61,643 nt of DNA from NCBI GenBank assembly GCA_943356485.1, contig CALRFD010000003.1, positions 101,815-163,457 of the forward strand, in the 5' to 3' direction. Positions 1 to 61,643 of this stretch are shown here, in pieces (within the stretch, counting starts at the first letter, position 1; every line of letters starts with the position of its first letter). This DNA comes from Patescibacteria group bacterium (GTDB lineage Bacteria; Patescibacteriota; Microgenomatia; Daviesbacterales; UBA10151). The position numbers were made by a program, and so were the translations under genes. The notes under the pieces are model-generated. The model did not search any database. It was not told where the DNA came from and was given only the letters and a program-made list of their open reading frames with translations.

Positions 1-1
1 T

Positions 2-1417
2 CTGTTTTCAACCTGGTTAATTTTTATGATTATTCCCAAAGAAAACTGGTCGCTGCTTCTACCGATAGGGTTTATATTCTTACATGTTTTAAGAGAGAGG
101 TTAGAGTTAAGACCGGAGATTTTTAGTTTTCTTTTTACCGCTATATCTGTTTATATTCTAAATAAGTACATACAGCAAAAAACAAAATTAATTTATCTGT
201 TACCCCTGATCCAACTTATCTGGATCAATACCCATATTTACTTTTTTGTAGGCTTAATCTTAGAATTCATTTTTCTTATTGATTTGTTTATTAGGAGACG
301 AGGTGTGAATGTAATCCACCCTTCGGGTGGTCTAGCTTGGCACCTTGTCTTAATTCTTCTACTATCCCTTGGAGTGAGTTTAATTAATCCTAATGGTATA
401 AGAGGACTACTTTATCCTTTGAATGTAAATGCAAACTATGGCTACAGCATCGTAGAGAACCAAACCATGTTCCTACTCCAAAACATAGGATTTAGGGATC
501 CTAACTTTTTGTTCGTAAAACTCGCGGTAACAATTTGTGCGATCGCATTATTTGTTGCCGCGGCGAGAAGGGTGTTTGATTTAAGGAATATTTTGTTGGT
601 TGTTTTTGGAGCTGGTTTAGCTTTACTTAATGTCAGAAGCTTTCCTTATCTGATTTTTTTATCTCTGCCTTCTGTAATGATCAGTTTAGGCAGCATTAAA
701 AGAAGCTGGTTTACGAATTTTTTATCCGTTGTTACTTTTGTTTTACTGATTACAGAATCATTTCTTTACCTTAACGGCGACTATTACAAATATATCGAAA
801 ACCCAAATACTCCAACTTTAAGCTACGTTGAATCAGGAGAGAAAGCTTTGGATTTTGTTTTAGCGAATAATCTCCCTCAGCCGATCTTTAATAACTTTGA
901 TATCGGCAGCTATATTATTTACAGGGGATTCCCAAAATACCGGGTATTTGTTGACGGCAGGCCGGAGGCATACCCGGCCGAATTTTTCCTTAATACCTAT
1001 ATTCCTGACCAGTATGATTACAATAAATTTAAAATCTTGGAAAGCCAGGTAAATTTTAAAACTATTATTTTTTCCCATACTGACCAGACTCCTTGGGGAG
1101 TTTCATTTTTAAAATCTGTAGTAGCAGACAGCACCTGGAAAATAGTCTATATTGATGACTTTATGATTATATTAACTAAGCCCGAAGTGACTAACCAAAA
1201 ACAAATACCTATATTAGATCTTGCTCAATTGAATCCTGATTCTTATCAATTTAGCAGCTACTTGTCTTATCTAAAATTAGGTCTATTTCTGCTTAGAACG
1301 CAAAATACAGAAAGCGCCGGAAGGTTTATTGAAAAAACTCTTAAGCTTTTTCCAAAAGATCCAATTGCTAATTCATTAATAGGAAACCAGCTTCCTACAA
1401 ATTGGTTTTTTTGGTAG
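2..1417 (+). CDS. polytopic membrane protein, 5'-partial
   Basis: ORF track 26..1417. The same frame has no stop back to nt 2, so the gene probably starts upstream of the window. Many hydrophobic helices. A REP-like hairpin lies in frame at 316..345. Confidence 0.45.
   Translation: MFSTWLIFMIIPKENWSLLLPIGFIFLHVLRERLELRPEIFSFLFTAISVYILNKYIQQKTKLIYLLPLIQLIWINTHIYFFVGLILEFIFLIDLFIRRRGVNVIHPSGGLAWHLVLILLLSLGVSLINPNGIRGLLYPLNVNANYGYSIVENQTMFLLQNIGFRDPNFLFVKLAVTICAIALFVAAARRVFDLRNILLVVFGAGLALLNVRSFPYLIFLSLPSVMISLGSIKRSWFTNFLSVVTFVLLITESFLYLNGDYYKYIENPNTPTLSYVESGEKALDFVLANNLPQPIFNNFDIGSYIIYRGFPKYRVFVDGRPEAYPAEFFLNTYIPDQYDYNKFKILESQVNFKTIIFSHTDQTPWGVSFLKSVVADSTWKIVYIDDFMIILTKPEVTNQKQIPILDLAQLNPDSYQFSSYLSYLKLGLFLLRTQNTESAGRFIEKTLKLFPKDPIANSLIGNQLPTNWFFW
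316..345. repeat. REP-like UUCG-hairpin element, copy 1 (inside a coding region)
   Basis: CCACCCTTCGGGTGGTCTAGCTTGGCACCT is the reverse complement of the family consensus. Translated in frame as HPSGGLAWH. Confidence 0.6.
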
Positions 1418-2306
1418 ACATCAGGAAAAAGTAAAGCACAATTACAAATGTGGCTAAGGGTGATAACCAAATAGGTATATTAAATCCAAAACCATCAAGA
1501 ATCATTATAGCTCCCAAAAACAATACAGAATACATTGCCCCATTTTTCAAAAAAATATATTTTTTGATCCTGTCAATGTTACTTAAAGTCAGTTGCCTGA
1601 CAATAATTGCCCCGATCCCGTTTCCAATTAAGATCAGTGGGACTGAAAGAGTATATGCAAAAGAGCCAATCACTCCGTCAATTGAAAACGTCGCATCAAT
1701 TACCTCAAGAAAAAGGATCTTTGCCAGATCAGATTTCACTGAAGAGAGCAGATTCTTTTCACTTCTTTCAGCAGTCTGCCTAAAACCATGAATTATGAAA
1801 AACGAAGTAGAACCAACCACTGCCCCAAAAGCCATCAGCGGGTTGGTGTTAACAGAAAACCAGACTACGACAGCTAAAATGATTGAGACAAGTGCGTAAA
1901 ACCAAACACCCTGCTTTTGAAAAAAACTCTCACCTTTTAATCCAAATTCCTTAGGTTCTAAAAATAGCCAATGGAAAAAAAGAAAAATTAAGAAGATGCC
2001 TCCTCCTGTTAATAAAACATGAGATGAACGCTCAATAGCCATTGCCACTTCCGGATTACTCGATAACGCGGCTGTTAGCGCCCCAAAAGGGCCTAGGCTA
2101 GGGTTCGTTAACCAAACTATTGCCCAAGGCAATGCGCCTCTTAATAAAAACACTGCTATCAAAAGACCCCAAAATAAAAACCATCTCCTGGCTTTCTGTG
2201 ACATAGTAGAAAGTACCTCAGCGTTAATTATTGCGTTATCAACTGAAGAGATAGTTTCAAAAAGGATTAATCCAAATACAGTTAAAAAGATTGCTAAGAT
2301 AGACAT
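1395..2306 (-). CDS. DUF475/TerC-like integral membrane protein
   Basis: N-terminal ETISSVDNAIINAEVL motif typical of the DUF475/TerC family; multi-TM. Confidence 0.5.
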   Translation of the reverse strand: MSILAIFLTVFGLILFETISSVDNAIINAEVLSTMSQKARRWFLFWGLLIAVFLLRGALPWAIVWLTNPSLGPFGALTAALSSNPEVAMAIERSSHVLLTGGGIFLIFLFFHWLFLEPKEFGLKGESFFQKQGVWFYALVSIILAVVVWFSVNTNPLMAFGAVVGSTSFFIIHGFRQTAERSEKNLLSSVKSDLAKILFLEVIDATFSIDGVIGSFAYTLSVPLILIGNGIGAIIVRQLTLSNIDRIKKYIFLKNGAMYSVLFLGAIMILDGFGFNIPIWLSPLATFVIVLYFFLMSTKKTNL

Positions 2307-2335
2307 GCTTTGATTATACTAAACTAACAAATTAA

Positions 2336-3637
2336 ATGCTTAAAAGAATTAATCCTGATCTATTAACAAAATTTCTAATATTTCTTGTCATCTTCTCCCT
2401 TGGACTGGGGCTCGGTTCAACTTATATAAATAAAAACTCTCAGACTACAACCAAATTTGTAGAAAAAAATACTGCAAAGGCATTTATCTCGGAAATCTAC
2501 GATAAAATAAAGGAGAACTATTGGGATAATACTTCAGATAACCAACTTCTGGATTTATTTAAACTCTCCTTTGACAAAAATGGTGGGTCAATATCTGTCG
2601 CTAAATTTGAGAGTAAAGAAAAACTCCTGGGAAGTATCGCCGAAAGCACCCATAACATGAATGAAGATCAGAGAAATAAATTCCTTTCCAATGTAGCAGG
2701 TACTGTTCTTGCTTCCCTAAATCCATCCGGCAGATCCGGTCTTTATACACAAAAAAATGAGGAGCAGTTAAAAAATACCGTCAATAACGTAGATCCGGGT
2801 AAAGATTTATATTCAGACTTAGGTTTGTCTAAAGGCGCATCCTCTGAAGCAGTAACCAAGGCATATCAGAAAAAAGCCGAAGATTTAAAAAAGGATAACT
2901 CACCTCAAGCGCAGGAAAAATTAAAACAAATAGCCTATTCTAAGGATGTTTTAACAAAGCAGGATACCAAATTAAGATATGACAGCGCTCAAATTGAACC
3001 GACGATTTTTACGAGGATTGCCAGACCGGGAATTCTATACATGCAGTTTAAAAAATTCTCTCCCACCTCCTATGATGAATTTATAAAAGCTTTTGATGCT
3101 TACAAAGATGATCCAAATTTGACTGGATTAATCTTTGATTTGAGGGGAAACATCGGAGGGGCAATAGATGCTACCCCATATTTTCTGGGTAATTTTATTG
3201 GAAAAAATCAATACGCCTTTGATTTTTACCACAAGGGTGAATATCTGCCGTTTAAAACACCAACGGAAAAATTAGCATCAGTTTCGAAATATAAACAGGT
3301 GGTAATCCTGGTTGATAATCAAACCCAATCATCGGCTGAAATTATGACCGCCTCTTTTAAAAAATACCATGTTGGCGTGGTAGTTGGGGTTCCTACCAAA
3401 GGATGGGGGACTGTGGAACGGGTTTTTCCGCTGGATAATCAAATTAGCAAAACCGAAATATATTCTATTTTTTTAGTGCATTCAATAACGATCAGAGAAG
3501 ATAACCAGCCGATTGAAGGCAGGGGAGTAGAACCTGACATAAATATTAAGGGAGAAAATTGGCAAAATCAGCTACTGCAGTACTATAATAACCAATCGTT
3601 AATTGAGGCAATCAGGGAGATCTTAAACCGTTCCTAA
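2336..3637 (+). CDS. S41-family (C-terminal processing) peptidase-like protein with an internal J-like segment
   Basis: N-terminal TM anchor. LIFDLRGNIGGAID, QSSAEIM and PTKGWG resemble S41 motifs. DLYSDLGLSKGASSEAVTKAYQKKAEDL...LRYD resembles a J-domain but lacks HPD. Confidence 0.55.
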   Translation: MLKRINPDLLTKFLIFLVIFSLGLGLGSTYINKNSQTTTKFVEKNTAKAFISEIYDKIKENYWDNTSDNQLLDLFKLSFDKNGGSISVAKFESKEKLLGSIAESTHNMNEDQRNKFLSNVAGTVLASLNPSGRSGLYTQKNEEQLKNTVNNVDPGKDLYSDLGLSKGASSEAVTKAYQKKAEDLKKDNSPQAQEKLKQIAYSKDVLTKQDTKLRYDSAQIEPTIFTRIARPGILYMQFKKFSPTSYDEFIKAFDAYKDDPNLTGLIFDLRGNIGGAIDATPYFLGNFIGKNQYAFDFYHKGEYLPFKTPTEKLASVSKYKQVVILVDNQTQSSAEIMTASFKKYHVGVVVGVPTKGWGTVERVFPLDNQISKTEIYSIFLVHSITIREDNQPIEGRGVEPDINIKGENWQNQLLQYYNNQSLIEAIREILNRS

Positions 3638-4289
3638 ATCCTTCTATAAATCTCCTGGTGCTGCTGCCCAAAATTGCCCCTACATTTTCAGGAATTTTTT
3701 TCCAATTAATTTTACCTAATATTTTTTTAAATTCCATGCTGGCAGTTATCTGATGGCAGGAAAAGGACTTTTCTTTATATACAATTTTCTCCAGATCAAG
3801 GAAAGGAACAGGGGAGGTAACTGAGCTTGGAATAACCACTCTGGCTTGCAGGTAGTCTAGCTGCTCGTTTGGTTTCCAGAATCCGAATTTTTCCTCGCCC
3901 AACTTGCCTTTTTCTCTTAATGCATCAAAGATACAATCTGCCTGATCTAAAACGGCTTCTGCTTCATCACTTCTATCAGTGCCGGAATCAAGAGTAGCAA
4001 GGTAAGCTGTCCCTGTAATCCAGGGAAAACGGAACACTCTTTTAATAAGTCCTCCTCTTTGCAGAGTTATAACTTCATCTTTCTTTGCTTGTTCTACTAG
4101 AGATTTATTTAACGTATCTTTTGAAGGAGTAGGTGTCAGCACGCCAGGAGCGCTGGGAGATAAAACAAGAGCAGGCCTATTGGGCAAAGAATTTTCCACT
4201 GAGGGATCTGTACACCCAACACCAAGGGCTACCACTAAGGGTAAGGTACTTAAAACACCATATTTAATGCCTCTTTCTAAAGGATTCAT
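3612..4289 (-). CDS. hypothetical lipoprotein
   Basis: ORF track 3612..4310. An internal Met (MNPLERG) avoids overlap with the upstream gene. Signal peptide with lipobox LGVGC. Confidence 0.4.
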   Translation of the reverse strand: MNPLERGIKYGVLSTLPLVVALGVGCTDPSVENSLPNRPALVLSPSAPGVLTPTPSKDTLNKSLVEQAKKDEVITLQRGGLIKRVFRFPWITGTAYLATLDSGTDRSDEAEAVLDQADCIFDALREKGKLGEEKFGFWKPNEQLDYLQARVVIPSSVTSPVPFLDLEKIVYKEKSFSCHQITASMEFKKILGKINWKKIPENVGAILGSSTRRFIEGFRNGLRSP

Positions 4290-4297
4290 TTTTACTG

Positions 4298-4756
4298 TTA
4301 GCCCTTCCAACCCCGGTTTGGATCTTTTCTCATTAACTCTGTCTCAGTAGGCCGGCTATAATCATCCTCTAATCTGTAAGTATTACCTATTTCAGGTGTG
4401 GAGACCTCCAATACATCAGCAACTTCTACTCCCACCAGGCGGTGCTTTTGACCCTGGCTGGTGGTATAGCCAACCCCTTTTTCCATATTTATTTCATCCA
4501 GATCTCCTTTGGTATTTTCAATTACCATAGTCACTTTTCCGGAAAGTAAGAACCAGCTTTCGGTTTTTTTATCATGGACTTGTAGACTTAGTTTCTTTCC
4601 GCTGTTTATGTGTAATATTTTACCCATGTATGGAGCTACTTCCGCTACAAAGTGAAGTTCATACCCCCAGGGCTTTTCTACTTTTTTAATATAAGATTTA
4701 TTTCTAAATTTTGATCTGTCTATAGTTTTTAGAAATCCGGCTAAATCTTCATCCAT
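4298..4756 (-). CDS. cupin-domain protein (mannose-6-phosphate isomerase type II-like)
   Basis: KPWGYELHF...LSLQVHDKKTESWFLLSGKV...QKHRL is a cupin/PMI-like pattern. Confidence 0.55.
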   Translation of the reverse strand: MDEDLAGFLKTIDRSKFRNKSYIKKVEKPWGYELHFVAEVAPYMGKILHINSGKKLSLQVHDKKTESWFLLSGKVTMVIENTKGDLDEINMEKGVGYTTSQGQKHRLVGVEVADVLEVSTPEIGNTYRLEDDYSRPTETELMRKDPNRGWKG

Positions 4757-4760
4757 TCTT

Positions 4761-6392
4761 CTAGTATAACATTGTGGGTAAACTATAACCCTGCGCTCTC
4801 AATTTATCCAGATGTTCTTGCCTGCGCTCTTTAGTAAACCCTATTCTTTCCATCACTTCATCAGAATGGCTTTCAGTAGAAATTCCAGGTAATAGTTTAT
4901 GGGTTGAGGTACTGCCTGAAAATTCCACCTGCCAGAATCGGCCTAATTTTCTTTTCCTAAAATCCTCTGCAAGCTGATGGTTATGGGTAACTAATATAGT
5001 ACTATTACCAATCCTGGCAAAATCCTTCAATATCTCTGCTGAATGCATTAATCTTTCTTCGTAAGTTGTCGCTTCAATTAATTCATCAAGCATCACCAGA
5101 CTTTGAGGAGTGGTTTGAAAAAATATATCCCTTACCCCGCTGCCTTCTGTACCGAGTCTTCCCTCACTGTCTCGTAAACTGTTTATCATCGGAGCCTGAT
5201 AAAAGACCCTGTCAGCCACAGAAACTCTAGCTTCCTTTCCGGGTATCGCTGAGCCAATTTGTGCCAGAATTTGAGCTTGGGCAATAGACTTACAGGTAGA
5301 GGTTTTCCCTCCGCTGTTAGGACCTGTTAGAAACGTCAGCCTTTCTTCGTCAAGGTCTATATCGTTTGGAACATAGTTTGGATCATCCAAAACCATGCGA
5401 GGATTAGACAAACCCTTAACCATAAACTGATGATAGGGGGAATCTATTATTTCCGGAATAGTGGATAATCCCTTTAAGCTTTCACCGTATTTTACCAGGG
5501 TCAGGATCTCATCAATCCTGCCTAAATCATCAACTGCCTGCGAAATAGCCTGGCTCCTAAAATAGCGTTTGGCCATTGGCTTTATAAATAAATCATCATC
5601 AGCTATCCTGTGAAATCCGCGGAGGGCACTTACCAGTAGAAGCATCGGTACTGTTGTTTGCATAAGTTCCCCTGCAGTCTCACCTGCCCTTGAAATTATG
5701 GGTAGGTTTGATGCACCACTCAGCAGTGCCAGCGAACTACCTGCTAATGCAGTCATAAATAATATCGAGCCAAGCGCTCCTGTGGCGCCAATATAAAAAT
5801 GTGGTTTTAAATCACGAGGATAAAAAGTAAATTTCGGTAAATACCATGGGGTATTATCTTCTAGCCTTAAACCTAAAGGGGTTCCAAATATCTCTTGCTT
5901 AACCCAATCATAATCATTAGAATCCCCAAGACGCTTTAGAGAGCTAACTCTGCTTCTTAAATACTTTGAATGAGGATTTAAACCATCCACATCAACTGAA
6001 TGTTTAAGAAAATCTCTTGTACCCTTAAAGGCCTCGTATAGATTAGGTTGATCCGAGTAACCTAGTTTATAATCTCCGTAAAAATACGAATAAAATTCAT
6101 CCTCATGTTCAGCAGCCTCTTTAAGGTAGCTCTCAACCTTAGCCCTTAGCTTATCATCGAAGCTAAGCTCTTTAACTGCTTCCTGCTTTGACCTTATTTC
6201 AGAAGCAGAGGTTAAGGGTTGCCTGAATGAACGCTTTAAGCTTAGTGACCCTGAGCTGGTAACAGATGTATCCATCGCCTTAAGTAAATCAGGCATCTCC
6301 ACTAGTTGGTAAGTTAACTCATCCATTACAGTGGGTTCAGGATTGAAAATAATATTTCTCTTTTTTGGCAGTTGTTCTAACAAAGTACTCAT
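4761..6392 (-). CDS. MutS-related ATPase (domain V only) with a central hydrophobic segment
   Basis: Walker A LTGPNSGGKTSTCKSIAQAQILAQIG and MLDELIEATTYEE match the MutS ATPase core. There is no mismatch-binding N-terminus. Confidence 0.6.
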   Translation of the reverse strand: MSTLLEQLPKKRNIIFNPEPTVMDELTYQLVEMPDLLKAMDTSVTSSGSLSLKRSFRQPLTSASEIRSKQEAVKELSFDDKLRAKVESYLKEAAEHEDEFYSYFYGDYKLGYSDQPNLYEAFKGTRDFLKHSVDVDGLNPHSKYLRSRVSSLKRLGDSNDYDWVKQEIFGTPLGLRLEDNTPWYLPKFTFYPRDLKPHFYIGATGALGSILFMTALAGSSLALLSGASNLPIISRAGETAGELMQTTVPMLLLVSALRGFHRIADDDLFIKPMAKRYFRSQAISQAVDDLGRIDEILTLVKYGESLKGLSTIPEIIDSPYHQFMVKGLSNPRMVLDDPNYVPNDIDLDEERLTFLTGPNSGGKTSTCKSIAQAQILAQIGSAIPGKEARVSVADRVFYQAPMINSLRDSEGRLGTEGSGVRDIFFQTTPQSLVMLDELIEATTYEERLMHSAEILKDFARIGNSTILVTHNHQLAEDFRKRKLGRFWQVEFSGSTSTHKLLPGISTESHSDEVMERIGFTKERRQEHLDKLRAQGYSLPTMLY

Positions 6393-6440
6393 GACTTTAA
6401 TTATGGGATACTATATTAGCGGGTAATGAAAGTCAAATAA

Positions 6441-7064
6441 TTAAGCCGTATTTTCTTTAGCAATTCTTATATCTTTAGAAATAATCTTTCCGTTTTTATC
6501 AAGTTCATAAACATAAACCTGACCTGTGGCAATTTCAAGCAGGGAAATCTCTTTGTCAGGAATTTGCTCTAAATATTTAACCAAAGCCCGCATGCTGTTT
6601 CCGCTTAGTGAAAGCAGGACATTTTTCCCGGATTTTACCTCAGGCAGGATATTGGAAGCATAGTAGGGGACAATCCGCTCATAAACCTGTTTTAAACTTT
6701 CTCCTGCCTCAATTTGAAAGTCATAGCTTCTTCTGATTTTTTGAAAAGTCTCTTCTCCTACCTCTTTTTTAACTTCCCATTTATTTTTGTTAGTGTAGAC
6801 ACCGTAGTTTCTCTCATTAAGCTCCCAGGCAACTGTAGTTGGCACTTTTAGATTTAAAGCCTTTAGCATCTCACTTAGGGTTTGCCTTGCCCTAACTAAA
6901 ACAGCCGTATATGCCAAATCTATCTTTAAATCCAGGATCGCTTCTCCGGCTTGCTTTGCCTCTTTAAACCCTTTTTTGGATAACCCAGGATCAGACCAGC
7001 CAGTCCAAATTCCTTTGGCATTATAGGTTGACTCTCCATGACGGACTAAAATTAAATTAGCCAT
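6441..7064 (-). CDS. gpmA: 2,3-bisphosphoglycerate-dependent phosphoglycerate mutase
   Basis: [26 protein letters not shown] histidine-phosphatase signature; adjacent to eno. Confidence 0.8.
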
Positions 7065-8355
7065 TTTTCTTTAAAATTCCTCCTCCAATATATAAAGCCT
7101 TGTTCCCCAGCTCTTTTTCTATTCTAAGCAGTTGATTATATTTTGCCACCCTCTCAGTCCGAGACATCGAACCTGTTTTTATCTGTCCGCTGGAGAGTCC
7201 TACTGCCAGATCAGCAATAGTTGTATCTTCAGTTTCACCAGAGCGGTGGGAAATTACCGTGCCCCAACTTGCACTTTGTGCCATTGCAACAGTCTTTATT
7301 GTTTCAGTTAAAGTCCCAATCTGGTTTGGCTTAATTAAAATAGCATTGGCAGCTCCTATATCGATCCCTTTTTGTAAAAATTTAGTGTTTGTAACAAATA
7401 AATCATCTCCAACAATTTGTATTTTTTCACCTAATTTTTCAGTTAATTTACGCCAGCCTTCCCAATCATCCTGATCCAAACAGTCCTCCATTGAAACAAT
7501 CGGGAATTTCCGGCTCAATTGCGCAAGCCAGTCAATCATCTCATCCGTAGATAAAACTTTACCCTCGTTTTTAAGATGATACTTACCATCCTTGTAGAAC
7601 TCCGATGCAGCTGCGTCCAGTCCGAAAACAACATCTTCACCCAACTTATAACCTGCCTTAAAAACTGCCTCGGCAATTAACTCAAACGCCTCAGAGTTTC
7701 CATTCTTAACTAAAGGAGCATATCCTCCTTCATCACCAACAGATGTGCAGTAACCTTTTTTATCTAAAACCTTAGCCAAGGTATGAAATATTTCTGAGCT
7801 TATCTGGACAGCCTGGCTAAAAGTCTCTGCCCCTGATGGAAATATCATGTATTCCTGTAGATCCATCGCCCAATTAGCATGTTTACCGCCATTAATAATA
7901 TTTATCATGGGCAAAGGTAGAAGGAAATCTTCTTTCTTTCCTGAAAGTTTCGAAATATATTGAAATAACGGTATTTTCAGGCAAGCGCAAGCTGCATGCG
8001 AGCAGGCTAGCGATACAGCCAGTATCGCATTCGCCCCCAGATTGGATTTATTTTCAGTCCCGTCTAAATCAATCATGGTTTGATCAATTAGAAACTGATC
8101 TTCTATATTTAATCCCCTCAGAGCATTTGATATTTTACTATTGATATTTTCTACAGCTTTTAAAACGCCTTTACCGTTGTATTTTTGGTAATCCTCATCG
8201 CGTAACTCCAATGCCTCACGCGCTCCGGTAGATGCGCCGGATGGTGCAGCAGCCCTGCCGGATGTATTATCCTCAAGATAAACCTGCGCCTCAACTGTAG
8301 GATTACCTCTTGAGTCAAGGATTTGCATAGCAGAGATGCTTTGAATTTTTGACAT
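7057..8355 (-). CDS. eno: enolase
   Basis: [23 protein letters not shown]..., [39 protein letters not shown]. Start moved to the conserved MSKI Met (ORF track 7057..8382). Confidence 0.95.
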
Positions 8356-8373
8356 ATTAAGTATAATAGCAAA

Positions 8374-9603
8374 ATGAATCAAAAAAGATTAGCGGTCATT
8401 TCTTATCATACCTGTCCGCTCTCGGATGAAAAAGATGCAGAGATCGGTGGAATCAACACCTACGTTTTGGAGCTTTCAAAATCACTAGTAAAAGTCGGCT
8501 ACCTCGTTGATATTTTTACCAGATGCGTTCACAAGGACAGCCCGAAGATAGTTAGTCCTTCAAGCAATCTCCGCATCATACACCTGGACGCAGGGCAAAA
8601 AGTCAAAAGAGATAAAAAAGAACTCATCCAATATATCCCTGAATTTATCTACAACCTTTTAGGATTTATGCAGAGGGAGAACTTCAAATACGATTTAATC
8701 TCTGCCCATTACTATATGTCGGGAATAATTGGGCTGGAGATTAAAAAAGTTAAAAAAATGCCAATGATAATGACTTTTCATACCCTAGGATTAATGAAAA
8801 ATTTGGTAGCCCGAAATGAAAGTGAAAAAGCAGATTTTTTTAGGATCGAATCAGAGATAGCGCTTTGCCGCCAGTCAGACCGGATAATAGCTACCAGCGA
8901 AGCAGATATGGAGTATATCAATTCTTTATATGATTGCCCAAAGGAAAAAATCTGCATCCTTACTCCGGGGGTAGATTTAAATCTTTTTAAACCTATCGAT
9001 AAAAAATTGGCTAAAGATAAAATAGGCGCAGAGCCGGATCACAAACTTATTTTGTTTGTTGGGAGAATTGAGGCTTTAAAGGGAATTGATGTGCTCCTTT
9101 ATGCTATAAAAATCCTGGCGCAGAAAAATTTGCTTCCTAAAATATGTTTGTGGATTGTCGGAGGCAGTAGAAAAGGAGACCGGGAAGAGTGGCCAGAGGA
9201 GCTGTTAAGGTTAGAGGCTATCAGGAAATTGTTAAAAATCTCATCCTTTGTAAAATTTGTGGGCAAGAAAAGCCGATTGGAGCTGCCTTTTTATTACAAC
9301 TCCTGCGAGGTCGCTATTATGCCATCATTATATGAGTCGTTTGGTCAAACTACTCTGGAAGCAATGGCCTGCGGGGTACCGGTAATCACCACCGATGTTT
9401 CAGGAGTTTCCAGTTTTTTGGATTCAGATCATAACTCTCTTATCACCTCAGCAAGTAATCCTATAATGCTGGCGCAAAAGATATTTAATCTGCTAAAAGA
9501 TGATAAGAAACGGGAAAAAATGAGTCAGGAAGTTTATGAAAAGGTAGCCGATCTAAGCTGGGATAAACTGGCTGAAAAATTTGATTATTTCTTAACCAAG
9601 TAA
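8374..9603 (+). CDS. GT4-family glycosyltransferase
   Basis: [12 protein letters not shown]-terminus and [19 protein letters not shown]-terminal GT-B motif. Confidence 0.75.
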
Positions 9604-10139
9604 AATTCCCCTGTTTTTATATAATCACCTTTATCAGGACGTAGCGCTGAGTTAGAAATCGTCAAACCTTCGTTTAAAATCTTAACTGCCATGATTGGAT
9701 CGCCGTGAGAGACTGCCACAATATTTTTCCCTTTATATTTTCTTACAACTTTTTCAATGAATTTCTTCATCCTCTCTTCTAACTCTTGCGCTGTTTCTCC
9801 CCTAACATTATTTTTATTCGAAGCCAATACATCGTAGTGAATTGTCTGAAGAAATTCATCAGAGCTTCCCTGCAAGGATGAATCAATCTCCAGGATATCT
9901 TTTGAAAAATGGATTTTTTTTAATCCTAATATCTGCTTTATAATTTCCGCGCTTTGCCTGGCCCGGAGCAGGGGACTGGAAAAAATGACCGCTATATTTT
10001 TCTTTAATAACTTTTTTGCGGTTTCTTCAATCTCTCTTCTTCCTTTTTTTGTTAAACCAAATCCGGGAAGCCGGCCGTAGAAAACCTTATTTGGATTATC
10101 TACCTCACCATGCCTGACAAAATAAATTGAGGTTGTCAT
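9585..10139 (-). CDS. histidine phosphatase family protein
   Basis: IYFVRHGEVDNP ... VAVSHGDPI (RHG/H motifs). Confidence 0.7.
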   Translation of the reverse strand: MTTSIYFVRHGEVDNPNKVFYGRLPGFGLTKKGRREIEETAKKLLKKNIAVIFSSPLLRARQSAEIIKQILGLKKIHFSKDILEIDSSLQGSSDEFLQTIHYDVLASNKNNVRGETAQELEERMKKFIEKVVRKYKGKNIVAVSHGDPIMAVKILNEGLTISNSALRPDKGDYIKTGEFYLVKK

Positions 10140-10151
10140 AATTTAAACAGA

Positions 10152-10391
10152 TTATACTATCAATTTCTCTTTTTCTACCCTGTCAAACCTTTTTATTTCA
10201 GCTTCTCTTTTTCTGGCATCAGCTAGAGTCTCATATTCTTCAAAGTATTTTAAGCTCACCGGCCTTCTTATTTTTGTGTAATGCGCGCCGGTTTTAGATC
10301 CATTATGCTCTTTTAACCTTTTCTTCAAATTATTAGTACACCCGGTATAGTAAGTTAAATCTGCACATTGAAGAATATATACATAATACAT
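10152..10391 (-). CDS. GIY-YIG (URI) domain nuclease, small stand-alone
   Basis: MYYVYILQCADLTYYTGCTNNLKKRLKEHN...REAEIKRF. Confidence 0.8.
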   Translation of the reverse strand: MYYVYILQCADLTYYTGCTNNLKKRLKEHNGSKTGAHYTKIRRPVSLKYFEEYETLADARKREAEIKRFDRVEKEKLIV

Positions 10392-10403
10392 TAAGAAGTA
10401 ATT

Positions 10404-10853
10404 TTAAGGCCTGTACTGCGATTTTTTAACCAACTTTGCAGTATATATTATCTCCCTTAGCTGCCCGTCTTCACCTTCTATCTCGTTAGAACCGGAAAGG
10501 CGCTGGTACTCCCTTAAATAATCTGATAATCCATCCGCAAGCTCGGCTTTTTCTGACTTTAAGCCCTTAAGCTTACTGGAAAAACCTGCCACATCTGATC
10601 TTTTCATAATCTCAGATTTTGTTTTAGATTTTATTTTTGCCGCTTCCTTGGCAATTTTGTCATGCTCCTGAAAGGTTTGATCGTTAGCAAAGATATCATC
10701 AACCAGCTCTTTATACTTGGTAATCTCCTCAGTTAAGCTTTCCATCTGGGAGATATGAGTTTTTATCATCTCCTCAATCCTAACTAGCAAAACGCCGTCA
10801 TTTTCAGAAATTGGGGTTATCTTTTCGCCGGGTTTGGTAGTCTTATCATCCAT
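10404..10853 (-). CDS. hypothetical coiled-coil protein
   Basis: ORF track 10404..10880, start uncertain; charged/heptad-rich; no family recognised. Confidence 0.35.
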   Translation of the reverse strand: MDDKTTKPGEKITPISENDGVLLVRIEEMIKTHISQMESLTEEITKYKELVDDIFANDQTFQEHDKIAKEAAKIKSKTKSEIMKRSDVAGFSSKLKGLKSEKAELADGLSDYLREYQRLSGSNEIEGEDGQLREIIYTAKLVKKSQYRP

Positions 10854-10903
10854 AGGTAAACTATCATATCTAATTACCACTTAAAAAAACAAGCGGTAAT
10901 TTT

Positions 10904-11026
10904 GTATTTATTCAGTGTTTCCCAGCAGGTGTCATTCTGGAGCGAAGCGAGAGAATCTAAAAAGATCCTATCAGTCGGCTTTCAGCCTCCTTCCAGGATG
11001 ACTACTGGGAAAGACTGAATACTTAC
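10904..11026. mobile_element. 123-bp MITE-like element, copy 1
   Basis: Identical over 10908..11026 to 51809..51927. About 27-bp imperfect terminal inverted repeats (GTAtTTATTCAGTGTTTCCCAG.. / ..CTGGGAAAGACTGAATACTTAC). Flanked by a perfect 8-bp direct repeat GTAATTTT (10896..10903 and 11027..11034). Confidence 0.75.
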
Positions 11027-11062
11027 GTAATTTTACAAATAAGCAAATCCAAAGATAGTAGC

Positions 11063-11776
11063 CTAAATCATTTTTGTTAGCTTTAACTTATAGTAATTTA
11101 CTTTCAATTTAGGCATCTGCTCTACCTCAATAACGTCTATTTCTACATCAGGAAAGCTTTGTAAAAATTCCAGTCTGTCTTGTGATACATAGTTTAAATA
11201 ACCAACTCCATTCTTTTTTAAAATACTATGAAGGCTAGTAAGGTATTGCTTAGATTTTTCCTCATCCTCCAAATAGGCATTAGCGCCAAATGTATCAAAG
11301 AAAACATCTACTGAATTATCACGTATTGGTAGATGTGGGGCAAATGCTACAATTGCTCCAGGAACTTCCGTTGCTTTAGAAATTCTTCTTTTTTGAAACT
11401 CCGCATGATTAAGGGGGATTTTGTATTTACTATCTTGAGTTTTTGGCTTATCACTACTTTTATAAAGCAACTCATCACTATAATCCTCTATGTACCATCC
11501 ATCCGGATCACGCTCAAAATTTATCGAAAGGGTAGGATCTATAGATACAAAACGAATATCCTCCCGAGCTTGCTTGATTTGTTTCTCAAAAGTACGATAA
11601 ATGCCGCTTCCGACATTCAAAACAATGGCACCTTTTGGTAAATTGCCAATCCAGGAATCGTCTAAGTGAAAAATCTTGGAATAAGATTCAACGCCTGCCC
11701 TCGGATCTTCTACAAAGGGTCTATCCGTTACTCTAAATTCATCTACTTCTTTAAGAGAAGATAGTTTACCTTCCAT
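11063..11776 (-). CDS. hypothetical protein (weak SAM-methyltransferase-like glycine motif)
   Basis: ORF track 11063..11818. VLNVGSGIY resembles MTase motif I, but nothing else was recognised. Confidence 0.3.
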   Translation of the reverse strand: MEGKLSSLKEVDEFRVTDRPFVEDPRAGVESYSKIFHLDDSWIGNLPKGAIVLNVGSGIYRTFEKQIKQAREDIRFVSIDPTLSINFERDPDGWYIEDYSDELLYKSSDKPKTQDSKYKIPLNHAEFQKRRISKATEVPGAIVAFAPHLPIRDNSVDVFFDTFGANAYLEDEEKSKQYLTSLHSILKKNGVGYLNYVSQDRLEFLQSFPDVEIDVIEVEQMPKLKVNYYKLKLTKMI

Positions 11777-11844
11777 ATTTATAATAATATACCTTTCTTG
11801 AATGAGTTTGCAAACCAACCAGCATTGATTTAAACTGACTTACG

Positions 11845-12345
11845 ATGATTATTTTAGGTATTGACCCTGGAATTGGCAGGGTTGGGTGGGGGATAATTAA
11901 AGACGAATCCGGCAAGCAGGAAGCTGTTGATTATGGTTGTTTCGAGACTCTACCAAATTCAAACTTAGATGAGCGGCTGGCCAGGATTTATGATTTTATC
12001 GTTTTGCTTATCAAAAAATTTAACCCTGACGTCTTAGCTATTGAACAGCTGTATTTTGCTGCTAATTCCAAAACTGCTTTAATCGTTGGACAAGCCAGGG
12101 GGGTAATACTTCTGGCAGCTTCAAAGTCTAATCTTCCAACAGAATCCTATACCCCGCTACAAGTAAAACAAGCCTTAACCGGCTACGGTAGAGCCGATAA
12201 AAATCAGATACAAAATATGGTCAAATCAATACTGCGTTTATCTAAGAAGCTCACTCAGGACGACAGTGCCGATGCGCTGGCTATTGCCATAACACACGCC
12301 TTTTCGTATAAAATACGTAAGGTATCTGAGTATAAGTTAAAATAA
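11845..12345 (+). CDS. ruvC: crossover junction endodeoxyribonuclease RuvC
   Basis: MIILGIDPGIGRVGWGII ... DDSADALAIAITH. Confidence 0.9.
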   Translation: MIILGIDPGIGRVGWGIIKDESGKQEAVDYGCFETLPNSNLDERLARIYDFIVLLIKKFNPDVLAIEQLYFAANSKTALIVGQARGVILLAASKSNLPTESYTPLQVKQALTGYGRADKNQIQNMVKSILRLSKKLTQDDSADALAIAITHAFSYKIRKVSEYKLK

Positions 12346-12349
12346 TAAA

Positions 12350-12931
12350 ATGATTGGTTTTCTATCCGGCACAATACATTCAAAACAACTTGGACAGATT
12401 ATTCTACTTACTGGCGGTGTTGGCTATTTAGTGACTCCTCCGCCAAACTATTTAAATTTACTTAAATCATCAGATAAGATTGAGTTATTTATCTATACTC
12501 ATGTCCGGGAAGATGCTCTTGACCTATATGGATTTTCTACTCATGATGAATTAGCGCTTTTTAAACTGGTGTTAAGCGTTTCTGGTATTGGTCCAAAAAC
12601 TGCGCTTTTGGTGCTTGATAAAGGGGTAGAAAAAGTTGAGCAAGCTATTAAGAACGCTGACACTGATTTTTTTACTACTGTCCCCAGACTAGGACATAAG
12701 AACGCCCAAAAGATTATCATTGAGCTTAAAAATCGGCTTGGTGGGTTAAAGGAACTGGATCTGTCTTCAGAAAGCGAAGAAAATACTCAAGCGATTGAGG
12801 CTTTAGTTAACCTGGGGTACAGCAAAAATGAAGCCTTAGAATCAATATCCGCTGTACCAGCCTCCTTAAAAACCCTTGAAGAGAAAATAAGTTATGCCCT
12901 GCGTCAACTTGGTAAGGCAAAATTGAAATAA
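12350..12931 (+). CDS. ruvA: Holliday junction DNA helicase RuvA
   Basis: MIGFLSGTI..., [11 protein letters not shown] HhH motif; located between ruvC and ruvB. Confidence 0.85.
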
Positions 12932-13959
12932 TGACTAAAACTAAACCTGATCTAAAAATACCCGAAGTTTTGGAGGTTGAGGAAGAAAAGCTTTTTAACT
13001 CGCTTCGGGCTAGCGATTGGGAAGAATTTGTCGGCCAGGAGAAGATTAAGCAGTCCCTTAATATCGCAATCACTGCGTCCAGAAAAAGAGCCGAGGCAAT
13101 GGAGCATACCTTACTTTATGGCCCTCCCGGGCTTGGTAAAACCACACTAACTCATCTAATAGCAAAAGGAATGGGCAATAATATTAGAGTCACCTCCGGC
13201 CCGGCTATTGAAAGAGCCGGTGATTTAGCTGCTATTTTAACCAGCCTGGAACCTCATGATATTTTATTTATTGATGAAATTCATCGCTTAAGCAAGGTGG
13301 TTGAGGAAACCCTTTACCCGGCAATGGAGGATTTTGCCCTGGATATGGTGATCGGCAAAGGCCCATCAGCCAGAACCCTCAGGTTAGAACTGCCACAAAT
13401 TACAATTATTGGTGCTACAACCAGAATTGGCATGATCTCCTCACCGCTGAGGGATCGTTTTGGAGTAATACATAGACTATCTTTCTATGTCCCCGGTGAA
13501 CTGGCTAAAATTATCAAACGGGCAGCGCAAAAACTCAAGATCTCTATCGATCAGGAAGAGATTTCGGAGCTAGCAAAAAGAGCCCGGGGCACACCCAGGA
13601 TTGCCCTGAAGCTTTTAAAACGAGTGCGTGATGTAACTGAGGTTCATGGGCAGGGAAGGGTTACAAAGGAACTTCTCGCTCAAACTCTGGACTTACTTGA
13701 AGTTGATCCGCTAGGTTTGGACGATTCAGACAGGAGGCTGCTTTTAACTATAATTGATAAATTTAATGGCGGACCGGTTGGAATAGAAACTCTGGCAGCT
13801 ACTATCTCTGAGGATATTGGCACTATCGAAGAAGTGATTGAACCATATCTTATGCAGGTAGGTTTTCTAAAGCGCACGCCTCGGGGTAGAGTAGTTACCA
13901 GATCAGCTTATATACATCTAGGTAAGCCTATACCTGCAGAAAGAGAGGAGGATCAATAA
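12931..13959 (+). CDS. ruvB: Holliday junction DNA helicase RuvB
   Basis: [34 protein letters not shown]. Confidence 0.95.
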
Positions 13960-13963
13960 ATCT

Positions 13964-15256
13964 ATGCAAGATGAAATAGGTAATAAATTAGGACGAATTA
14001 TAGAAAATCAGCCAAAAATACCAGAAGAAGTCAGAGCCAGACTCTTTCCAGGATATTTGATGTTTGAATCGAGCGGAGGATTTATTGGTTCAAATGAGGA
14101 TCCTGATGAAGTCATAAAGAACGATCTTGAGCTATTAGCAGCTGTTAATATAACTCCTGAGGAGATTGCCGCAGCTCTTGAAGATGCCCAAAAATCTTAT
14201 GGAGTCCACAGAACTGTTTATAATGGTGTGCAGGACTGTCCTTTTGCAGATGGGCCAGCATCTGATACCAGCTATCTAAAATTAGACGGGAAAAAGGGAA
14301 TTGGCTGGTCAGGACTTCACCCCCATTTGATCAGAGCTCATCATTTTTTTGAAGGGAAGGGAGTCTCTCATCGGCTAGAACCAATAGAAGCTATTCTAAT
14401 GCTGGGAATAAAATCACCAACTCATTCTGTCTCTGAACTTGAAAATATTCATAAGCAAATCATGGATGAGGATATTAAAAGCCCATACGAACAGACAAGA
14501 AACCGGGCTTTATCAACATTAGGATTATGGTATCCCAGTGACCCGGACGTAATAAAAAGATTAATGGAACTTGCTAAGTCAGAGGAATTAGAAGATGTTA
14601 TTGCCCCTCTTATTGATATCTGTCTTACTGATAACCCTAGTCTTGAACCGGTTAAATCTGTCCTGGCCGGTAGAATAAATGAATTTAAGCCGGGATCAGT
14701 TGAATGGAAATTTCTAAGAGATTTTAATCCTCCCTCAGACGGTAACAAAATAATCGGATATTACTGGTCTGATTATATCAATTTTCCGGAGACACAAAGG
14801 CGGTGCGAAAACGGAAAATTAAGCATATGTTTAGATTTTATATCCAAGTTTTCCATAAATCCTCAAAAAATTGCCGAATTAGGAGCTCCTTTTTATATCG
14901 AACAATATCCTGCTAAAAACCCTACTGAGGTAATTGAGTTTATAGCTAGAAGACTAACCGAAAGCGATAGACCATATAGGCCATATAAGGATGACCTACC
15001 GTATTTGAAACACCCAAAAAACAATGAGGAGGAGCAAAAAAGAATCAACTATTGGACTTTTATAGCTTATATGGATGCCCAAACACTTTACCCCGCATCC
15101 TTAAAGTCTTCTTTATTTGAACTAATTAAATCATTAGATAGTGTGGGCAGAAAAGTCGAGGCATTAGAGTATGTGCCATATTTAATCAGGTTATATGAAG
15201 CAGACGAGTATAAAGAAAAATATCAGGACAACTTAGACTATCTTCGCTCATTATAG
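13964..15256 (+). CDS. hypothetical protein
   Basis: Long ORF 5 nt downstream of ruvB; no recognisable motif. Confidence 0.4.
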   Translation: MQDEIGNKLGRIIENQPKIPEEVRARLFPGYLMFESSGGFIGSNEDPDEVIKNDLELLAAVNITPEEIAAALEDAQKSYGVHRTVYNGVQDCPFADGPASDTSYLKLDGKKGIGWSGLHPHLIRAHHFFEGKGVSHRLEPIEAILMLGIKSPTHSVSELENIHKQIMDEDIKSPYEQTRNRALSTLGLWYPSDPDVIKRLMELAKSEELEDVIAPLIDICLTDNPSLEPVKSVLAGRINEFKPGSVEWKFLRDFNPPSDGNKIIGYYWSDYINFPETQRRCENGKLSICLDFISKFSINPQKIAELGAPFYIEQYPAKNPTEVIEFIARRLTESDRPYRPYKDDLPYLKHPKNNEEEQKRINYWTFIAYMDAQTLYPASLKSSLFELIKSLDSVGRKVEALEYVPYLIRLYEADEYKEKYQDNLDYLRSL

Positions 15257-15348
15257 TTTTACTTATCTTTAAATTAATTAAGTATGTATTAGTTTGATAC
15301 TTGTTTAATTATTGAAAATAATAAACTAATCGGTATATACTTTAAGCG

Positions 15349-15636
15349 ATGAATGATACCCAAAAAATGCTCCAGGATATTATTAATGGACAAAGTACCA
15401 TTAAACAGGAACTATTAAGTAAAATCGACGAAGTCGATAAAAAAGTAGACAGACTTGATGCGAAGGTAGCAGGACTGGATGGAAAAATAGATAAAGTCGA
15501 GAAAAGGTTGACACAAAGACTGGATAAAATTGGCAGTCAGCTTGCGTACTTAGAGGATGATACACCAACAAGAGAAGAATACGACGACTTAGAAAAAAGA
15601 GTGGATAAAATAGAAAAGTATACTGTAGCTACTTAA
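15349..15636 (+). CDS. hypothetical coiled-coil protein
   Basis: 95-aa ORF with repeating KxDxxDxKV heptads. Confidence 0.35.
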   Translation: MNDTQKMLQDIINGQSTIKQELLSKIDEVDKKVDRLDAKVAGLDGKIDKVEKRLTQRLDKIGSQLAYLEDDTPTREEYDDLEKRVDKIEKYTVAT

Positions 15637-15757
15637 TCTTATCTATCATTTGACCTAAGGATAATAACTCCCCCTGAACTTCCAGAATTTTTTCCATGGC
15701 AGTTTCACCTTCAAACTGAACTTGTTATTACATAATTTTTTTGCTAGAATCCACCAC

Positions 15758-17182
15758 ATGGCTAAGCCTGAACAAAAGGTATCAACTCTTAGGAAAAGAA
15801 GATCTTTGATCGCTGGTTTGGGTATGCTGGCTGGAGTGCTTGCTGCTGATGCCGGAGGGATAGATGCCTACAGACTATTTAGAGAGCAAGATGCCTACGC
15901 TGAGTATCTAAATACATTCTTCCCTCAAGTATCAGAAGAAGAAGTAAAGACAGCACAGGATAAGCTCCTTGAGGCTAGAAACCAGTTGAAGTCTTTAGCT
16001 ATGAAAGATCAATTTGAAGAGATGATCCAGCTCATGGATTCCCCGGATGTAAGAAAAGCCTCTGATATAAACAGAAAAAATAAAGATATACTTGCGGTAA
16101 GAATTGATTCTCTCCAGTCAAAAACCCATGGGGAAGTGAGGCATTTTCTGGATATATTTTCTATGGCATTTGGAGGAGCCGGAGCTTTTTTTAGTACAAT
16201 ATATTTGGATAATTTATTGAAAAAACCGGTTTTAGATAGAGCAAACGATACTGAGAATCAGAGCTTAGGGATAAAAGATCAGAAATTTAGAAAAATAGCT
16301 CCACTTTTTCATCCTGAATGGGAAACAAAGCCTCCTTCTTTGGAAGATTTTAAGAGATTTTCTAATGCAGTATCCTATCTGCCGCCGGTTGGCGGAAAAA
16401 TCCCGGTAGTCCTTGGAGGAAAACCTATATTTCAGTTACGACCGACACTGACGGCAGAGGAGCAGGTTCAAGAAGTAACGAGACTAAAAGAAGAAGGAAG
16501 CCTGGGTACAGCTTATATTCATCAGTTAACTGTTCAAGGACGATTACCAGATATTTTTAAATATGTTGCTATAGCTCTAATATTAGATAGCCCTTATCGA
16601 AATGATTGGAATAAACCTTTTTTTGAAGTTCCCTGGGGCAAAGTAGCACCCCTTATTCATGACGGTGGATTTTCAGAGATAGGTTTAAATCCGAATTGGA
16701 ATTATATTCCCGGAAGAACTGACTTTTTACAAAGAATAGCAAGCGTGCATAGAAGAGGGGAGTTACCCGGGAGTCCGGAGCAGAAAGCAGAAGATGAAAG
16801 ATTATTGCTTGAGGAGAGATCCTATCAAAGACTTGCGCTAACATTACACTGTAAACTTGGTAGTGCACCTTCTCATATTCCTGAAGATATGAAAGAAGGA
16901 TTAGCAGCGCGTTGGGATTTCTTTCAAGGAAGGATGGATAGACTCCTACAAGAATATGGTCTTAAGGATATTTCCCAAACCAGATGGATTAATGAAGTTC
17001 CCCGTAACCTTAGTGGTTTTCCTGGTCACCGATATGAGGCCGATTGGTCGCCAATTCAGCAAGATCTTACCAGATTAGAAGATACCCGTTGGCACCATAC
17101 AGAGATGAGAGAACAAGCTAATTTTATATTAAAAGAAGAAACAGATCTAATTGATAGGATTATTGGGCTTAAGACAGCTTAA
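15758..17182 (+). CDS. hypothetical membrane-anchored protein
   Basis: ORF track 15722..17182; start taken at MAKPEQ; one N-terminal TM (LIAGLGMLAGVLAA). Confidence 0.4.
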   Translation: MAKPEQKVSTLRKRRSLIAGLGMLAGVLAADAGGIDAYRLFREQDAYAEYLNTFFPQVSEEEVKTAQDKLLEARNQLKSLAMKDQFEEMIQLMDSPDVRKASDINRKNKDILAVRIDSLQSKTHGEVRHFLDIFSMAFGGAGAFFSTIYLDNLLKKPVLDRANDTENQSLGIKDQKFRKIAPLFHPEWETKPPSLEDFKRFSNAVSYLPPVGGKIPVVLGGKPIFQLRPTLTAEEQVQEVTRLKEEGSLGTAYIHQLTVQGRLPDIFKYVAIALILDSPYRNDWNKPFFEVPWGKVAPLIHDGGFSEIGLNPNWNYIPGRTDFLQRIASVHRRGELPGSPEQKAEDERLLLEERSYQRLALTLHCKLGSAPSHIPEDMKEGLAARWDFFQGRMDRLLQEYGLKDISQTRWINEVPRNLSGFPGHRYEADWSPIQQDLTRLEDTRWHHTEMREQANFILKEETDLIDRIIGLKTA

Positions 17183-17212
17183 GTGAGACCGAAAAAAGTC
17201 CATTCATTCAGA

Positions 17213-19105
17213 TTAGAACTCAAGCGCTTTCTCCGCTTCTAGCATTTTATATATCTCCACTAATGGTAACGGAGAATCCCAAAACTCTTTGTCTGTTGGA
17301 AACTTCTTACGGAACTCCTGATCCAATCCAGCTTTCTTCCAGATATCAGCAGCATTCTTATTATCTCTTTGAAACTGCTCATATAGTGTTAACTCGCTTC
17401 CCGCCCTAATATCACCAGGATTACGGATAGTATTTAATGGTTTTGTTATAGTCTCTAAATCACGCTGAAGGAGATCCCTATTCCATTTCATTTCAAAAGC
17501 AAGCGAGCTAGCCTTACGAAAACTTGTTAATGCTTCCTGCCTGTCATAGCGAGGCTTAAAACCTCGTTTCATCATTGTTAGTATACGATAAGCCTCCTGT
17601 TGTTTTACATTAAGCTCCATGTCCTGTTGTTCAAAAATTAACTTGACTTCCGGGTGAGCTCTGATAACATCCTCTATTGACTGTGGACCATCTTCAGTAA
17701 ATTTATAACCGAATCTTTGAGTCAAGTAGTCCATAATTGAAGGTTGTCTAAGAATTTCTAAAGCAGTAGCTAATCTATTGTTATCTGTAGTTAAGTATTC
17801 TTGTAGGCTTCTAAAAATTTCTGATTCTCGGTCTTTCTTTACATCAGGGGTAATGTTTCGAACAGATTCAGCTAACATTTGGTCTAGGCCCTCTTCATGG
17901 GCTCTTTCACTTTTAATTATAAGCCAGCGGCCTATGGCATAACTAGCATAAAATCTTGGGAGTTCAATAAGTTGAAAGGGCTCAGGATTTTGAGCCATAA
18001 ACTCCTTTATTTCTTCAGGTGACATACCCTGAAGCATTTCTGCTAATACAGAAGCAGAAATAGGTTCGTCTTCAGGAACAGGTTTTAAACTGGGTGCTTG
18101 TATCTCAACTGCTAATTTCAAGTCTTCAGGACTATACCTATGCCTTCTTACTTGTTTTTGCGCCCATTCAGAAGCACCACTTAATGTAACACCCAATCTT
18201 TCTCTTAAATCTAAATCTGCATCAACTATATTAAGCCATCCTTCCAATTTTCTCTTTTTGTCCTCAAAGGCTTGTGTTGCTTCAGGTTGTAAAGTCTGAG
18301 CCTGTAGTGAATATTCAAGCCTTGCTAAATTATGAGTTACGATACCTCTATAAAGCCTTATCGCTGAATTGCCATATCCATACCAGTGATCAGAATAGGT
18401 TTTCATAAGTATGTTCAAAGTGTGTTCAATTAAACCAAAACGGAAAGCATCTCCTCTTTCTGGATTCAAGTGAGTACCATAGGAAACTTGAGGAAGCTTT
18501 TCATAAAGTGAACTAAAAAACTCCGCGGAATTTATTTCTTCACCGTCAATGTATGCAACTGAACCAATAGCTACGCCTTCAGGTTGCATACGGAATTGCC
18601 AGCCATTCTTATCTTTAATAACTTGGTCTACCGCGCCTCTTAAACCTACATCATCGTTATATTCCAAAACGTTCACCTCTGGTGGCAGCTTTGACACATC
18701 TGTACCTTTGGGGACAAGTAAAATATCCTCAGGAGTTAGACGATAGTCACCAAGAACAAATGTATCATTAGGGAAAATATTGATAAGTTGTCCCTCCAAG
18801 CTTTTAATTGGAGTAACTATGGCGTATGGATTTTCATCCCAACTAAAACCATGATGCTCTTTAACAATCTCGCCTAATGAAAAATGTATTGTCGGTCTAA
18901 AAGAGGGGGGTTCATCGTCCCATTTCCCACCATAAGAGGTATCTCTTGCTCCTGCTTTAAGGACACCATTCTTCGGCAGTATTGGGGTTGAATGAACTGC
19001 GAATACTTTCGACTCAATCTCGCTAATTGGAGGGGGATTTTCTACAGAATAAGGAAATCTACCTTGGCTCTCCTGGGTGAAAGGTGTCTCTGCATTCTCT
19101 GACAT
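17213..19105 (-). CDS. hypothetical protein (630 aa)
   Basis: Long uninterrupted ORF; no recognisable motif; downstream partner of the IS-disrupted gene. Confidence 0.45.
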   Translation of the reverse strand: MSENAETPFTQESQGRFPYSVENPPPISEIESKVFAVHSTPILPKNGVLKAGARDTSYGGKWDDEPPSFRPTIHFSLGEIVKEHHGFSWDENPYAIVTPIKSLEGQLINIFPNDTFVLGDYRLTPEDILLVPKGTDVSKLPPEVNVLEYNDDVGLRGAVDQVIKDKNGWQFRMQPEGVAIGSVAYIDGEEINSAEFFSSLYEKLPQVSYGTHLNPERGDAFRFGLIEHTLNILMKTYSDHWYGYGNSAIRLYRGIVTHNLARLEYSLQAQTLQPEATQAFEDKKRKLEGWLNIVDADLDLRERLGVTLSGASEWAQKQVRRHRYSPEDLKLAVEIQAPSLKPVPEDEPISASVLAEMLQGMSPEEIKEFMAQNPEPFQLIELPRFYASYAIGRWLIIKSERAHEEGLDQMLAESVRNITPDVKKDRESEIFRSLQEYLTTDNNRLATALEILRQPSIMDYLTQRFGYKFTEDGPQSIEDVIRAHPEVKLIFEQQDMELNVKQQEAYRILTMMKRGFKPRYDRQEALTSFRKASSLAFEMKWNRDLLQRDLETITKPLNTIRNPGDIRAGSELTLYEQFQRDNKNAADIWKKAGLDQEFRKKFPTDKEFWDSPLPLVEIYKMLEAEKALEF

Positions 19106-19137
19106 AGTAAATTTATTATATCACTGTAGCCGGTGGT

Positions 19138-19485
19138 CTATCTGCTAACAATAAACATGCCTACAAATTCAGGCTTTCTGGATTCTCTTAATACATCTGC
19201 AGCTTTTTTTGTAGCTAATGCAACCCCAAAAATTACTGCTTCTGTACCTAATATAGATATTGTATCCCTATTTGGATCTACTACTGAGGCTCTTCTTAAT
19301 AACTCTATAGCTAAAGGTGCGAAAACAAATGCTTCTGCGGCAGCCACTGAAATAACGCGATAACCTCGTTCAGCTACACAAGCAATAGTTTTATATACAG
19401 AACCTGGTTCATCAGATCCTTCAAAAAACCTTTCTCCTCTGGAAAGCATAAACACGAATTTAGCATTTCTATAAATCAAAGTCAA
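19138..19485 (-). pseudogene. small gene split by an IS insertion (body); its first 9 codons lie at 20577..20602
   Basis: Removing 19497..20576 plus one copy of the 13-bp duplication restores ATG GCA CAA CAA CAG GAC AAG AAA TTG ACT..., giving MAQQQDKKLTLIYRNAKF... in frame. Confidence 0.6.
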
Positions 19486-19496
19486 TTTCTTGTCCT

Positions 19497-20576
19497 AGTT
19501 CACTACTTTTGAGACAATCTCCTTTCTTGTAAGTACTGGTAAGGTGATAAATATTCGAGTGACTGATGAGGTCTTTTTAGATTGTACCAGATGAGCCATT
19601 CTGTCAGTTTAACTTTAAATTCTTCTGGGTAAAGAAGGTAATCTTCAGCATCAAAGATGAACTCATCTTGTATAGGTCCAGTTAAACCTTTCTACATAGG
19701 CTGTTGATTTAGGGGATTTGGGATAGTTCCAAAGGTGAATTAAGTTTGATTCCTTTACAGCTTCTTCAAAGAACAACTCAAATTCAGAACCATTATCTGT
19801 TTGGATAGTATGTAATTTGTACCAAGATGTTTGGATAATTTCAGTCAAGATTTTAGCTGTATGTTTGCTTTTTAAGGATGGTACTAATTTTACCCAAGCT
19901 TGCTTTGTGACAATATCTACTGCTGTTAAAAAGTAATAATATCTACCTAGGTAGTAAAATTTAACTCCATCTAGCTGGATATATCCAGGTTTTGTATCAG
20001 AGGCTTTAGGAGTACCTTTAACTCTGGTTTTACCTGAGTTAGGTCTAGCTTTTCTTCCTCTTCCTTTACCTGCAAAGAACAGATTGTTTCTTTTAATTAC
20101 TTTCCCAATAGTTGACTGAGCCAATGTTTCAATACCTACCTCTTTGCAAAACTCATCCACAAACCTTTTAATTTTAGCTTTACCCATTCTGGGATACTTC
20201 AGTCTCAAAGATTTAATCAAGGAATATACAGAAGGTGGAGTTTGCATAAATCTAACTTTCTTAGGTTTAGTTGATTTAGGTACCAATGAATTTAGTCTCT
20301 TGCCTGAGCTTTCATATGCTTTCTTCCACCTGTACAAAGTTGCTCTTTTGAGATTTGGGAAAGCCAGTTTAACAGCACTCCATCCTGATGCATAAAATAC
20401 CTCCAGTACATGGAATCTAAATTTAGCCTCATCTGATGAGTCAAACCCCATGATAGTCTCAAGTGTTTGCATGAGGCTAATGTAATCTCTCCTTGAGAAT
20501 TTGGGAAGAGCATAAATTATCTTGTTAAAATCACTTGGCAATTATTTAATTTGTCTCAAATGTATCGTAACTTTTT
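19497..20576 (-). mobile_element. IS481/IS3-like insertion sequence
   Basis: Bounded by a 13-bp direct repeat AATTTCTTGTCCT (19484..19496 and 20577..20589). Imperfect terminal inverted repeats AGTTCACTACTTTTGAGACAA / TTGTCTCAAATGTATCGTAACT. Carries an rve-type DDE transposase. Confidence 0.8.
19503..20541 (-). pseudogene. DDE (rve/integrase-core) transposase, frameshifted
   Basis: ORF 19663..20541 ends ...TDNGSEF...YVERFNWTYTR*. Another frame continues QDEFIFDAEDYL...WLIWYNLKRPHQSLEYLSPYQYL to a stop at 19503. An apparent 1-nt indel lies near 19668..19676. Confidence 0.7.
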
Positions 20577-20595
20577 AATTTCTTGTCCTGTTGTT

Positions 20596-20635
20596 GTGCC
20601 ATGTAACACCCTTCGGGTGGTTTAGGTTCACACCT
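20596..20635. repeat. REP-like UUCG-hairpin element, copy 2
   Basis: GTGCCATGTAACACCCTTCGGGTGGTTTAGGTTCACACC. Its edge overlaps the ATG (20600..20602, minus strand) of the IS-disrupted gene. Confidence 0.6.
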
Positions 20636-20675
20636 ATTCTATTGGTTTGAAATATGGAGATAAAACTTGAATTTG

Positions 20676-20948
20676 CTAAAGCTTTTTTAATAATTCTATA
20701 CTTCCAGTTATTAATGCTTCCTTTTTAGCTCTAGTCCATCCTTTAAGCTGCTTCTCTCTTCTCATAGCTTTTAACTAAGTTGCATAATTCTCCGTATAAA
20801 CTATTTTAAAATCCCCATTATCTTTAGAAAACTTTGATGCTCTAGTTGTTTTGGATAAGTGATCCTTTAATCGTTGTTCTAAATTATTTGTTTGACCAAT
20901 GTATAACCTATTATTAGAGAACCTTAGAATATAAACTGCATAAGACAC
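20676..20948 (-). pseudogene. GIY-YIG domain gene with an in-frame TAG
   Basis: Manual translation: (GTG)SYAVYILRFSNNRLYIGQTNNLEQRLKDH...VYTENYAT*LKAMRREKQLKGWTRAKKEAL. The TAG is at 20775..20777. Confidence 0.6.
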
Positions 20949-21038
20949 ATAAATATTATAATCCTTCGACTCCTTTCAGTCGCTCAGGACATTCGACCTA
21001 ATTATCAACTATCTCTGTTATATAAATCGGCTATAGCC

Positions 21039-21215
21039 ATGAGCGAAGTTCAATTTATTGAACTGAGTCGAATGGCTGGCGAGCTTGCCTCCAGGTGGAA
21101 CCTACATTATCCTTCACTCCTCGGTTCTTATGAAAAACTAAGAAAACTTGGTTTAACCCACCGGATAGAAAACTCTGTCGTTATTGTATCAAAAATAGAG
21201 GAGGAAAATGTTTAG
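21039..21215 (+). CDS. small hypothetical protein (58 aa) overlapping the PLD gene start
   Basis: Manual translation MSEVQFIELSRMAGELASRWNLHYPSLLG...; its stop overlaps the ATG at 21208 by 8 nt. Confidence 0.3.
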   Translation: MSEVQFIELSRMAGELASRWNLHYPSLLGSYEKLRKLGLTHRIENSVVIVSKIEEENV

Positions 21216-21684
21216 CTTTCTTCGTTCAAAACCTCCTACCGAGCTTTTAGCTTCTGAACTTCATGATGAAAAGACATTTTATAATGTTTTCATTCAGGAC
21301 TTAGAAAATTGCAAAGAAGAAGTCATTATTGAATCTCCATATATTACAAATGTTAGAGCGCAACAATTAAGACCAATATTTCAAGAATTGCTTGATCGTG
21401 GGGTAAAAATTTACATAATCACTCGTGACCCAAGAGAACATGATGAGAATTTGGAAGTTCAAGCCGAAGGAGAAATAGCGGAATTCGAGATCATGGGAGT
21501 ACAAGTTTTACTTTGTTCTGGCAATCATCATCGAAAATTAGCAATTCTAGATAGAAAGATGCTCTGGGAAGGATCACTAAATATTTTGAGCCAAACTAGG
21601 AGCAGAGAGATTATGAGAAGAATCGAATCAAAGGAATTGGCTATGCAGATGTTCAACTTTTTGAAGCTGGGCAGAGTTTTATAA
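21208..21684 (+). CDS. PLD-family (HKD) nuclease-like protein
   Basis: HRKLAILD...EGSLN matches HxKx4D..GSxN; single HKD domain as in Nuc-type nucleases. Confidence 0.65.
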   Translation: MFSFLRSKPPTELLASELHDEKTFYNVFIQDLENCKEEVIIESPYITNVRAQQLRPIFQELLDRGVKIYIITRDPREHDENLEVQAEGEIAEFEIMGVQVLLCSGNHHRKLAILDRKMLWEGSLNILSQTRSREIMRRIESKELAMQMFNFLKLGRVL

Positions 21685-21703
21685 AATTTGCTACAATACC
21701 GCT

Positions 21704-21916
21704 ATGAGTAACGGATATCAGATCAACGAAAAAGACATTGATTCAGTGTTGAATTATCTAAAAATTCACGACCCAGAAAATGCTACACCAGAGATGGCTA
21801 TAGCTCTTCTTGAGTTTTATAAAACCAAATTCCATGAAATGGCTCACACAGATTTAAGTAAATTAGAAAAAATTTATGAAGAATTTAGGAAAAGCATTAG
21901 CACAGAGAAAAATTAG
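21704..21916 (+). CDS. hypothetical small protein
   Basis: 70-aa ORF 19 nt after the PLD gene. Confidence 0.3.
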   Translation: MSNGYQINEKDIDSVLNYLKIHDPENATPEMAIALLEFYKTKFHEMAHTDLSKLEKIYEEFRKSISTEKN

Positions 21917-21956
21917 CGATAACGCAGCCTTCCAAAAAGTTCCATCTTAAGAATTC

Positions 21957-22493
21957 TTATCTACTGAGCACATTTAACTTTTCTATTTGTTCTTGAACTT
22001 GTTCTTCATTCTCACTCCCGAATGATATGAGTGCTTTATCTCCATCCTTTATTTCTCGATCTAATAAGTTGTCATATTGCACTCCATTGATATAAAATTT
22101 TAAAGTTTTACTCTGGTTGGTACAGAAGGTTTCTTTGGTACCGGTTGTCAGGCAGCTTTTTGTTAATGAAAAAGGGAGGGTCTTAAAGAAGTCATTCCAG
22201 GTAACACCTGACTTTTTGACAAGAACTATATTTGGGTTATCTGCCTGAATATAAACATCCTCTGAAAGATTGTGATACATAGATGCGGTAAAGATCCGAA
22301 ATATCCCGTTGGTAAATATCGCAAATGAAGCCTTTTTATCTACTGTTTGTGGGACGGGTGAAGAAGTATCATCCTGCTTCATGACATCTTTTGACTTAGA
22401 AGTATTACTTATATTTCTACTGGAACTTGTAAAAATAAAATAACCAGCAATAAGAAGAATGATAATAACTGCTATTGCAATGCTTTTACTCAT
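21957..22493 (-). CDS. hypothetical secreted/anchored protein
   Basis: N-terminal TM/signal (IAIAVIIILLIAGYFIF). Confidence 0.4.
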   Translation of the reverse strand: MSKSIAIAVIIILLIAGYFIFTSSSRNISNTSKSKDVMKQDDTSSPVPQTVDKKASFAIFTNGIFRIFTASMYHNLSEDVYIQADNPNIVLVKKSGVTWNDFFKTLPFSLTKSCLTTGTKETFCTNQSKTLKFYINGVQYDNLLDREIKDGDKALISFGSENEEQVQEQIEKLNVLSR

Positions 22494-22580
22494 AAAAATG
22501 CAACTAACATACCCTGTTTACTGCAAAGCAGAAAGTTTACTTTATTGTAGCAGGATATGTTAGAAGCCTTATACAAACTT

Positions 22581-22919
22581 TTACATTCCTGGTACAGGTA
22601 AAGATTCAAATACCTCAATTTGACAACCATCTGCCCAATGAAGATGTGGATGTTGCTTTAACAACTCTACCGCTTCTTCCATTGACTCTGCTTGAATAAT
22701 GGAATAACCATTTACATCAGAGCTACTTGCTGAACTGCCAGAGTTAGTAACAGCTTGAGCATTTCCAAGTGGCGTTCCAAACTCTACCAACTTATCACCA
22801 GCTTTTTGAGACCACTCCATCCATTCTGCCATGCCTGCTTTCATATCTTCAGGGGAAGATGCGTTCATCTTTTCAGCAGCGGACTGCGGAGCATGATATA
22901 AAACTATAAATTTTTTCAT
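22581..22919 (-). CDS. YCII/DGPF-like small protein
   Basis: MKKFIVLYHAP...MAEWMEW...GYSIIQAESMEEAVELLKQHP parallels the YCII-related domain layout. Start moved to MKKF. Confidence 0.4.
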   Translation of the reverse strand: MKKFIVLYHAPQSAAEKMNASSPEDMKAGMAEWMEWSQKAGDKLVEFGTPLGNAQAVTNSGSSASSSDVNGYSIIQAESMEEAVELLKQHPHLHWADGCQIEVFESLPVPGM

Positions 22920-22936
22920 TAATAATTCACCTCCTC

Positions 22937-23239
22937 TCAAACTCTTATTTCAAGTAATATTGTAACAGTATCACCTTCTTCAATCTCTTCCTTTTTTCTC
23001 ACCCCAGCTTTGAGTGGCAGAAGATACTCTTCTGTCTTTTTGTCAGGGAAAATTGATGTTTTCCAGCTGGTTTTTCCAATGGTTACCAAAACCGGAATAG
23101 AACCCCAGCCTCTTTTCATATCGCCAAATTGTTTCTTTATATCTTCAGATACGTCATGGGGTATAGAAACAAAATGCCACCCTGCCATTCCAGGATAAAG
23201 CCAAACATTTGATTTGAATTTATATTGGTTGTATTTCAT
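22937..23239 (-). CDS. DUF1905-domain protein
   Basis: WHFVSIP...GWGSIPVLVTIGKTSWKTSIFP pattern. Confidence 0.55.
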   Translation of the reverse strand: MKYNQYKFKSNVWLYPGMAGWHFVSIPHDVSEDIKKQFGDMKRGWGSIPVLVTIGKTSWKTSIFPDKKTEEYLLPLKAGVRKKEEIEEGDTVTILLEIRV

Positions 23240-23243
23240 TTAC

Positions 23244-23804
23244 TTATGGTTTGATTACGACAGAAGCCGAAACTACCAGAAATATACCAATGGCATTTAA
23301 GATAAAAGAAATAAGCAAGAATTGATGCGTCTTTAACTTTGAAATTCCCATTAAGCTTACACCAATCTCGTCAGGTAACGGTGAAGCGATGATTGCCGCC
23401 CCAAGGACTGGAAATGTCCAGCTAAAATACTTAGTCTGAAAAACCTTTTTTAAGTGATGATTTGTGTCTAACCTGTCATATATAGATTTAATCTCTCGTG
23501 CCAAATCATCCTTAACGAAACGGAAAATAACAAAATCTCCTACAACAGCACCAAGCCCTGCAATTATTCCTATTTCAATTGGGGATAATGTTTCTGCGAG
23601 TACCAGCAGAATAACAGCTCCAGTAGCGACTGTGAAGGTTGATACAAATAAAATACCGGCAAGAAATGCTCCAATGTAACCCAAATTACCTAGATGAAGT
23701 AAGTAACTATGAAGTATTTCATTTCGAAAAACAAAATAGGCTAAAAGTAGAGATAATAGAAGAAATACAATGTTTTTATATCCATGACTTGTACTTTTTC
23801 TCAT
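23244..23804 (-). CDS. hypothetical polytopic membrane protein
   Basis: 4-5 predicted TM helices. Confidence 0.4.
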   Translation of the reverse strand: MRKSTSHGYKNIVFLLLSLLLAYFVFRNEILHSYLLHLGNLGYIGAFLAGILFVSTFTVATGAVILLVLAETLSPIEIGIIAGLGAVVGDFVIFRFVKDDLAREIKSIYDRLDTNHHLKKVFQTKYFSWTFPVLGAAIIASPLPDEIGVSLMGISKLKTHQFLLISFILNAIGIFLVVSASVVIKP

Positions 23805-23877
23805 ACAACCAGTGTATCAAAAGTCAGCGCTAGAAGGTACTTTGTCGTTATTTTTGAGTTGTGGTATTTTGGAAGGT

Positions 23878-24399
23878 TTATTCATCTGGTACAAATTTTA
23901 ACGCTACTGAGTTCATGCAGTATCTTTTACCCGAAGGCTCAGGACCGTCATCAAATACGTGTCCTAAATGTCCTCCACAGGTATCAAGTACTTCAACTCG
24001 GTCATCTCCTAACCCTGTTTCTTTCCGAAGCACGAGAGCGTTTTCATCAATCGGAGCCCAAAAGCTCGGCCAGCCAGTTCCGGAATCATACTTTTGCTCT
24101 GACCGAAAAAGTGGTTTGTCACAACCAACACTAAAGTATGTACCTTTCCGTTTTTCGTTATTTAGCTCACCTGTAAAGGGAATCTCCGTCCCTGCCTCAC
24201 GCAAGATGTGATATTGTTCTGGAGTTAAGATTTTCTTCCACTCTGCTTCAGACTTAAACTTATCTTGGTTAAATGCGCCAGAAATTACTGAACCAACTGT
24301 TTCTGGTACTCTGTTCTTAGAAATCGATGAGTTTTCTAACTTTAAAAAGATGAATCCAGCGGTTACCACGATTGCTATTCCATAAATTATTCTTTTCAT
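23878..24399 (-). CDS. msrB: peptide-methionine (R)-S-oxide reductase, membrane-anchored
   Basis: [25 protein letters not shown]; N-terminal TM. Confidence 0.9.
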
Positions 24400-24893
24400 A
24401 CGGCATCTTTCAAATAGCTATCAAAATATATTCTGTGACATGTATATCCGTGAGGATTCTTTATTAAATAGTCCTGATGATAATCTTCTGCTTCTGTGAA
24501 TTTTACAAGTGGCTCTAAAGAAGTGACTACCGGATTTTCCCAACGTTTAGATTCATTTACGATATCTATCATATCCTGAGCATCATTTTTTTCTTGCTCA
24601 TTGTTGTAAAATATTACCGATCGGTATGATGTTCCTCGGTCGTTTCCTTGCTGATTCATTGTCGTAGGGTTATGTATTTGAAAAAAGAAATCAAGTAATT
24701 TCTTGAAGGATGTCTTCCGTGGGTCGTATTCAATCTTAACCACTTCAGCATGGCCTTCATGATTTTCGTAAGTAGGATTTTCAACTTTCCCACCAGAGTA
24801 TCCGACACTTGTAGTAACAACTCCTTCTTGCTTTCGGATTAAATCTTGTAGTCCCCAAAAACAACCACCGCCTAATACAATTATTTTAGTCAT
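24396..24893 (-). CDS. msrA: peptide-methionine (S)-S-oxide reductase
   Basis: [20 protein letters not shown]-like region, DYHQDYL. Confidence 0.9.
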
Positions 24894-24899
24894 ATCAAT

Positions 24900-26624
24900 T
24901 TATCCAAAAGTAAAAGCAAATAATTCTGCGTTGCTATCTTCAAATTCTAAATGCAATATATGCTGGCCAGGTGTTTGTAATTTTATAAGTTTATATAGTC
25001 TATCTACGTCAACAGTTACTGTACCGCTTTTATTGTCATCACCAAAATCTTGTAATTTGCCATCAACATACACTTTTATTTTCGCAGGTTCTCCTTTTGT
25101 TCTCATGACCAAAAATACCTCTTTCGATTCAAAATTAAGCTGTAGTTTGGCACCTTTTTGGGGACTAGCATATTCCTCCATCACATTCCAGTTACCCTCA
25201 TATGCCATTTCGTTGTTCCCAAGAGTCTTTGGAGAAGTATATGTTTCTGGAGTATTTTGCTTTATGGTTTCAGGAGAAGCAAAATGATCGATACGTCCAT
25301 ATCCTAAATATATTTCAGGAGTTTTCGCCTGAATTTGATAGGTTGGGTTATTTATTTCATTTGAAACATCCTTAGCACCCGTCTCTTTGAGTAAGTCCTG
25401 GATTACCTTCTCAGTTTCATCATATGCTCCTTCACCAAAATGGGTGTAACGGATATATCCTTCCTTATCAATAATGTATTTGGCTGGCCAATAACGGTTG
25501 CTGTACGCTCTCCAGGTTGCAAAATCATTATCTTGAACAATAGGATAAGGGAGCTTGAAGTCTTTGATAGCTTGGGCCAGATTTTTTTCGCTTTTCTCAA
25601 ATTCAAACTCTGGAGAATGGACGCCAATAATCACGAGCCCCTTGTCTTTGTATGTTTCCCACCACTTTCGAAGATACGGCATTGTCCTTTGACAGTTGAT
25701 GCAGGAATATGTCCAGAAATCGATAATTACTACTTTGCCTCTCAGTTGTTCGAGGGTAAGTGGTTCAGAATTAAACCAGATGCCTCCAGAAATAAGTTCA
25801 GGTGCAATAGGATCTTTTGGCAGCATATCTGAAGTTGGTTTTCCCATTTTTGTCTGATCCACTGGTTTTTGATTCATATCTTGCAATTGTTTTTTGACTG
25901 CGTCATTATCTTCAAACTTAGTTAACCCTACTCCATATTGAGGAAAAGCAGTTAGTATAAATGTTTGGAACTTCCGATCAATATTAAAAAATATCCCAAT
26001 CGCTGTTAGGATCATAAGAACCCCGAAGAGTTTTTGAATGTTACCTAAGTTTGAAAGTAACCATGGAACGCGACGCAGAGCATTTTGACCACCAAGCATT
26101 ATTAAAAACATTGGTATTGCTGTACCCAAAGCGTACGCTAAGGTAATCAGGAAGGCGTCAAAAGTAATAGTTCCGGTAATAGCAAGGGATATGACAGACG
26201 CAAGAATTGGCCCAACACACGGTGTCCAAAGAAGTCCTACAGAAAGACCTATGATTAGTCCACCCCCAAAGCCTGTTCTATTTTGACTACTTGGCATAAA
26301 GGCTGCTAATTTTGAAAATAACCGTTCAACCAACACTTGAAACTGAGGAATAAGAAGGGAGGTACCAAAACCTCCAATAACAAGTACTGAAACAAGTCTT
26401 AGTGTATCTGCAGAAATACCGCTAAGTCTGACAATTGTTGAAAGAAAGAGCGTGAAGAAAGTAAAGCTAAGAATAAATCCAATAACTACTCCCATTGGCC
26501 TGGATTTTCCCGTGTTCACTCCGCCTATACTGGAAGTAAGTATTATTGGAAGAATCGGCAAGATACACGGTGAAAGTACCGTTATAACTCCAGCTAAAAA
26601 TGCAAATGCTATAAGTAAAATCAT
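24900..26624 (-). CDS. CcdA/DsbD-like thiol-disulfide transporter fused to a thioredoxin-like (redoxin) domain (DipZ-like)
   Basis: TM core with LSPCILPILP and TPCVGPIL; periplasmic FWTYSCINCQ redoxin motif. Start moved to MILLIAF (ORF track 24900..26675). Confidence 0.75.
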   Translation of the reverse strand: MILLIAFAFLAGVITVLSPCILPILPIILTSSIGGVNTGKSRPMGVVIGFILSFTFFTLFLSTIVRLSGISADTLRLVSVLVIGGFGTSLLIPQFQVLVERLFSKLAAFMPSSQNRTGFGGGLIIGLSVGLLWTPCVGPILASVISLAITGTITFDAFLITLAYALGTAIPMFLIMLGGQNALRRVPWLLSNLGNIQKLFGVLMILTAIGIFFNIDRKFQTFILTAFPQYGVGLTKFEDNDAVKKQLQDMNQKPVDQTKMGKPTSDMLPKDPIAPELISGGIWFNSEPLTLEQLRGKVVIIDFWTYSCINCQRTMPYLRKWWETYKDKGLVIIGVHSPEFEFEKSEKNLAQAIKDFKLPYPIVQDNDFATWRAYSNRYWPAKYIIDKEGYIRYTHFGEGAYDETEKVIQDLLKETGAKDVSNEINNPTYQIQAKTPEIYLGYGRIDHFASPETIKQNTPETYTSPKTLGNNEMAYEGNWNVMEEYASPQKGAKLQLNFESKEVFLVMRTKGEPAKIKVYVDGKLQDFGDDNKSGTVTVDVDRLYKLIKLQTPGQHILHLEFEDSNAELFAFTFG

Positions 26625-26678
26625 ATTTTTAATTAACCTCTGATATGGCTTTTCTATCAAGAAAAACCACACCACAGA

Positions 26679-27230
26679 CTACTTAATATTAGCAAGTAAC
26701 TCATCTGTTTTACCACCGTTCCACTTGGTTACTTCTTTTCCCTGTGAATCAATTTGCACAAATGTGTGTTGGTAGGTAATACCATACTTTTTAGCAAGGT
26801 CTTTTTCTTCCTGATCTGTTTCAGGGTCGTTATAATTGACTCTTATAACCGTTACATCAGATGGAATTTTACTTGAGTTCGCTTTTAGATCTGCATCTGC
26901 TGGTTTACAAATTGGGCACCAGGATGCATAAAAGAACAGCACTCGACGATTGTTTGCGGCACTATCTAAAGTTGCTTTTGAGTATTCGACATAACGTGCC
27001 GAATCTGCTTTCATCATTTTGTCATCATTTTTTTCCATCATGGCTTCACCCTCTTTTTTCTCCATCGCTTCCTTTTGCGGAGTTTCAGATGAATCCTTTT
27101 GCATCATGGCAGCCTTTTCCTGTGCCATTTTTGCCTCTTGTGTACTCTTAGATTGTTGATTGGCAAAAAAGAGTCCTCCACCAACCAAAACTAAAAGTAC
27201 TACGCCTGCAATTACTATCTTGTTATTCAT
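26679..27230 (-). CDS. secreted thioredoxin-family protein
   Basis: N-terminal TM; FYASWCPICKP CxxC motif. Confidence 0.7.
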   Translation of the reverse strand: MNNKIVIAGVVLLVLVGGGLFFANQQSKSTQEAKMAQEKAAMMQKDSSETPQKEAMEKKEGEAMMEKNDDKMMKADSARYVEYSKATLDSAANNRRVLFFYASWCPICKPADADLKANSSKIPSDVTVIRVNYNDPETDQEEKDLAKKYGITYQHTFVQIDSQGKEVTKWNGGKTDELLANIK

Positions 27231-27251
27231 TATCTCTCACCCCCTTTCATA

Positions 27252-27617
27252 CTAATGTTTGATATGTCCGTATATTAATCCGAGTATCTTTGCAAGAAGT
27301 GCAACACAAATTCCAATAATAAGAAAAGGATCAACCTCTCCGTTGAAGCTTTGAAAAATAACACCAGTAATAAGGATCGTTATAACCGCGAAGTAGGCAA
27401 GACGTGAGGCAATAAATTTATGCAGTTGATCTCGTTCGTCTCCTGGTGTTTCCTTCCAAAGAAAACCTGTAAAAATTATAAAAAGCACTACCAGAAATGG
27501 AACCATAAATGGATGTAGAGCATGAGGCATAAGAAGGTCAAGAGGATTAATAAAAAAGATTAGTAGTCCAATTAAGGCTAGAGAAATTAATGTTTCGCCT
27601 ACAAAATTATTTTTCAT
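27252..27617 (-). CDS. small membrane protein paired with an XRE regulator
   Basis: ORF track 27252..27665; start at MKNNF; 4 TM helices; overlaps the upstream HTH gene. Confidence 0.45.
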   Translation of the reverse strand: MKNNFVGETLISLALIGLLIFFINPLDLLMPHALHPFMVPFLVVLFIIFTGFLWKETPGDERDQLHKFIASRLAYFAVITILITGVIFQSFNGEVDPFLIIGICVALLAKILGLIYGHIKH

Positions 27618-27804
27618 ACTTATATTTGAAGACCTCTTCCATGGGCTTTCTGAAAAAGCGTGCAATTTTTAGACCAAGCATTAGTGACGGGATATAATTC
27701 CCTTTTTCTATTGCAATAATTGTTTGACGGCTTACTCCCACAGCTTTTGCAAGGTCTTCCTGGGTTATATTCTTTTCTTTGCGTAACTCAATAACCCTGT
27801 TCAT
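27607..27804 (-). CDS. XRE-family HTH transcriptional regulator
   Basis: MNRVIELRKEKNITQEDLAKAVGVSRQTIIAIEKGNYIPS. Confidence 0.8.
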   Translation of the reverse strand: MNRVIELRKEKNITQEDLAKAVGVSRQTIIAIEKGNYIPSLMLGLKIARFFRKPMEEVFKYKYEK

Positions 27805-27904
27805 AATATAGTCTCTCATGGATAATAAAATGTCAAGTAGATTTGACATTATTTTAGGTAGCAAAATTCCTTTTGTCAAGGAAAATTATAAAAATAATGA
27901 AGAC

Positions 27905-28129
27905 TCAAACTGGTAAGATATCTGAGGATTTAACCCCAAGAGCTTTGATTATTTTTACCAGCGTTAATCCCTTTGGTCTGGATTCTCCACGCTCGATTTT
28001 AGCAAGAGAGTTTCCATCAACTCCGGCTTTCTTTGCAAGCTCTTCCTGAGTCCAGCCTTTAACTTCTCTGGCTTTCTTAATGTTCTCTGCAATTTCTTTA
28101 ATAGTTTTCTTATCTTCCGCTATACCCAT
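27905..28129 (-). CDS. XRE-family HTH transcriptional regulator
   Basis: IKKAREVKGWTQEELAKKAGVDGNSLAKIERGES; divergent from the 28206 operon. Confidence 0.8.
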   Translation of the reverse strand: MGIAEDKKTIKEIAENIKKAREVKGWTQEELAKKAGVDGNSLAKIERGESRPKGLTLVKIIKALGVKSSDILPV

Positions 28130-28205
28130 AAGGATAGTATATCACTTCTTGTTTGCTCATATCTGCTAGGCAGGGTTTCTGCTAAAATTGATCTGGCAAA
28201 AAGTT

Positions 28206-28667
28206 ATGAACGAAAACATACAAACACTTATCAGTTGGTGGAAATTAAAAGGTCAGCGAGAAAGCGATCCATTCATCCGATTTTTCTTATTCTATATGTG
28301 TTTTGATGCTTGGATCACAGCAGAATCAGGAGAAGATCGTGATGATAAAAAACTTGAGTGGCTTTTTACCCAAGATAATTGTTTAAAAGACAAATGGGCA
28401 GAAATTCAATCAGAAACAACAAAATCGTGGATTGCTAACCTACGAAATCTATCCCCTATAGAAGATATGCGCCCAAAGTACCGTGGAGAATTTACTCATT
28501 TGAATAATGTTGAGAATTTTGAAGAGATTATTAGATTTATATATCAGATTAGGTGTAACTTATTTCATGGATCAAAAAATCCTATGGATACTAAAGATGC
28601 AAGCTTAGTTGAATTATCAGGAATGATATTTCAAAAATGGATTGTTTGGGCTCATCACAAATGTTGA
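28206..28667 (+). CDS. HEPN-like protein (Rx4H motif)
   Basis: YQIRCNLFHGSK contains Rx4H. The helical N-terminus FIRFFLFYMCFDAW resembles HEPN families. ATG start chosen over the TTG at 28188. Confidence 0.45.
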   Translation: MNENIQTLISWWKLKGQRESDPFIRFFLFYMCFDAWITAESGEDRDDKKLEWLFTQDNCLKDKWAEIQSETTKSWIANLRNLSPIEDMRPKYRGEFTHLNNVENFEEIIRFIYQIRCNLFHGSKNPMDTKDASLVELSGMIFQKWIVWAHHKC

Positions 28668-28668
28668 T

Positions 28669-29628
28669 ATGAAATATATAAATAACATACTTAAACAAAA
28701 CGTTCCTCTTTTCGTAGAGTTATTCAACGCTCATGAATATAAAGACGATTTTGGTCATAGTCCAGAATGGAACGAGGAAATGGAGCAGTGGTTATCTTTT
28801 GTGAAATCAATAAATCCAACATGGTATGAATCTAACAAGTCACGCGTCAACACTGAAAAACAAAGAGACGAGTTACTTGGAGAATACAAATCTCTGTATT
28901 ACTTCGGGAAAATATTAGGATGTAAAATAACCCAATTTGAACCAGCAGGTAACAATAACAAAAAGAACGATTACGCCTTTTACGATAAAGGCAACGAGGA
29001 GTGGTATACCGAAGTTAAATCACCGTCTTGGAGAGGTGAAGTCTCTAAAGAAATAAACAGCTCGTATTTAGATAAGCTAAAGCAAAATATAGTAATAACT
29101 GAGAGTTGGCCAGAATGTAAAGCCGAGATTACTTGTCCGAATTGCTCAAATGTTATAGAAATAAAACTGTCGAGTTTCGAATTTAAACAAGAAGAAGTAT
29201 ATGAAATTATCAAAAAAACTCTTTGTAACAAATGTAAGAAAAATATTTGGCATTTTTCTGAAAACGAACGAGCCAAATTAAAAAAAGAAAGATTATCTAA
29301 GCCACAATTTATCAATGGAGAAGGTAGATCCTACTCAGATAGAGACGCTGTTGAAGATGCTGTTAAAAAATCAGTAGCTCAATTTGCCAAAGGAAGAAAT
29401 AACTTACTATTTATTCCTCATAATATGTTTGCCGGGATTGGTACAGGCTTGTTCACGGCAATGAATGGAGGTACTACTGTAATGGAGGTTGTAAAAAAAT
29501 ATGATCCCGAAGGGATAATTACTTGTGTTTGTCTGCTAGACGTTCAATTAGATGAAAAGGGTATTAAATTTATTCCCGTATTCGTTCCTATCCTCAAACA
29601 ACCCTTAGTGAATAATGAAAAACTATGA
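28669..29628 (+). CDS. hypothetical protein, PD-(D/E)xK-like motif plus zinc ribbon
   Basis: NDYAFYD...WYTEVKS (D..ExK) and CPNC...CNKC. ATG lies 1 nt after the upstream stop. Confidence 0.35.
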   Translation: MKYINNILKQNVPLFVELFNAHEYKDDFGHSPEWNEEMEQWLSFVKSINPTWYESNKSRVNTEKQRDELLGEYKSLYYFGKILGCKITQFEPAGNNNKKNDYAFYDKGNEEWYTEVKSPSWRGEVSKEINSSYLDKLKQNIVITESWPECKAEITCPNCSNVIEIKLSSFEFKQEEVYEIIKKTLCNKCKKNIWHFSENERAKLKKERLSKPQFINGEGRSYSDRDAVEDAVKKSVAQFAKGRNNLLFIPHNMFAGIGTGLFTAMNGGTTVMEVVKKYDPEGIITCVCLLDVQLDEKGIKFIPVFVPILKQPLVNNEKL

Positions 29629-30236
29629 AAAATTGTTACTTATGCACCTCGACTAAAAACCTTACAAAAGATCATATCCCGCCAAAGAATCTGTTTCCCT
29701 CTCCGAAACCAACCAATCTCATTACAGTGTGGTGTTGTAAAAAGTGTAATGAAAAATTCAGTTTAATTGACGAATCATTTAGAGTATTCACTTCTTCCGT
29801 AATTAATCGGTCGAAGTCTGGTACGAGAATTTGGGACGAAAAAGTAATGGAATCTAGTTTTAAAAGAAGTCCAAAGCTAAAAACTGCAACCATAAAAAGT
29901 CTTGTTCCTGTAGAAACAGAAATCAATGGTATTAAAGTCCAAACCACAGGCATGACCTACCCTATCAAAAAAACAAATGATTACTTAGTTAGATTAACTA
30001 AAGGTTTCACAAGACATTTTAATCCAGAAATTGATCTTTCTCGGGCAAATTTTAAAGTTAATAATATCATCCCCAACCAGCAGATAATAGACATGCTTTA
30101 TCAAAAATTCTTCTATGTAGAAAGAGGAGACGGAGTATTCAAGATGTGGAGAATGTTTGCTAAAGATATGGGAGTTATGAGTATTTGGGTATATGTTTTT
30201 TATGATGGCTTGATGTTCACGATTGAAGTAAATTAG
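29625..30236 (+). CDS. HNH-like (CxxC..DH..CxxC) protein
   Basis: CYLCTSTKNLTKDHIPPKNLF...WCCKKCNEKF; 4-nt overlap with the upstream gene. Confidence 0.4.
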   Translation: MKNCYLCTSTKNLTKDHIPPKNLFPSPKPTNLITVWCCKKCNEKFSLIDESFRVFTSSVINRSKSGTRIWDEKVMESSFKRSPKLKTATIKSLVPVETEINGIKVQTTGMTYPIKKTNDYLVRLTKGFTRHFNPEIDLSRANFKVNNIIPNQQIIDMLYQKFFYVERGDGVFKMWRMFAKDMGVMSIWVYVFYDGLMFTIEVN

Positions 30237-30241
30237 ATACA

Positions 30242-31171
30242 ATGACTAAACTTTTTAATGAAAACTTAGGAAAAGCTTCTAATAGTAAAGAGCTGGCTAT
30301 ATTGAAAAAGAAGTTTAACCATTACGACTCCTTGTATGTAGCCGTTTCAACCATGACTACTCGCCCCGACTTTCGCGATTGGTTAGAGGTTCTTTGGAAG
30401 CAATATGAGCCACATGCGGACACTAACTTTTCGGATGAGTTTAAAAAACAATTTAATCAAAGAGCTTGGGAAATGTATCTAGGATCAACATTGTTAAATA
30501 AAGGTCATGTACTAGGAGATCATAGTGATGTAGGTCCTGACTTCAAAATTGCCTATGAGAATAAACAAATTTGGGTTGAGGCAATTGCGGTTGAAAAAGG
30601 GACTGGAAAAGACAAAGTACCCGATATTGTATACGGAAAAATGATAGATGTTCCCGAAAAGGAAATGCTCCTACGCCTCACTTCTGGCATAAAAGAAAAG
30701 TACCAAAAATATTTGTCATACTTAAGTAATAACCTCATTAATCCAAATGACCCTTTCATAATTGCAATTGATCGATCTCCGTTAGAACATTCAGATCCAC
30801 AGATACCGCTCATTTTTAAATGTCTTTTTGCAATTGGCCATCAAGTTCTTCATATTAAAAAACTAGGATCTCAAACAAAAGCCAAGACAAGGACAGAAGC
30901 GAGTAATTGGTCTAGTAGAGATAAGGTTTATAAAATAAGTGGCAGTGAAGTGGGGATGTTTGTATTTGGAGATAATAGTTTTGAAGGTGTAAGTGCAATT
31001 ATTTATTGCATACAGAATATTTTGAATAGTCCCCAAGAAATTGATCGAATGGGAGACGGTTTTATTATTGTTCATAATCCATTTGCTAAGAATCCTCTTC
31101 CAGATAATTTCTTCAAATTTGGTGAAGAATGGAAACAAGAGGGCGATCAGTTGAAGAGAATTAATACTTAG
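30242..31171 (+). CDS. hypothetical protein, possible PD-(D/E)xK fold
   Basis: GPDFKIAYENKQIWVEAIAVEKG; no other motif. Confidence 0.3.
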   Translation: MTKLFNENLGKASNSKELAILKKKFNHYDSLYVAVSTMTTRPDFRDWLEVLWKQYEPHADTNFSDEFKKQFNQRAWEMYLGSTLLNKGHVLGDHSDVGPDFKIAYENKQIWVEAIAVEKGTGKDKVPDIVYGKMIDVPEKEMLLRLTSGIKEKYQKYLSYLSNNLINPNDPFIIAIDRSPLEHSDPQIPLIFKCLFAIGHQVLHIKKLGSQTKAKTRTEASNWSSRDKVYKISGSEVGMFVFGDNSFEGVSAIIYCIQNILNSPQEIDRMGDGFIIVHNPFAKNPLPDNFFKFGEEWKQEGDQLKRINT

Positions 31172-31173
31172 AG

Positions 31174-32028
31174 TTAGTCTTCCTCATCCTCCGACGACAC
31201 GGTAATCCAGCCAGTCTTCTCAGATTTAGTTTTTAATTTCTTGTAGATTTGGTTTCTGGTAGCAAAATGAAAAAGAAGAGTTTTTCCGTAATACCTTTCA
31301 AAGTAAGGTTTTAAGGCTCTTCTTAGGTAGATAATGACCATATTATTAGGACAGATTACATATATTTGAAGATTTTGAATATCATCATTCTCCCAATATT
31401 CCTCTTCTAATGAGGTAAAGATATTTTTAAGGAAGTACCTTAGCATTAATCTGGGAATATAAGCATCTAAGACATAGACTATAGAGTAGACTGTTTTTCC
31501 TTTTATCACCTGATGCATGTATCCATCTGGCTTAAGTCTGGGAAGCAGTATCCAACCTATATCTTCATAAAACAGAGAGGTAAAGAACTGAAGCTTATCA
31601 TTTTCAAACTCTGTTCCATTAAGTAAATAATCTTTTATGTCTTCCAGGTTTTTCTTAATATCTTCAGAGAAAAATGCAAGGTAGAAATCTGCTAATATCT
31701 GGCACTTAATTTTGAAACCTTTAGATCTTGTATTGTCTTCTCTTAATTTAGTTAAATATTTTCTTGAAACATCCTCATAAGTTTCTCTGATATATTTTCT
31801 TCCAGTATGTGACAAATTAAATACTGCTGGTTTAGTTAAGTTTCCATATATTGGTTTAAAGTCTCGTTCTACATATTCTTTATCTGTTAAGTCTTTAAGC
31901 CATGAGTTTATTCTTCTATGATCTTTATGATTTAAGAATTGTTGTATTTGTTTACTGTTTAAGAATCTGAATATTAGGAGTAGGGTTAGTATAGTATGTT
32001 GTTTGTTAGTTATTAGTTTCTTTGACAT
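31174..32028 (-). CDS. replication-relaxation-like protein
   Basis: The N-terminus KQHTILTLLLIFRFLNSKQIQQFL resembles the wHTH start of the Replication-relaxation family. Confidence 0.4.
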   Translation of the reverse strand: MSKKLITNKQHTILTLLLIFRFLNSKQIQQFLNHKDHRRINSWLKDLTDKEYVERDFKPIYGNLTKPAVFNLSHTGRKYIRETYEDVSRKYLTKLREDNTRSKGFKIKCQILADFYLAFFSEDIKKNLEDIKDYLLNGTEFENDKLQFFTSLFYEDIGWILLPRLKPDGYMHQVIKGKTVYSIVYVLDAYIPRLMLRYFLKNIFTSLEEEYWENDDIQNLQIYVICPNNMVIIYLRRALKPYFERYYGKTLLFHFATRNQIYKKLKTKSEKTGWITVSSEDEED

Positions 32029-32259
32029 ATTTGTATTAAGTTTTATTGATTAGTTATTTTTCTATTTAGAGGCAGTTAGTTATTTAGAGGGCAGGATAAT
32101 CGGACAGAAGATTTAATACAGAATTATTAATTATTTATATGAAAGGATAATAGCCAAGCTTTTTATCCAATTCTAAGGCTGAAGTATATCATAAATTGTC
32201 CCAGAAGGGTGGGACAAAAAAGGCCTTACGTAGGGACTATTTTTACCCTCATTTACCTC

Positions 32260-32304
32260 TTGACATTATCCTAGTAGGGATAGTAAACTATCCTTGTAAG
32301 GATA
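32260..32304 (+). promoter_or_regulatory. promoter with two palindromic operator-like sites
   Basis: TTGACA (32260..32265), 18 nt, TAAACT (32284..32289). Overlapped by TATCCTAGTAGGGATA (32267..32282) and TATCCTTGTAAGGATA (32289..32304). Confidence 0.45.
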
Positions 32305-32312
32305 ATTAAGAT

Positions 32313-32480
32313 ATGGGAAGAGTAAAAGGAAGCCACAATAAAAATTCCACAATTAGACCCTCAACTTCTACTCTGACATCTGCTGAAAGAATCCAACTTC
32401 TCGCCAATTTAATTATAGACAGAATCTTAGAAGACCAAAGAAACGGAAAACCGTTACTTAAAAAGTTAAAGATGAATTGA
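32313..32480 (+). CDS. small basic protein (55 aa) translationally coupled to recombinase 1
   Basis: Manual translation MGRVKGSHNKNSTIRPSTSTLTSAERIQLLANLIIDRILEDQRNGKPLLKKLKMN*. Its stop is 1 nt before the ATG at 32482. Confidence 0.4.
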   Translation: MGRVKGSHNKNSTIRPSTSTLTSAERIQLLANLIIDRILEDQRNGKPLLKKLKMN

Positions 32481-32481
32481 T

Positions 32482-34275
32482 ATGGACAATCAACTTAAAG
32501 TTGAAAATGCAGTTGCAGCAATAAGAGTTTCCTCAACACAACAAGGAACTGATGGTGATTCCCCTGAAGCCCAAAAAGAACAGATCGAACAGTTTGCCAA
32601 AAGACATAATATTAATGTTAAAAAGTTCTTTGTCTTTATGGAATCTGCCTCCAAAGAACAACAACCTATGCAGGAGGCAATTGACTACTGCAAGAATCCT
32701 AAAAACGGCATCCAACTATTTGTTATCAAATCCATAGACCGATTTACCAGAGGTGGTTCATATTCATATGACCATTTAAAAATGCAGTTGGAAAAGTGTG
32801 GTGTACAACTTGTTGATATTTACGGCATTATCAGTTCTCAAAAAGTTAATACTTTAGAACACTTGGGGGTTTCATTTAATTGGAGTGTTTACTCACCCAC
32901 TAAAAAAGCTGAGATTTTAGAAGCAGAGAGAGCCAAAGATGAGATGCGGGATATTATGTCCAGAATGATTGGAGCAGAAATACGATATGCCAGAATGGGA
33001 TATTGGGTACGGGAAGCTCCAATGGGATATCAATTAGAAAAGATAGAAACTCCTAATGGCAAACGTTGTATCTTAAAACCTCATCCGATTGAAGCACAGT
33101 GGTTTATTAAAATGTTTGAACTGCGTTGTAGAGGAACACTAAATGATCACCAAATAGTTGATGAGATTAATAAACTTGGATTTAAAGCACGGATAAAATA
33201 TGTCAGAGACCCACAAGACAGAACCAAAATAATTAAAGAGCATGGTGGAGGTAAACTGAATGTTAAAGCTTTATGGCGATATATTCAAAATCCAACATAT
33301 GCAGGAGTAAGTGGAGAAAAATGGACAGAAAATCATAGGATAAAAGCTAAGTTCGAAGGATTAGTCTCCATAGAGACTTTTAATAAAGCCAATAAAGGAA
33401 AAGTGGTAATTTCAGAAGAAGATGGACAGGTAAAAATCTACCAAAGACCAGCACCGGAGTATTTAGTTAAAAAAGGCGTTAGAAATCCAGATTTTCCCTA
33501 TAAACGAGTTGTCATGTGTCCTCATTGTGAGAAGCCACTCTTTGGTAGTGCTTCAAGAGGAAGACTTGGTAAATACTATCCTGCGTATCATTGTAACAAG
33601 CGCGGACACTATTTTAGAGTATCTAAAGAGGCTTTAGAAGGAGTTGTGGAAAGGTTTGTACAGAATATTGATCTAGCACCGGAATTTGCTCCTGAATTAA
33701 CTTCAGCAGTCATAAATGAGTGGGACAAGAGACAACTAGAAATGACTAAGGACACAGTGAATATTGACAACAAACTCGAAGAGCTAAAAACCCAAGTAAA
33801 ACTAACGGTCGATAAAATTAAGATATTAACTTCTGAAGTTGCCATTAAATATCTTGAGCAAGACTTAATTAAACTGGAACAAGAGATTGGAGATTTAGTA
33901 TTAGAGAAAGAAAAAGCAGACCAGGAAAAACCAACAGATGCACGGATTGTGATGGCCTACATCAAATACTTTCTGGAACACATGGATGAATTACTACTTT
34001 CGAACCCAGATCCAGAAAATAAAGCGGGGCATTTTGGTGTTTTATTTGATAAAGCCCCTACCTATGAAGAAATAAATTCTGGAACACCACAAATAGCTTC
34101 TTGTATCAGCCTAAATGAGATATTTAGGCAGGGTCAAGGTATGTTGGCTGGCGGTCTATCGAAAAATTCGAACGCAATTCCAATCGCATTGAGTCGAAAG
34201 ATGCCCCGCCTGCGGCGGGGCTTTTATCTGTATCCGCTCGGCCTTCGGCCTCGCTCTGGTATTTTTTGCATATAA
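32482..34275 (+). CDS. large serine recombinase (recombinase 1)
   Basis: AAIRVSSTQQ catalytic-Ser region, IKSIDRFTRGG, zinc ribbon CPHCEKP...YHCNKRGH, coiled-coil tail. The last ~43 codons lie in the 97-bp inverted repeat and terminator, so the true stop is uncertain. Confidence 0.85.
   Translation: MDNQLKVENAVAAIRVSSTQQGTDGDSPEAQKEQIEQFAKRHNINVKKFFVFMESASKEQQPMQEAIDYCKNPKNGIQLFVIKSIDRFTRGGSYSYDHLKMQLEKCGVQLVDIYGIISSQKVNTLEHLGVSFNWSVYSPTKKAEILEAERAKDEMRDIMSRMIGAEIRYARMGYWVREAPMGYQLEKIETPNGKRCILKPHPIEAQWFIKMFELRCRGTLNDHQIVDEINKLGFKARIKYVRDPQDRTKIIKEHGGGKLNVKALWRYIQNPTYAGVSGEKWTENHRIKAKFEGLVSIETFNKANKGKVVISEEDGQVKIYQRPAPEYLVKKGVRNPDFPYKRVVMCPHCEKPLFGSASRGRLGKYYPAYHCNKRGHYFRVSKEALEGVVERFVQNIDLAPEFAPELTSAVINEWDKRQLEMTKDTVNIDNKLEELKTQVKLTVDKIKILTSEVAIKYLEQDLIKLEQEIGDLVLEKEKADQEKPTDARIVMAYIKYFLEHMDELLLSNPDPENKAGHFGVLFDKAPTYEEINSGTPQIASCISLNEIFRQGQGMLAGGLSKNSNAIPIALSRKMPRLRRGFYLYPLGLRPRSGIFCI
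34147..34243. repeat. 97-bp perfect inverted repeat, arm A (partner 46584..46680)
   Basis: Direct comparison: 34147..34243 equals the reverse complement of 46584..46680. Similarity continues imperfectly for about 17 nt. Confidence 0.9.
34203..34227 (+). terminator. intrinsic terminator inside repeat arm A
   Basis: GCCCCGCC-TGC-GGCGGGGC followed by TTTTAT. Confidence 0.6.
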
Positions 34276-34314
34276 CATAAAGACAAATGCGCGCGATTTT
34301 TATATCTATCTATA

Positions 34315-34332
34315 GTCCCGCTACCGCGGGAC
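34315..34332. repeat. GTCCCG..CGGGAC hairpin, copy 1
   Basis: tAGTCCCGCTACCGCGGGACGt; compare 46530..46548 and 49258..49276. Confidence 0.5.
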
Positions 34333-34368
34333 GTTAAGACATTAAAATAATTTAAACAATTTTTTAAT

Positions 34369-34520
34369 TCACCGTTTCGGGCTTTTGTAAAGCCCTAATC
34401 ACCGTAAAACGGTGAACGGTAACGGTAGCCTTACCGTAATTTAGGCTCTAAATTAAGCTAATCACGGTTGAACCGGTGCGTAGTACCGTTGCCTTTATCC
34501 GTTAACCGTACCGTAACGGT
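34369..34520. repeat. iteron-like cluster of ACCGT/ACGGT pentamers
   Basis: 6 ACCGT + 5 ACGGT copies in 150 bp, several as dyads (TCACCGT-AAA-ACGGTGA at 34399..34415; TACCGT-A-ACGGTG at 34509..34521). Confidence 0.7.
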
Positions 34521-35155
34521 GAAAAGCAAAAAACACATAGAGAAAAACAAAATAATCCCTAGGCTTTACTAAATCCCTACATCCCACCCACCCAAATAAT
34601 TGTTGGCGGCACCCCCGCTTTGTCGCTTGCTCGTTTTTACTGCGAAGCAGGAGCTTCGCTCATTTTAAGAAACATCTTATAGAGGTAACTCGCTGCGCTG
34701 GGCGAGAGGGCTCCCTAGGGGGAGCCTCACCCATATCTTCGGCTTCGATTTAGTCTTTACAGTCTCTACCTCGCTACGGGATTAGAGTTTAGTTTTTATA
34801 ATCATGGCATACACCCTCGCTCCCTTTTTTCTGTATATTAACCTCCTGCCGTTGCGGGGGTAATTCCTTTTTGCCCCCGCCTTTTTTATCTATACCCCTG
34901 TCTGTTTCCGGCCGTTCGCTTGCTCTCAAGAGCTGCGCTTCACGAAGCGGTTCCGATGGCTCGGGCCGATGGTACAAATCATCAAGTAAATCTATCGGCC
35001 CTCGCGGAGGTCGGGCAGCACCCAATTTAGTTTTATCTAAGTTCCGAAAAATCTCCTTCTAATGGTGCTGCCCTCCTTTTTTGGGACTATATACCTTGGC
35101 TGGCGGGGGCAGGAAGCCGCCAAAATAATAATGTCGCTTTTGTTATAATGCAAAA

Positions 35156-35953
35156 ATGCCTACAGTTAACGATAAACATTATTATCAGAGTTTCGCAAAA
35201 GAATTAGATAGTAAGTTAGGTAGGATAAACTCATTAATAAATAACCACCCTGGAGAAAAAGGAAATTACCATGAGTATATCCTTAAAAATTTAATATCTA
35301 ATTACCTTCCTTCAAGATATTCTGTTAAAACAGGATTTATTTATGTAGATGATACTCATGTTAGCCCTCAAATAGATCTTATGATTATTGATGAATCTCA
35401 ATCTCCATGTTTTTTGGCTCAATATAATGATTTTGTTGTTACTTACCCTGAGGCAGTTTGTTGCGTTATAGAGGTTAAAACAACTCTTGAAATTGAGGAA
35501 TTCAAAGAATCCACAAATCTAATACAGTTAGTCAAAAATTTAAGTCAATATAATAATCCTAAGGGTGAGGTAATAGGTGGGTTAATTTTTGGCTTTGGGG
35601 GAACTAGATTTAGACCAAAAACTTTAGATAATTGGTATAAAAATAAAATTGAATGTGATTTTACGGAATATCCAGAAGCCATTTTATCTCTCAAAACAGG
35701 ATTAATATTAAAGCATCATCTAAATACTGCTTATGAAGGACACTATTTTATTACAGGGGAAAGTGATTCTTTAAAATGGAAATCATTATCAATATTTATG
35801 GCTATAATTATAAAATTTTGTGAATTAAGATCAGGTGTAGAAAGACCAGAGGGAAAGAATGCATTTGAAAGATTTTCTCTGATACGAGATTTAATGCTAT
35901 CTGCTGAGTTTTTAAGGTACAAAATCGGATTACAAACAAGAAGTAAAAAATAA
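35156..35953 (+). CDS. PD-(D/E)xK-type nuclease-like protein (DUF6602-like N-terminus)
   Basis: GEKGNYHEYILKNLISNYLPSRYSVKTGFIY...SPQIDLMIIDES...VIEVKTTL (D..ExK). Confidence 0.5.
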   Translation: MPTVNDKHYYQSFAKELDSKLGRINSLINNHPGEKGNYHEYILKNLISNYLPSRYSVKTGFIYVDDTHVSPQIDLMIIDESQSPCFLAQYNDFVVTYPEAVCCVIEVKTTLEIEEFKESTNLIQLVKNLSQYNNPKGEVIGGLIFGFGGTRFRPKTLDNWYKNKIECDFTEYPEAILSLKTGLILKHHLNTAYEGHYFITGESDSLKWKSLSIFMAIIIKFCELRSGVERPEGKNAFERFSLIRDLMLSAEFLRYKIGLQTRSKK

Positions 35954-35954
35954 T

Positions 35955-36545
35955 ATGGCCTTTTCCGAAGATCAAAAGTTACAAGTCAAAAAGAAAGCAA
36001 TGTTCCGATGTTGCCGCTGTCAGAATATTGGGATAGATATTCACCATATATTACCTCAAAAAGATAGCGGACCGGATACTTTAGATAATGCTGCTCCATT
36101 ATGTCAAAATTGTCATGATCAATTTGGGGATAATCCAATAAAAAGGAAAGAAATTAAACAAATGAGAGATCACTGGTATGAAGTAGTTGAGCAAATGTAT
36201 ACTCCGAAAACAAGTCTCGAGTTCCCTCTGAAGGAAATAAATGATAAATTGGAAAGCTTGCAAAAAAATCAACAAACAGATTTGTCTGATCTGAAGAAAA
36301 TGCTAAAAGAAATTTCATTTAAGACTATTGATAATATTACTCCGGGTACCGCAGTAGTTACTGCATCAGGTATTATGAACGTTTCAACTGCCTCAATATA
36401 TACAAAACCTTTAAATGGAGGTATTGCAATTAATCCGATGAATCAATGCCAAAAATGCGGTAAATGGTATACAAGAAATATGTCTCCTTTTGGTTATGTA
36501 ACTGTAGACAATTTGTGTGACCAATGTAAATTAGAGACGTGGTAA
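35955..36545 (+). CDS. HNH endonuclease-domain protein
   Basis: CCRCQNIGIDIHHILPQKDSGPDTLDNAAPLCQNCHDQF; start 1 nt after the upstream stop; C-terminal CxxC..CxxC. Confidence 0.7.
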   Translation: MAFSEDQKLQVKKKAMFRCCRCQNIGIDIHHILPQKDSGPDTLDNAAPLCQNCHDQFGDNPIKRKEIKQMRDHWYEVVEQMYTPKTSLEFPLKEINDKLESLQKNQQTDLSDLKKMLKEISFKTIDNITPGTAVVTASGIMNVSTASIYTKPLNGGIAINPMNQCQKCGKWYTRNMSPFGYVTVDNLCDQCKLETW

Positions 36546-36599
36546 TTTTAAAGGTGTAAAATATTTGCACTGATAGATTATTAGATTTATACTAATCTT

Positions 36600-37367
36600 A
36601 TGTCTGATGATTCGCCCAATCAGAATGAGAGTCCGGTTTCTACCCCTCCTGCGTTTGGGACTAATTTCAATGGTTCAGCAGATCCATTAAGTGAAATCCA
36701 TAGGCAAGTAGCAGAACACGAGCAAAGAGACTCTCATGGCAGGTTTGTATCTAGCCATCATGATACAAATCCTGTAAATCTACCTGTTCCACCACAACCT
36801 ACACCTATTCAACCAAATCCCCCAAGTATCCCTAATTACCCCAATCTTCCTAATACTCCTAATCCTTCTGCTCCTACTATTCCACCTGAACCACAAGTAA
36901 TCCATAATAATAACTCAACTACTTCTTCAGATGATGATCCTCTCTTTGAAGCCAAAATCAATAATCCTTTTACTAAATTTTTTAACTGGCTCAAGAAGTT
37001 AATTAAAAATGAAGGAATAAATATTAAGATTAAACCGTTAACTGCAATTGCAATGGTTGTAGCATTAACCGGAGGTGGAGGATTAATTGGTGGAGTTGTT
37101 GGTTATGCTTTCCCTCATTCCTCACCGATACTACACAGAGAAGTAGCTTATCAAGGCTCTATTCAAAAAACTTCCAGTGGGATCTTCTTAATCCTGCCAA
37201 ACTTAGACAAATATACTTTAAAACCTAAAATAAATTCTCCTGTGGATTTTCAGAACTTAAATTCTGGACAAGCGTTTGTCAAAGGTAATTTAACCCCAGA
37301 GAATTTTGTAATTGAGGTAAGTGAAGTTATTCCATTAAATAATGGAAATGTTCAACCTAACCTTTAA
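36600..37367 (+). CDS. proline-rich membrane-anchored hypothetical protein
   Basis: PVPPQPTPIQPNPPSIPNYPNLPNTPNPSAP low-complexity region, then one TM. Confidence 0.4.
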   Translation: MSDDSPNQNESPVSTPPAFGTNFNGSADPLSEIHRQVAEHEQRDSHGRFVSSHHDTNPVNLPVPPQPTPIQPNPPSIPNYPNLPNTPNPSAPTIPPEPQVIHNNNSTTSSDDDPLFEAKINNPFTKFFNWLKKLIKNEGINIKIKPLTAIAMVVALTGGGGLIGGVVGYAFPHSSPILHREVAYQGSIQKTSSGIFLILPNLDKYTLKPKINSPVDFQNLNSGQAFVKGNLTPENFVIEVSEVIPLNNGNVQPNL

Positions 37368-37917
37368 TCAAATTAGATTAAACAGGAATCAAGGTTTTAC
37401 CCTTGTTGAGCTGCTTGTGGTCATTTCTATTATTGGAGTTTTAGCCGCAGTAATTACCTTCGTGATTAATCCCTTAGAATTGCTCAGAAGAAGCAGGGAT
37501 TCAAACAGGCTTAGGGATTTAGATAGTTTATCCCAAGCGATCAATGTGGCTTTGCAAGAAGGATCTTTATCTTCCAGTTATATAGCTACTATATTATGTA
37601 AAGAATCAGGAGAATACCCATGTGTGGGAAAATCTGATGCTGAAACTAGAATGACTGATGGTACTGGCTGGGTTAAAGTAAATTTTGCTTCCCAGAAAGC
37701 ATTAAGTATTCCTACTCTTCCAATAGATCCCACCAATAATAATGAATACCATTACACATATTGTGCAGATAATGACTCGTTTGAATTAGATACTACTTTA
37801 GAATCAGATAAATTTAGAGCTCAATCTGCTATGGACGGAGGAGATACAGCAGATTATTATGAAACAGGATCAAATCTAAACCTGATAGCTAATTCAGGTG
37901 GAAGTTGTGAATATTAA
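37348..37917 (+). CDS. type IV pilin-like / pseudopilin protein
   Basis: Prepilin N-terminal motif GFTLVELLVVISIIGVLAAV. Confidence 0.7.
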   Translation: MFNLTFNQIRLNRNQGFTLVELLVVISIIGVLAAVITFVINPLELLRRSRDSNRLRDLDSLSQAINVALQEGSLSSSYIATILCKESGEYPCVGKSDAETRMTDGTGWVKVNFASQKALSIPTLPIDPTNNNEYHYTYCADNDSFELDTTLESDKFRAQSAMDGGDTADYYETGSNLNLIANSGGSCEY

Positions 37918-38195
37918 GATAGTTTTCTTCTTTTATTTAGTTCTTTAACAATATCTCTTGGTGTTATTTTGAAAAAACTCATCATAACTAGCAAGTGAAA
38001 AAATAAATCTGCAATCTCTGAAATAAGCCTTTCTTTACTTTCATTTTTTGCAGCAATAATTACCTCTGTTGATTCCTCACCAACTTTTTGAATTATTCTA
38101 TCTCCTCCTCTTTTAAACAAAGAGGCAACATAAGAATTTTCTGGCATTTTCTTTTTACGATCTTCGATTATTTTATAAAGTTCTTCTAAATTCAT
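37914..38195 (-). CDS. hisE: phosphoribosyl-ATP pyrophosphatase
   Basis: SYVASLF..G...I.QKVGEESTEVIIAA...SEIADLFFHLLVM. Confidence 0.8.
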   Translation of the reverse strand: MNLEELYKIIEDRKKKMPENSYVASLFKRGGDRIIQKVGEESTEVIIAAKNESKERLISEIADLFFHLLVMMSFFKITPRDIVKELNKRRKLS

Positions 38196-38506
38196 ATTAC
38201 CTCCTGATAAAAACAAGCTTTATTTCCAGTGTGACAAACATTTTTTCCAACAAGTTCTACCTTTATTAAAATTGCATCTTTGTCGCAATCAACAAAAATA
38301 TTTTTTACTTTTAATTTATTTCCTGATGTTTCACCTTTCATCCAAAGTTTTCTTCTACTTCTGCTCCAAAAATATACCAATCCTGTTTTTAAGGTTTCTT
38401 GCAAAGCTTCCTTATTTATATAGCCAAGCATTAGAACCTCATTACTCTTATAATCTTGTATAACAGCAGGGATAAGTCCATTACTTTTTTCAAAGTTGAT
38501 TTTCAT
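38192..38506 (-). CDS. hisI: phosphoribosyl-AMP cyclohydrolase
   Basis: LIPAVIQD...SRSRRKLWMKGETSGN...DCDKDAILIKV..G..CHTG. Confidence 0.9.
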   Translation of the reverse strand: MKINFEKSNGLIPAVIQDYKSNEVLMLGYINKEALQETLKTGLVYFWSRSRRKLWMKGETSGNKLKVKNIFVDCDKDAILIKVELVGKNVCHTGNKACFYQEVI

Positions 38507-38509
38507 AAT

Positions 38510-39265
38510 TTAACTCCTCATTGGAATATTTTTTCTTCTTAAATAATTTTTTAAATCTCCAATAGTTAAATCACCAAAGTGGAACAAAGAAGCAGCTAGT
38601 GCTGCATCAGCAGATCCTTTATTAAAAACATCAAGAAAATCCTCAAGTTTTCCAGCTCCACCGGATGCAATTACTGGCACACTCACAACTTTAGAAATAT
38701 TTTTAGTTAGTTCCAGATCATACCCATTCTTGGTACCATCTCTGTCCATACTAGTTAATAAAATTTCACCAGCACCTTTTCTTACCCCTTCTTTAGCCCA
38801 CTCAATTGCATCTAATCCAGTTGCAGTTCTTCCTCCATTAATAAATACTTCCCAACCTTTCTCATTTTTCTTTGCATCAATTGCTAAAACAATACACTGG
38901 TTACCAAATATCTTTGCTGCTCCTTTAATAAGTTCAGGATTTTTAACAGCACTTGTATTTAAAGACACCTTATCTGCACCTGCCAGCAGAATATTTTGTA
39001 TATCTTCAATAGATCTAATTCCACCGCCGACAGTAAATGGAATAAATACCTGTTTTGCTACTTCTTTGACCACATCAACCATAGTCTCTCTATTATCAGA
39101 TGAAGCAGTAATATCTAGGAATACTAACTCATCAGCTCCTTGACTGTTATAAAACTTAGCCAACTCTACTGGATCTCCAGCATCTTTTATATTTATAAAA
39201 TTAACACCTTTCACGACCTTTCCTTTATCAACATCAAGACAAGGTATTATTCTTTTAGTTAACAT
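38510..39265 (-). CDS. hisF: imidazole glycerol phosphate synthase cyclase subunit
   Basis: [40 protein letters not shown]. Confidence 0.95.
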
Positions 39266-39965
39266 TTGTTACCTCCTCTAAATTTATTCTTCCTTCATAT
39301 AAAGCTTTACCTACTATAACTCCCTCAACACCAATATCTTTTAGCTTTTGAATATCGGAAACATTAGATATTCCACCAGCAATAATTACAGGAATATTTA
39401 TATTTTCTAATAAGCTTTCAACTGATTCGTAATTTGGAGAAGTGAGAGTTCCATCTTTTGTTACGTCTGTATAAATAAATCTTTTGACTCCCAGCTTTTC
39501 CAAGCGTTTAGCGGTTTCGATAAGATTTTTATCTGTACTATCTAACCAGCCATTTTTCATCAATACTCCATTTTTAGCATCCAGACTTACTATTATTTGT
39601 GTAGGATATTGACTGATTAATTCTTTAAATAATTCTTCATCCTCAAATATAATTGTTCCAAGAACAACCTTAGATACCCCTAATCCTAGAAGTTTATCAA
39701 TAGATTCTTTATTTCTAATACCTCCACCTATTTGTATAGGGATAGTGACCGTTTGCAAGATATCTTTTATAACTTCGATATTATCTAATGCTCCATTTTT
39801 AGCACCATCTAAATCTACTATGTGGACAATCTTAGCACCCTTTGACTGCCAAACTTTAGCAACTTTGACAGGATTATCGTTATATATTTTTTCCTTATTA
39901 AAATCACCTTGAATTAGACGGACACATTTACCGTTTTTAATATCAATAGCTGGGATAATTAACAT
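39255..39965 (-). CDS. hisA: ProFAR isomerase
   Basis: [42 protein letters not shown]. Confidence 0.9.
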
Positions 39966-40558
39966 ATTGCCTCCCAAAAGTTTTTTAATAACTCAAATCC
40001 AATCTTTCCACTTTTTTCTGGGTGGAATTGGACACCAAAAATATTATCTTTTTCTAAAACACTACAAAACTTTTCTCCGTATTCTGTTATTCCTTTAGTT
40101 GTCTCTTTATCCTTAGGATCACAATAGTAAGAATTAACAAAATAGAAATAGCTATTATTAATTCCTTTAAGTAGCTTTGAGTTATTACTTATCTTTACCT
40201 GATTCCATCCTATTTCTGGAACCTTCAGTTCAGTATTAAACTTTTTAACCTTCCCCTTTATTATATTTAGACAATCTACATCTCCTTCCTCACTAAAAGA
40301 AAATAGAAGTTGCATTCCTAAGCAAATACCAAGGATTGGTTTATTAGCTTTAACCTGATTAACAATTAATTTATCTAAACTTAGCTTTTTAAGATTAATC
40401 ATTCCCTGACCAGCAGCACCAACTCCTGGTAAAATCAATGCCTTAGCTCTTTTGATTTCTTCAGGATCATTCGAAATTGTCACAGGAATACCTAGCTTAG
40501 TTAAAGCATTTTTAACACTAGTTAGATTTCCTAATCCATAATCAATTACCACTATCAT
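39959..40558 (-). CDS. hisH: imidazole glycerol phosphate synthase glutaminase subunit
   Basis: VIDYGLGNL.SV, LPGVGA, GICLGMQLL, GVQFHPEKS. Confidence 0.95.
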   Translation of the reverse strand: MIVVIDYGLGNLTSVKNALTKLGIPVTISNDPEEIKRAKALILPGVGAAGQGMINLKKLSLDKLIVNQVKANKPILGICLGMQLLFSFSEEGDVDCLNIIKGKVKKFNTELKVPEIGWNQVKISNNSKLLKGINNSYFYFVNSYYCDPKDKETTKGITEYGEKFCSVLEKDNIFGVQFHPEKSGKIGFELLKNFWEAIC

Positions 40559-41145
40559 AATTTCCCTTTCGTTGAAGGTATCTGATTTATTGCTCTTTGA
40601 TCCAACTCACAAGCCATACGAATTGCCCGAGAAACTGCCTTAAAAATTGCTTCAATTTTGTGGTGCTCATTCTCTCCATATTCAACTTTTATAAATAAAT
40701 TAACTTTGGCATTTTGAGCAAAAGCATCCCAAAAGTGTTTTACAAGTTCAGTAGATAAATCTCCAACTTCTTCCCGAACAAAAGGGCACTCAAATCTAAA
40801 TGAGTATCTACCTGCAAAATCTATAACAACTGTAGCTAATGCTTCATCCATCGGCAGGATAAAAAAACCATAACGATTAATCCCTTTTTTATCTCCCAAG
40901 GCTTTTGCAAAAGTTTCACCTAAAACTATTCCTATATCTTCCACTGTGTGATGTTCATCAATATAAGTGTCCCCAGTTGCTTTAACAGTTAAGTCAAACA
41001 ATCCACCTTTGGCAAAAAGATCCAACATGTGGTTTAAAAATCCAACCGACGTCTCAATTTTTCTTTCTCCCACGCCATCAACATTTAATGAAATCTCTAC
41101 ATTAGTTTCATTAGTTTTTCTTTTTATTATTGCTTTACGATTCAT
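40555..41145 (-). CDS. hisB: imidazoleglycerol-phosphate dehydratase
   Basis: RKTNETNVEISLNVDG, DEHHTVEDIGIVLG, ENEHHKIEAIFKA. Confidence 0.95.
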   Translation of the reverse strand: MNRKAIIKRKTNETNVEISLNVDGVGERKIETSVGFLNHMLDLFAKGGLFDLTVKATGDTYIDEHHTVEDIGIVLGETFAKALGDKKGINRYGFFILPMDEALATVVIDFAGRYSFRFECPFVREEVGDLSTELVKHFWDAFAQNAKVNLFIKVEYGENEHHKIEAIFKAVSRAIRMACELDQRAINQIPSTKGKL

Positions 41146-42695
41146 ACAATTATTCCTCCTTTCATAAGTGCGTTGTAAAAATTACCATTAGTTTGCATAT
41201 AGACAAATTTAACTCCAATATTCTTTGCAAATAATTTATCCGTTGGTCTATCTCCACATACAAAAGATTTATCTTTATTTATTTGATTTTTAATTAGAAA
41301 CTTTTCAACAAGACCTGTTTTAGGTTTTCTGCAATTACAATTTTCTGATGGTAAGTGTGGACAAATAAATATTTCTTTAAACGTAATTCCATTTTTCTTA
41401 AAGATACTAAGCATTTTATTTTGAGGGATTTCAAAATTAGCTTTTGGAAATGAAGCAGTTCCTATTCCATTTTGATTTGAAATCATTATAAGTTCATATC
41501 CTCTATTATTAAGTTCCTTAAGACCTTTAATCACTCCATCTAAAATTCTTAATTTTTCAATACTGTCAATTTGAAATGTATCTTGCGGCTCAAAAATTAA
41601 AGTGCCATCTCTATCTAAAAATGCATACTTTGGTTTGCTTAATATTACGTTTTCGTATACCTCAATAAATTGTTTCATTTGCTTCACAGTTCCAATACTT
41701 ACACGAAGAGTATTTTCTATATTCGTCTTATCTTGAGGTCGCAATAAAATACCATTTTCTTTTAATAGCCTCCCTACCTGATTATTATTTGGTTTAAAAA
41801 GTATAAAGTTAGCTGATGAAGAATAATAAGTTACATCATTTTTATTAAAAAATTCTTCAACCATAGGTTTTGCCTTAGTCATAACTTCATCTACATAGTT
41901 TTGTATTTTTTTAAAATCCTCAAGTGAAGCAAAAGCGGCTGATAAAGCCACCATATTTACATCATAGGGACCACGGATTTTTAAAAACTCATTGATATAA
42001 ATATTTGAAGCAACAATATAACCAACTCTAAGTGAAGCGAGACCAAAAGCTTTTGATAGAGTTCTGGTGACAATAATATTTGGATATTTATTTATAAGTG
42101 GAACTGCGCTAACTCCTGAAAATTCAAAATATGCCTCATCAACCAATACGATAGAGTTTGAAGCTTTTTGTGCAATTTTTTTAATATCATTAATTGATAC
42201 CAAAGTTCCTGTGGGGTTATTAGGGTTACAAACTACAATGAGTTTTACCGATTTATTAATCATTCCTAATACCTCATTAATAGGAAATGATAAATCTGCT
42301 TTTTTGTATAAAGGAGTTAGTATTTTATTTCCCATTATTTGAGCAGATTGATAAAACATTGCAAAGCTGGGAGTAGGGATAATTACAGTATCATCCGTCT
42401 TTGTGAATGTACGGAAAATAATATCAATTGCTTGATCAGATCCGTTGGTGATCATAATCTGATCTGCGTTTACACCTACATATTTAGCCAACTTTTTCTC
42501 AAGGCCACCATATTCTGGATAAACCTGTAATTTATTTGTTGTCAAAAAGTCCTGAATAGCTTTTTGTACCTTTAATGGAGGTGGGAGAGTTCGCTCATTA
42601 AAATCCAATAGTATTCCACTAAATCCACGCCGTCCCGAAAGTGGCGGATTATATGATTTCATTTCTTTAATTCTTTGTAATGCTATATTTTTCAT
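41142..42695 (-). CDS. hisC: histidinol-phosphate aminotransferase fused to a HAD-type histidinol-phosphatase domain
   Basis: N-terminal class-II aminotransferase (NPNNPTG, SKAFGLASLRVGY). C-terminal about 160 aa with FLDRDGTL (DxDxT) and CNCRKPK as in HisB-N/GmhB phosphatases. Confidence 0.8.
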   Translation of the reverse strand: MKNIALQRIKEMKSYNPPLSGRRGFSGILLDFNERTLPPPLKVQKAIQDFLTTNKLQVYPEYGGLEKKLAKYVGVNADQIMITNGSDQAIDIIFRTFTKTDDTVIIPTPSFAMFYQSAQIMGNKILTPLYKKADLSFPINEVLGMINKSVKLIVVCNPNNPTGTLVSINDIKKIAQKASNSIVLVDEAYFEFSGVSAVPLINKYPNIIVTRTLSKAFGLASLRVGYIVASNIYINEFLKIRGPYDVNMVALSAAFASLEDFKKIQNYVDEVMTKAKPMVEEFFNKNDVTYYSSSANFILFKPNNNQVGRLLKENGILLRPQDKTNIENTLRVSIGTVKQMKQFIEVYENVILSKPKYAFLDRDGTLIFEPQDTFQIDSIEKLRILDGVIKGLKELNNRGYELIMISNQNGIGTASFPKANFEIPQNKMLSIFKKNGITFKEIFICPHLPSENCNCRKPKTGLVEKFLIKNQINKDKSFVCGDRPTDKLFAKNIGVKFVYMQTNGNFYNALMKGGIIV

Positions 42696-42699
42696 ATTT

Positions 42700-43986
42700 T
42701 TAAAACCTTATTGATACAGAATTTTTGTGAGCTGGTAATTGCTCAACTGTTGCAACTGTTTCAATCGTTTCTTTAATTTTTAACAATCCATCTTTGGTAC
42801 ACTTTTGCACTTGCATCCATTTTCCAAATGCATCAACCCCTAGAGGTGGATACATTTTTGCCATACCACCTGTTGGTAAAACGTGATTCGCTCCAGTTGC
42901 ATAATCTCCACTGGATTTAGATGTATAGTCTCCTAAGAAAACTGATCCAGCATTAGTTATTTTTGAAACTTTCTTTTCTGGATTTTTAGTCATAATTTCC
43001 AAATGCTCAGGCGCATATTCATTACTAAACTTTATTGCCTCGTCTAAGCTTTCAACCAAAGCAATAAGGCCATATTTAGTTAAGGATTCTTTAGCTCTAT
43101 CTTGAGTAGAGAGTGCAGGTAATTGTTTTTCAATTTCTTTGATAGTTTGTTCTGCTATCTCTTTTGAGGTTGTTAAAAGAACACAAGCAGAATCTCCTCC
43201 GTGTTCACCATCTGCCAGTAAATCGGCTGCAATAAATTTAGGATTTGCTGTCTCATCTGCAATAATAAAAACTTCAGAAGGCCCAGCTGGCATATCAATT
43301 GCAATTTTTTCTAAAGCAAGGATTTTTGCTGCTGTTACGTAGATATTTCCTGCTCCGAATATTTTATAGACACTAGGAATTGTTTCCGTTCCATAAAGCA
43401 TTGCAGCAATGGCTTCAGCTCCACCTACTTTATAAATCCTTTTAATATCCAACATTTCTGCTGCAAGTAAAACAACTGGATTAATTTGTCCATTTGATTG
43501 TGGGGGAGTACAGACAATAATTTCTTTACAACCAGCAATTTTGGCAGGTATTGCTGTCATTAAAAGTGATGAAGGATAAACAGCTTTTCCTCCTGGAATA
43601 TATAATCCTACTTTTTCAATCGCTCTCCATTCTCTCCATACTTCTATTCCCCTTTCAGTTTCTACTATATTATCTTTCTTCGCTTTCAGTTGGTTTTTAC
43701 ATACTTGAGTGATATTTTTGATCATTTGTCGAAGTCCAAATATGACTTGAATATCAACTTCATTGTAAGCTTTATCTAATTCTTCCTTAGTGATTTGAAT
43801 AGAATAATCCCCTTTATTACCCGAGAATTTTCTATAGTATCTAATTAGAGCCTTATCGCCATTTTGTTTAACATCTTGCATAATTTGCTTTACCACAGGA
43901 ATAACACTCTGGTAATCACCAGCAGATCTGTTAATAATTCTTTGATAATCTTTATTTGATAAATCTTTTAGTTTAATTACTTTCAT
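42700..43986 (-). CDS. hisD: histidinol dehydrogenase
   Basis: YIPGGKA.YPSS.LM, PSEV.IIAD, DLLADGEHG, GDY..G.NHVLPT. Start moved to MKVIKL behind an AAGGAG RBS (ORF track 42700..44109). Confidence 0.9.
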   Translation of the reverse strand: MKVIKLKDLSNKDYQRIINRSAGDYQSVIPVVKQIMQDVKQNGDKALIRYYRKFSGNKGDYSIQITKEELDKAYNEVDIQVIFGLRQMIKNITQVCKNQLKAKKDNIVETERGIEVWREWRAIEKVGLYIPGGKAVYPSSLLMTAIPAKIAGCKEIIVCTPPQSNGQINPVVLLAAEMLDIKRIYKVGGAEAIAAMLYGTETIPSVYKIFGAGNIYVTAAKILALEKIAIDMPAGPSEVFIIADETANPKFIAADLLADGEHGGDSACVLLTTSKEIAEQTIKEIEKQLPALSTQDRAKESLTKYGLIALVESLDEAIKFSNEYAPEHLEIMTKNPEKKVSKITNAGSVFLGDYTSKSSGDYATGANHVLPTGGMAKMYPPLGVDAFGKWMQVQKCTKDGLLKIKETIETVATVEQLPAHKNSVSIRF

Positions 43987-43994
43987 ATTTCTCC

Positions 43995-44867
43995 TTAAAT
44001 AATTTTCTCTATTGGCAAAACAATTATTCCTTGTGCACCAATATTTTTTAGTTTTTCTATTGTTTCCCAAAAGACCTGTTCTTTGATAACTGTTTGAATT
44101 GATATCCAACCTGTTTTTGCAAGTGGAGCAATGGTTGGAGATTTAAGACCAGGGACTATTTTCTTTATTTTAGGTAGTAAGTCTTTGGGAGCATTCATCA
44201 TTACATATTTGTAATCCTTAGCTGATAACACACCTTTAAATCTGGTGAGCAACTTTTCCACTAAAATTTTTCTTCCGTTTAATAAACTCTTTTCATTTGC
44301 TACTAAAACCGCTTCAGATTCGTATATTTTGGTAAGCATTCTTAAATCATTCAAAGCAAGAGTACTTCCTGTTGAAGTAAGGTCAACTATAGCTTCTGCT
44401 ACTCCTAGAGCTGGAGCAATTTCTACCGAACCACTAATTTTAACTACTTCTATTGATATGTTATTCTCTTTGAAAAACTTTTTTGTAGACTCTGGATACG
44501 AGGTCGCAATAGTCTTACCTTTTAGATCAGATATATCTTTAACCTCTGAATCCTTAGGCACTGCTACCATTAGGGAGCAGAAACCATATCTTAGATTAAG
44601 AAGTTTCTTAACCTTAGGTCTTTCTTCGTTTAGTATATTTTGACCTAAAATACCCAGGTCCACGGTTCCAGATGCTACATAGTCAGGAATATCATCGTCT
44701 CTGACATATAAAATTTCTAAGGGAAAATTTCTGCATACAGAAAATAGCCTTTGTTTGTAACTTTCAAACTCAAGACCTGATTTCCTTAGGAATTCAAGCG
44801 TCTCTTCAGTTAAACGCCCTCCTTTTTGTATTGCTAGTTTTAATTTTTTACTATCTAAATTTGCCAT
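43995..44867 (-). CDS. hisG: ATP phosphoribosyltransferase, long form
   Basis: LKLAIQKGGRL, RDDDIPDYV..G..DLGI.G, DLTSTGSTL, plus a C-terminal regulatory domain. Confidence 0.9.
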   Translation of the reverse strand: MANLDSKKLKLAIQKGGRLTEETLEFLRKSGLEFESYKQRLFSVCRNFPLEILYVRDDDIPDYVASGTVDLGILGQNILNEERPKVKKLLNLRYGFCSLMVAVPKDSEVKDISDLKGKTIATSYPESTKKFFKENNISIEVVKISGSVEIAPALGVAEAIVDLTSTGSTLALNDLRMLTKIYESEAVLVANEKSLLNGRKILVEKLLTRFKGVLSAKDYKYVMMNAPKDLLPKIKKIVPGLKSPTIAPLAKTGWISIQTVIKEQVFWETIEKLKNIGAQGIIVLPIEKII

Positions 44868-44889
44868 ATTTTTCCTTTCAATCTTTGTG

Positions 44890-44961
44890 GGTGGCTAAGG
44901 AGAATCGAACTCCCGCAACTGATTCCACAAACCAGTGTTCTGCCACTGAACTATAGCCACC
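44890..44961 (-). tRNA. tRNA-His (GUG) with G-1 and C73
   Basis: Hand fold: G-1, acceptor GTGGCTA/TAGCCAC, anticodon loop TTGTGGA, T-loop TTCGATT. Ends 22 nt upstream of the hisG ATG. Confidence 0.9.
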
Positions 44962-44965
44962 ATTT

Positions 44966-45225
44966 TTCCAATAAAAAACCTCCCGTTCATTACCAACCAC
45001 GAAAAATACGTGATTAATAAGGAACGAGAGGCCATAAAAAAAGGACCCCCCGCGGTCCCATCCTTTGTTCTTAAAAAGAGTTACTTCTTAAGCTCTTGGT
45101 CCGGCTCTAGTCTTGTGACTGACAGCGGTCGATATTCTTTGTACAGCTATATCTTTCTGTAGGGTATTTGGCCCTCAGCTCTTGGATCGTGACTCCAATA
45201 CAAACGCCTTTACATATTCAGTTGT
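44966..45225 (-). promoter_or_regulatory. candidate T-box riboswitch leader, His-specific
   Basis: Minus-strand AAAGGAUGGGACCGCGG (45050..45066) against T-box consensus GGGUGGNACCGCG. UGGG matches C73 of tRNA-His. An antiterminator/terminator alternative can be drawn. CAC triplets at 45115..45117 and 45189..45191. Confidence 0.6.
44973..45031 (-). terminator. long intrinsic terminator (T-box terminator helix)
   Basis: Minus strand: CCUCUCGUUCC...GAACGGGAGG followed by UUUUUU. Confidence 0.7.
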
Positions 45226-45231
45226 AAAAGT

Positions 45232-45260
45232 AGTATAACAATAAATACTTATCTTGTCAA
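45232..45260 (-). promoter_or_regulatory. sigma70-type promoter for the T-box/tRNA-His/his transcript
   Basis: Minus strand: TTGACA (45260..45255), 17 nt, TATACT (45237..45232). Confidence 0.55.
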
Positions 45261-45283
45261 ATATGTTATAGGATATCTTAATA

Positions 45284-46372
45284 TTACTTAACTATTTCTT
45301 CTTTCTTATCGCTGCTATCGGTCTTAATTGTTTTAGCTTGTAGTAATTTCCGTTTTTCTAAACTACCCTCCAACATCTCTATTTTTTTATACTTATCAGC
45401 TAATTGCATTTGTAAAGAATCTGTACTCCCATCTTCTTCAGAGATATCTACTCTTCCTCCATTATCAATAAATCTATAGATTAGATCTATAGCCTTTACT
45501 AGTGCAGTGTTAACCTCTTTTGTATCGTTAGTCCCTTCTAGTTTATTTGAGAACTTCTCCATTAACACTCCAACTATTCTTTCGACATTCCCATCTAGCA
45601 GTTTTTCCTCATCCTGTTTCATACCTAAAGAGGCATTTTCTAGTTGTAGTTTTTCTATCTCCAAGTTTAATTTTCTAAGACTTAAAATCTTTTCATAAAT
45701 ACTAAGTAGTTCTTTAACAACTATACCTATAGCCTTTGCAACCAAAACAGCTAGTGCCAGATCTACTACTAACGGAGATCCCTTCTGAATAGAAAATATC
45801 TTAGATTCCTCTGCGGGGTCCTTTGTTAATCTGGAGAAAGCTAATAAAATAATTCTCCATTCTTTAGAATACTTTTCTAAATCATTAAGAGTTTCTACTG
45901 AAGAATCTTTATCGAATACTAATTGTAATAGTTGTTTACCTTTTTCTAATTCTTCACCACCTTGAGTTGCTAGGTTAGTCATATTACTTAGAAGATTTTT
46001 TGTAGTTTGGTTGAAGTTTGTTAAGTTATTTAAAATCTCTTGAACTTGTTGTGCAGCACCAGCAGGATCTGCTTGATATTTTTCAAAGATACTTTCCAAG
46101 GCTTTTTTCGCTTTGATACCTATAAATTTATCTGCTCCATAATCCTCAAATAATTTTAATTTTAAGAAGTCCCATCCTTTTGGTTGAATTTCGGTTTGAA
46201 GCTGCTCAATTTGTTCTTTTTTTTGGAGTAATTGAGCTGAATTTTCTGGAGAAGGAGAGGATTGAGCTTGATTGAGTAGATTTATTAATTCTTGATATAA
46301 ATTGGGGAGATTATTCTCGTTTATAACTTTGTCTATATAACTTAAAACTGAAACAAATTCTTTTAATTGCAT
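45284..46372 (-). CDS. hypothetical coiled-coil protein with one central TM
   Basis: 362-aa ORF; no motif recognised. Its ATG directly follows a hairpin + T-run, so the start is uncertain. Confidence 0.4.
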   Translation of the reverse strand: MQLKEFVSVLSYIDKVINENNLPNLYQELINLLNQAQSSPSPENSAQLLQKKEQIEQLQTEIQPKGWDFLKLKLFEDYGADKFIGIKAKKALESIFEKYQADPAGAAQQVQEILNNLTNFNQTTKNLLSNMTNLATQGGEELEKGKQLLQLVFDKDSSVETLNDLEKYSKEWRIILLAFSRLTKDPAEESKIFSIQKGSPLVVDLALAVLVAKAIGIVVKELLSIYEKILSLRKLNLEIEKLQLENASLGMKQDEEKLLDGNVERIVGVLMEKFSNKLEGTNDTKEVNTALVKAIDLIYRFIDNGGRVDISEEDGSTDSLQMQLADKYKKIEMLEGSLEKRKLLQAKTIKTDSSDKKEEIVK

Positions 46373-46393
46373 AAAAAAGCCCCTCTTGGGGGC
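46373..46393 (-). terminator. intrinsic terminator abutting the start codon of the 45284..46372 ORF
   Basis: Minus strand: GCCCCCAAGAGGGGC + TTTTTT, then immediately ATG. Confidence 0.45.
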
Positions 46394-46529
46394 ATTAATA
46401 AAAAGTATATAACTTTACTTAATAAACCACAAGATTATATTTTGATATAAATTGCCTCTCTTGAAACAATATCTTTAAGCAGTATAGTAAGGGGGCGAAA
46501 AGTTCTTTAAAATTTTTGCGTTTTTTGTA

Positions 46530-46548
46530 GTCCCGATTATATCGGGAC
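46530..46548. repeat. GTCCCG..CGGGAC hairpin, copy 2
   Basis: tAGTCCCGATTATATCGGGACGt. Confidence 0.5.
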
Positions 46549-46583
46549 GTGTTCGAGCCGACAGTTTAGAGCGGTAGGCCTCC

Positions 46584-46680
46584 GGCCGAGCGGATACAGA
46601 TAAAAGCCCCGCCGCAGGCGGGGCATCTTTCGACTCAATGCGATTGGAATTGCGTTCGAATTTTTCGATAGACCGCCAGC
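46584..46680. repeat. 97-bp perfect inverted repeat, arm B (partner 34147..34243)
   Basis: Reverse complement identical to 34147..34243. Confidence 0.9.
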
Positions 46681-46760
46681 AAATCTGGATCGGAGGGGCG
46701 CGGAACGTCAGAAATCGCGGGGAGGGGGTACGTTGCGAGGGTTTTCCAGCCTCGGTTTTG
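46677..46760. repeat. 84-bp perfect inverted repeat, left arm (partner 48311..48394)
   Basis: Reverse complement identical to 48311..48394. Shares the 4 nt CAGC/GCTG with arm B. Confidence 0.9.
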
Positions 46761-46885
46761 GAAGTTGTCGGGAATAAAAAGAAACAAAAAACGGACTGGT
46801 ACGCAAAAATTTAGCTCACGTTGTTCGCAGAAAAGAACTTTTCCTTTTAAGAGGAAAACCAAAAAATATAATTAAATAAACTGCC

Positions 46886-48424
46886 ATGAAATATATAGCA
46901 TATTGCAGAAAATCTACAGATGAACCAGACAGACAGATCCTCTCCATTGAGGCTCAAATTGCAGAAGTTAAGGAGTTTGCAGAGAGAGAAGGTTTAGAAG
47001 TAGTTAAATTTATTACCGAGAGTAAAACTGCTAAAGAACCTGGAAGAGAAAAATTTACAGAACTTATAAGGATGTTGGAAGCAGGAGAGGCTAATGGAAT
47101 CTTGAGTTGGCATCCGGATAGATTAGCTAGAAACTCGATAGACGGAGGAAGAATTATTTACCTTTTAGATACAGGTAAGTTACTTGACTTAAAGTTTCCT
47201 CAATTTTGGTTTGATAATACTCCTCAGGGAAAGTTCATGCTAAATATTGCTTTTGGGCAAAGTAAATATTATGTAGACAATTTATCTGAAAATGTTAAAA
47301 GGGGTAACAGACAAAAACTTCGTAGAGGTGAGTGGCCTAATCACGCACCATTTGGGTACATTAATGACTCGAGGACAAAACTTATTCAGATAGATAGGAA
47401 ACGAGCTCCGTTTTTAGTTAAGGCTTTTGAAATGTTTTCAACTGGTGGATACACCTATGTAGACATCATAAATTATTTTACTAAGAATAAAGTATTTAAT
47501 ACTTCTAATGGAGATAGAATTTTCCATAAAGATAAGATGAAAAGAATATTAGGAGATCCTTTCTATACAGGATTGATGAGATTTAATGGTGAACTATATG
47601 AGGGGAAGCATAAATCTTTAATAACTAAAAAGCTATTTGACCAAGTTCAGGAAATAATTAAATCCAGGAATAGAAAACAAAAAGTTATTAAACAGGAGTT
47701 TGAATTTTTAGGACTAATGATGTGTAAAGAATGTGGTGGAGCAATAACTGCTGAAAAACATACAAGATTTTATCCCAGAACTAATAATACTGTAGATTTC
47801 ATTTACTACAGATGCTCTAAGAAAAAAGGCTACTGTTCACAAAGGTACGCTAAAAAAGATGATATAGAGCAACAGATTAAGGATGCTGTGTCAAAAGTTT
47901 CTTTAACCGAGTTTGCCGCCAATAAATTCCTAGAATGGGCCAATAAAGATGCTGAGAAAGAAAAGACAAAAGTATCTGGGTTAATAGAACAGTTAAAAAG
48001 AGAACTCAAAGAAACCGAAGAAAAATTAGATAGATTACTTGAAGGCTACCTAGACAAAGTAATTGATTCCCAAGAATATCAACATAAAAAGAACGTCCTA
48101 ATACAAGAAAAACTATCATTACAGGGAAGAATTAAGGAAATTTCAGAGCGAGGCACTGAATGGCTCGAACCACTCAAAAACTTCATTGGTAGCGCACTTT
48201 CGTGCGCAAAAATCGCGCGCGCAAAAAATACCAACCATGATTTGGCAATCATGGTAAAAACTGTCGGCTCGAACTTCTTTTTATTCAATCAACAACTTCA
48301 AGTGGAATATCAAAACCGAGGCTGGAAAACCCTCGCAACGTACCCCCTCCCCGCGATTTCTGACGTTCCGCGCCCCTCCGATCCAGATTTGCTGCGGGAC
48401 ATGGATTCGAACCATGATAGATAG
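46886..48424 (+). CDS. large serine recombinase (recombinase 2)
   Basis: AYCRKSTDEPDRQ..SIEAQ, WHPDRLARN, zinc ribbon CKECGG...YYRCSKKKGYC, coiled coil. The last ~38 codons lie in the IR and tRNA-Gln, so the true stop is uncertain. Confidence 0.85.
   Translation: MKYIAYCRKSTDEPDRQILSIEAQIAEVKEFAEREGLEVVKFITESKTAKEPGREKFTELIRMLEAGEANGILSWHPDRLARNSIDGGRIIYLLDTGKLLDLKFPQFWFDNTPQGKFMLNIAFGQSKYYVDNLSENVKRGNRQKLRRGEWPNHAPFGYINDSRTKLIQIDRKRAPFLVKAFEMFSTGGYTYVDIINYFTKNKVFNTSNGDRIFHKDKMKRILGDPFYTGLMRFNGELYEGKHKSLITKKLFDQVQEIIKSRNRKQKVIKQEFEFLGLMMCKECGGAITAEKHTRFYPRTNNTVDFIYYRCSKKKGYCSQRYAKKDDIEQQIKDAVSKVSLTEFAANKFLEWANKDAEKEKTKVSGLIEQLKRELKETEEKLDRLLEGYLDKVIDSQEYQHKKNVLIQEKLSLQGRIKEISERGTEWLEPLKNFIGSALSCAKIARAKNTNHDLAIMVKTVGSNFFLFNQQLQVEYQNRGWKTLATYPLPAISDVPRPSDPDLLRDMDSNHDR
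48311..48394. repeat. 84-bp perfect inverted repeat, right arm
   Basis: Identical to the reverse complement of 46677..46760. Overlaps the tRNA-Gln 3' end by 3 nt. Confidence 0.9.
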
Positions 48425-48462
48425 CTCCAAAGGCTATCGTCCTGCCATTAGACGATCCCGCA
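48392..48462 (-). tRNA. tRNA-Gln (UUG)
   Basis: Hand fold: U1-A72 acceptor TGCGGGA/TCCCGCA, G73, anticodon loop CTTTGGA, T-arm CATGG-TTCGAAT-CCATG. Confidence 0.85.
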
Positions 48463-48568
48463 TTATAAACCTCTACGTATTATACCCTAAATTAACTGAT
48501 ATGAAATATTTGCATCCTGAATAAAAATATGACTACTATAAAGATATTATAGAAAGGAGGTGAAAAAC

Positions 48569-48772
48569 ATGGATAGCAAAAAATTAATAGGTTGGACAGT
48601 TGCAATAGCAGCTCTAAATTGGGGATTGGTAGGACTTTTAAATATAAATCTGGTCGAGTCAATTTTAGGCCAGGGAACAATGCTGACTAAGGTAGTCTAT
48701 ATTCTTATTGGACTTGCTGGCGCGTATAAGCTTTATATGCTTTCGACAGGAGGATATAAAAGTAAAAAATAA
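48569..48772 (+). CDS. DUF378-family small membrane protein
   Basis: IAALNWGLVGLLNINLVE...YILIGLAGAY; AGGAGG 8 nt upstream of the ATG. Confidence 0.65.
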   Translation: MDSKKLIGWTVAIAALNWGLVGLLNINLVESILGQGTMLTKVVYILIGLAGAYKLYMLSTGGYKSKK

Positions 48773-48799
48773 GTTTTAGATTATTAAGTACTTATTTAA

Positions 48800-48831
48800 A
48801 TCCGGTTCAATTTTTGAGCCGGATTTTTTTT
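48800..48831 (+). terminator. intrinsic terminator
   Basis: ATCCGGTTC-AATTTTT-GAGCCGGAT + T8. Confidence 0.65.
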
Positions 48832-48877
48832 GAACTGGACTTTTTTCGAGTGTAAGTGATAAAATTCCTTTTGTGCT

Positions 48878-48950
48878 GCCGCAGTAGCCAAGGTGGTCAA
48901 GGCGGGCGCCTGAAGAGCGTCTTATATTGGTTCGACTCCAGTCTGCGGCA
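48878..48950 (+). tRNA. tRNA-Phe (GAA)
   Basis: Hand fold: acceptor GCCGCAG/CTGCGGC, anticodon loop CTGAAGA, T-arm ATTGG-TTCGACT-CCAGT. The D-arm is unusual (A13-A22). Confidence 0.7.
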
Positions 48951-48985
48951 CCCTTCGAAGCTTTGCTTCTCAGGGCAAGCCCTTT

Positions 48986-49291
48986 ATGGCTCATTTTATT
49001 TACATTTTAGAATGTAAGGATGGCAGTTATTATACAGGTATCACCTGGAATATAACTAAAAGAGTCAATGAGCACAGTAATAGATTGTCTTTGGCAACAA
49101 AAGCAAAGCTTCCGATTAAGTTGGTGTATTGGGAAAGATTGGAAAATAGGTTTTTAGCAGCTAAGAGAGAAAAAGAAATTAAGGGCTGGTCAAGAGTTAA
49201 GAAGCAGAGATTGATAAGTAGTTTAGATAAAAGTGTAACAAGAGTAGTTTACACTGAGTCCCGATTTAGTCGGGACGAAGTGCGGGAGTAA
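48986..49291 (+). CDS. GIY-YIG (URI) domain nuclease
   Basis: MAHFIYILECKDGSYYTGITWNITKRVNEHSN...REKEIKGWSR. The stop codon lies inside a copy of the tRNA-Gly 5' end. Confidence 0.8.
   Translation: MAHFIYILECKDGSYYTGITWNITKRVNEHSNRLSLATKAKLPIKLVYWERLENRFLAAKREKEIKGWSRVKKQRLISSLDKSVTRVVYTESRFSRDEVRE
49258..49276. repeat. GTCCCG..CGGGAC hairpin, copy 3 (inside the GIY-YIG 3' coding region)
   Basis: gAGTCCCGATTTAGTCGGGACGa. Confidence 0.5.
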
Positions 49292-49359
49292 CTCAGTGGG
49301 TCGTGCACCACTTGGTGCATGACGGGAATCTAAATGATTCCCCGGAAGAGTGCCTCGTT
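49281..49359 (+). pseudogene. tRNA-Gly 5'-half pseudo-copy split by a 44-nt hairpin insert
   Basis: 49281..49299 equals 49418..49436 of the intact locus. 49344..49359 (GGaAGAGTGCCTCGTT) matches D-stem to anticodon-loop positions. It diverges exactly at the anticodon. Confidence 0.7.
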
Positions 49360-49418
49360 TTCTGCAAAGCAGAAATGAAGAACAGAGATTTAGTTTAAGG
49401 CTAAGTGTTAGTTTGATT

Positions 49419-49490
49419 GCGGGAGTAACTCAGTGGTAGAGTGCCTCGTTGCCAACGAGGATGTCGCGGATTCGAGTTCCGTCTCCCGCT
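49419..49490 (+). tRNA. tRNA-Gly (GCC)
   Basis: Hand fold: acceptor GCGGGAG/CTCCCGC, anticodon loop TTGCCAA, T-loop TTCGAGT. Confidence 0.9.
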
Positions 49491-49610
49491 CACCTTAAAT
49501 AGTAAAAGGATATGTGCCGATCTAGGTCAAATGGAAGGTGGTATGTATTTCTTAAATTTTTTAAGAAGAGGTGTCAAGCCTGCCTCGCCCGCTTTCCAGC
49601 GAGGTCAACC

Positions 49611-49641
49611 GGCAAGGCGGGCTAGTCCGCCCGAAGGGTGG
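49611..49641. repeat. REP-like UUCG-hairpin element, copy 3
   Basis: GGCGGGCTAGTCCGCCCGAAGGGTGG; family consensus AGGTGCCrrGCTAGwCCrCCCGAAGGGTGG. Confidence 0.65.
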
Positions 49642-50413
49642 GAATGCGAAGGGTGGTAATAATTTTATCTAAGTCTTCCGGAACTATAATTTGATTAGAA
49701 TCCCACAATAGCAAGTTTGCACACATCCATCTTAATCCTTGCCACAAATACCTGTATCTTCCCGCAGTTGGTTTTTCTACAAAGTCATCGGTTGATACCG
49801 AAAATCCACTCCCAATATTACTGACCCTGGGTCGTGCTACCTTTCTATCGTCAAAGAATCCACCAAATTTGTACTCACCTCCTGCATGTTTACCTTCCAA
49901 AAGAGAAAAATGAGAGCTGAGACGAACAACGTTTTTAGTGGGGTGCGTAAATTCCATATAGCTATATATACTAAATGGATTATATGGCTCAATTCCACTA
50001 TTATATCTTTCAGAAGCAGGGTAGGCTTCCGTAAAAGGTTTTAAGAACAATTCAAGTATAAGATCGTCACGCTCCGCAACCTCACCCCTTTTATCCACCA
50101 TTTTCCATCCGCCGTTCGAATCGTCTTCATACTGGTGAAAGCGCTTTAATCTTAGAGCCATCGCATGATTTTTGCGCGTGGTCTCCCAAAGATCATCACT
50201 AAAATATGGGGCAATGTCTCGATGAGTAAAATGTTGGGTTGGAGAATCGAGAAAAATTTGTTTAGCAACTACCCGCAGGGAAGATTTAATTTCTTTTATA
50301 AAAGCAGTTTGATCCACTCCTGGACGCAATCCTAAACTCCCTGGGGAGGATTCAGGAGTTTTAACGACCCATCTTAAAGTATGCACTGCCTCTTCGAAAT
50401 TTAATTCACTCAT
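49622..50413 (-). CDS. hypothetical protein
   Basis: 263-aa ORF. Its C-terminal ~10 codons are encoded by the REP-like element. No motif recognised. Confidence 0.4.
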   Translation of the reverse strand: MSELNFEEAVHTLRWVVKTPESSPGSLGLRPGVDQTAFIKEIKSSLRVVAKQIFLDSPTQHFTHRDIAPYFSDDLWETTRKNHAMALRLKRFHQYEDDSNGGWKMVDKRGEVAERDDLILELFLKPFTEAYPASERYNSGIEPYNPFSIYSYMEFTHPTKNVVRLSSHFSLLEGKHAGGEYKFGGFFDDRKVARPRVSNIGSGFSVSTDDFVEKPTAGRYRYLWQGLRWMCANLLLWDSNQIIVPEDLDKIITTLRIPTLRAD

Positions 50414-50488
50414 TTGCTAATTATAGCAGTTTATAAACTATAAGTCTACTTATAGTGAAGGTGCTCTGTGGATTGAAAAGGGAAGGAC

Positions 50489-50518
50489 AGGTGCCGGGCT
50501 AGTCCACCCGAAGGGTGG
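50489..50518. repeat. REP-like UUCG-hairpin element, copy 4
   Basis: AGGTGCCGGGCTAGTCCACCCGAAGGGTGG; 26/30 identical to the reverse complement of 316..345. Confidence 0.65.
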
Positions 50519-50554
50519 GAAGTGGGAATGATAGTAGGGAATATATCTACCAGA

Positions 50555-51766
50555 TTATTTTGCAGGGTTAAAGCTAACAGGCAGTATCTGCATAATTTTT
50601 CCGGGATCCAAGTTTACATCTTTTATTCTCTCAATTACCTCTAATATTGATCCGATCAAGGGGAAAGAGGCATCCCATCTCCTTACACCCCTATCAGAAA
50701 AACAAAGGGTTCCAATTTCATCACTATTTTTTGTAAAAACAAACCTATTATCTTTAATATCTACTCTTTGACCATACTCAGAAATATTATGACTGCTTAC
50801 AGTTTCTAAATCATAGCTGGCCACATTAGAGTTTACTTCCACCGCTAACTCAGCCCACTCAAATTCACTTTCTCTAAACGATTCTACAGATATCACTGAT
50901 AAAAACTCCTGGTCTAAACGACCAGATGTAGTAAGAACGTTTAAATAAGAATCAATCATTTGACTTAATATCTCCTCACAATCCATCTCTTTAAGTCCAC
51001 TTATATCAATTTCTGAACTTGATATCATTCTAACTAATTCATTAATTGTAAATATTCTAAATTCACTCTTGGCTAGGAAATCCTCTAAGTAAGAAACATC
51101 TGCTATATCTGTACTTATTTTACTTATAGCTTCATCAACTTTCTGCTCAACTGTATTAATTAGCTCTTCTCCTTCACTATTCTTGTAGTCTTTATAAGCA
51201 TCTTTGCTCGTCTCTACCAACTCTTCAATAGACTGCTCAGCCTTAGGATCAGGGTGTAATATTAAATTTTTTAAAAGTCCCAAATTTATCTTCCAGTTGG
51301 AGTGAGGATCCTTATTTTCTCCAACTTTAACAGGCGATTCTGCTTGAGCAAGACAATAAACTAATTCATCATCCTCATAATTAAGTGTTAAAAGGGAATC
51401 CCAAGAGTTATGCTGTTCTTCTATAGAGGATTTAAAGGGCAAAATATAAATACCCAAATCTCCATCTGATTCCATCCTATATTCAGTTAAAATACTCTGG
51501 CCTGAATTTAAGAATCGAACTAATTGCCTTTGTCTCGAGAATTCAAGAAGACTACCGGCAACTGCTTCGCTCAACCGGACTACCTTGGGATTTAGCCGAT
51601 TTGGAAAATATTCAGCTCTTTGGAAAACTCCGATTGTTTGATCATTATATCTAAGCTCTACAACATCCTGACCAAGCAAACCCTTACCCTCCCTCTCAAG
51701 AGTATTGTTAGAGTTTCTTTGCCAGGAAGAGAAAGCTATATTATTTTCAGGATTCATATACCTCAT
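50555..51766 (-). CDS. hypothetical protein
   Basis: 403-aa ORF; no motif recognised. Confidence 0.4.
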   Translation of the reverse strand: MRYMNPENNIAFSSWQRNSNNTLEREGKGLLGQDVVELRYNDQTIGVFQRAEYFPNRLNPKVVRLSEAVAGSLLEFSRQRQLVRFLNSGQSILTEYRMESDGDLGIYILPFKSSIEEQHNSWDSLLTLNYEDDELVYCLAQAESPVKVGENKDPHSNWKINLGLLKNLILHPDPKAEQSIEELVETSKDAYKDYKNSEGEELINTVEQKVDEAISKISTDIADVSYLEDFLAKSEFRIFTINELVRMISSSEIDISGLKEMDCEEILSQMIDSYLNVLTTSGRLDQEFLSVISVESFRESEFEWAELAVEVNSNVASYDLETVSSHNISEYGQRVDIKDNRFVFTKNSDEIGTLCFSDRGVRRWDASFPLIGSILEVIERIKDVNLDPGKIMQILPVSFNPAK

Positions 51767-51804
51767 TATAACCTATAATTATTTAAGACGCAAGCTAGTT
51801 TTTG

Positions 51805-51927
51805 GTACTTATTCAGTGTTTCCCAGCAGGTGTCATTCTGGAGCGAAGCGAGAGAATCTAAAAAGATCCTATCAGTCGGCTTTCAGCCTCCTTCCAGGAT
51901 GACTACTGGGAAAGACTGAATACTTAC
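51805..51927. mobile_element. 123-bp MITE-like element, copy 2
   Basis: 51809..51927 identical to 10908..11026. Flanks AGTTTTTG / AGTTTATA are only a partial direct repeat. Confidence 0.75.
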
Positions 51928-51988
51928 AGTTTATAATTTTAACACACTATAAGTTTGACAAAAACAATTTTGTTGCTATAATCTAGGA

Positions 51989-52531
51989 ATGGTAGAATTA
52001 GACCCAATAAATAATCCAGCTTTTTATCAGGATCACCCGGGTTTGGAGGAGTGGTTTAAGAGTGGAAATCGTTATGCTCTATATGACTCAGACAAAAGGC
52101 TTCCCAGCCCGGAAGAAAAAATAGAGCTGTCCGGGGGTCTGGCAAGAGTACAGGAAAATTTAGTTGTTGCGCAAAGAGCCGGATTAGCTGATGTGTATCT
52201 GACTTTATTATTTTGTGACAGGACACATATGGATAATCTTAATATTCTTCGCGGTCGGGAACTCATTTCAAAAAAATCTGTCTCAATTGGTCAGGGATAT
52301 GTAGAAATAAGAAAACTCCTGGACAACGGGTTATTGGAGAAAAAAGAGGGTCTAACCCGGATCGCAAATTGGGAAGGAGTTTTAAATATTGTACAAACTC
52401 GAGGTTATGTTGCTACCAATGAAGGGTTAGCGCGCAGGGTAGGTATTTTAGAAACAGGTAATAATTCGGGATTTTTAGGAAGATTATTTCCCGGGCTTTC
52501 TCCTTTATCTGACCACCACGCTTTTAGCTAG
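51989..52531 (+). CDS. hypothetical protein
   Basis: 180-aa ORF; no motif recognised. Confidence 0.35.
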   Translation: MVELDPINNPAFYQDHPGLEEWFKSGNRYALYDSDKRLPSPEEKIELSGGLARVQENLVVAQRAGLADVYLTLLFCDRTHMDNLNILRGRELISKKSVSIGQGYVEIRKLLDNGLLEKKEGLTRIANWEGVLNIVQTRGYVATNEGLARRVGILETGNNSGFLGRLFPGLSPLSDHHAFS

Positions 52532-54256
52532 ATTTCTCGGTTTATCAGGATTCAAGCCCTTCTGCACAGCCAGATAATAACCCAATAGCTGGGCAAAGAC
52601 TACGTGAGGTAAAATAGAACTAGCTCCACAATCTGCTACTTTAAAGAAAAAATCAAACACCGGATTTTCTTCAACACCATCAGCGAAGCCAACTCCTATC
52701 ACAAAAGCCCCTCTGGCTTTAACCTCCATAGCATTAGCCATTACCGCCCCTTTTGTTTCATCATCAGGTACATAAACTATCACCGGCGTCCCTTTTTCAA
52801 TTAAGGCTAGGGCTCCATGTTTTAACTCACCTGAAGCAAACCCTTCTGCATGAATATACGAGGTCTCTTTTATTTTAAGTGCAGACTCCAAAGCCAGAGG
52901 ATAAGACAGACCTCTTCCTAAAATATACATATGTTCCGAATCTTTAATTATTAAGGCTAATTTAGAAATCTCTTCGCTTTTTGCTAAAACCTTTTCTATC
53001 TCCTTCGCGCTTTTTTCTATAATACTAACTCCCTGCGCTAATTTATCTGCCAGGGCAAAACCAAGCAAAATAATATTTGCCACCATCGCCATAAAAGCCT
53101 TAGTTGAAGCAACTGCTTTTTCAGGCCCTGCCTGAAGGAGCATTTTTGTATCAGCTAACCGATACAGACTGGATCCAAGAGTATTGGAAATAGTTACGAT
53201 TTGCACCCCTTTTCTTTTTGCCGCATTTACCGGCTCGACCACATCAATTGTTTCTCCGCTTTGAGAAATTGCAATCAGCAAACTCTTATCTGTTAGAAAA
53301 TCTTCAGTGTAGTTAAACTCAGAACCAATAGAAAAATTAACATGCTTCCTTGCCACCTTCGAAAAAAGATAAACTCCCAAAAGACAAGCAAACCCGGCAG
53401 TCCCGCAGCCAATAAAATATGTTCCATATGCCTTATTGATTTGTCCGGCAATTTTTTTAATTGATTCCAAATCCTGAATTTGATTATATAGAACCTGCGG
53501 CTGTTCAAAAATTTCTTTCAACATAAAGTGCGGATACTGCGCTAGTGTTGCACTGCTATGTTCCCAGGCAACTTCAATAAATTTTGGCTCTAGCTTTTTT
53601 AAATCAGCTATTTCGTAATATTCAAGGCTACTGCTTAAAGACACCATCTGACCATCTTCAATGAATAGTAAATTATTGGTCTGAGGCAAAATTGCATTCG
53701 GATCTGAGGCTATTATAAACCCATCACTATTTTTCCCCACCACAAGAGGTGAGCCAGTTTTGCAGGCTACAATTTCTAAACCATCAGAAACAACCACTGC
53801 ATTCAGACCTTCCAGTCGTTTAAAAACATTTGCAACAGCTTCCTTTAAACTCAGCTTTCCTTTGTACTCATCCTCTATCAAATGGACAATAACTTCACTG
53901 TCAGTTTCTGATTTAAATTTATGTTTTTTTAATTTCCTTTTAAGTTCCAGATAATTTTCCACAATCCCGTTATGGATTAAGACGAGTTTCTCGGAGCAAT
54001 CACTATGAGGATGAGCGTTAGCTTCATTAACTCCGCCATGAGTAGCCCAACGGGTGTGTCCCAAAGCCAGGTTTGCAGAGGGAAAATCAAAGCTTTTGGG
54101 CAAAAATCCGACTTTTTTTACAATCTTAAAACTATCTTTTTCTGGATAGGCTATTCCCCAGGAATCATAACCTCGGTATTCTATATCTATCAAACCATTG
54201 AAAACTTTTTTCGGGGCGTCCTTACTCTTACCAATGTAGCCAAAAATTCCACACAT
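52505..54256 (-). CDS. glmS: glutamine--fructose-6-phosphate aminotransferase
   Basis: MCGIFGYIG N-terminal Cys, GHTRWATHG, two SIS domains, C-terminal NLAKSVVV. Start moved to MCGI. Confidence 0.95.
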   Translation of the reverse strand: MCGIFGYIGKSKDAPKKVFNGLIDIEYRGYDSWGIAYPEKDSFKIVKKVGFLPKSFDFPSANLALGHTRWATHGGVNEANAHPHSDCSEKLVLIHNGIVENYLELKRKLKKHKFKSETDSEVIVHLIEDEYKGKLSLKEAVANVFKRLEGLNAVVVSDGLEIVACKTGSPLVVGKNSDGFIIASDPNAILPQTNNLLFIEDGQMVSLSSSLEYYEIADLKKLEPKFIEVAWEHSSATLAQYPHFMLKEIFEQPQVLYNQIQDLESIKKIAGQINKAYGTYFIGCGTAGFACLLGVYLFSKVARKHVNFSIGSEFNYTEDFLTDKSLLIAISQSGETIDVVEPVNAAKRKGVQIVTISNTLGSSLYRLADTKMLLQAGPEKAVASTKAFMAMVANIILLGFALADKLAQGVSIIEKSAKEIEKVLAKSEEISKLALIIKDSEHMYILGRGLSYPLALESALKIKETSYIHAEGFASGELKHGALALIEKGTPVIVYVPDDETKGAVMANAMEVKARGAFVIGVGFADGVEENPVFDFFFKVADCGASSILPHVVFAQLLGYYLAVQKGLNPDKPRNLAKSVVVR

Positions 54257-54327
54257 TTTAGGATTATACCATTTTTTTAAATTGAACCCTTGCAAAGAAA
54301 AATCTTCTTTGATAAAGTAAAATTATT

Positions 54328-54918
54328 ATGGCTGGATTCGAAAGAGGGTGGTGGGTAAAACCATCAGCAACAGTAGCAGAAGAGCCGGTTAACGATTCAA
54401 AATCATCAGTAAAAAGATTTTGGACAAAAAGTCAAACAGATAATCCTGCTTGGGATCTAAGAACAAGAGTGCTTGTAATGCGGGAGATACCTTCTAAATT
54501 GGTCTCACTAGGAATTAGAGATGAGGTAAACTCTTCCAGAGAATCTGATCCTTTTTCACCTGAAGCATTAAATTTTATCGGACTTGCAGGCAGGAAAGCA
54601 ATCCTTGAAGGCAAATTGCCTGAAGAAGCAGTAATACCTTGGGAAGATTTAGTAAATGAAAAACTATCAGCAAGAAAGATAGAGGAAGAATTATTCAGGA
54701 AACTTGAACCGCTCCAACATCACCAGGATCATTTCCGTTCAGCAGGAGATTTACAGAGTTTCTGGTCTGAGGAGTATGCCTGGTGGGCACTGATACTTAG
54801 AGAGCTAAGACCTCTTCGTATTCGGGGTACTAATGATAGGATAAACCCAAACTTTGCACCTATTGTTAATATCCAGGTGGGCAATGAGGGGCTCGAACCC
54901 CCGACATCTTCAGTGTAA
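54328..54918 (+). CDS. hypothetical protein
   Basis: 196-aa ORF. Its last ~13 codons overlap tRNA-Val on the opposite strand, so the C-terminus is doubtful. Confidence 0.3.
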   Translation: MAGFERGWWVKPSATVAEEPVNDSKSSVKRFWTKSQTDNPAWDLRTRVLVMREIPSKLVSLGIRDEVNSSRESDPFSPEALNFIGLAGRKAILEGKLPEEAVIPWEDLVNEKLSARKIEEELFRKLEPLQHHQDHFRSAGDLQSFWSEEYAWWALILRELRPLRIRGTNDRINPNFAPIVNIQVGNEGLEPPTSSV

Positions 54919-54950
54919 ATGAAGCGCTCTACCAGCTGAGCTAATTGCCC
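54878..54950 (-). tRNA. tRNA-Val (UAC)
   Basis: Hand fold: GGGCAAT/ATTGCCC, anticodon loop TTTACAC, T-loop TTCGAGC. Confidence 0.9.
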
Positions 54951-55058
54951 ATTTCGTCGTTTTACTCCTCAATATAAACTACTTGACCTCAGTATTTTAA
55001 ACCAAGTCTTATCTAAACACCATAACTACTAACAGTTTACCCTGAACTTCGTGAAGGG

Positions 55059-55141
55059 TGGGCGAGAGAGGAGTTGAACCTCCACACCATTTCTGGCATT
55101 ACCACCTCAAGGTAACGTGTATACCATTTCACCACTCGCCC
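55059..55141 (-). tRNA. tRNA-Leu (GAG)
   Basis: Hand fold: GGGCGAG/CTCGCCC, anticodon loop TTGAGGT, long variable arm, T-loop TTCAACT. Confidence 0.9.
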
Positions 55142-55189
55142 AGTTACTAGGATTATACTTGAAAATGATTCTAATTTAAATTGTAGAAA

Positions 55190-56020
55190 TTATTCGACTC
55201 CTAAGAACCTCAAAGGTATTTTTTCAGCTAAACTGATCCAGTCTCTTCCTGGTTGTCCTGCATCTGTAAACCATTTCTGTATGTCAATTTCTCTTGGACT
55301 AACCTCAAGTCTCCTGCTTACATCTGCTTTTATATCCTCAATGCCTATTACCAACCGCTCAGAACGATCCTCTATAATTTTATACCTATGCGACCAAACA
55401 GAAACTGTGTTATCCCTAACTACAGGTTTGGGTTCTGGTTTCTTTGAGTCTTCATCAATTGCATCATACAACCATACCCCATCATGCTTATACAACTCCA
55501 CACGTCTTTCGTAAAGACCACCTTCTAGCTCCACCAATGGCTCTAGAGCAAATGCAAAGCTATTAATTAAACCCCCATTTACGTACGTATTATAATTAAG
55601 ATGATCTTTACCACTTATTGCCCATATACCTAACTGCATTCTTAATACATCTGCCCTAGCTAGATCTGTAGTTTGTGAAACTTTAACCCAAGAACAACTG
55701 TTATCAGTAGGATGATAAAAAACAAGCTCTTCACTGATACCATTAACTGTGCTTTCAGGTCTGAAATCATGTCTTAGAATTCTTCTGGTAGCTGACGGCC
55801 TTCCATCGGGTTGAAGAGAAACATTATCAACTCCTTTAAAAACTTCATTATGCCATGAAAAGCTATAATATCTGCTGTCCAAATCTGCTTCCAAAACTAT
55901 AACATCTGATGCAGAAAACAATTCAGGATCATGATAATTGCTTTTTAGGTAAGTACTAAGTAAAGCTGGTATTTCGGGCGCAGGGTTTGGTTTTAACTCG
56001 CTTTCTAATCGGCTACTCAT
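55190..56020 (-). CDS. hypothetical protein
   Basis: ORF track 55190..56179, but the first 53 codons overlap tRNA-Leu(CAG). Start moved to MSSRLESE. Confidence 0.4.
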   Translation of the reverse strand: MSSRLESELKPNPAPEIPALLSTYLKSNYHDPELFSASDVIVLEADLDSRYYSFSWHNEVFKGVDNVSLQPDGRPSATRRILRHDFRPESTVNGISEELVFYHPTDNSCSWVKVSQTTDLARADVLRMQLGIWAISGKDHLNYNTYVNGGLINSFAFALEPLVELEGGLYERRVELYKHDGVWLYDAIDEDSKKPEPKPVVRDNTVSVWSHRYKIIEDRSERLVIGIEDIKADVSRRLEVSPREIDIQKWFTDAGQPGRDWISLAEKIPLRFLGVE

Positions 56021-56065
56021 TAATTTTAGTATAGTTAAACTCAGCAAATTATTCAATATTACAGG

Positions 56066-56150
56066 TGTCGAAGAGAGGAGTTGAACCTCCACCCCTCTTG
56101 CGAGGGACAGGCTTCTGAGGCCTGCGCGTCTGCCATTCCGCCACTTCGAC
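56066..56150 (-). tRNA. tRNA-Leu (CAG)
   Basis: Hand fold: GTCGAAG/CTTCGAC, anticodon loop CTCAGAA, 17-nt variable arm, T-loop TTCAACT. Confidence 0.9.
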
Positions 56151-56402
56151 TTATCTACCCATAGTCTGGATAAGTTCATGAATTATCTCACGTCCAAAAC
56201 CTGATTTAAAGAGCTTCTCCCTGTTTCTGGCCTCTATCCTATTCTGGCATATCTCAACATGTATAAGCTCAAGTGGCAATCTAGTTTTAGTTGAAGGTGA
56301 CTTACCTGAAAAATGCTGTTGCAAACGCCTGTCTAAATTATTAGTGAGCCCTTTATAAAACTCTCCGGTCTTTAAGCTCTTAAGTACATATACATAATAC
56401 AT
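56151..56402 (-). CDS. GIY-YIG (URI) domain nuclease
   Basis: MYYVYVLKSLKTGEFYKGLTNNLDRRLQQH...REKLFKSGFGR. Its stop codon directly abuts nt 1 of tRNA-Leu(CAG). Confidence 0.8.
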   Translation of the reverse strand: MYYVYVLKSLKTGEFYKGLTNNLDRRLQQHFSGKSPSTKTRLPLELIHVEICQNRIEARNREKLFKSGFGREIIHELIQTMGR

Positions 56403-56406
56403 CTTG

Positions 56407-56464
56407 TTCTGAGGCCTGAGCGCCTACCTGCCGGCAGGCAGGTCTGCCATTCCGCCACTTCGAC
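56407..56464 (-). pseudogene. tRNA-Leu(CAG) 5'-half pseudo-copy with an 18-nt palindromic insert
   Basis: Minus strand: GTCGAAGTGGCGGAATGGCAGAC (nt 1-23 identical) + CTGCCTGCCGGCAGGTAG + GCGCtcAGGCCTCAGAA. Ends at the anticodon-loop 3' edge, 4 nt before the GIY-YIG ATG. Confidence 0.7.
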
Positions 56465-56528
56465 AAAAACTATACTTCCCGCACACATTTTAACAAATTA
56501 ATGATTTACTGTATAATACTAAAGTTCA

Positions 56529-57548
56529 ATGAATATAAGTTACAAAAAATACGCCTATCAACAAAAAATAGTCACCTTTGGCGGAGGAACAGGACATTTT
56601 TCGCTCCTTAGGGGACTGGTGGATCTTAATCAGCCGGATCTAATTTCCGCTATTGTTGGCACCTGGGATTCCGGAGGTTCCTCTGGAAGACTTCGTACAG
56701 AACTCGGAGTATTGCCGCCAGGGGATATTAGACAGTGCCTCTTAGCTTTAATGGAGGATACAAAACAAAGACAGGTGGCTCAAAAACTTTTTGATGACAG
56801 GCTGACAGATATAGATGGCCCCTTAAAGGGACACAGTTTCGGAAACTTGATTGCCGCGAGGCTGGAGCATATTTATAAAGGCCCGGATCGGGGAACTGAA
56901 GCCGAAAGGCTGCTTTTTCGAATCAACGGAAGAGTATTACCTGTTTCGCTCTCCGAACTTAATCTGATGGCTAAATTGGAAGGAGGGGAGGAGTTAAGCG
57001 GTGAAACTAACATCGACCTGCGTGGCCAGAAACCGGATTATAACCCTAAGAAGAAAATTACCAGGATCTATTTTGAAACTAATGCTGACCCTAATCCGGA
57101 GGTGATTCAGACTATACTCGATGCAGAGAAAATAATATTTTCTGCCGGAGATCTTTATACCAGCATCCTGCCTCATTTACTGGTAGCAGGAATAAAAGAG
57201 GCTATAGAACAATCAAAGGCTAAGGTGATTATAGTTTTGAACTTAATGACCAAAGTAGGAGAAACAGATAATTTTAGAGCTTCAGATTATTTGAAAAATT
57301 TTATCTATTACCTGGGATCTAAAAATAGAATAGATTTTGTGATTGCAAACTCCAATGGACTAGACGCTGAGGTACTGAAGGTTTATAAAAAAGACAAGCA
57401 ACTGCCGGTAAACATTGATGAGACAGAGTGTAAAAAGATCGCTCCTGAGAGCAAAATTATAAAAGAGCATCTGGCAGTTTACCATGTAAGAGAGCACCTT
57501 TTCAGACATGATCCCACCAATCTGGCAACTACTGTCTTAGAGCTTTAG
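56529..57548 (+). CDS. YvcK/CofD-like (UPF0052, gluconeogenesis factor) protein
   Basis: VTFGGGTGHFSLLRGL, DSGGSSGRLR, PPGDIRQCL. Confidence 0.75.
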   Translation: MNISYKKYAYQQKIVTFGGGTGHFSLLRGLVDLNQPDLISAIVGTWDSGGSSGRLRTELGVLPPGDIRQCLLALMEDTKQRQVAQKLFDDRLTDIDGPLKGHSFGNLIAARLEHIYKGPDRGTEAERLLFRINGRVLPVSLSELNLMAKLEGGEELSGETNIDLRGQKPDYNPKKKITRIYFETNADPNPEVIQTILDAEKIIFSAGDLYTSILPHLLVAGIKEAIEQSKAKVIIVLNLMTKVGETDNFRASDYLKNFIYYLGSKNRIDFVIANSNGLDAEVLKVYKKDKQLPVNIDETECKKIAPESKIIKEHLAVYHVREHLFRHDPTNLATTVLEL

Positions 57549-57657
57549 TAGAGCTTCTTTTTTGACTTTTCGTCTTTTATTTGGTATTATATACAACTCA
57601 TCCTGTTATTTGTTCTTCAAGTATCAGGATTTTTTTATGCTTTAAATAAGCATATGT

Positions 57658-58281
57658 ATGAATAAAAATATTACATTTTTTGTAATCTTATTTCTCACCT
57701 TTATTGGACTGGCTAATATAGCGACGATCAAGGTAAAGGCTTCTAATGTACCAAATAGCCTACAAACTAATTCCGCTCAGGAAGTAGTTTCTAAAAAACT
57801 CGATAAAGAAGCTCTTATATTGCAAAAATATTTAGCTCAATTTGATTCACCTATGCAGGATCAGGCACAGGATTTTATTGATGCAGCTAAAACATACGAC
57901 TTAGACTGGAAGATGCTTCCGGCAATAGCAGGAGTTGAATCTACTTTTGGTAAACAGATTCCCGGAGGATTCAACGCTTACGGTTGGGGGGTGTACGGCG
58001 ATCAGGCTTTATACTTTAAATCCTGGACTGATGGAATTTTTACTGTTGCAAAAGGTTTAAGGGAAGGTTATTTAAATAAAGGATATACTGATCCTTACAC
58101 TATAAACAGAATCTATGCCGCTTCACCTAGCTGGGGCAGCAGAGTCACCTATTTTATGCAGGATTTAGAGAAATTTGCTAAAAACTTTAACTCATCTTTA
58201 ATAAGTAATAATAAAATAGAAAATACCCCAAGTATTGCTGCAGTTTCAGGACAACTGGTTTCCGAGAAAAGTAGTGACTAA
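57658..58281 (+). CDS. secreted glucosaminidase-domain (peptidoglycan hydrolase-like) protein
   Basis: Signal peptide; DWKMLPAIAGVESTFGK...NAYGWG. Confidence 0.55.
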   Translation: MNKNITFFVILFLTFIGLANIATIKVKASNVPNSLQTNSAQEVVSKKLDKEALILQKYLAQFDSPMQDQAQDFIDAAKTYDLDWKMLPAIAGVESTFGKQIPGGFNAYGWGVYGDQALYFKSWTDGIFTVAKGLREGYLNKGYTDPYTINRIYAASPSWGSRVTYFMQDLEKFAKNFNSSLISNNKIENTPSIAAVSGQLVSEKSSD

Positions 58282-58309
58282 TAACAACCGATATAGTTAT
58301 AATGCAGGA

Positions 58310-59578
58310 ATGAGAACTACCCTTGCCATAATTTTAGGTAAATTAATCGCTTACTCCTCAAAGCTCTTAAATATAGGTGGCGGCTCGACAGCTCCGGGAC
58401 TATATTCTCTAAAAATTGATCCTAAATTAATAGAAAAATTATCAGCAAAAATTCCTACTAATATTGTAATCACAGGCACAAATGGAAAAACAACTACCTC
58501 CAGGCTCATCTCTCATTTTGCAGCTTCACAAGGCTTAAAAGTAATACGTAACCACACCGGCTCCAATTTAGAACGCGGCATAGCCTCCACGCTTATTCAG
58601 GTCGCACCTCAACAAAGGTTCGACCTTGGTATCTGGGAGTTGGATGAAGCTGCATTTAATCTGGTTGTACCTAAGCTAAACCCTAACTTAATTGTTTTCT
58701 TAAACGTGTTTAGGGATCAACTAGATAGATATGGCGAGATTGACAGTATTGTTAATAACTGGGGGCAAACCATACAAACAATTAGTAAAAATACAAAAAT
58801 CCTGATTAATGGTGACGATCAAAATCTAGCAGTTCTTAAAAAAGGTTTCAAAGGCAAAGTGCAACAATTCGGGGTAAAAGACTACAAGATAGTAGGCGAA
58901 GGATTATCCCACAAAAGAGAAAAAGAAAACCTTGATTTCGAAGTAAAAAATGTTCAACCAAAAGGACTGAACGGCTCTATCTTCCAATTAACTATTAACA
59001 ATGAACTATTAACTATTAACCTTCCTCTTCCTGGCATTTATCATATTTATGATTTTTTGGCTGCTTTTTCTGCAGGTATACTGTTAAAGATAGATCCTAA
59101 GCAGATGATCTTAAGTCTTAAAAATTTCAGCCCAGCCTTCGGCAGGGTAGAGAAATTGGATTTTGGATATATCTTTCTGATAAAAAATCCGGCTGGGGCA
59201 ACTCAGGTCTTTGAAACTATTGCACCACTATTAAAACCCGAGGATCGATTACTTTTCGCTTTAAATGATAATTTAGCAGACGGAACAGATGTTTCCTGGA
59301 TCTGGGATGCGGATTTTGAGCAACTGAAAATTGAAAATTTAAAATTGAAAATTGTAGCGAGTGGAACACGAGCGAATGATTTGGCTCTTAGGCTAAAATA
59401 TTCTGGCTTTGATCCTAAGAATATAATAATTGAAGAGGATATGAAAAATGCCCTCAAACAGGCTAGAAAGGGTCTTAAAGGCACCCTTTTCATCCTTCCT
59501 ACATATACGGCTATGCTAAAGCTGCAAGGTATACTTACAAAGTCCGGTATTAAGAAACACTATTGGGAGGAATCATGA
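58310..59578 (+). CDS. murT: lipid II isoglutaminyl synthase subunit MurT (Mur-ligase family)
   Basis: ITGTNGKTTTS, NVFRDQLDRYGE, C-terminal DUF1727-like region. Start moved to MRTTLAI. Confidence 0.8.
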   Translation: MRTTLAIILGKLIAYSSKLLNIGGGSTAPGLYSLKIDPKLIEKLSAKIPTNIVITGTNGKTTTSRLISHFAASQGLKVIRNHTGSNLERGIASTLIQVAPQQRFDLGIWELDEAAFNLVVPKLNPNLIVFLNVFRDQLDRYGEIDSIVNNWGQTIQTISKNTKILINGDDQNLAVLKKGFKGKVQQFGVKDYKIVGEGLSHKREKENLDFEVKNVQPKGLNGSIFQLTINNELLTINLPLPGIYHIYDFLAAFSAGILLKIDPKQMILSLKNFSPAFGRVEKLDFGYIFLIKNPAGATQVFETIAPLLKPEDRLLFALNDNLADGTDVSWIWDADFEQLKIENLKLKIVASGTRANDLALRLKYSGFDPKNIIIEEDMKNALKQARKGLKGTLFILPTYTAMLKLQGILTKSGIKKHYWEES

Positions 59579-60297
59579 AGCTAACTATTGGTTATTTATA
59601 TGGTGATTTAATGAATATCTATGGTGATATTGGTAATATAATTGCTTTAAAAAAACGTCTTGAATGGAGAGGAATTGAGGTAGAAGTAAGAGTCAAGAGT
59701 CAAGAGTCAAGAGTCAATAAAGGTGAAATAGACTTATATTTTTTCGGAGGGGGACAGGATCAACAACAAACTCTAGTTGCAAGTGACTTAGAGTCAAGCG
59801 GGAAGGGGAGGATAATAAAAGAAGAGGTTGAAAGGGGAGTGCCGTTGCTTTCGATTTGTGGGGGATACCAGCTATTGGGTGAATATTATAAACCGCATAA
59901 TAGCCAAAAACTCCCCGGCGTAGGAATATTTCCAGTCTATACAGAAGCCAGTCATGACAGGATGATTGGTAATATAGTAATCGATTCTATGTTTAATACT
60001 TTAGTGGGGTTTGAAAATCATTCAGGCAAGACTTACTTAAAAAAGGGAGCAATTCCTTTGGGAATGGTTAAAACCGGCTTTGGAAACAATGGAAGCGATA
60101 AATCAGAGGGTTGCATTTATAAAAATGCCATCGGATGTTATATGCACGGCTCGCTTTTACCTAAAAATCCAAAGTTAGCCGACTGGCTGCTTGAAAAAGC
60201 ATTAAAGGTTAAATACGGCAAAGAGGTGAAGCTAGCAGTATTAGATGATGAACTGGAAAATAAAGCACAGCAAATAGCTGTTTCAAGATTTGGTTAA
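59575..60297 (+). CDS. gatD: lipid II isoglutaminyl synthase glutaminase subunit GatD (CobQ-type GATase)
   Basis: YGDLMNIYGDIGNI, ICGGYQLLG, GFENHSG, YMHGSLLPKNP; ATGA overlap with murT. Confidence 0.8.
   Translation: MKLTIGYLYGDLMNIYGDIGNIIALKKRLEWRGIEVEVRVKSQESRVNKGEIDLYFFGGGQDQQQTLVASDLESSGKGRIIKEEVERGVPLLSICGGYQLLGEYYKPHNSQKLPGVGIFPVYTEASHDRMIGNIVIDSMFNTLVGFENHSGKTYLKKGAIPLGMVKTGFGNNGSDKSEGCIYKNAIGCYMHGSLLPKNPKLADWLLEKALKVKYGKEVKLAVLDDELENKAQQIAVSRFG
59688..59715 (+). repeat. perfect heptanucleotide tandem repeat (AAGAGTC)x4 inside gatD
   Basis: Read directly: AAGAGTCAAGAGTCAAGAGTCAAGAGTC, coding VKSQESRV. Confidence 0.85.
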
Positions 60298-60320
60298 AAG
60301 CTGTAAAATACCAAAAAGAT

Positions 60321-60401
60321 GCGGATGTGGTGAAATGGTATACACGTAGCGTTTAGGGCGCTATGTCGCAAGACGTGGAGGTTCGAGTCCTCTCATCCGC
60401 A
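60321..60401 (+). tRNA. tRNA-Leu (UAG)
   Basis: Hand fold: GCGGATG/CATCCGC, anticodon loop TTTAGGG, long variable arm, T-loop TTCGAGT. Confidence 0.9.
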
Positions 60402-60568
60402 CTAGAGAGTCTATTTGGTATTTTTGTAACTTTTTGATTCATTTTAGCCTCAATTTTGATGTTCAATAGCTTCAGTTGTATTCTGATAGGATCGTGCGTA
60501 ATTTTTGACCATGAGGACAGGAGTTGAACCGTTTGCTTTTTCCAGATGAATTGTGCTACAAAATAACC

Positions 60569-60766
60569 ATGGACCAAGATTTAACAAATAACGAGATGAC
60601 GATTGAAGAAGCAAGAAAAATTCTCGGTAAAACTGCTGACGGAATGTCTGATGAGCAGCTTCAGAATCAACTAACCATGATGGAGTTTTTGACCGAATCC
60701 TGGCTTGATGATTATGAAAAATCAATTTTTGAAGGTAAGACATTACAAGAATTTGTTCAGTCCTAA
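60569..60766 (+). CDS. hypothetical small acidic protein
   Basis: ORF track 60524..60766; start taken at MDQDL. Confidence 0.3.
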   Translation: MDQDLTNNEMTIEEARKILGKTADGMSDEQLQNQLTMMEFLTESWLDDYEKSIFEGKTLQEFVQS

Positions 60767-60783
60767 TCATATATTTTCCTATT

Positions 60784-61548
60784 TCATGGAGTGAGACCCA
60801 TACCCTGAATCTTTGTTTCGAGTACCTTTATCTTGGCAAGAAAGTTCTGATTTGAAACCATTTCTTGAACATGTTTAAAGTATTTATCGATTTCTAAATA
60901 CCAATCACCTTCATGTTTATGGTGTACTGAAAAGGGAACATGACTTCTAGATAAAAGCCGATTACTTATTTCTACAAATAATCCAAATACTAAGTAAATA
61001 ATATAAATATCTTCAAAACCAATTTTAGCAGGCTGTACATTTAGTCCTAAATTTCTCGTTTTTCGAGTTCGTTCTATAACTAACCCACTACGTAGTCTTC
61101 TATTATCTCCATATCCTTTTAATAATTTTTGTCTATGATTCAGCATCTTCCAATCCTGATCATTAATAACTGTAACCTCATAAATGTGATTATGAACGAT
61201 AACATCTCTTACTAAAAAAACTTCATTTAACAAATCAGAAAATAGGATTTTGGGGAAACTTGCATCTTTTACTAGAAAGATTGTGGTTAAATCATTGGTT
61301 ACACTACTGCTAACTTGTTTCCTTTCTAGGTAATATATTCTATTTCTGTAGGCTTCAATTCCTAGTACGGTTAACACAATCCCTGCTGTGGCATTTGTAT
61401 TCTCTGTTACACTAACCTGGAAGTTTCTCTGTGAAAAGTCTTTTTTATTATAAACATCTAAACTCTGTTCTATTAATTCTGGTACTAAAGTATCTGCATA
61501 ATTAGTTCCTACAACAGTTACAAGCCTTTGACGATTAGTGTTACTCAT
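60784..61548 (-). CDS. hypothetical protein with a possible HEPN-type Rx4H motif
   Basis: FLVRDVIVHNHIYE (R-x4-H); nothing else recognised. Confidence 0.35.
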   Translation of the reverse strand: MSNTNRQRLVTVVGTNYADTLVPELIEQSLDVYNKKDFSQRNFQVSVTENTNATAGIVLTVLGIEAYRNRIYYLERKQVSSSVTNDLTTIFLVKDASFPKILFSDLLNEVFLVRDVIVHNHIYEVTVINDQDWKMLNHRQKLLKGYGDNRRLRSGLVIERTRKTRNLGLNVQPAKIGFEDIYIIYLVFGLFVEISNRLLSRSHVPFSVHHKHEGDWYLEIDKYFKHVQEMVSNQNFLAKIKVLETKIQGMGLTP

Positions 61549-61551
61549 TTT

Positions 61552-61643
61552 CTAAACTGTTACATTTTTTCTATAAAAATCTTCATCCACTTCATATCCA
61601 TCAGTTCCCTTTTTAAGATATTTATATTTATCCTCGACTGCCC
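61552..61643 (-). CDS. hypothetical protein, 3' end only (gene continues beyond the window)
   Basis: Open frame ...AVEDKYKYLKKGTDGYEVDEDFYRKNVTV*; stop is 3 nt before the next ATG. Confidence 0.3.
   Translation of the reverse strand, partial: AVEDKYKYLKKGTDGYEVDEDFYRKNVTV

Follow-up and report, generated by a model that had tools for sequence, protein, structure and literature searches.

Does a block of genes enclosed by perfect inverted repeats, with a serine recombinase gene beside each repeat, invert? This question is raised by the window (the whole stretch of 61,643 nucleotides analysed here), in which a 12.3-kb block carrying a his operon lies between two arms of 97 bp. Direct reading confirms the original prediction that these arms form a perfect inverted repeat, arm A being the reverse complement of arm B. 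The predicted positions also hold: arm A falls within the final 129 nt of the open reading frame (ORF) of one recombinase gene, rec1, and arm B lies 206-302 nt 5' of the start of the other, rec2 (Table 1). A repeat search places the 97-nt core in longer inverted arms (34144-34251 and 46576-46683; 108 nt, 96% identical) and reveals a second inverted repeat of 84 nt (100%), missed by the original prediction, which directly adjoins arm B and has its other copy at the 3' end of rec2. No other inverted pair longer than 39 nt exists in the 61.6-kb window. These features very probably belong to one integrative element of 14,248 bp (34147-48394), driven by the large serine recombinase (LSR) rec2 and inserted at the 3' end of a tRNA-Gln gene. 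It appears to have introduced the complete histidine pathway into a bacterium of reduced genome, and free flipping of the block is not supported.

Three junctions define the anatomy of the element: rec1-end/Y (34147), P/Y (46680, minus strand), and P/tRNA-Gln (48394), where Y denotes the 97-bp arm and P the 84-nt arm. Arms recur between junctions in pairs (Y at 34147 and 46680, P at 46680 and 48394), and the sequence common to all three is GCTG only. Arm A contains the codons for the LSR tail, AVYRKIRTQFQSH, plus a stop (34151-34192), a terminator-like hairpin (34203-34221), and half of a GGCC hairpin. The internal P arm is a non-coding copy of the final 84 nt of rec2 before the crossover. In a related locus (L018) the empty tRNA-Gln site reads ...CGTCG GCTG CGGGACATGG. 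Judged from sequence, the exchange appears to be conservative, as in 27 of 30 tabulated loci, the window included, no more than 2-7 nt are common to the junction types; automatic junction mapping failed in the remaining three (L031, L043, and L060). ARAGORN and Rfam find no tRNA or tRNA fragment in arm Y, and a manual cloverleaf fails; only the T-loop is resembled. A 146-nt direct repeat (10881 and 51782), considered as the ends of a larger island, is an unrelated, self-complementary short repeat.

In the proposed mechanism, attP would lie inside the 3' end of rec2, so that integration would split the recombinase gene. The P half-site would be roughly the last 90-120 nt of the rec2 coding sequence, and the P' half-site (Y) would comprise the final 13 codons (the Y-x-K-I-R-T-x-F tail), the stop codon, and the terminator. 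Upon integration, the gene body would remain beside the tRNA to form attR (P/tRNA, 48394), and the tail would move to the far end of the element to form attL (X/Y, 34147). The element also holds a second intact P/Y, inverted, just upstream of rec2 (46584-46760). On this reading, the 97-bp repeat is Y at attL paired with Y of this internal copy, the 84-bp repeat is P of the internal copy paired with P at attR, and the DNA between the Y arms is cargo, in this case the his operon. Neither an excised circle nor an empty rec1/tRNA-Gln junction is seen in the k=31 Logan contigs of the source runs (3-8x depth).

Table 1. Features of the rec2 element and its borders in the window
Feature	Position	Strand	Basis or remark
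rec1, 597-aa large serine recombinase, probable older neighbouring element	32482..34275	+	Pfam Resolvase, weak Recombinase match
Core GCTG of putative attL, crossover region	34147..34150	+	Also 46677-46680 (reverse complement) and 48391-48394
Arm A (Y), putative P' arm of attL	34147..34243	+	Tail codons, hairpin, half GGCC hairpin
A' module, just inside distal arm	34244..34343	+	Conserved in relatives
GC-rich tract, conserved structured-RNA-like element module	34560..35155	+	
Cargo: DUF6602 protein, HNH nuclease, unknown 255-aa protein, pilin-like protein	35156..37917	+	Pfam
Cargo: complete his operon	37914..44867	-	Pfam families on called genes
Cargo: tRNA-His (GTG), directly 5' of hisG	44889..44960	-	ARAGORN, Rfam
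Cargo: orphan 362-aa gene	45284..46372	-	Pfam: no match
B' module, conserved, just inside LSR-proximal arm	46373..46583	.	BLAST, promoter scan
Arm B, Y arm of putative internal inverted attP copy (S2)	46584..46680	-	
P arm of putative internal inverted attP copy	46677..46760	-	84-nt, 100% inverted repeat with 48311-48394
rec2, 512-aa large serine recombinase of the element	46886..48424	+	Pfam Resolvase, Recombinase, Zn_ribbon_recom
P arm of putative attR	48311..48394	+	Encodes variable rec2 linker preceding crossover
tRNA-Gln (TTG), integration target	48391..48462	-	3' end overlaps core by 4 nt

The rec2 protein has an N-terminal resolvase catalytic domain (PF00239, E=4.6e-22) with the motif YCRKST and its serine at position 10, followed by a C-terminal recombinase domain (PF07508, E=1.8e-13) and a zinc ribbon (PF13408, E=2.9e-9). 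The sole match of a PDB search by sequence is to the catalytic domain (3g13, E=3e-8). As integrated, the last nine codons of rec2 are antisense tRNA-Gln sequence. The split reading frame recurs in the family: in 43 of 48 loci the recombinase ORF stays open as far as the crossover, and when the frame is read on into Y, about 44 of 51 loci are in frame with the conserved tail. Arm Y encodes this C-terminal peptide (Y-x-K-I-R-T-x-F), then a stop, then a terminator. Among 83 distinct arms the R of the tail is present in 79, the T in 78, and the F in 75; the entropy of the three positions of the Thr codon is 0.09, 0.32, and 1.76.

The family of rec2 relatives numbers at least 7,931 proteins (E≤1e-30). 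Of 143 related loci examined, about 120 carry the same double inverted repeat: 54 of 67 from Microgenomates genomes and 66 of 76 from metagenomes encoding relatives. Within a few nucleotides of where the proximal repeat ends, 56 of 72 and 51 of 69 loci have the start of a convergent tRNA gene; 13 kinds of tRNA are represented. The homogenisation of the arms suggested in the original prediction agrees with the comparison of two genomes, in which the arms are 100% identical within each genome and only 57-63% identical between them (recombinases 81% identical). Across the family, likewise, arms are near-identical inside one element and diverged between elements, and they are presumably held identical by gene conversion.

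Two other accounts of the repeats have to be weighed, namely that they arose in assembly, through a misjoin or the collapse of a repeat at one of the arms, and that they bound a programmed invertible segment. The source is a low-coverage metagenome. All junctions are present in the Logan unitigs of three lake-water runs (k=31), and the k=31 Logan contigs of the source runs (X1-X3) confirm each junction singly but cannot phase repeats of 84-97 nt. However, other samples provide two independent MEGAHIT k141 contigs that align collinearly with the window across arm A (99.99-100% identity), and one of them is also collinear across arm B and the second repeat. With three independent k141 assemblies in agreement and the same architecture in more than 100 unrelated assemblies by different groups, the probability of an artefact is negligible. 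The original prediction was of a candidate invertible block between two recombinase loci. In a programmed segment like those of Hin, Gin, or Cin, rec1 and/or rec2 would act on the 97-bp arms to switch expression of the enclosed genes. The original claim that the arms are recombinase sites adjoining serine recombinase genes is supported, as perfect inverted repeats do adjoin these genes and recombinase half-sites do lie within the arms. The arms are accounted for, however, as arms of attL and attP, so that both belong to the element of rec2 (P' of attL and P' of the internal attP); rec1 would be merely a neighbour from an older insertion, and it lies beside an arm in only two of about 150 loci. 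The block has the same orientation in all three assemblies, and all 40 informative related loci keep the A' and B' modules at fixed positions, with no swap between them. Therefore, free inversion is not supported. The genes flanking the block read inward behind terminators, and therefore no outside promoter would be switched. Both enzymes are large integrase-type proteins (597 and 512 aa). A programmed invertible segment is thus very improbable.

How, then, did rec1 come to lie beside arm A? The rec1 ORF crosses the junction at 34147 and ends by read-through within arm A. Its Resolvase match is clear (PF00239, E=4.5e-9), its PF07508 match is weak and below the cut-off, and cysteine pairs are visible in the sequence. 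In one relative (L032), a rec1 homologue (47% identical) likewise terminates right at the distal Y arm belonging to an element of the rec2 type. The two types of element occur in tandem arrays there and in L163, and in L158, L095, and L142 the same junction of a rec2 P arm to non-tRNA sequence is interpreted as the left boundary of an element of the rec1 type. The rec1 element would accordingly be the older one, and rec1 would adjoin arm A because its element occupied the same tRNA before the element of rec2 was inserted between them. The left boundary of the rec1 element is probably near 27.2-27.7 kb; the flanks of L018 and L013, tried as a guide to it, have no homology to the window.

The content predicted for the block was right, except for a T-box: Rfam finds the tRNA-His, and a search of 44800-46900 at E≤1 returns no T-box. 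The his operon comprises hisG, hisD, hisC fused to a HAD phosphatase, hisB-IGPD, hisH, hisA, hisF, hisI, and hisE. The pilin-like protein has an N-terminal methylation motif of the type IV pilin kind. Horizontal acquisition of the his genes, suggested originally, looks supported: they form part of the cargo, the closest relative has a different one, and their GC3 is atypical (0.16-0.23 vs 0.29-0.41 in host-like ORFs). The length of the cargo ranges from 0.6 to 12.3 kb across relatives and its content varies among them; minimal relatives have just 0.6-0.9 kb besides the recombinase. A prophage was rejected as an explanation, as the cargo consists of metabolic and small accessory genes rather than virion or packaging genes, and no relative of rec2 is matched in IMG/VR.

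Three conserved modules accompany the arms. The A' module has BLAST matches in 13 related loci, all distal and all on the plus strand. The B' module has matches in 17 loci, always proximal; it carries a GGCTCGAAC motif and promoter-like sites on both strands (plus-strand site at 46461-46488), and reaches very high depth in groundwater metagenomes. The GC-rich tract, aligned with eight relatives, is folded by RNAalifold into 47 pairs, 17 of them with compensatory changes, and many predicted G-U pairs fit the plus strand. It includes a 77-nt insert specific to the window (34622-34698). Rfam searches of the whole window (gathering threshold) and of 34000-35300 (by E-value) return only tRNAs, and no known RNA in this tract.

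The element resembles several known systems in part. In Hin, Gin, Cin, and Pin systems, enzymes of about 190 aa recombine 26-bp sites with the help of an enhancer, and populations contain both orientations side by side. Here, too, a serine recombinase gene lies by or within DNA bounded by inverted repeats, and the rec2 segment between the P arms resembles hin between hixL and hixR. In contrast, the enzymes are of 512-597 aa and have integrase-type C-terminal domains rather than a helix-turn-helix, the arms are of 84-120 nt, and all assemblies have a single orientation. The FLP of the yeast 2-micron plasmid is a tyrosine recombinase which flips segments for copy-number amplification. The excised element would be similar in being a circle with two inverted recombinase sites and two segments, but no flipping or replication function is evident. 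In cluster G and related mycobacteriophages, as Broussard et al. reportedly described in 2013, immunity depends on integration and attP lies within the repressor gene. Here also attP would lie in coding sequence and the integrated and free forms would differ in a protein C-terminus; unlike in these phages, the recombinase itself would be split, and the element retains the split site in one more copy, inverted. Insertion at tRNA 3' ends, tandem accretion at one tRNA, and variable cargo are shared with islands of the Islander type, which are tRNA-gene islands driven by tyrosine integrases (PMC4383910). A tyrosine-integrase island was rejected, as the recombinases are of the serine type and the tRNA is not split and rebuilt; junctions share only 2-7 nt (GCTG in the window), with no duplicated tRNA 3' segment.

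The closest likeness is to the large serine integrases (e.g., Listeria A118/LI, phiC31, Bxb1, and SPbeta SprA), with which rec2 shares the resolvase catalytic, recombinase, and zinc ribbon domains, as well as an apparently conservative crossover with few shared bases and no long target duplication. In serine integrases, the zinc-ribbon motif is shifted by 5 bp between attP and attB, being nearer the centre in attB (PMC3783163). The T-loop motif TCGAAC matches this shift: in 62 of 74 loci, the motif in Y is 4-5 nt more distant from the crossover than the one in the tRNA (+4 in 47, +5 in 15). Unlike these integrases, rec2-type elements target the 3' ends of many different tRNA genes, attP would lie inside the recombinase ORF so that integration removes the conserved C-terminal peptide, a second inverted attP is present upstream of the gene, and no directionality factor is evident.

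Some observations count against the reading of an integrative element. In the target, the left (B) half-site shows no conservation, an unusual feature in the serine integrase class. Canonical serine integrases require a directionality factor for excision, and the element yielded no candidate. Were the free form to carry two identical attP sites, either should be usable; yet the gene-proximal site is used in about 107 loci and the other in one only (L110).

What the internal inverted copy does may be explained in two ways. It may be a regulatory module in the rec2 leader, either a site at which the recombinase would repress its own promoter and that of the divergent cargo, by analogy with resolvase at res, or a 5' leader complementary to the 3' end of its own mRNA. 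The copy lies between promoter-like sites facing both ways, and in many relatives it lies just 18-40 nt ahead of the start codon; therefore the transcript must begin inside or upstream of it. Binding alone needs less than 200 nt, and long complementarity would account for an identity of about 200 nt where a binding site would take ~50 nt, but in the integrated form the mRNA offers nothing with which the Y part could pair. A regulatory role is possible, though doubtful. The copy might also serve as a spare 3' end. If homologous or site-specific recombination inverted the 1.55-kb rec2 segment lying between the two P arms, tail and terminator would be rejoined to the recombinase body with the element still integrated, and the enzyme would be reactivated, e.g., for excision. 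The tail is conserved, is translated only in the P/Y configuration, and is absent from integrated copies; the P arms hardly differ over their inner ~90 nt, and therefore a crossover there would give an in-frame gene; and the architecture is kept in about 84% of loci. Yet a flipped recombinase, with the tRNA upstream of the gene, is found in none of about 150 loci, and attL already holds a copy of the tail, so that excision alone would restore the gene. This role is rather unlikely. A separate small protein from the internal copy (ORF 46635-46862) was rejected, as its starts are not conserved and the frame is often closed by stops or lacks a start.

Speculatively, and with low probability, the integrative element could have a self-contained directionality switch that works without a separate factor. 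Integration would remove the tail and keep an inverted spare 3' end, and inversion of the gene or excision would restore the tail. Whether the enzyme has its tail would then determine which of integration, excision, or silence follows. The conserved structured RNA nearby may also be involved. Serine integrases which use a tRNA T-arm as half of the target and have their own gene split by integration are not described in the papers searched, and they bear on the open question of how direction is controlled in serine integrases. Their fast co-evolving attP arms and many tRNA targets make a natural series of orthogonal integrase/site pairs, and the repeats account for the tendency of assemblies of these genomes to break at the recombinase gene. 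Bacteria of the candidate phyla radiation have tiny genomes and few described mobile elements. In Microgenomates, the rec2-type family appears to be a major channel of gene transfer, and it can carry an entire amino-acid pathway together with its tRNA.

The DNA between 34147 and 48394 of the window is predicted to be one element of 14,248 bp, bounded by attL and attR, and its sequence suggests that it works as a serine-integrase island. Two large serine recombinase (LSR) genes are associated with it. rec2 encodes the full LSR domain set (resolvase, recombinase, and zinc ribbon), and rec1 is a second, different member; both were assigned to the LSR class by membership tests. The element failed the tests for a Hin/Gin-type invertible segment, a tyrosine-integrase tRNA island, and a prophage. 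Two kinds of arm make up its junctions: P, at the 3' end of rec2, and Y, past the crossover, carrying a peptide tail, stop codon, and terminator. The three junctions share these arms pairwise, and GCTG alone is common to all three. The sequence to the left of GCTG at the rec1 end is ...GGTATGTTG, and CGTCG-GCTG-CGGGACATGG is the sequence of an unoccupied tRNA-Gln site in a related Daviesbacteria genome.

Features of the element and its boundaries in the window
Feature	Position	Strand	Remark
rec1	32482-34275	+	LSR gene
rec2	46886-48424	+	LSR gene
Junction rec1 end/Y	34147	+	attL (B/P')
Junction P/Y	46680	-	intact attP (P/P'), inverted
Junction P/tRNA-Gln	48394	+	attR (P/B'); overlaps last 4 nt of tRNA-Gln
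tRNA-Gln	48391-48462	-	integration target at attR
Inverted Y arms	34144-34251 / 46576-46683		108 nt, 96% (repeat scan)
Perfect core of Y arms (arm A / arm B)	34147-34243 / 46584-46680		97 nt
Second inverted repeat (P arms)	46677-46760 / 48311-48394		84 nt, 100% (whole-window repeat scan)
Terminator hairpin in Y	34203-34221

The 97-bp perfect inverted repeat of the original prediction is confirmed as the core of a slightly longer pair of arms. The second perfect repeat, absent from the original prediction, adjoins arm B and is a copy of the rec2 3' end. Other samples of the same study yielded two more MEGAHIT k141 contigs, which match the window collinearly at 99.99-100% across the repeats, and each junction is present in Logan unitigs of three lake-water runs. 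This agreement shows that the repeats are real rather than a product of misassembly.

Relatives of rec2 occur at 78 loci in a one-genome-per-species scan, all in Microgenomates/Patescibacteria MAGs, and at 80 further loci in a metagenome scan, some of which overlap the genome set. The 3' end of the recombinase gene is repeated 20-400 nt upstream of its start in 54 of the 67 testable genome loci and 66 of the 76 metagenome ones. The second repeat, between the Y abutting this upstream copy and an arm 0.6-9.7 kb farther upstream, is found at 31 genome and 27 metagenome loci. A convergent tRNA gene starts a few nucleotides from the repeat end (56/72 genome and 51/69 metagenome loci), while a tRNA upstream of the recombinase was found at none of the loci checked in either set. 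The targeted tRNAs are Gln, Ser, Glu, Leu, Pro, Lys, Val, Gly, Trp, Asp, Asn, Tyr, and Arg. In a table of 30 loci, mapping of the junctions failed for three (L031, L043, and L060); every locus with both repeat boundaries mapped has the same logic of X/Y (X being the sequence left of the distal Y), P/Y, and P/tRNA junctions with a core of 2-7 nt. The closest relative, L013, encodes a recombinase 81% identical to rec2 and occupies the same tRNA-Gln, and its cargo (the DNA between the Y arms) of 8.6 kb has no DNA similarity to that of the window.

Contig ends very frequently fall less than ~130 nt from the recombinase 3' end (L004, L007, L018, L021, L031, L035, L037, L041, L064, and many metagenome loci). 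It seems that ~100-nt inverted repeats or mixed integration states break assemblies at this point. In unrelated groundwater metagenomes, two stretches of the window are found at ≥85% identity and 160-540x depth, far above the rest of the gene. One (48171-48324) is the recombinase 3' coding region around AAACTGTCGGCTCGAAC, and the other (46477-46553) is the B' region, a conserved module just inside the proximal arm, where the GGCTCGAAC motif occurs a second time, immediately outside Y.

Integration appears to split the recombinase gene. In 43 of 48 loci no stop codon precedes the crossover, and the ORF continues for 6-308 nt into the antisense strand of the tRNA. Reading from the P arm into Y, as would occur in an excised circle, gives an in-frame tail followed by a stop in about 44 of 51 loci. 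In the window this tail is AVYRKIRTQFQSH; rec2 ends in ...DPDLLAVYRKIRTQFQSH with the Y-encoded tail and in ...DPDLLRDMDSNHDR in the integrated form. Among 83 distinct arms the tail follows the motif hydrophobic-Y/F-x-K/Q-I/V-R-T-x-F, with R in 79, T in 78, and F in 75. The entropies of the three Thr codon positions (0.09/0.32/1.76) and the conservative variation of the hydrophobic positions indicate that the tail is under protein-coding selection. The native gene would consist of body, P, and Y, with the tail, stop codon, and terminator hairpin removed by integration. About 8-10 of the 119 closest database proteins have the tail, and the C-termini of most others are antisense-tRNA peptides. 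Tandem arrays account for at least some of the tailed copies: an upstream recombinase there reads into the Y of the next element (L163). A literature search found no description of tRNA 3'-end targeting, of a split recombinase gene whose severed tail is conserved, or of an internal inverted attP.

In several database relatives of ~720-890 aa (P0003, P0005-P0008, P0011, P0017, P0026, and P0051), one recombinase subtype is fused at ...SMPT/LAFGQSKYYVDNLSEN to the body of another, different recombinase whose first ~120 residues are missing. The fusions look like insertions of one element subtype into the best-conserved region of recombinase genes in other elements.

The arms are homogenised within each element. 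Within the window, and likewise within L013, the Y arms match at 100%, but at 63% between the two; P arms are 100% (window) and 88.6% (L013) identical within and 57% between. P arms differ mainly at 90-120 nt from the core, and over the inner ~90 nt they almost always agree fully. Gene conversion between inverted copies would be the simplest cause of this identity; consensus sequences show no inverting crossovers between the arms.

Distant relatives (33-46% identity) also reside at tRNA genes without a second attP, which implies that the internal copy is an addition in the rec2 clade and is not needed for integration. With two identical attP sites in the free form, either should be usable. Integration appears to have gone through the gene-proximal attP in about 107 loci and through the upstream copy in one (L110). 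At L110:560-2451 the recombinase 3' end is joined to Y, giving the full tail AYEKIRTSF, and the inverted P arm upstream borders a tRNA-Leu-like pseudo-site (AGAAGAGGTATTTTATTTTGAACC); this arrangement looks like integration through the upstream copy. The internal copy is a candidate regulatory leader or operator, a reading favored by the gap of merely 18-40 nt between copy and start codon in many relatives. The other candidate role is that of a stored 3' end, which inversion of the rec2 segment could re-join to the gene. A separate small gene in the copy was considered and rejected.

A homologue of rec1 in L032 (47% identical) ends exactly at the distal Y of a rec2-type element, with the 3' part of a third recombinase farther left. 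A rec2-type P arm in L158, L095, and L142 borders non-tRNA sequence of the kind found at the L032 junction, and this sequence can be read as the left end of a rec1-type element. Together these junctions indicate that both families pile up in tandem at tRNA genes, where the newest element would adjoin the tRNA. In the window, the rec1 ORF continues into Y in a frame that does not encode the tail. Elsewhere in the window, tRNA-Leu(CAG) has a 32-nt copy (88%) of its 5' part 314 nt past the gene (56119-56150 vs 56433-56464), which may be what remains of an earlier island of a different type. The tRNA-Leu site is empty in the window and is occupied by a rec2-type element in L010.

Cargo spans 583 bp to 12.3 kb across loci, and its ends are fixed: A' and a GC-rich tract lie just after the distal arm, and B' just before the proximal arm. 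Among 47 non-redundant loci, the A' motif is exclusively distal (37 loci) and the B' motif exclusively proximal (26 loci), and the two are swapped in none of the 40 informative loci. This argues against the freely invertible block of the original prediction, whose interpretation is supported in part. Its other proposal, horizontal acquisition of the his cargo, is supported by the GC3 of the cargo, 0.16-0.23 vs 0.29-0.41 in host-like ORFs. The cargo of the window holds genes for all steps of histidine synthesis as well as tRNA-His; his genes were found in the cargo of none of the 78 genome loci. Within 44889-45284, tRNA-His lies directly upstream of hisG on the same strand. The T-box that had been proposed there has no Rfam match at E≤1.

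The GC-rich tract (34560-35155, + strand) is a conserved structured-RNA-like module just inside attL, with homologues including L013:1398-1912, L028:2057-2465, and L009:200-625. The RNAalifold prediction comprises 47 pairs, with compensatory double changes at 17, and shows a long-range helix and many G-U pairs fitting the + strand. The tract has no Rfam match, and the window copy carries a 77-nt insert. The window-specific part of the left non-coding module (34360-34530) is dense in ACCGT/ACGGT words (caccgtaaaacggtgaacggtaacggtag...ccgtaccgtaacggtg), resembling iterated protein-binding sites. Other repeats lie outside the element. A ~127-nt identical direct repeat, 40.9 kb apart (10900-11026 and 51800-51927), is in itself one long, imperfect hairpin (TATTCAGTGTTTCCCAGCAGG...CCTGGGAAAGACTGAATA), resembling a MITE or some other small structured element. 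Short GC-rich, REP-like hairpin repeats (CACCCTTCGGGTGG plus flank) occur in both orientations at 317-350, 20607-20640, 49618-49644, and 50495-50521.

The distance from the junction is most often 12 nt for the T-loop TCGAAC on the tRNA side and most often 16 nt for the motif AAAATTCGAAC in arm Y. Of 74 non-redundant loci, 62 have an offset difference between Y and tRNA of +4 or +5. In serine integrases the zinc-ribbon recognition motif lies 5 bp closer to the center in attB than in attP (PMC3783163). The spacing is consistent with a P'-type half-site in Y and a B'-type half-site in the tRNA T-arm, which would explain the use of many different tRNAs by related enzymes.

What the first reader, a model, noticed from the sequence alone, without database searches (positions are those of the whole stretch)
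34276..35155. 0.9-kb GC-rich, hairpin-dense non-coding tract with an ACCGT/ACGGT iteron cluster
No credible ORF covers this tract in a genome that is otherwise densely coding and AT-rich. Positions 34371..34520 hold 11 copies of ACCGT/ACGGT, against about 0.3 expected by chance. Several form dyads (TCACCGT-AAA-ACGGTGA and TACCGT-A-ACGGTG), like iterons, operators or centromere sites. Positions 34560..35110 hold a series of perfect stems: GCGAAGC-AGGA-GCTTCGC, GGCTCCC-TA-GGGGAGCC, GCGGGGG..CCCCCGC+T6, CGCTTC-AC-GAAGCG, GGGCAGCACC..GGTGCTGCCC+T6, and TGGCGG..CCGCCA. This is compatible with one or two structured RNAs on the + strand. The tract lies between a serine recombinase and a PD-(D/E)xK + HNH pair, and near a replication-relaxation-like gene. 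Candidate roles are a plasmid or ICE origin/partition site, recombination-directionality arm sites, or a large ncRNA associated with the adjacent nucleases. An 11-mer TTGGCTGGCGG occurs at both edges (34144 and 35095).
Basis: seen in the sequence. Interest (0 to 1): 0.7.

Follow-up and report, generated by a model that had tools for sequence, protein, structure and literature searches.

The report
Non-coding end of a tRNA-targeting island
The GC-rich tract is the non-coding end of a 14-kb mobile island inserted at a tRNA-Gln gene; it holds a conserved tRNA-mimicking attachment module, a one-off cluster of likely protein-binding motifs, and a roughly 550-base folded element found in only one other place.

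Summary
The tract is non-coding and is the most GC-rich part of the window. It holds 11 of the window's 45 ACCGT sites within 150 nt, and it folds far better than shuffled sequence.

It is not one object. It is the left end of a 14.2-kb island (34151-48390) inserted between an older island's serine recombinase gene and tRNA-Gln. A relative (L081) shows the unoccupied state.

It has three layers:
- **Module X plus arm "alpha" (34151-34335).** This module is widespread in Patescibacteria metagenomes (24 loci). Its outer end mimics a tRNA 3' end and always lies at recombinase or tRNA junctions. An inverted copy sits at 46568-46683.
- **ACCGT array (34366-34523).** It is unique to this island and shows 30-32-nt phasing. 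It most likely binds a protein.
- **Element Y (34575-35125).** It is not in Rfam. Its one homologue (L125) occupies the same position, with 8-9 compensatory base-pair changes and no reading frame. It is probably a structured RNA, but the strand is unresolved.

The repeated 11-mer is not conserved. Six loci encoding homologues of the adjacent nuclease (four distinct homologues) lack Y, so no link to that nuclease is supported. Interest is moderate. Y may be a new RNA class, but this rests on two sequences.

The parts
32482..34150 (+). Conserved coding part of large serine recombinase rec1, from the older island E1. The ORF formally runs on to 34275 through non-coding module X.
   Evidence: Pfam Resolvase and Recombinase domains. 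Homologues align only to about aa 555, and their tails are translated tRNA genes. DNA homology to L081 ends at 34150.
34144..34154 (.). Attachment junction TTGGCTGGCGG. This is the left boundary of island E2, with the shared core CTG at 34148-34150.
   Evidence: L081 reads GTATGTTGG|CTGCGGGAC(tRNA-Gln). The window reads GTATGTTGG|CTGGCGGTCTA on the left and CCAGATTTG|CTGCGGGAC(tRNA-Gln) at 48388-48398.
34151..34257 (.). Module X, copy 1. It comprises a tRNA-3'-end mimic (CTGGCGG..TCGAAAAATTCGAAC), a GC hairpin at 34203-34221 and the GGCC-TTC-GGCC hairpin.
   Evidence: It is a 95-100% inverted copy of 46568-46683. 24 metagenome loci carry the module.
34258..34335 (.). Inner arm 'alpha': TCGCTCT..TTTTTTGCA..GCGCGCGATTTTT, then the hairpin GTCCCGC-TACC-GCGGGAC at 34316-34333.
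   Evidence: About 13 X copies carry the same arm. The hairpin keeps its position while the stem sequence changes.
34366..34523 (.). ACCGT/ACGGT array of 11 pentamers. The 10-mer WAWTCACSGT occurs at 34366, 34396 and 34459, with 1-mismatch copies at 34433(-) and 34516(-). AT-rich spacers flank the array.
   Evidence: No other alpha-arm locus has it.
34575..35125 (.). Element Y, a GC-rich folded non-coding element. Blocks conserved with L125 are 34560-34621, 34699-34767, 34819-35018 and 35112-35135. Window-specific insertions are 34622-34698 and 34768-34818.
   Evidence: Alignment to L125 and its block coordinates. 8-9 compensatory pairs. No conserved frame. No Rfam match.
35096..35121 (.). Y's terminal hairpin TGGCGG-GGGCAGGAAG-CCGCCA. 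It contains the second copy of the 11-mer.
   Evidence: L125 reads AAACAGGGCGGGGGCGGCGGAAGCCGCC here, so the hairpin is kept but the 11-mer is not.
35125..35154 (-). Sigma-70-like promoter TTTGCA-18-TATTAT pointing into Y. It overlaps the -10-like TATAAT of the DUF6602 gene on the + strand.
   Evidence: This is a consensus match only.
35156..36545 (+). First cargo genes of E2: DUF6602 (NucC-like PD-(D/E)xK nuclease, 35156-35953) and an HNH endonuclease (35955-36545).
46490..46683 (-). Module X copy 2 (46568-46683, inverted) with inner arm 'beta' (46490-46567).
46677..48394 (+). rec2 cassette: large serine recombinase gene 46886-48424 flanked by perfect 84-bp inverted repeats (46677-46760 and 48311-48394).
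   Evidence: L110, L114 and L115 show the same layout.
48391..48462 (-). tRNA-Gln(UUG), the integration target and right boundary of E2.
   Evidence: It matches the L081 tRNA-Gln, and the DUF378 gene beyond it is syntenic.

Best explanation
The tract is the non-coding left terminus of a 14.2-kb genomic island, E2 (34151-48390), in a Patescibacteria chromosome.

**How E2 arrived.** E2 inserted at the 3' end of tRNA-Gln(UUG). That site was already occupied by an older island, E1, whose serine recombinase gene rec1 had abutted the tRNA. The insertion left rec1 joined to E2's terminal module X. E2's own recombinase, rec2, now abuts the tRNA.

**The three layers**
1. **X plus arm alpha (34151-34335).** This is the element-borne arm of the attachment site. 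Its outer end copies the acceptor and T-arm part of the target tRNA gene. The same recombinase half-site recognition can therefore serve both partners. This step is inferred.
2. **ACCGT array (34366-34523).** This island-specific array of about five phased sites, flanked by AT-rich spacers, most likely binds a dimeric DNA-binding protein. That protein would control the island end, by regulation, maintenance or excision. This is inferred, at about 50%.
3. **Y (34575-35125).** This conserved, heavily base-paired element is most likely a structured non-coding RNA carried as cargo at the island end (about 50%). I lean weakly to the minus strand, with transcription from the promoter-like site at 35154-35125 towards X. 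Its role is unknown. A function in the island's own life cycle is a guess.

**Shown:** the boundaries, the family membership of X, the homology and covariation of Y, and the statistics of the array.

**Inferred:** recombination activity, protein binding, transcription and strand.
For: **Integration family**
- About 70 of 80 loci encoding rec1 homologues have a complete tRNA gene on the opposite strand overlapping the recombinase 3' end.
- The homologues' protein tails are translated tRNA genes.

**Empty versus occupied site**
- L081 (rec1 90% identical) reads rec1|tRNA-Gln|..DUF378. The window reads rec1|X...rec2|tRNA-Gln|DUF378.
- DNA homology stops at 34150, and a CTG core is shared at both junctions.
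- The 35-48 kb stretch has lower GC (0.29-0.35) than the host flanks.

**Module X**
- A pattern scan found 24 metagenome loci, against about 2 by my own estimate.
- Every copy continues into one of two conserved inner arms. The arm hairpins keep their position while their stems change.
- The architecture rec 3' end|X-alpha..cargo..beta-X|~200 nt|rec2-type gene|tRNA recurs in L110, L112, L114, L115, L118 and L123.
- The X terminus follows the target tRNA type. It is CTGGCGG..TTCGAAC here and resembles tRNA-Gln. It is TGGTGAACG..TTCGAAC elsewhere and resembles tRNA-Glu.

**Array**
- 11 of the window's 45 ACCGT sites lie in 150 nt.
- The 10-mers are spaced 30 and 63 nt apart.

**Y**
- L125 has the same order: host gene|X-alpha|dyad|Y|promoter|small nuclease-like gene.
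- The conserved blocks are 80-83% identical.
- There are 8-9 double compensatory changes in four hairpins and one long-range helix.
- There is no shared frame and no codon periodicity.

**Assemblies**
- Three assemblies agree.
Against: - Y rests on only two sequences. RNAalifold structures are biased towards pairs that are kept.
- With single-sequence MFE structures, many pairs break in the other sequence (16-20 one-sided breaks).
- The strand evidence conflicts. Terminator-like sites are all on the + strand. The promoter-like site, the slightly lower MFE and more wobble-preserved changes favour the - strand.
- Covariation would look the same for structured single-stranded DNA.
- The ACCGT array has no counterpart in any related element, and no candidate binding protein was identified.
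- E2 has an odd layout. A second X copy lies 1.7 kb inside its right end, and an inverted 84-bp copy of the rec2 3' end lies upstream of rec2. Simple attP x attB integration does not explain this.
- Large serine recombinases are not known to use an attL-type site as target (my own knowledge).
Confidence: 0.6

Rival explanations
1. The whole tract is one ~980-nt minus-strand RNA. It would start at the promoter near 35125 and end in a tRNA-like 3' end (..CCGCCAGCCA at 34144). The 5' UGGCGG would pair with the 3' CCGCCA like an acceptor stem.
For: - A promoter-like site lies on the - strand.
- The two 11-mer copies lie at the two ends.
- The minus-strand fold has z = -6.0.
- X ends in a T-loop-like GTTCGAAT plus CCA when read on that strand.
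Against: - The three parts have independent distributions. X occurs without Y in more than 20 loci, Y occurs without the ACCGT array in L125, and the array occurs nowhere else.
- The 11-mer is not conserved in L125.
- ARAGORN and Rfam find no tRNA or tmRNA here.
Confidence: 0.08
2. The tract is a replication origin or partition site of the excised, plasmid-like island: iterons, an AT-rich unwinding stretch and a GC-rich region.
For: - The motif array is phased at ~31 nt and flanked by AT-rich spacers.
- A Replic_Relax gene lies 2 kb away.
- The layout recalls iteron origins such as RK2 oriV (my own knowledge).
Against: - The Replic_Relax gene belongs to the older island E1 and is conserved with rec1 in L081.
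- No Rep, Par or relaxase gene was found in E2.
- No DnaA box with up to 1 mismatch lies in the tract.
- The array is absent from every related element, while Y is conserved without it.
Confidence: 0.15
3. Y is a partner RNA (guide, antitoxin or regulator) of the nuclease genes immediately downstream.
For: - Both known copies of Y are followed by a PD-(D/E)xK-type gene. The window has NucC-like DUF6602 plus HNH. L125 has a small protein with a D..EIEIK motif.
- Both islands carry defence-like genes.
Against: - Six loci encoding four DUF6602 homologues (58-69% identity) have no Y and mostly no upstream gap.
- The only homologue of the L125 protein also has no Y.
- Each nuclease gene has its own promoter between Y and its start codon.
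- There is no HEARO match. The ToxI hit scores 20 bits against a gathering threshold of 50 and is a single copy.
Confidence: 0.1
4. Y acts as folded single-stranded DNA, for example a single-strand origin or transfer origin used when the island moves, not as RNA.
For: - The hairpins score similarly on both strands.
- Loops are conserved while stems vary.
- Its position at an element end is compatible with this role.
Against: - No HUH Rep or relaxase was found in E2.
- Serine-recombinase elements move as double-stranded circles (my own knowledge).
- The elements with the smallest X-to-X spans (about 1.2-1.8 kb; L110, L115) lack Y.
Confidence: 0.12
5. The tract is decayed coding or tRNA DNA, or an assembly artefact.
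For: - Some relatives have tRNA arrays downstream of the recombinase (L015).
- Metagenome assemblies can be chimeric.
Against: - The tract has no tRNA-like hit even at E up to 10.
- It has no similarity to the window's own tRNAs.
- There is no conserved frame, and the changes are compensatory.
- The sequence is identical in three assemblies.
Confidence: 0.03

Closest known systems
Cargo-carrying islands that pile up at tRNA genes, such as the tycheposons of Prochlorococcus (bioRxiv 10.1101/2020.12.28.424599)
   Same: - Elements integrate site-specifically at the 3' side of tRNA genes.
- They stack up next to the tRNA.
- They carry niche or defence cargo.
- A minority use large serine recombinases.
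- The window shows two stacked islands at tRNA-Gln.
   Different: - Most tycheposons use tyrosine recombinases and carry partial-tRNA repeats.
- Here both recombinases are large serine recombinases.
- The element end is a conserved ~100-nt tRNA-mimic module (X), present twice in inverted orientation.
- The recombinase gene itself is flanked by 84-134-bp inverted repeats.
attP/attB sites of phage large serine integrases such as phiC31 and Bxb1 (my own knowledge)
   Same: - The site lies at the end of the recombinase gene.
- Only a very short core is shared at the junctions (CTG here).
- The element arm resembles the target arm.
   Different: - Classical sites are ~40-50 bp with no long conserved flanking module. 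Here the arm continues into ~190 nt of conserved hairpins with two alternative inner arms.
- Activity and the crossover dinucleotide were not tested.
Iteron-type plasmid origins and centromere repeat arrays (my own knowledge)
   Same: A short motif is repeated in both orientations, phased at about three helical turns, next to AT-rich DNA.
   Different: - No cognate Rep or Par gene is present.
- No DnaA box is present.
- Units are only 10 nt and are not regular enough for Tandem Repeats Finder.
- The array is not conserved in related elements.
Large structured RNAs of mobile elements (GOLLD, ROOL, HEARO) in Rfam
   Same: Y is several hundred nucleotides long, GC-rich relative to its host, located on a mobile element near tRNA genes, and has many hairpins with conserved loops.
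   Different: - No match to any of the 4227 Rfam models, in either copy.
- Only two copies are known.
- Transcription is not shown.

Membership tests
Attachment-site arm of a tRNA-integrating large serine recombinase element | It lies directly at the 3' end of a large serine recombinase gene, or at the far end of the element. | tested here: met
   rec1|X in the window and L037, rec2-type|X in L115/L118, and host gene|X in L125.
Attachment-site arm of a tRNA-integrating large serine recombinase element | Occupied and empty sites differ by exactly the element, with a short shared core. | tested here: met
   Comparing L081 with the window gives a 14.2-kb insert between TTGG|CTG and TTTG|CTG.
Attachment-site arm of a tRNA-integrating large serine recombinase element | Recombination by the cognate enzyme at a defined central dinucleotide. 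| not testable with these tools
   This needs an in vitro or in vivo recombination assay.
Iteron replication origin or partition site | Regular direct repeats with an adjacent cognate Rep or Par gene. | tested here: not met
   Tandem Repeats Finder reports only a 6-nt micro-repeat. E2 has no Rep or Par gene.
Iteron replication origin or partition site | DnaA box(es) and an AT-rich unwinding element. | tested here: inconclusive
   AT-rich spacers are present. No DnaA box with up to 1 mismatch lies in 34144-35155.
Known Rfam RNA families (GOLLD, ROOL, OLE, HEARO, introns, tmRNA, RNase P and others) | Covariance-model score at or near the gathering threshold. | tested here: not met
   The best hits score 22 bits or less against thresholds of 34-110, with E of 0.4 or more, and differ between the two Y copies.
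tRNA or tmRNA gene | Cloverleaf or tRNA-like domain detectable by ARAGORN or the Rfam tRNA model. | tested here: not met
   ARAGORN and the Rfam scans report none in 33900-35400. X only mimics the 3' part.
Structured non-coding RNA (generic) | Base pairs maintained by compensatory substitutions, with no coding signal. | tested here: inconclusive
   There are 8-9 compensatory pairs and no shared frame. Only two sequences are available, and single-sequence structures are partly broken in the other.
Structured non-coding RNA (generic) | A transcript of defined strand and ends. | not testable with these tools
   No expression data are available. Promoter and terminator scans disagree on the strand.
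Type III toxin-antitoxin RNA (ToxI-like) | Tandem 34-40-nt RNA repeats directly upstream of a ToxN/AbiQ-type toxin. | tested here: not met
   There is a single weak ToxI hit (20.4 bits against 50), no tandem array, and the downstream gene is NucC-like.

The most novel reading that the evidence does not exclude
Two linked readings remain open.

1. Y is the first seen member of a new class of large (~400-550 nt) structured RNAs carried at the ends of Patescibacteria islands.
2. X-bounded cargo segments and inverted-repeat-flanked serine-recombinase cassettes form a modular mobile system that has not been described. In it, a tRNA-3'-end mimic placed tail-to-tail with a real tRNA creates a palindromic landing site for an IS-like recombinase cassette. 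L129 shows this junction without a cassette.
Probability: 0.3. Interest if true: 0.75.

Novelty: new variant of a known kind. Interest (0 to 1): 0.55.

Why it matters
Patescibacteria have tiny genomes and few described mobile elements.

- **A usable marker.** The tract exposes a recurring architecture at their tRNA genes. Serine-recombinase cassettes with long inverted repeats combine with cargo segments bounded by a conserved tRNA-mimic module. Module X could be used to map island boundaries in these genomes.
- **Metabolic cargo.** The island here appears to carry a whole histidine operon plus tRNA-His and defence-type nucleases. If so, core metabolism is moving horizontally in this group.
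- **A possible new RNA.** If Y is transcribed, it adds a large structured RNA of unknown role to the short list found on mobile elements.
- **Caveat.** Most of the recombination biology is an ordinary variation on tRNA-targeted integration.

Tried and rejected
- **Rfam.** Gathering and E-value scans of the window, the tract, the second X locus and L125 gave nothing meaningful.
- **blastn.** The tract had no match against plasmids or phages.
- **tRNA-array relic idea.** Rejected. There are no tRNA-like hits and no similarity to the window's own tRNAs.
- **The 20-mer GCTCGGCCTTCGGCCTCGCT as a marker for X.** Rejected. It also occurs in 23 unrelated viral contigs.
- **The second 11-mer as a relic att site or a truncated tRNA-Gln.** Rejected. 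The stretch aligns to Y's terminal hairpin in L125, where the 11-mer is absent.
- **A third TTGGCTGCGGG site at 53402.** It lies inside glmS and is a chance match.
- **Searches for more Y copies.** All came back empty:
  - DUF6602 homologues
  - the L125 small protein
  - recombinase tails
  - four viral-contig scans, two with X-derived and two with Y-derived patterns
  - a covariance model run over 0.88 Mb of held loci
- **MAFFT/RNAalifold on 20 X copies.** This misaligned the length-variable GC hairpin and gave no usable covariation count. That hairpin's conservation is reported only from direct reading.
- **Literature.** Three searches found no description of this element family.
Full report
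**1. The observation**

The tract is real. GC rises to 0.44-0.50 between about 34050 and 35100, in a window that is otherwise 0.29-0.42. No ORF longer than 78 aa lies in it.

ACCGT or its complement occurs 45 times in 61.6 kb, and 11 of those sites fall in 34371-34520.

The tract folds much better than dinucleotide shuffles, with z = -4.7 on the + strand and -6.0 on the - strand. The 11-mer TTGGCTGGCGG occurs at 34144 and 35096. Two other public assemblies carry the tract with 100% identity. One of those contigs breaks exactly at a repeat boundary inside it.

**2. What the recombinase next door does**

Homologues of the 597-aa recombinase (rec1) are abundant in Patescibacteria. They align only up to about residue 555. 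Their C-terminal tails read like '..LAAxxGFEPR..LPLDDSP', which is a translated tRNA gene.

I fetched 80 genomic loci and found a complete tRNA gene in about 70 of them. It lies on the opposite strand and overlaps the 3' end of the recombinase gene. It is tRNA-Gln in the closest relatives and Glu, Lys, Ser, Arg or Asn in others. So this family integrates at tRNA 3' ends.

The true coding sequence of rec1 ends near 34150. The non-coding tract therefore begins at 34151, not 34276.

**3. An empty-site comparison defines an island**

The closest relative is L081 (rec1 90% identical). It reads ..GTATGTTGG|CTGCGGGAC.. straight into tRNA-Gln(UUG), followed by a DUF378 gene.

The window has the same tRNA-Gln and the DUF378 gene at 48391-48742. 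There the tRNA abuts a second, unrelated large serine recombinase, rec2 (46886-48424), which has Resolvase, Recombinase and Zn_ribbon_recom domains.

DNA homology between the window and L081 stops exactly at 34150. The junctions are:
- left: TTGG|CTG|GCGGTCTA
- right: TTTG|CTG|CGGGAC

Relative to L081, about 14.24 kb (34151-48390) is therefore inserted between rec1 and the tRNA, with a shared CTG core at each end. This insert, which I call E2, has a lower GC content (0.29-0.35) than the host flanks. The tract under study is E2's left end.

**4. Module X**

Window 34144-34257 recurs, inverted, at 46568-46683. Identity is 100% over about 104 nt.

A two-block pattern taken from this module found 24 metagenome loci, against about 2 by my own estimate. 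All copies share four features:
- an outer terminus that looks like the reverse complement of a tRNA 3' end
- the palindrome TTCGAA-A(3-4)-TTCGAA
- a long GC hairpin whose sequence differs between subfamilies
- a GGCC-TTC-GGCC hairpin

The terminus tracks the target tRNA. Here it is CTGGCGG..TTCGAAC, against tRNA-Gln's CTGCGGG..TTCGAAC. Elsewhere it is TGGTGAACG.., against tRNA-Glu's TGGTGACCC...

Inside the module, each copy continues into one of two conserved arms:
- **'alpha'** (..TTTTTTGCA..GCGCGCGATTTTT.. plus a hairpin). Copy 1 has it, at 34258-34335.
- **'beta'** (..GTCGGCTCGAAC, a hairpin, then AAAAACGCAAAAATTTTAAAGAAC). Copy 2 has it.

In both arms the hairpin keeps its place while its stem sequence changes completely between loci.

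The layout recurs: recombinase 3' end|X-alpha .. cargo .. beta-X|~200 nt|rec2-type gene|tRNA. The rec2-type genes are themselves flanked by inverted repeats. These are 84 bp and perfect in the window, and 100-134 bp elsewhere.

In L129 a beta-X terminus lies tail-to-tail with tRNA-Glu, separated by 10 nt and with no recombinase between. Among 82 rec1-family loci, only L037 has X. X therefore travels with rec2-type elements.

I read X as the element-borne arm of the attachment site. This is an inference. The extra inverted X copy and the repeats around rec2 are not explained by simple integration.

**5. The ACCGT array**

Positions 34366-34523 hold the 11 pentamers. The longer motif WAWTCACSGT occurs exactly at 34366, 34396 and 34459, giving spacings of 30 and 63 nt. 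One-mismatch copies lie on the other strand at 34433 and 34516.

AT-rich spacers lie on both sides. No other alpha-arm locus has any comparable enrichment. At the same place L125 has a single dyad, TTAGAACA-N4-TGTTCTAA.

There is no regular tandem repeat, no DnaA box, and no Rep, Par or relaxase gene in E2.

The array is most simply a set of binding sites for a dimeric DNA-binding protein specific to this island. The same motifs could equally build a closed multi-hairpin fold.

**6. Element Y**

The GC-rich half (34575-35125) has one homologue among about 1.2 Mb of related loci. This is L125, a 2.4-kb groundwater contig.

The order there is host gene|X-alpha|dyad|Y|consensus promoter|small PD-(D/E)xK-like gene.

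The conserved blocks are 80-83% identical. The window has two private insertions, 34622-34698 and 34768-34818.

No reading frame is shared, and mismatches are spread evenly over codon positions. The differences cluster in stems and are compensated:
- GGCTCCC/GGGAGCC becomes GTCCCGC/GCGGGAC around a kept loop.
- GGCCGAT/ATCGGCC becomes GCCCGT/ACGGGT around the kept loop AAATCATYAAGTAAATCT.
- GGGCAGCACC/GGTGCTGCCC becomes GGGCTGCC/GGCAGCCC.
- A long-range helix (34867-34881 with 35102-35116) shows a T-A to C-G switch.

RNAalifold counts 8 compensated pairs on the + strand and 9 on the - strand.

The evidence is limited. There are only two sequences. When a single-sequence fold is transferred to the other sequence, 16-20 pairs break.

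The strand is unresolved:
- **For the + strand:** all five terminator-like sites are on it.
- **For the - strand:** the only promoter-like site (35154-35125), slightly lower folding energies in both copies, and more wobble-preserved single changes (13 of 29 against 7 of 27).

Neither copy of Y matches any Rfam family.

**7. The 11-mer**

The first copy is the attachment junction. The second lies in Y's terminal hairpin (TGGCGG..CCGCCA). In L125 that hairpin is kept but reads AAACAGGGCGG... The repeat therefore does not mark the ends of an insert. It may be coincidence, or a local echo of the tRNA-Gln-like acceptor sequence.

**8. The adjacent nucleases**

DUF6602 is a NucC-like PD-(D/E)xK nuclease. 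Six loci encoding four homologues (58-69% identity) have no Y and mostly no upstream gap. The only homologue of the L125 protein also lacks Y. A functional pairing between Y and the nucleases is not supported. It remains true that both known Y copies precede a nuclease-type gene.

**9. Verdict**

The tract is composite. It is the non-coding terminus of a tRNA-Gln-targeted island. It is made of a widespread attachment-arm module, a private motif array and a rare, conserved folded element.

The closest described systems are cargo islands that stack at tRNA genes, such as tycheposons. The details that look new are:
- serine recombinases throughout
- the tRNA-mimic module used as an inverted terminal repeat
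- recombinase cassettes with long inverted repeats
- element Y

I rate the finding a new variant of a known kind, of moderate interest. The RNA claim still needs more sequences or expression data.

Noticed in passing
window 46677-46760 and 48311-48394: Perfect 84-bp inverted repeats flank the rec2 gene, so its 3' end is duplicated upstream in reverse. L110, L114 and L115 show the same pattern with 100-134-nt repeats. It looks like an IS-like serine-recombinase cassette.
   Followed up: partly
L129 1960-2010: A beta-X terminus ends in ..TTCACCA and lies tail-to-tail with tRNA-Glu (TGGTGAC..), 10 nt apart, with no recombinase between. This may be an unoccupied palindromic landing site.
   Followed up: partly
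window 38192-44960: A histidine biosynthesis operon (hisG to hisF, PRA-CH/PRA-PH) and tRNA-His lie inside the inserted, lower-GC island E2. This is unusual cargo for a Patescibacteria element.
   Followed up: partly
window 10900-11026 and 51801-51927: A 127-nt direct repeat, 98% identical, in two intergenic regions. By eye it has terminal inverted repeats and looks MITE-like.
   Followed up: no
window 48877-49491: tRNA-Phe and tRNA-Gly are on the + strand with a GIY-YIG ORF between them. In L015 and L081 the Gly-Phe pair is on the same strand as tRNA-Gln. This suggests a local inversion or insertion.
   Followed up: no
window 34236-34255; L083-L105: The 20-mer GCTCGGCCTTCGGCCTCGCT from module X also occurs in 23 viral contigs in several unrelated contexts, more often than I would expect by chance. 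It may be a generally favoured stable hairpin.
   Followed up: partly
window 34637-34663; L120 999-1025: The hairpin CTGCGAAGCAGGAGCTTCGCTCAT lies in a window-specific insertion in Y. It recurs, 96% identical, as an insertion inside module X of L120.
   Followed up: no
window 29625-31171 and 35156-36545: Both stacked islands carry defence-type genes. E1 has HNH_5 plus a PD-T7-5-like protein. E2 has a NucC-like DUF6602 protein plus HNH.
   Followed up: partly
window 34151-34275; database proteins P0004-P0116: Gene callers extend these recombinases through tRNA genes or module X. Many database entries therefore carry spurious C-terminal tails such as GFEPR..LPLDDSP.
   Followed up: yes
window 56128-56150 and 56442-56464: An exact 23-nt repeat of one end of tRNA-Leu(CAG) lies about 300 nt away. 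It may be the remnant of another integration.
   Followed up: no

Follow-up and report, generated by a model that had tools for sequence, protein, structure and literature searches.

Known T-box systems and the his leader

T-box riboswitches are best known from Gram-positive bacteria. Canonical transcriptional T-boxes (RF00230) include those of Bacillus subtilis tyrS and glyQS, and the histidine T-boxes of Firmicutes lie before hisS or before the his operon of Lactococcus lactis. The co-transcription of tRNA genes with protein genes is also familiar, for example from the thrU-tyrU-glyT-thrT-tufB operon of Escherichia coli. A platform that binds the tRNA elbow is generally needed in transcriptional T-boxes, and rapid capture of tRNA during transcription is believed to depend on it (PMC7583486, section 6.2). 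The Actinobacterial T-boxes with an ultrashort Stem I, such as that of Mycobacterium ileS, are translational (Sherwood et al. 2015, summarised in PMC7583486, section 6.2).

The leader described here precedes tRNA-His and the his operon in a 61.6-kb stretch of Patescibacteria DNA, the whole of which is referred to below as the window. Judged by sequence comparison, this leader is a divergent T-box riboswitch that is specific for histidine and belongs to an atypical class. It probably controls, by transcription attenuation, a single transcript in which tRNA-His comes first and the his operon follows.

The leader shares with canonical T-boxes the core of helix A1, 7-nt UGGNACC bulge and helix A2, with N matched to the tRNA discriminator. 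It also has a specifier that fits the pathway, stem III, a IIA/B pseudoknot carrying an F-box, and a terminator and antiterminator that share a strand; in relatives, a candidate GA motif stands where Stem I begins. Unlike them, it has no long Stem I, AG bulge or distal-loop elbow platform; its specifier lies in a terminal loop, its stem II is short and without a recognisable S-turn, and an extra hairpin follows IIA/B. It also differs in a further terminator-like hairpin (T1), which takes the tRNA-binding bulge as one of its strands, in its Patescibacterial host, in having the gene of the ligand tRNA as the first gene that it would regulate, and in RF00230 scores of 23-48 bits (orthologs) against a cut-off of 93 bits. 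The missing elbow platform counts against a transcriptional T-box reading. Similarities to the Actinobacterial ileS T-boxes include a Stem I that stops at the specifier loop, the lack of an elbow-binding motif, the retention of stem II and IIA/B, and insertions atop helix A2. However, those T-boxes control ileS by sequestering a ribosome-binding site, whereas the window has two terminator-like hairpins, each followed by a run of 6-7 U, and then a tRNA gene, which has no such site, and its element would control tRNA-His and his genes.

Two other systems are comparable in part. As in the enterobacterial his leader (RF00514 type), the terminator before hisG would be read through when charged tRNA-His is scarce. 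In contrast to such attenuators, the window has no His-codon leader peptide, and sensing would occur by direct RNA-tRNA contact rather than through a stalled ribosome. His leader-peptide attenuators are found in the sister Microgenomates loci L009-L013, L015 and L021-L037. As in the thrU-tyrU-glyT-thrT-tufB operon, the tRNA lies upstream of the mRNA in one transcript, to be freed by RNase P and 3' processing; there, however, no riboswitch that senses this very tRNA stands in front of it.

Locus layout

On the minus strand, a near-consensus promoter is followed by a leader of about 265 nt, tRNA-His(GUG), hisG and the rest of a nine-gene his operon. The main features are as follows.

45260..45232, minus strand: sigma-70-type promoter TTGACA-17-(TG)TATACT, 11/12 matches to consensus, with TG extension
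44889..44961, minus strand: tRNA-His(GUG), encoded G-1 at 44961 and C73 at 44890, Rfam tRNA score 63.6 bits
37914..44867, minus strand: his operon hisG-D-C/HAD-B-H-A-F-I-E, nine genes

The earlier note on this DNA had described the promoter TTGACA-17-TATACT and, behind it, the order of leader, tRNA-His, hisG and his operon, and all these features are present where it placed them. Transcription would start near 45225. Relatives have a corresponding promoter, at a distance of about 185-197 nt on the upstream side of the T-box core. The hisG gene (44867..43995, minus strand) has its ATG at 44867, 22 nt past C73 of the tRNA, and is followed by hisD, hisC fused to a HAD phosphatase, hisB, hisH, hisA, hisF, hisI and hisE. 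The sole AUG in the window's leader runs straight into UAA, and no leader peptide with His codons is present there.

Identification of the T-box and its family

A scan with RF00230 and a comparison of orthologous loci had been proposed as checks of the T-box assignment. In the window, RF00230 has no match at E<=10 (501 nt) and none at the gathering threshold; at E<=10 the same 501 nt yield just chance matches to miRNA, snoRNA and PyrR models, and the leader matches neither His_leader nor any other Rfam family. Orthologous leaders are matched at 22.9-48.3 bits, with E down to 1.5e-7, all below the gathering score of 93 bits. End-to-end matches were obtained for L002 (48.3 bits, E 1.5e-7), L014 (43.8 bits, E 2e-6), L018 (35.3 bits), L103 (35.2 bits) and L022 (27.3 bits). 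The parts aligned in orthologs are the GA motif, stem II, F-box, stem III and T-box core.

In the comparison of orthologs, the specifier hairpin, pseudoknot and T-box core proved to be conserved. The core AAGGA-UGGGACC-GCGGGAGG and the strand that partners it, CCUCUCGUUCCUU, are invariant in about 45 homologous leaders from Microgenomates/Patescibacteria. Strong covariation is seen across these leaders in five helices and in the stem IIA/B pseudoknot. In the alignment, 85% of cells are paired compared with 67.5% in shuffles and 38-49% in slid controls. Changes on both sides occur in 35 of 47 pairs. None of 500 shuffles attains the observed values. Relatives thus offer both RF00230 matches and a conserved Stem I with specifier, the two things whose joint absence the earlier note had named as speaking against its reading.

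The family model (R1) also picks up unrelated T-boxes, namely L104 (29 bits, E 5e-6) and L196. Both were meant as positive controls and likewise fall under the Rfam gathering threshold; therefore, the 93-bit cut-off is stringent for short T-boxes. In a metagenome scan with N of UGGN left free, every true family member has N=G. L104 and L196 (N=A and N=T) were considered as members of other specificity and were set aside as T-boxes of other kinds. An origin in Chloroflexi, which hold the nearest HisG outside the CPR, was considered and rejected: R1 matches none of 43 hisG loci that come from Chloroflexi, Bacteroidota and Acidobacteria.

Specifier hairpin and decoding module

The 5' part of the leader consists of the following elements.

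45177..45208, minus strand: ultrashort Stem I with base helix, K-turn-like internal loop, upper helix and 7-nt loop
45189..45191, minus strand: specifier codon CAC (His), followed by G, columns invariant in 27/27 aligned leaders
45161..45175, minus strand: short stem II-like hairpin with conserved A-rich loop CCAAAUA, covarying, 98% of cells paired
45131..45160, minus strand: stem IIA/B pseudoknot, IIA = ACAG/CUGU, loop GAUAU (45153..45149) with AUAUC (45135..45131)
45101..45128, minus strand: extra hairpin between IIA/B and stem III, with conserved UGU/GAG internal loop and variable tip
45070..45097, minus strand: conserved purine linker AAGAG (45097..45093) and stem III (45092..45070)

The remark of the earlier note that no convincing canonical Stem I could be folded finds its explanation here. 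A long Stem I with AG bulge and distal loop, i.e., the tRNA-elbow platform, is absent in all members of the alignment, and an ultrashort hairpin is present instead. Its base helix pairs 45208..45206 with 45179..45177, and its upper helix, UUGGA/UCCAA, carries the terminal loop GUCACGA at 45193..45187. Both helices covary (94-95% of cells paired), the base helix being AGC/GCU or UCC/GGA. The base reads GUUUGUA...GAGC in the window and some other members and GCGUUUGA...GAGC in relatives, where it is aligned to the RF00230 GA motif with a 1-nt insertion. Every family member has a specifier hairpin of 5 bp with a 7-nt loop, which RNAalifold also predicts from an unfitted MAFFT alignment. In the covariance-model alignment of ortholog L014, 75 upper Stem I model positions are reduced to 6 nt.

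Within the loop GUCACGA, the specifier CAC is followed by a purine (G) and is complementary to the anticodon GUG of the downstream tRNA-His. Two CAC triplets had been put forward as specifier candidates. Both exist at the sites given for them, but the specifier is the conserved 5' CAC and not the 3' CAC (45117..45115), which belongs to the variable tip of another hairpin, the extra one, and is missing in relatives.

The remaining elements can be followed through the family. The stem II-like hairpin is aligned to RF00230 stem II in L014. Stem IIA was misaligned by MAFFT and by the first model in short-loop members (27% paired); consequently, stem IIA and the pseudoknot were analysed per sequence by a script, according to which the pseudoknot helix occurs in the family in 20 distinct compensatory variants. 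Where relatives have the F-box-like CCGUUA, the window has CUGUAC, and RF00230 aligns the F-box (ACGG..CCGUUA) in L014. The extra hairpin covaries, with 80% of cells paired, and is predicted by RNAalifold; RF00230 treats it as an insertion. In stem III, which is aligned to RF00230 stem III in L014, nine of nine pairs are changed on both sides. The RF00230 segment GAA...AGUA (stem II S-turn) is deleted in the L014 alignment; candidates for its replacement are the conserved A-rich loop CAAAAU and, in the extra hairpin, the internal loop UGU/GAG.

Predicted antiterminator and terminators

The 3' part of the leader holds the T-box core and the structures that use its strands.

45065..45046, minus strand: T-box core, comprising the A1 5' strand AAGGA, the 7-nt bulge UGGGACC and the A2 5' strand GCGGGGGG, invariant in 27 leaders
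45036..45059, minus strand: T1, terminator-like hairpin GGGACC-GCGGGG-GGUCCU followed by U7, -11.8 kcal/mol
45019..45031, minus strand: shared strand CCUCUCGUUCCUU, forming the antiterminator 3' strand (A2 45031..45024, A1 45023..45019) and the T2 5' strand, invariant
44973..45032, minus strand: T2, long hairpin of 11 + 12 bp followed by U6 (44978..44973), -32 kcal/mol

The sequence AAAGGAUGGGACCGCGG is found at 45066..45050 on the minus strand. Even with 1 mismatch allowed, GGRTGGNACCGCG occurs just once in the window, both strands counted together, where shuffles expect 0.04 occurrences. The window's leader fits AGGGUGGNACCGCG, the consensus for the T-box core (A1, 7-nt UGGNACC bulge, A2).

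The antiterminator can be drawn as the earlier note had proposed, with AAGGA (45065..45061) paired to UCCUU (45023..45019) in A1 and GCGGGGGG (45053..45046) paired to CCUCUCGU (45031..45024) in A2. Its computed energy in the window is -12.5 to -13.2 kcal/mol, i.e., about -13. The 7-nt bulge UGGGACC occupies 45060..45054 on the minus strand, and its UGGG (45060..45057) is complementary to the 3' CCCA end of tRNA-His. RNAalifold, applied to the unfitted MAFFT alignment, pairs the T-box core with CCUCUCGUUCC. The antiterminator helices are invariant across the family, and covariation therefore gives no support for them.

The earlier picture of a single terminator is correct for T2, which ends in U6 and reuses the antiterminator 3' strand, but a second hairpin, T1, had been overlooked. 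The T2 hairpin proper (45032..44979) re-employs CCUCUCGUUCC, and T2 is the predicted canonical T-box terminator and competitor of the antiterminator. The T2 3' strand GAACGGGAGG with its U-run is present in at least 29 of 44 instances. Its loops and insertions are variable; the T2 loop is hypervariable and takes insertions of 60-100 nt. The T1 stem GGGACC/GGUCCU spans 45059..45042 and locks up the tRNA-binding bulge inside it, and T1 and the antiterminator are mutually exclusive. Of the 44 distinct instances of the family, 40 have T1, which is formed in one or the other of two registers.

The tRNA-His gene behind the T-box

In the window, tRNA-His starts 12 nt past the T2 U-run and is fully canonical, with a cloverleaf, the anticodon GUG, G-1 and C73; its D-loop and T-loop are normal. 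C73 is followed by C-A-C, so that CCA is incompletely encoded. It had been suggested that UGGG pairs with the C73 end of tRNA-His; the adjacent tRNA indeed has C73 (44890), and the pairing itself is predicted. The N of UGGN is G and complements C73 of the adjacent tRNA-His in 12 of 13 loci, window included; in L005, the tRNA-His carries U73 and would form a G-U pair with UGGG. In mature tRNA-His, C73 is paired with G-1 (PMC7778990, TBDB). Because of this, the UGGG:CCCA pairing is less simple than in other T-boxes.

The position between terminator and hisG, which the earlier note had pointed out in the window, is confirmed there, and a tRNA-His directly behind the T-box recurs in 13 loci (window, L002, L005, L014, L019, L022, L100, L103, L111, L113, L114, L152 and L162). 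All 13 of these tRNAs have G-1 and GUG, and 12 have C73. Non-his genes stand behind the tRNA in L114 and L152, and L113 consists of T-box, tRNA-His and terminator without a his gene. In the sister loci L021 and L025, tRNA-His lies behind a His leader-peptide attenuator instead. Close relatives, such as L001 (87% HisG identity), lack a tRNA-His at this position, where it is consequently dispensable.

The recurrence might reflect gene-order conservation only, with a His T-box that regulates the his operon and a tRNA-His transcribed mainly from its own unrecognised promoter overlapping T2. This is unlikely, although essential tRNAs are usually constitutively expressed and the absence of the tRNA in close relatives would fit such an arrangement. 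No promoter-like site was found between T-box core and tRNA in any of the 13 loci, in scans that cover the sigma-70 consensus only, so that a weak or non-sigma-70 promoter within T2 would escape them. Upstream of the T-box, a promoter with at least 10/12 matches is present in 11 of 11 loci with enough upstream sequence scanned. The tRNA starts 1-15 nt past the last U-run in 8 of 13 loci (1 nt in L162) and at most 55 nt past it in all 13. Moreover, the hypervariability of the T2 loop and its long insertions mean that no conserved promoter is embedded in it. In L025, the tRNA begins 5 nt past the U-run of the leader-peptide terminator, which argues for selection of read-through.

It is less probable still that the tRNA-shaped element is not a working tRNA-His, acting instead in cis as a processing or stability module (an RNase P/Z site that frees the leader and sets the 5' end of the his mRNA) or as a decoy. 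In several orthologous copies the elbow is indeed non-canonical (no GG in the D-loop, T-loop AGCGUUA), and ARAGORN misses three of them; a different structured element of about 120 nt takes the tRNA position in L003, L012 and L024. However, the window copy is canonical (63.6 bits), and the tRNA-His identity elements G-1 and GUG are retained in all 13 loci, with C73 in 12. No second tRNA-His occurs in the 61.6-kb window, and in L113 the tRNA stands alone, with no mRNA to process.

That the leader does not respond to tRNA at all, being a small RNA gene ended by T1 or a protein-dependent or leader-peptide attenuator with a chance T-box-like 13-mer, is hardly credible: the window has no RF00230 match and T1 with its U-run would yield a discrete transcript of about 190 nt, but orthologs align to RF00230 over their full length, the His codon in its loop is invariant and accompanied by the UGGG bulge, the IIA/B pseudoknot with F-box and a shared-strand antiterminator/terminator, and the sole leader ORF is AUG-UAA, with no run of His codons and no match to His_leader or another Rfam family.

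Proposed mechanism

From the anatomy of the leader, we infer that the T-box gates the transcription of tRNA-His. The binding of tRNA, the discrimination between charged and uncharged tRNA, termination at T1/T2, co-transcription and processing are predicted on the same basis. RNA polymerase would start at the strong promoter and make, in turn, the ultrashort Stem I with its CAC loop, stem II, the IIA/B pseudoknot, the extra hairpin and stem III, after which tRNA-His would dock via its GUG anticodon. An uncharged tRNA would pair through its 3' end (C73-C-C-A) with the UGGG of the bulge and stabilise the antiterminator (AAGGA/UCCUU and GCGGGGGG/CCUCUCGU). The antiterminator would exclude both T1, which swallows the bulge, and T2, which needs CCUCUCGUUCC, and allow polymerase to continue through tRNA-His and hisG-E. 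The tRNA would then be cut out by RNase P and a 3' endonuclease, and the his mRNA would keep a 22-nt leader. With charged tRNA, or with none, T1 and/or T2 would form and transcription would stop.

A more far-reaching version can be offered tentatively, with slightly less than even confidence. According to it, the tRNA-His behind the attenuator is the sole genomic copy in these reduced genomes and feeds back on itself as its own ligand, positively when uncharged and negatively when charged. Selection would have produced this arrangement on two occasions, using a T-box in one case and a leader-peptide attenuator in the other, and the T-box would operate without elbow contact, its bulge forming half of an extra terminator. 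If this is indeed the sole tRNA-His gene, a switch that is OFF by default would need leaky termination in order not to lock itself off.

Significance and wider family

In the literature searched, nothing was found on a T-box in CPR/Patescibacteria or on a T-box with a downstream tRNA gene. The family would extend T-boxes to the candidate phyla radiation. It also provides about 45 natural terminator-type T-boxes without an elbow-binding platform, which makes the minimal Stem I length for a transcriptional switch directly testable. As a design, the bulge that binds the tRNA acceptor doubles as a strand of a terminator-like hairpin. That the gene of the ligand is placed under the switch, and that this layout recurs with attenuators of two unrelated kinds, suggests that the supply of tRNA-His is tuned together with histidine synthesis in very small genomes. 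Annotation pipelines that rely on the Rfam cut-off overlook the whole family.

The identifiable genes behind family T-boxes include hisG operons, a HisRS/HisZ-like gene, hisE, and M15 and M20 peptidases; a tie of these peptidases to histidine would be a guess. In one sub-group only (L127, L159, L163, L170, L189 and L199), a hairpin that sequesters the Shine-Dalgarno sequence replaces T2.

Organization of the locus

A promoter, a leader, a tRNA-His(GUG) gene and hisG with the rest of the his operon follow one another on the minus strand, exactly at the coordinates assigned to them in the earlier note.

Features of the leader and the his operon
45260..45232, minus: promoter TTGACA-17-TATACT with a TG extension, 11/12 consensus matches
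45193..45187, minus: specifier loop GUCACGA, 7 nt, on a 5-bp helix
45153..45149 with 45135..45131, minus: stem IIA pseudoknot GAUAU/AUAUC
45066..45050, minus: T-box 17-mer AAAGGAUGGGACCGCGG
45059..45036, minus: terminator-like hairpin T1, GGGACC-GCGGGG-GGUCCU then U7, -11.8 kcal/mol including the A/U extension
44960..44889/44890, minus: tRNA-His(GUG), ARAGORN; Rfam tRNA 63.6 bits
44867..43995, minus: hisG, starting 22 nt past tRNA-His
after hisG, to 37914, minus: hisD, hisC-HAD phosphatase fusion, hisB, hisH, hisA, hisF, hisI, hisE

The approximately 265 nt following the promoter on this strand contain no coding frame; the sole AUG there leads directly to UAA. GGRTGGNACCGCG occurs once in the window with one mismatch permitted (0.04 expected from shuffles), and the tRNA gene encodes G-1 at 44961 and C73 at 44890. 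The hisC fusion is a 517-aa protein (41142-42695, minus) consisting of a histidinol-phosphate aminotransferase domain and a C-terminal HAD/PNK3P-type phosphatase domain, which probably performs the histidinol-phosphatase step. The T-box promoter lies 23 nt past the end of a 362-aa ORF with no Pfam match (45284-46372, minus), and no terminator lies between the two.

Identification of the T-box family

A scan of the window with RF00230, the Rfam T-box covariance model, proposed in the earlier note, gave no match at the gathering threshold, nor at E<=10 on a 501-nt slice. Orthologous leaders from relatives and metagenomes (loci with L numbers) do match across the whole model, at 22.9-48.3 bits, all far under the 93-bit cut-off: L002 (48.3 bits, E 1.5e-7), L014 (43.8 bits, E 2e-6; 1.6e-8 on 441 nt), L018 (35.3 bits, E 3e-4), L103 (35.2 bits, E 3.4e-4), L022 (27.3 bits, E 0.035) and L020 (22.9 bits, E 0.5). 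In L014, AGCGUUUGA...GAGCU is aligned to the GA motif of the model, 6 nt stand in place of 75 upper Stem I positions, and stem II is shortened. The IIA hairpin, F-box (CCGUUA) and stem III are aligned, about 27 nt are taken as an insertion, and the model's UaGGGUGGUACCGCGaga...cuCGUCCCu is aligned with AAGGAUGGGACCGCGGGA...CUCGUUCCU.

The closest relatives of HisG, at 62-87% identity, belong to Microgenomates/Patescibacteria MAGs (Daviesbacteria, Levybacteria, Roizmanbacteria, Gottesmanbacteria and others; some records are mislabelled), followed by Chloroflexi. Besides the window, a homologous leader is recognisable 5' of hisG in 16 of 37 loci of the candidate phyla radiation (CPR). A metagenome scan with GGATGGNACCGCGGGA returned at least 120 stretches; among the matches listed, at least about 25 further loci carry the full leader, all with N=G and with CTCGTTCC downstream. 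A family covariance model, R1, was built from 27 leaders with the author's own structure and yields rough E-values. Its 164.7 bits on the window (45211..45018) are expected by construction, since the window is in the training set. R1 found no second copy within the window and no match in 43 hisG loci of Chloroflexi, Bacteroidota and Acidobacteria.

Two unrelated T-boxes, L196 and L104 (29 bits, E 5e-6), are cross-matched by R1. The latter (L104:6693-6796, minus), about 104 nt long, is a glycine T-box located 5' of a GlyRS gene on a 30% G+C contig, with GGC in the terminal loop, the bulge UGGA and a terminator, without stem II or IIA/B. It scores 43.4 bits with RF00230, below the Rfam cut-off, at which this predicted second kind of ultrashort transcriptional T-box is missed.

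Secondary structure and specifier

In an alignment of 41 distinct rows that was fitted to the model, so that pair counts lean towards the structure, standard pairs occupy 85.4% of cells vs 67.5% in column shuffles, and both sides change in 35 of 47 pairs. Slid controls give 38-49% paired cells, and the observed measures were reached by 0/500 shuffles. RNAalifold on a MAFFT alignment, the unfitted check, arrives on its own at the specifier hairpin, stem II and the extra hairpin (between the stem IIA/B pseudoknot and stem III), and it pairs the T-box core over a long range with CCUCUCGUUCC. The covariation across orthologous loci sought in the earlier note is present in both parts of Stem I (base helix and specifier hairpin), in the stem II hairpin, in the extra hairpin and in stem III. 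The antiterminator helices are instead invariant in the model-fitted alignment; consequently, their support is homology, not covariation. Stem IIA is misaligned there and was therefore analysed sequence by sequence: its loop has a pairing partner a few nucleotides further 3', and the helix between them occurs in 20 distinct compensatory versions, such as GUUG/CAAC, GUUC/GAAC, GUUUC/GAAAC, GUGA/UCAC, GCC/GGC and GGC/GCC.

The specifier helix takes the forms UUGGA/UCCAA, GUGAA/UUCAC, CCAAA/UUUGG and CUGG/CCAG, the last in L022/L028, with a C-C mismatch at the closing position. The CAC at 45191..45189 is invariant in the aligned leaders. It takes the place of the 3' CAC (45117..45115) favoured previously, which relatives lack and which sits in the extra hairpin's variable tip. 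Stem I is ultrashort, which explains why no canonical Stem I had been foldable by hand. The UGGG of the bulge calls for a C discriminator, and bacterial tRNA-His characteristically has C73. Among the regulated genes that can be identified are hisG operons, a HisRS/HisZ-like gene and hisE, as well as M15 and M20 peptidases, whose role, at a guess, is the release of histidine from peptides. Both the UGGG/C discriminator match and the regulated gene set support the predicted His specificity.

Predicted antiterminator and terminators

The antiterminator can be drawn as proposed earlier, with A1 AAGGA/UCCUU, the bulge UGGGACC and A2 GCGGGGGG/CCUCUCGU, at -12.5 to -13.2 kcal/mol. The terminator said to reuse its 3' strand is T2 (45032..44979 + U6), which takes up CCUCUCGUUCC and, at -32 kcal/mol, is far stabler; however, the single-terminator picture missed T1. 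The 5' strand of T1 is the tRNA-binding bulge and its 3' strand lies within the helix A2 loop. Consequently, T1 cannot coexist with the antiterminator or with pairing of the tRNA 3' end. Among the matches listed, 40 of the 44 distinct instances of the family have T1, whose register is either GGGACC/GGUCCU or GGACCGC/GCGGUCU; where the latter is used, an AAAAGAC further downstream can pair with the U-run when the antiterminated fold forms. The fixed 5' strand and differing 3' solutions argue for selection of the predicted T1 hairpin and U-run. T1 may serve as a terminator, or as an anti-antiterminator only.

A sub-group (L127, L159, L163, L170, L189, L199) is without T2, and a hairpin CCUUGGG/CCUGAGG covers the Shine-Dalgarno sequence instead. 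L127, L159, L163 and L170 each carry two near-identical, convergent His T-box copies, one 5' of hisG and the other 5' of an M15 (D-Ala-D-Ala dipeptidase family) gene.

The tRNA-His gene behind the T-box

A tRNA-His gene lies directly 3' of the T-box in at least 13 loci (window, L002, L005, L014, L019, L022, L100, L103, L111, L113, L114, L152, L162). G at -1 and the GUG anticodon are encoded in 13/13 and C73 in 12/13. The gene starts 1-15 nt past the last U-run in 8 of these loci, and at most 55 nt past it in all 13. In none of the 13 loci did a consensus scan find a sigma-70-like site separating the tRNA from the T-box core; a promoter with at least 10/12 matches lies about 185-197 nt upstream of the core in all 11 loci for which the scan reached far enough upstream. 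Long insertions are tolerated in the hypervariable T2 loop, which therefore hides no conserved promoter. Three loci part tRNA-His from the his genes: in L113 the T-box and tRNA-His are followed by an intrinsic terminator, and in L114 and L152 by non-his genes. On the simplest reading of these arrangements, tRNA-His would be made from read-through transcripts and the coupling would be selected. Not all loci share the coupling: in close relatives such as L001, hisG follows the T-box directly, with no tRNA between.

The UUGGAAAAAUG just 5' of the tRNA (44961-44972) is similar to the RBS and start of hisG, GAAAGGAAAAAUAUG (44865-44884), and tRNA-less relatives have that RBS-AUG directly 3' of T2. 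It looks as if the hisG start had either gained the tRNA by insertion or lost it by excision. Some tRNA-His genes (L002:3911-3982, L005:3911-3983, L103:960-1031, L111:10410-10481, L021:3916-3986) have a non-canonical elbow, with the D-loop AAAAGUA lacking GG and the T-loop AGCGUUA/AGCAUUA lacking UUC; three were missed by ARAGORN, and Rfam tRNA scores are 39-51 bits. Such elbows might be tolerated since this T-box class is without an elbow-binding platform.

Comparison with known systems and sister lineages

Firmicutes and Actinobacteria are known to have His T-boxes and T-box-controlled his operons (PMC9413887), and transcriptional T-boxes generally need a long Stem I with an elbow-binding motif (PMC7583486, section 6.2). 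Among known T-boxes, an ultrashort Stem I occurs in ileS switches of Actinobacteria, which act on translation, whereas the window leader has an ultrashort Stem I and predicted terminators. A search of one literature collection yielded no paper that connects T-boxes with CPR/Patescibacteria or with a tRNA gene downstream, an absence that does not prove novelty. As predicted from sequence, the T-box core and the decoding pseudoknot are already-known features. Apparently new are the predicted combination of ultrashort Stem I with terminators, the extra terminator-like hairpin on the tRNA-binding bulge and the extra hairpin; in the setting, so are the host, a CPR bacterium, and the position of the ligand's own gene, first among those predicted to be regulated.

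Sister Microgenomates have a classical His leader-peptide attenuator in place of the T-box. At L025:3700-3978 and L021:3620-3986 (leader peptides ..NSHHTPP.. and ..SPRHHTYS*), tRNA-His lies between this attenuator and hisG, starting 5 nt past the attenuator U-run in L025. This is the tRNA-first layout of the T-box loci under a predicted attenuator of a different mechanism. Where other loci have tRNA-His, L003:3860-3990, L012:560-676 and L024:3880-4000 contain, between attenuator terminator and hisG, a structured element of about 120 nt with no Rfam match. It folds into a hairpin and a long interrupted rod (z-scores -2.4, -4.7 and -7.7), with the apical loop GGAUGUAA(A/C)CC in L012 and L024.

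Genes resembling HisR/YerC (TrpR family; by eye from sequence) accompany the his operon, either 5' of hisG (L004, L009-L011, L015, L027) or as a divergent gene (L023, L029-L037). A palindrome ACATGTTAAC..GTTAACATGT adjoins the promoter, also in some T-box loci, and is next to the -35 element in L014, L019, L022 and L028. Together, these genes and the palindrome suggest protein repression on top of RNA attenuation.
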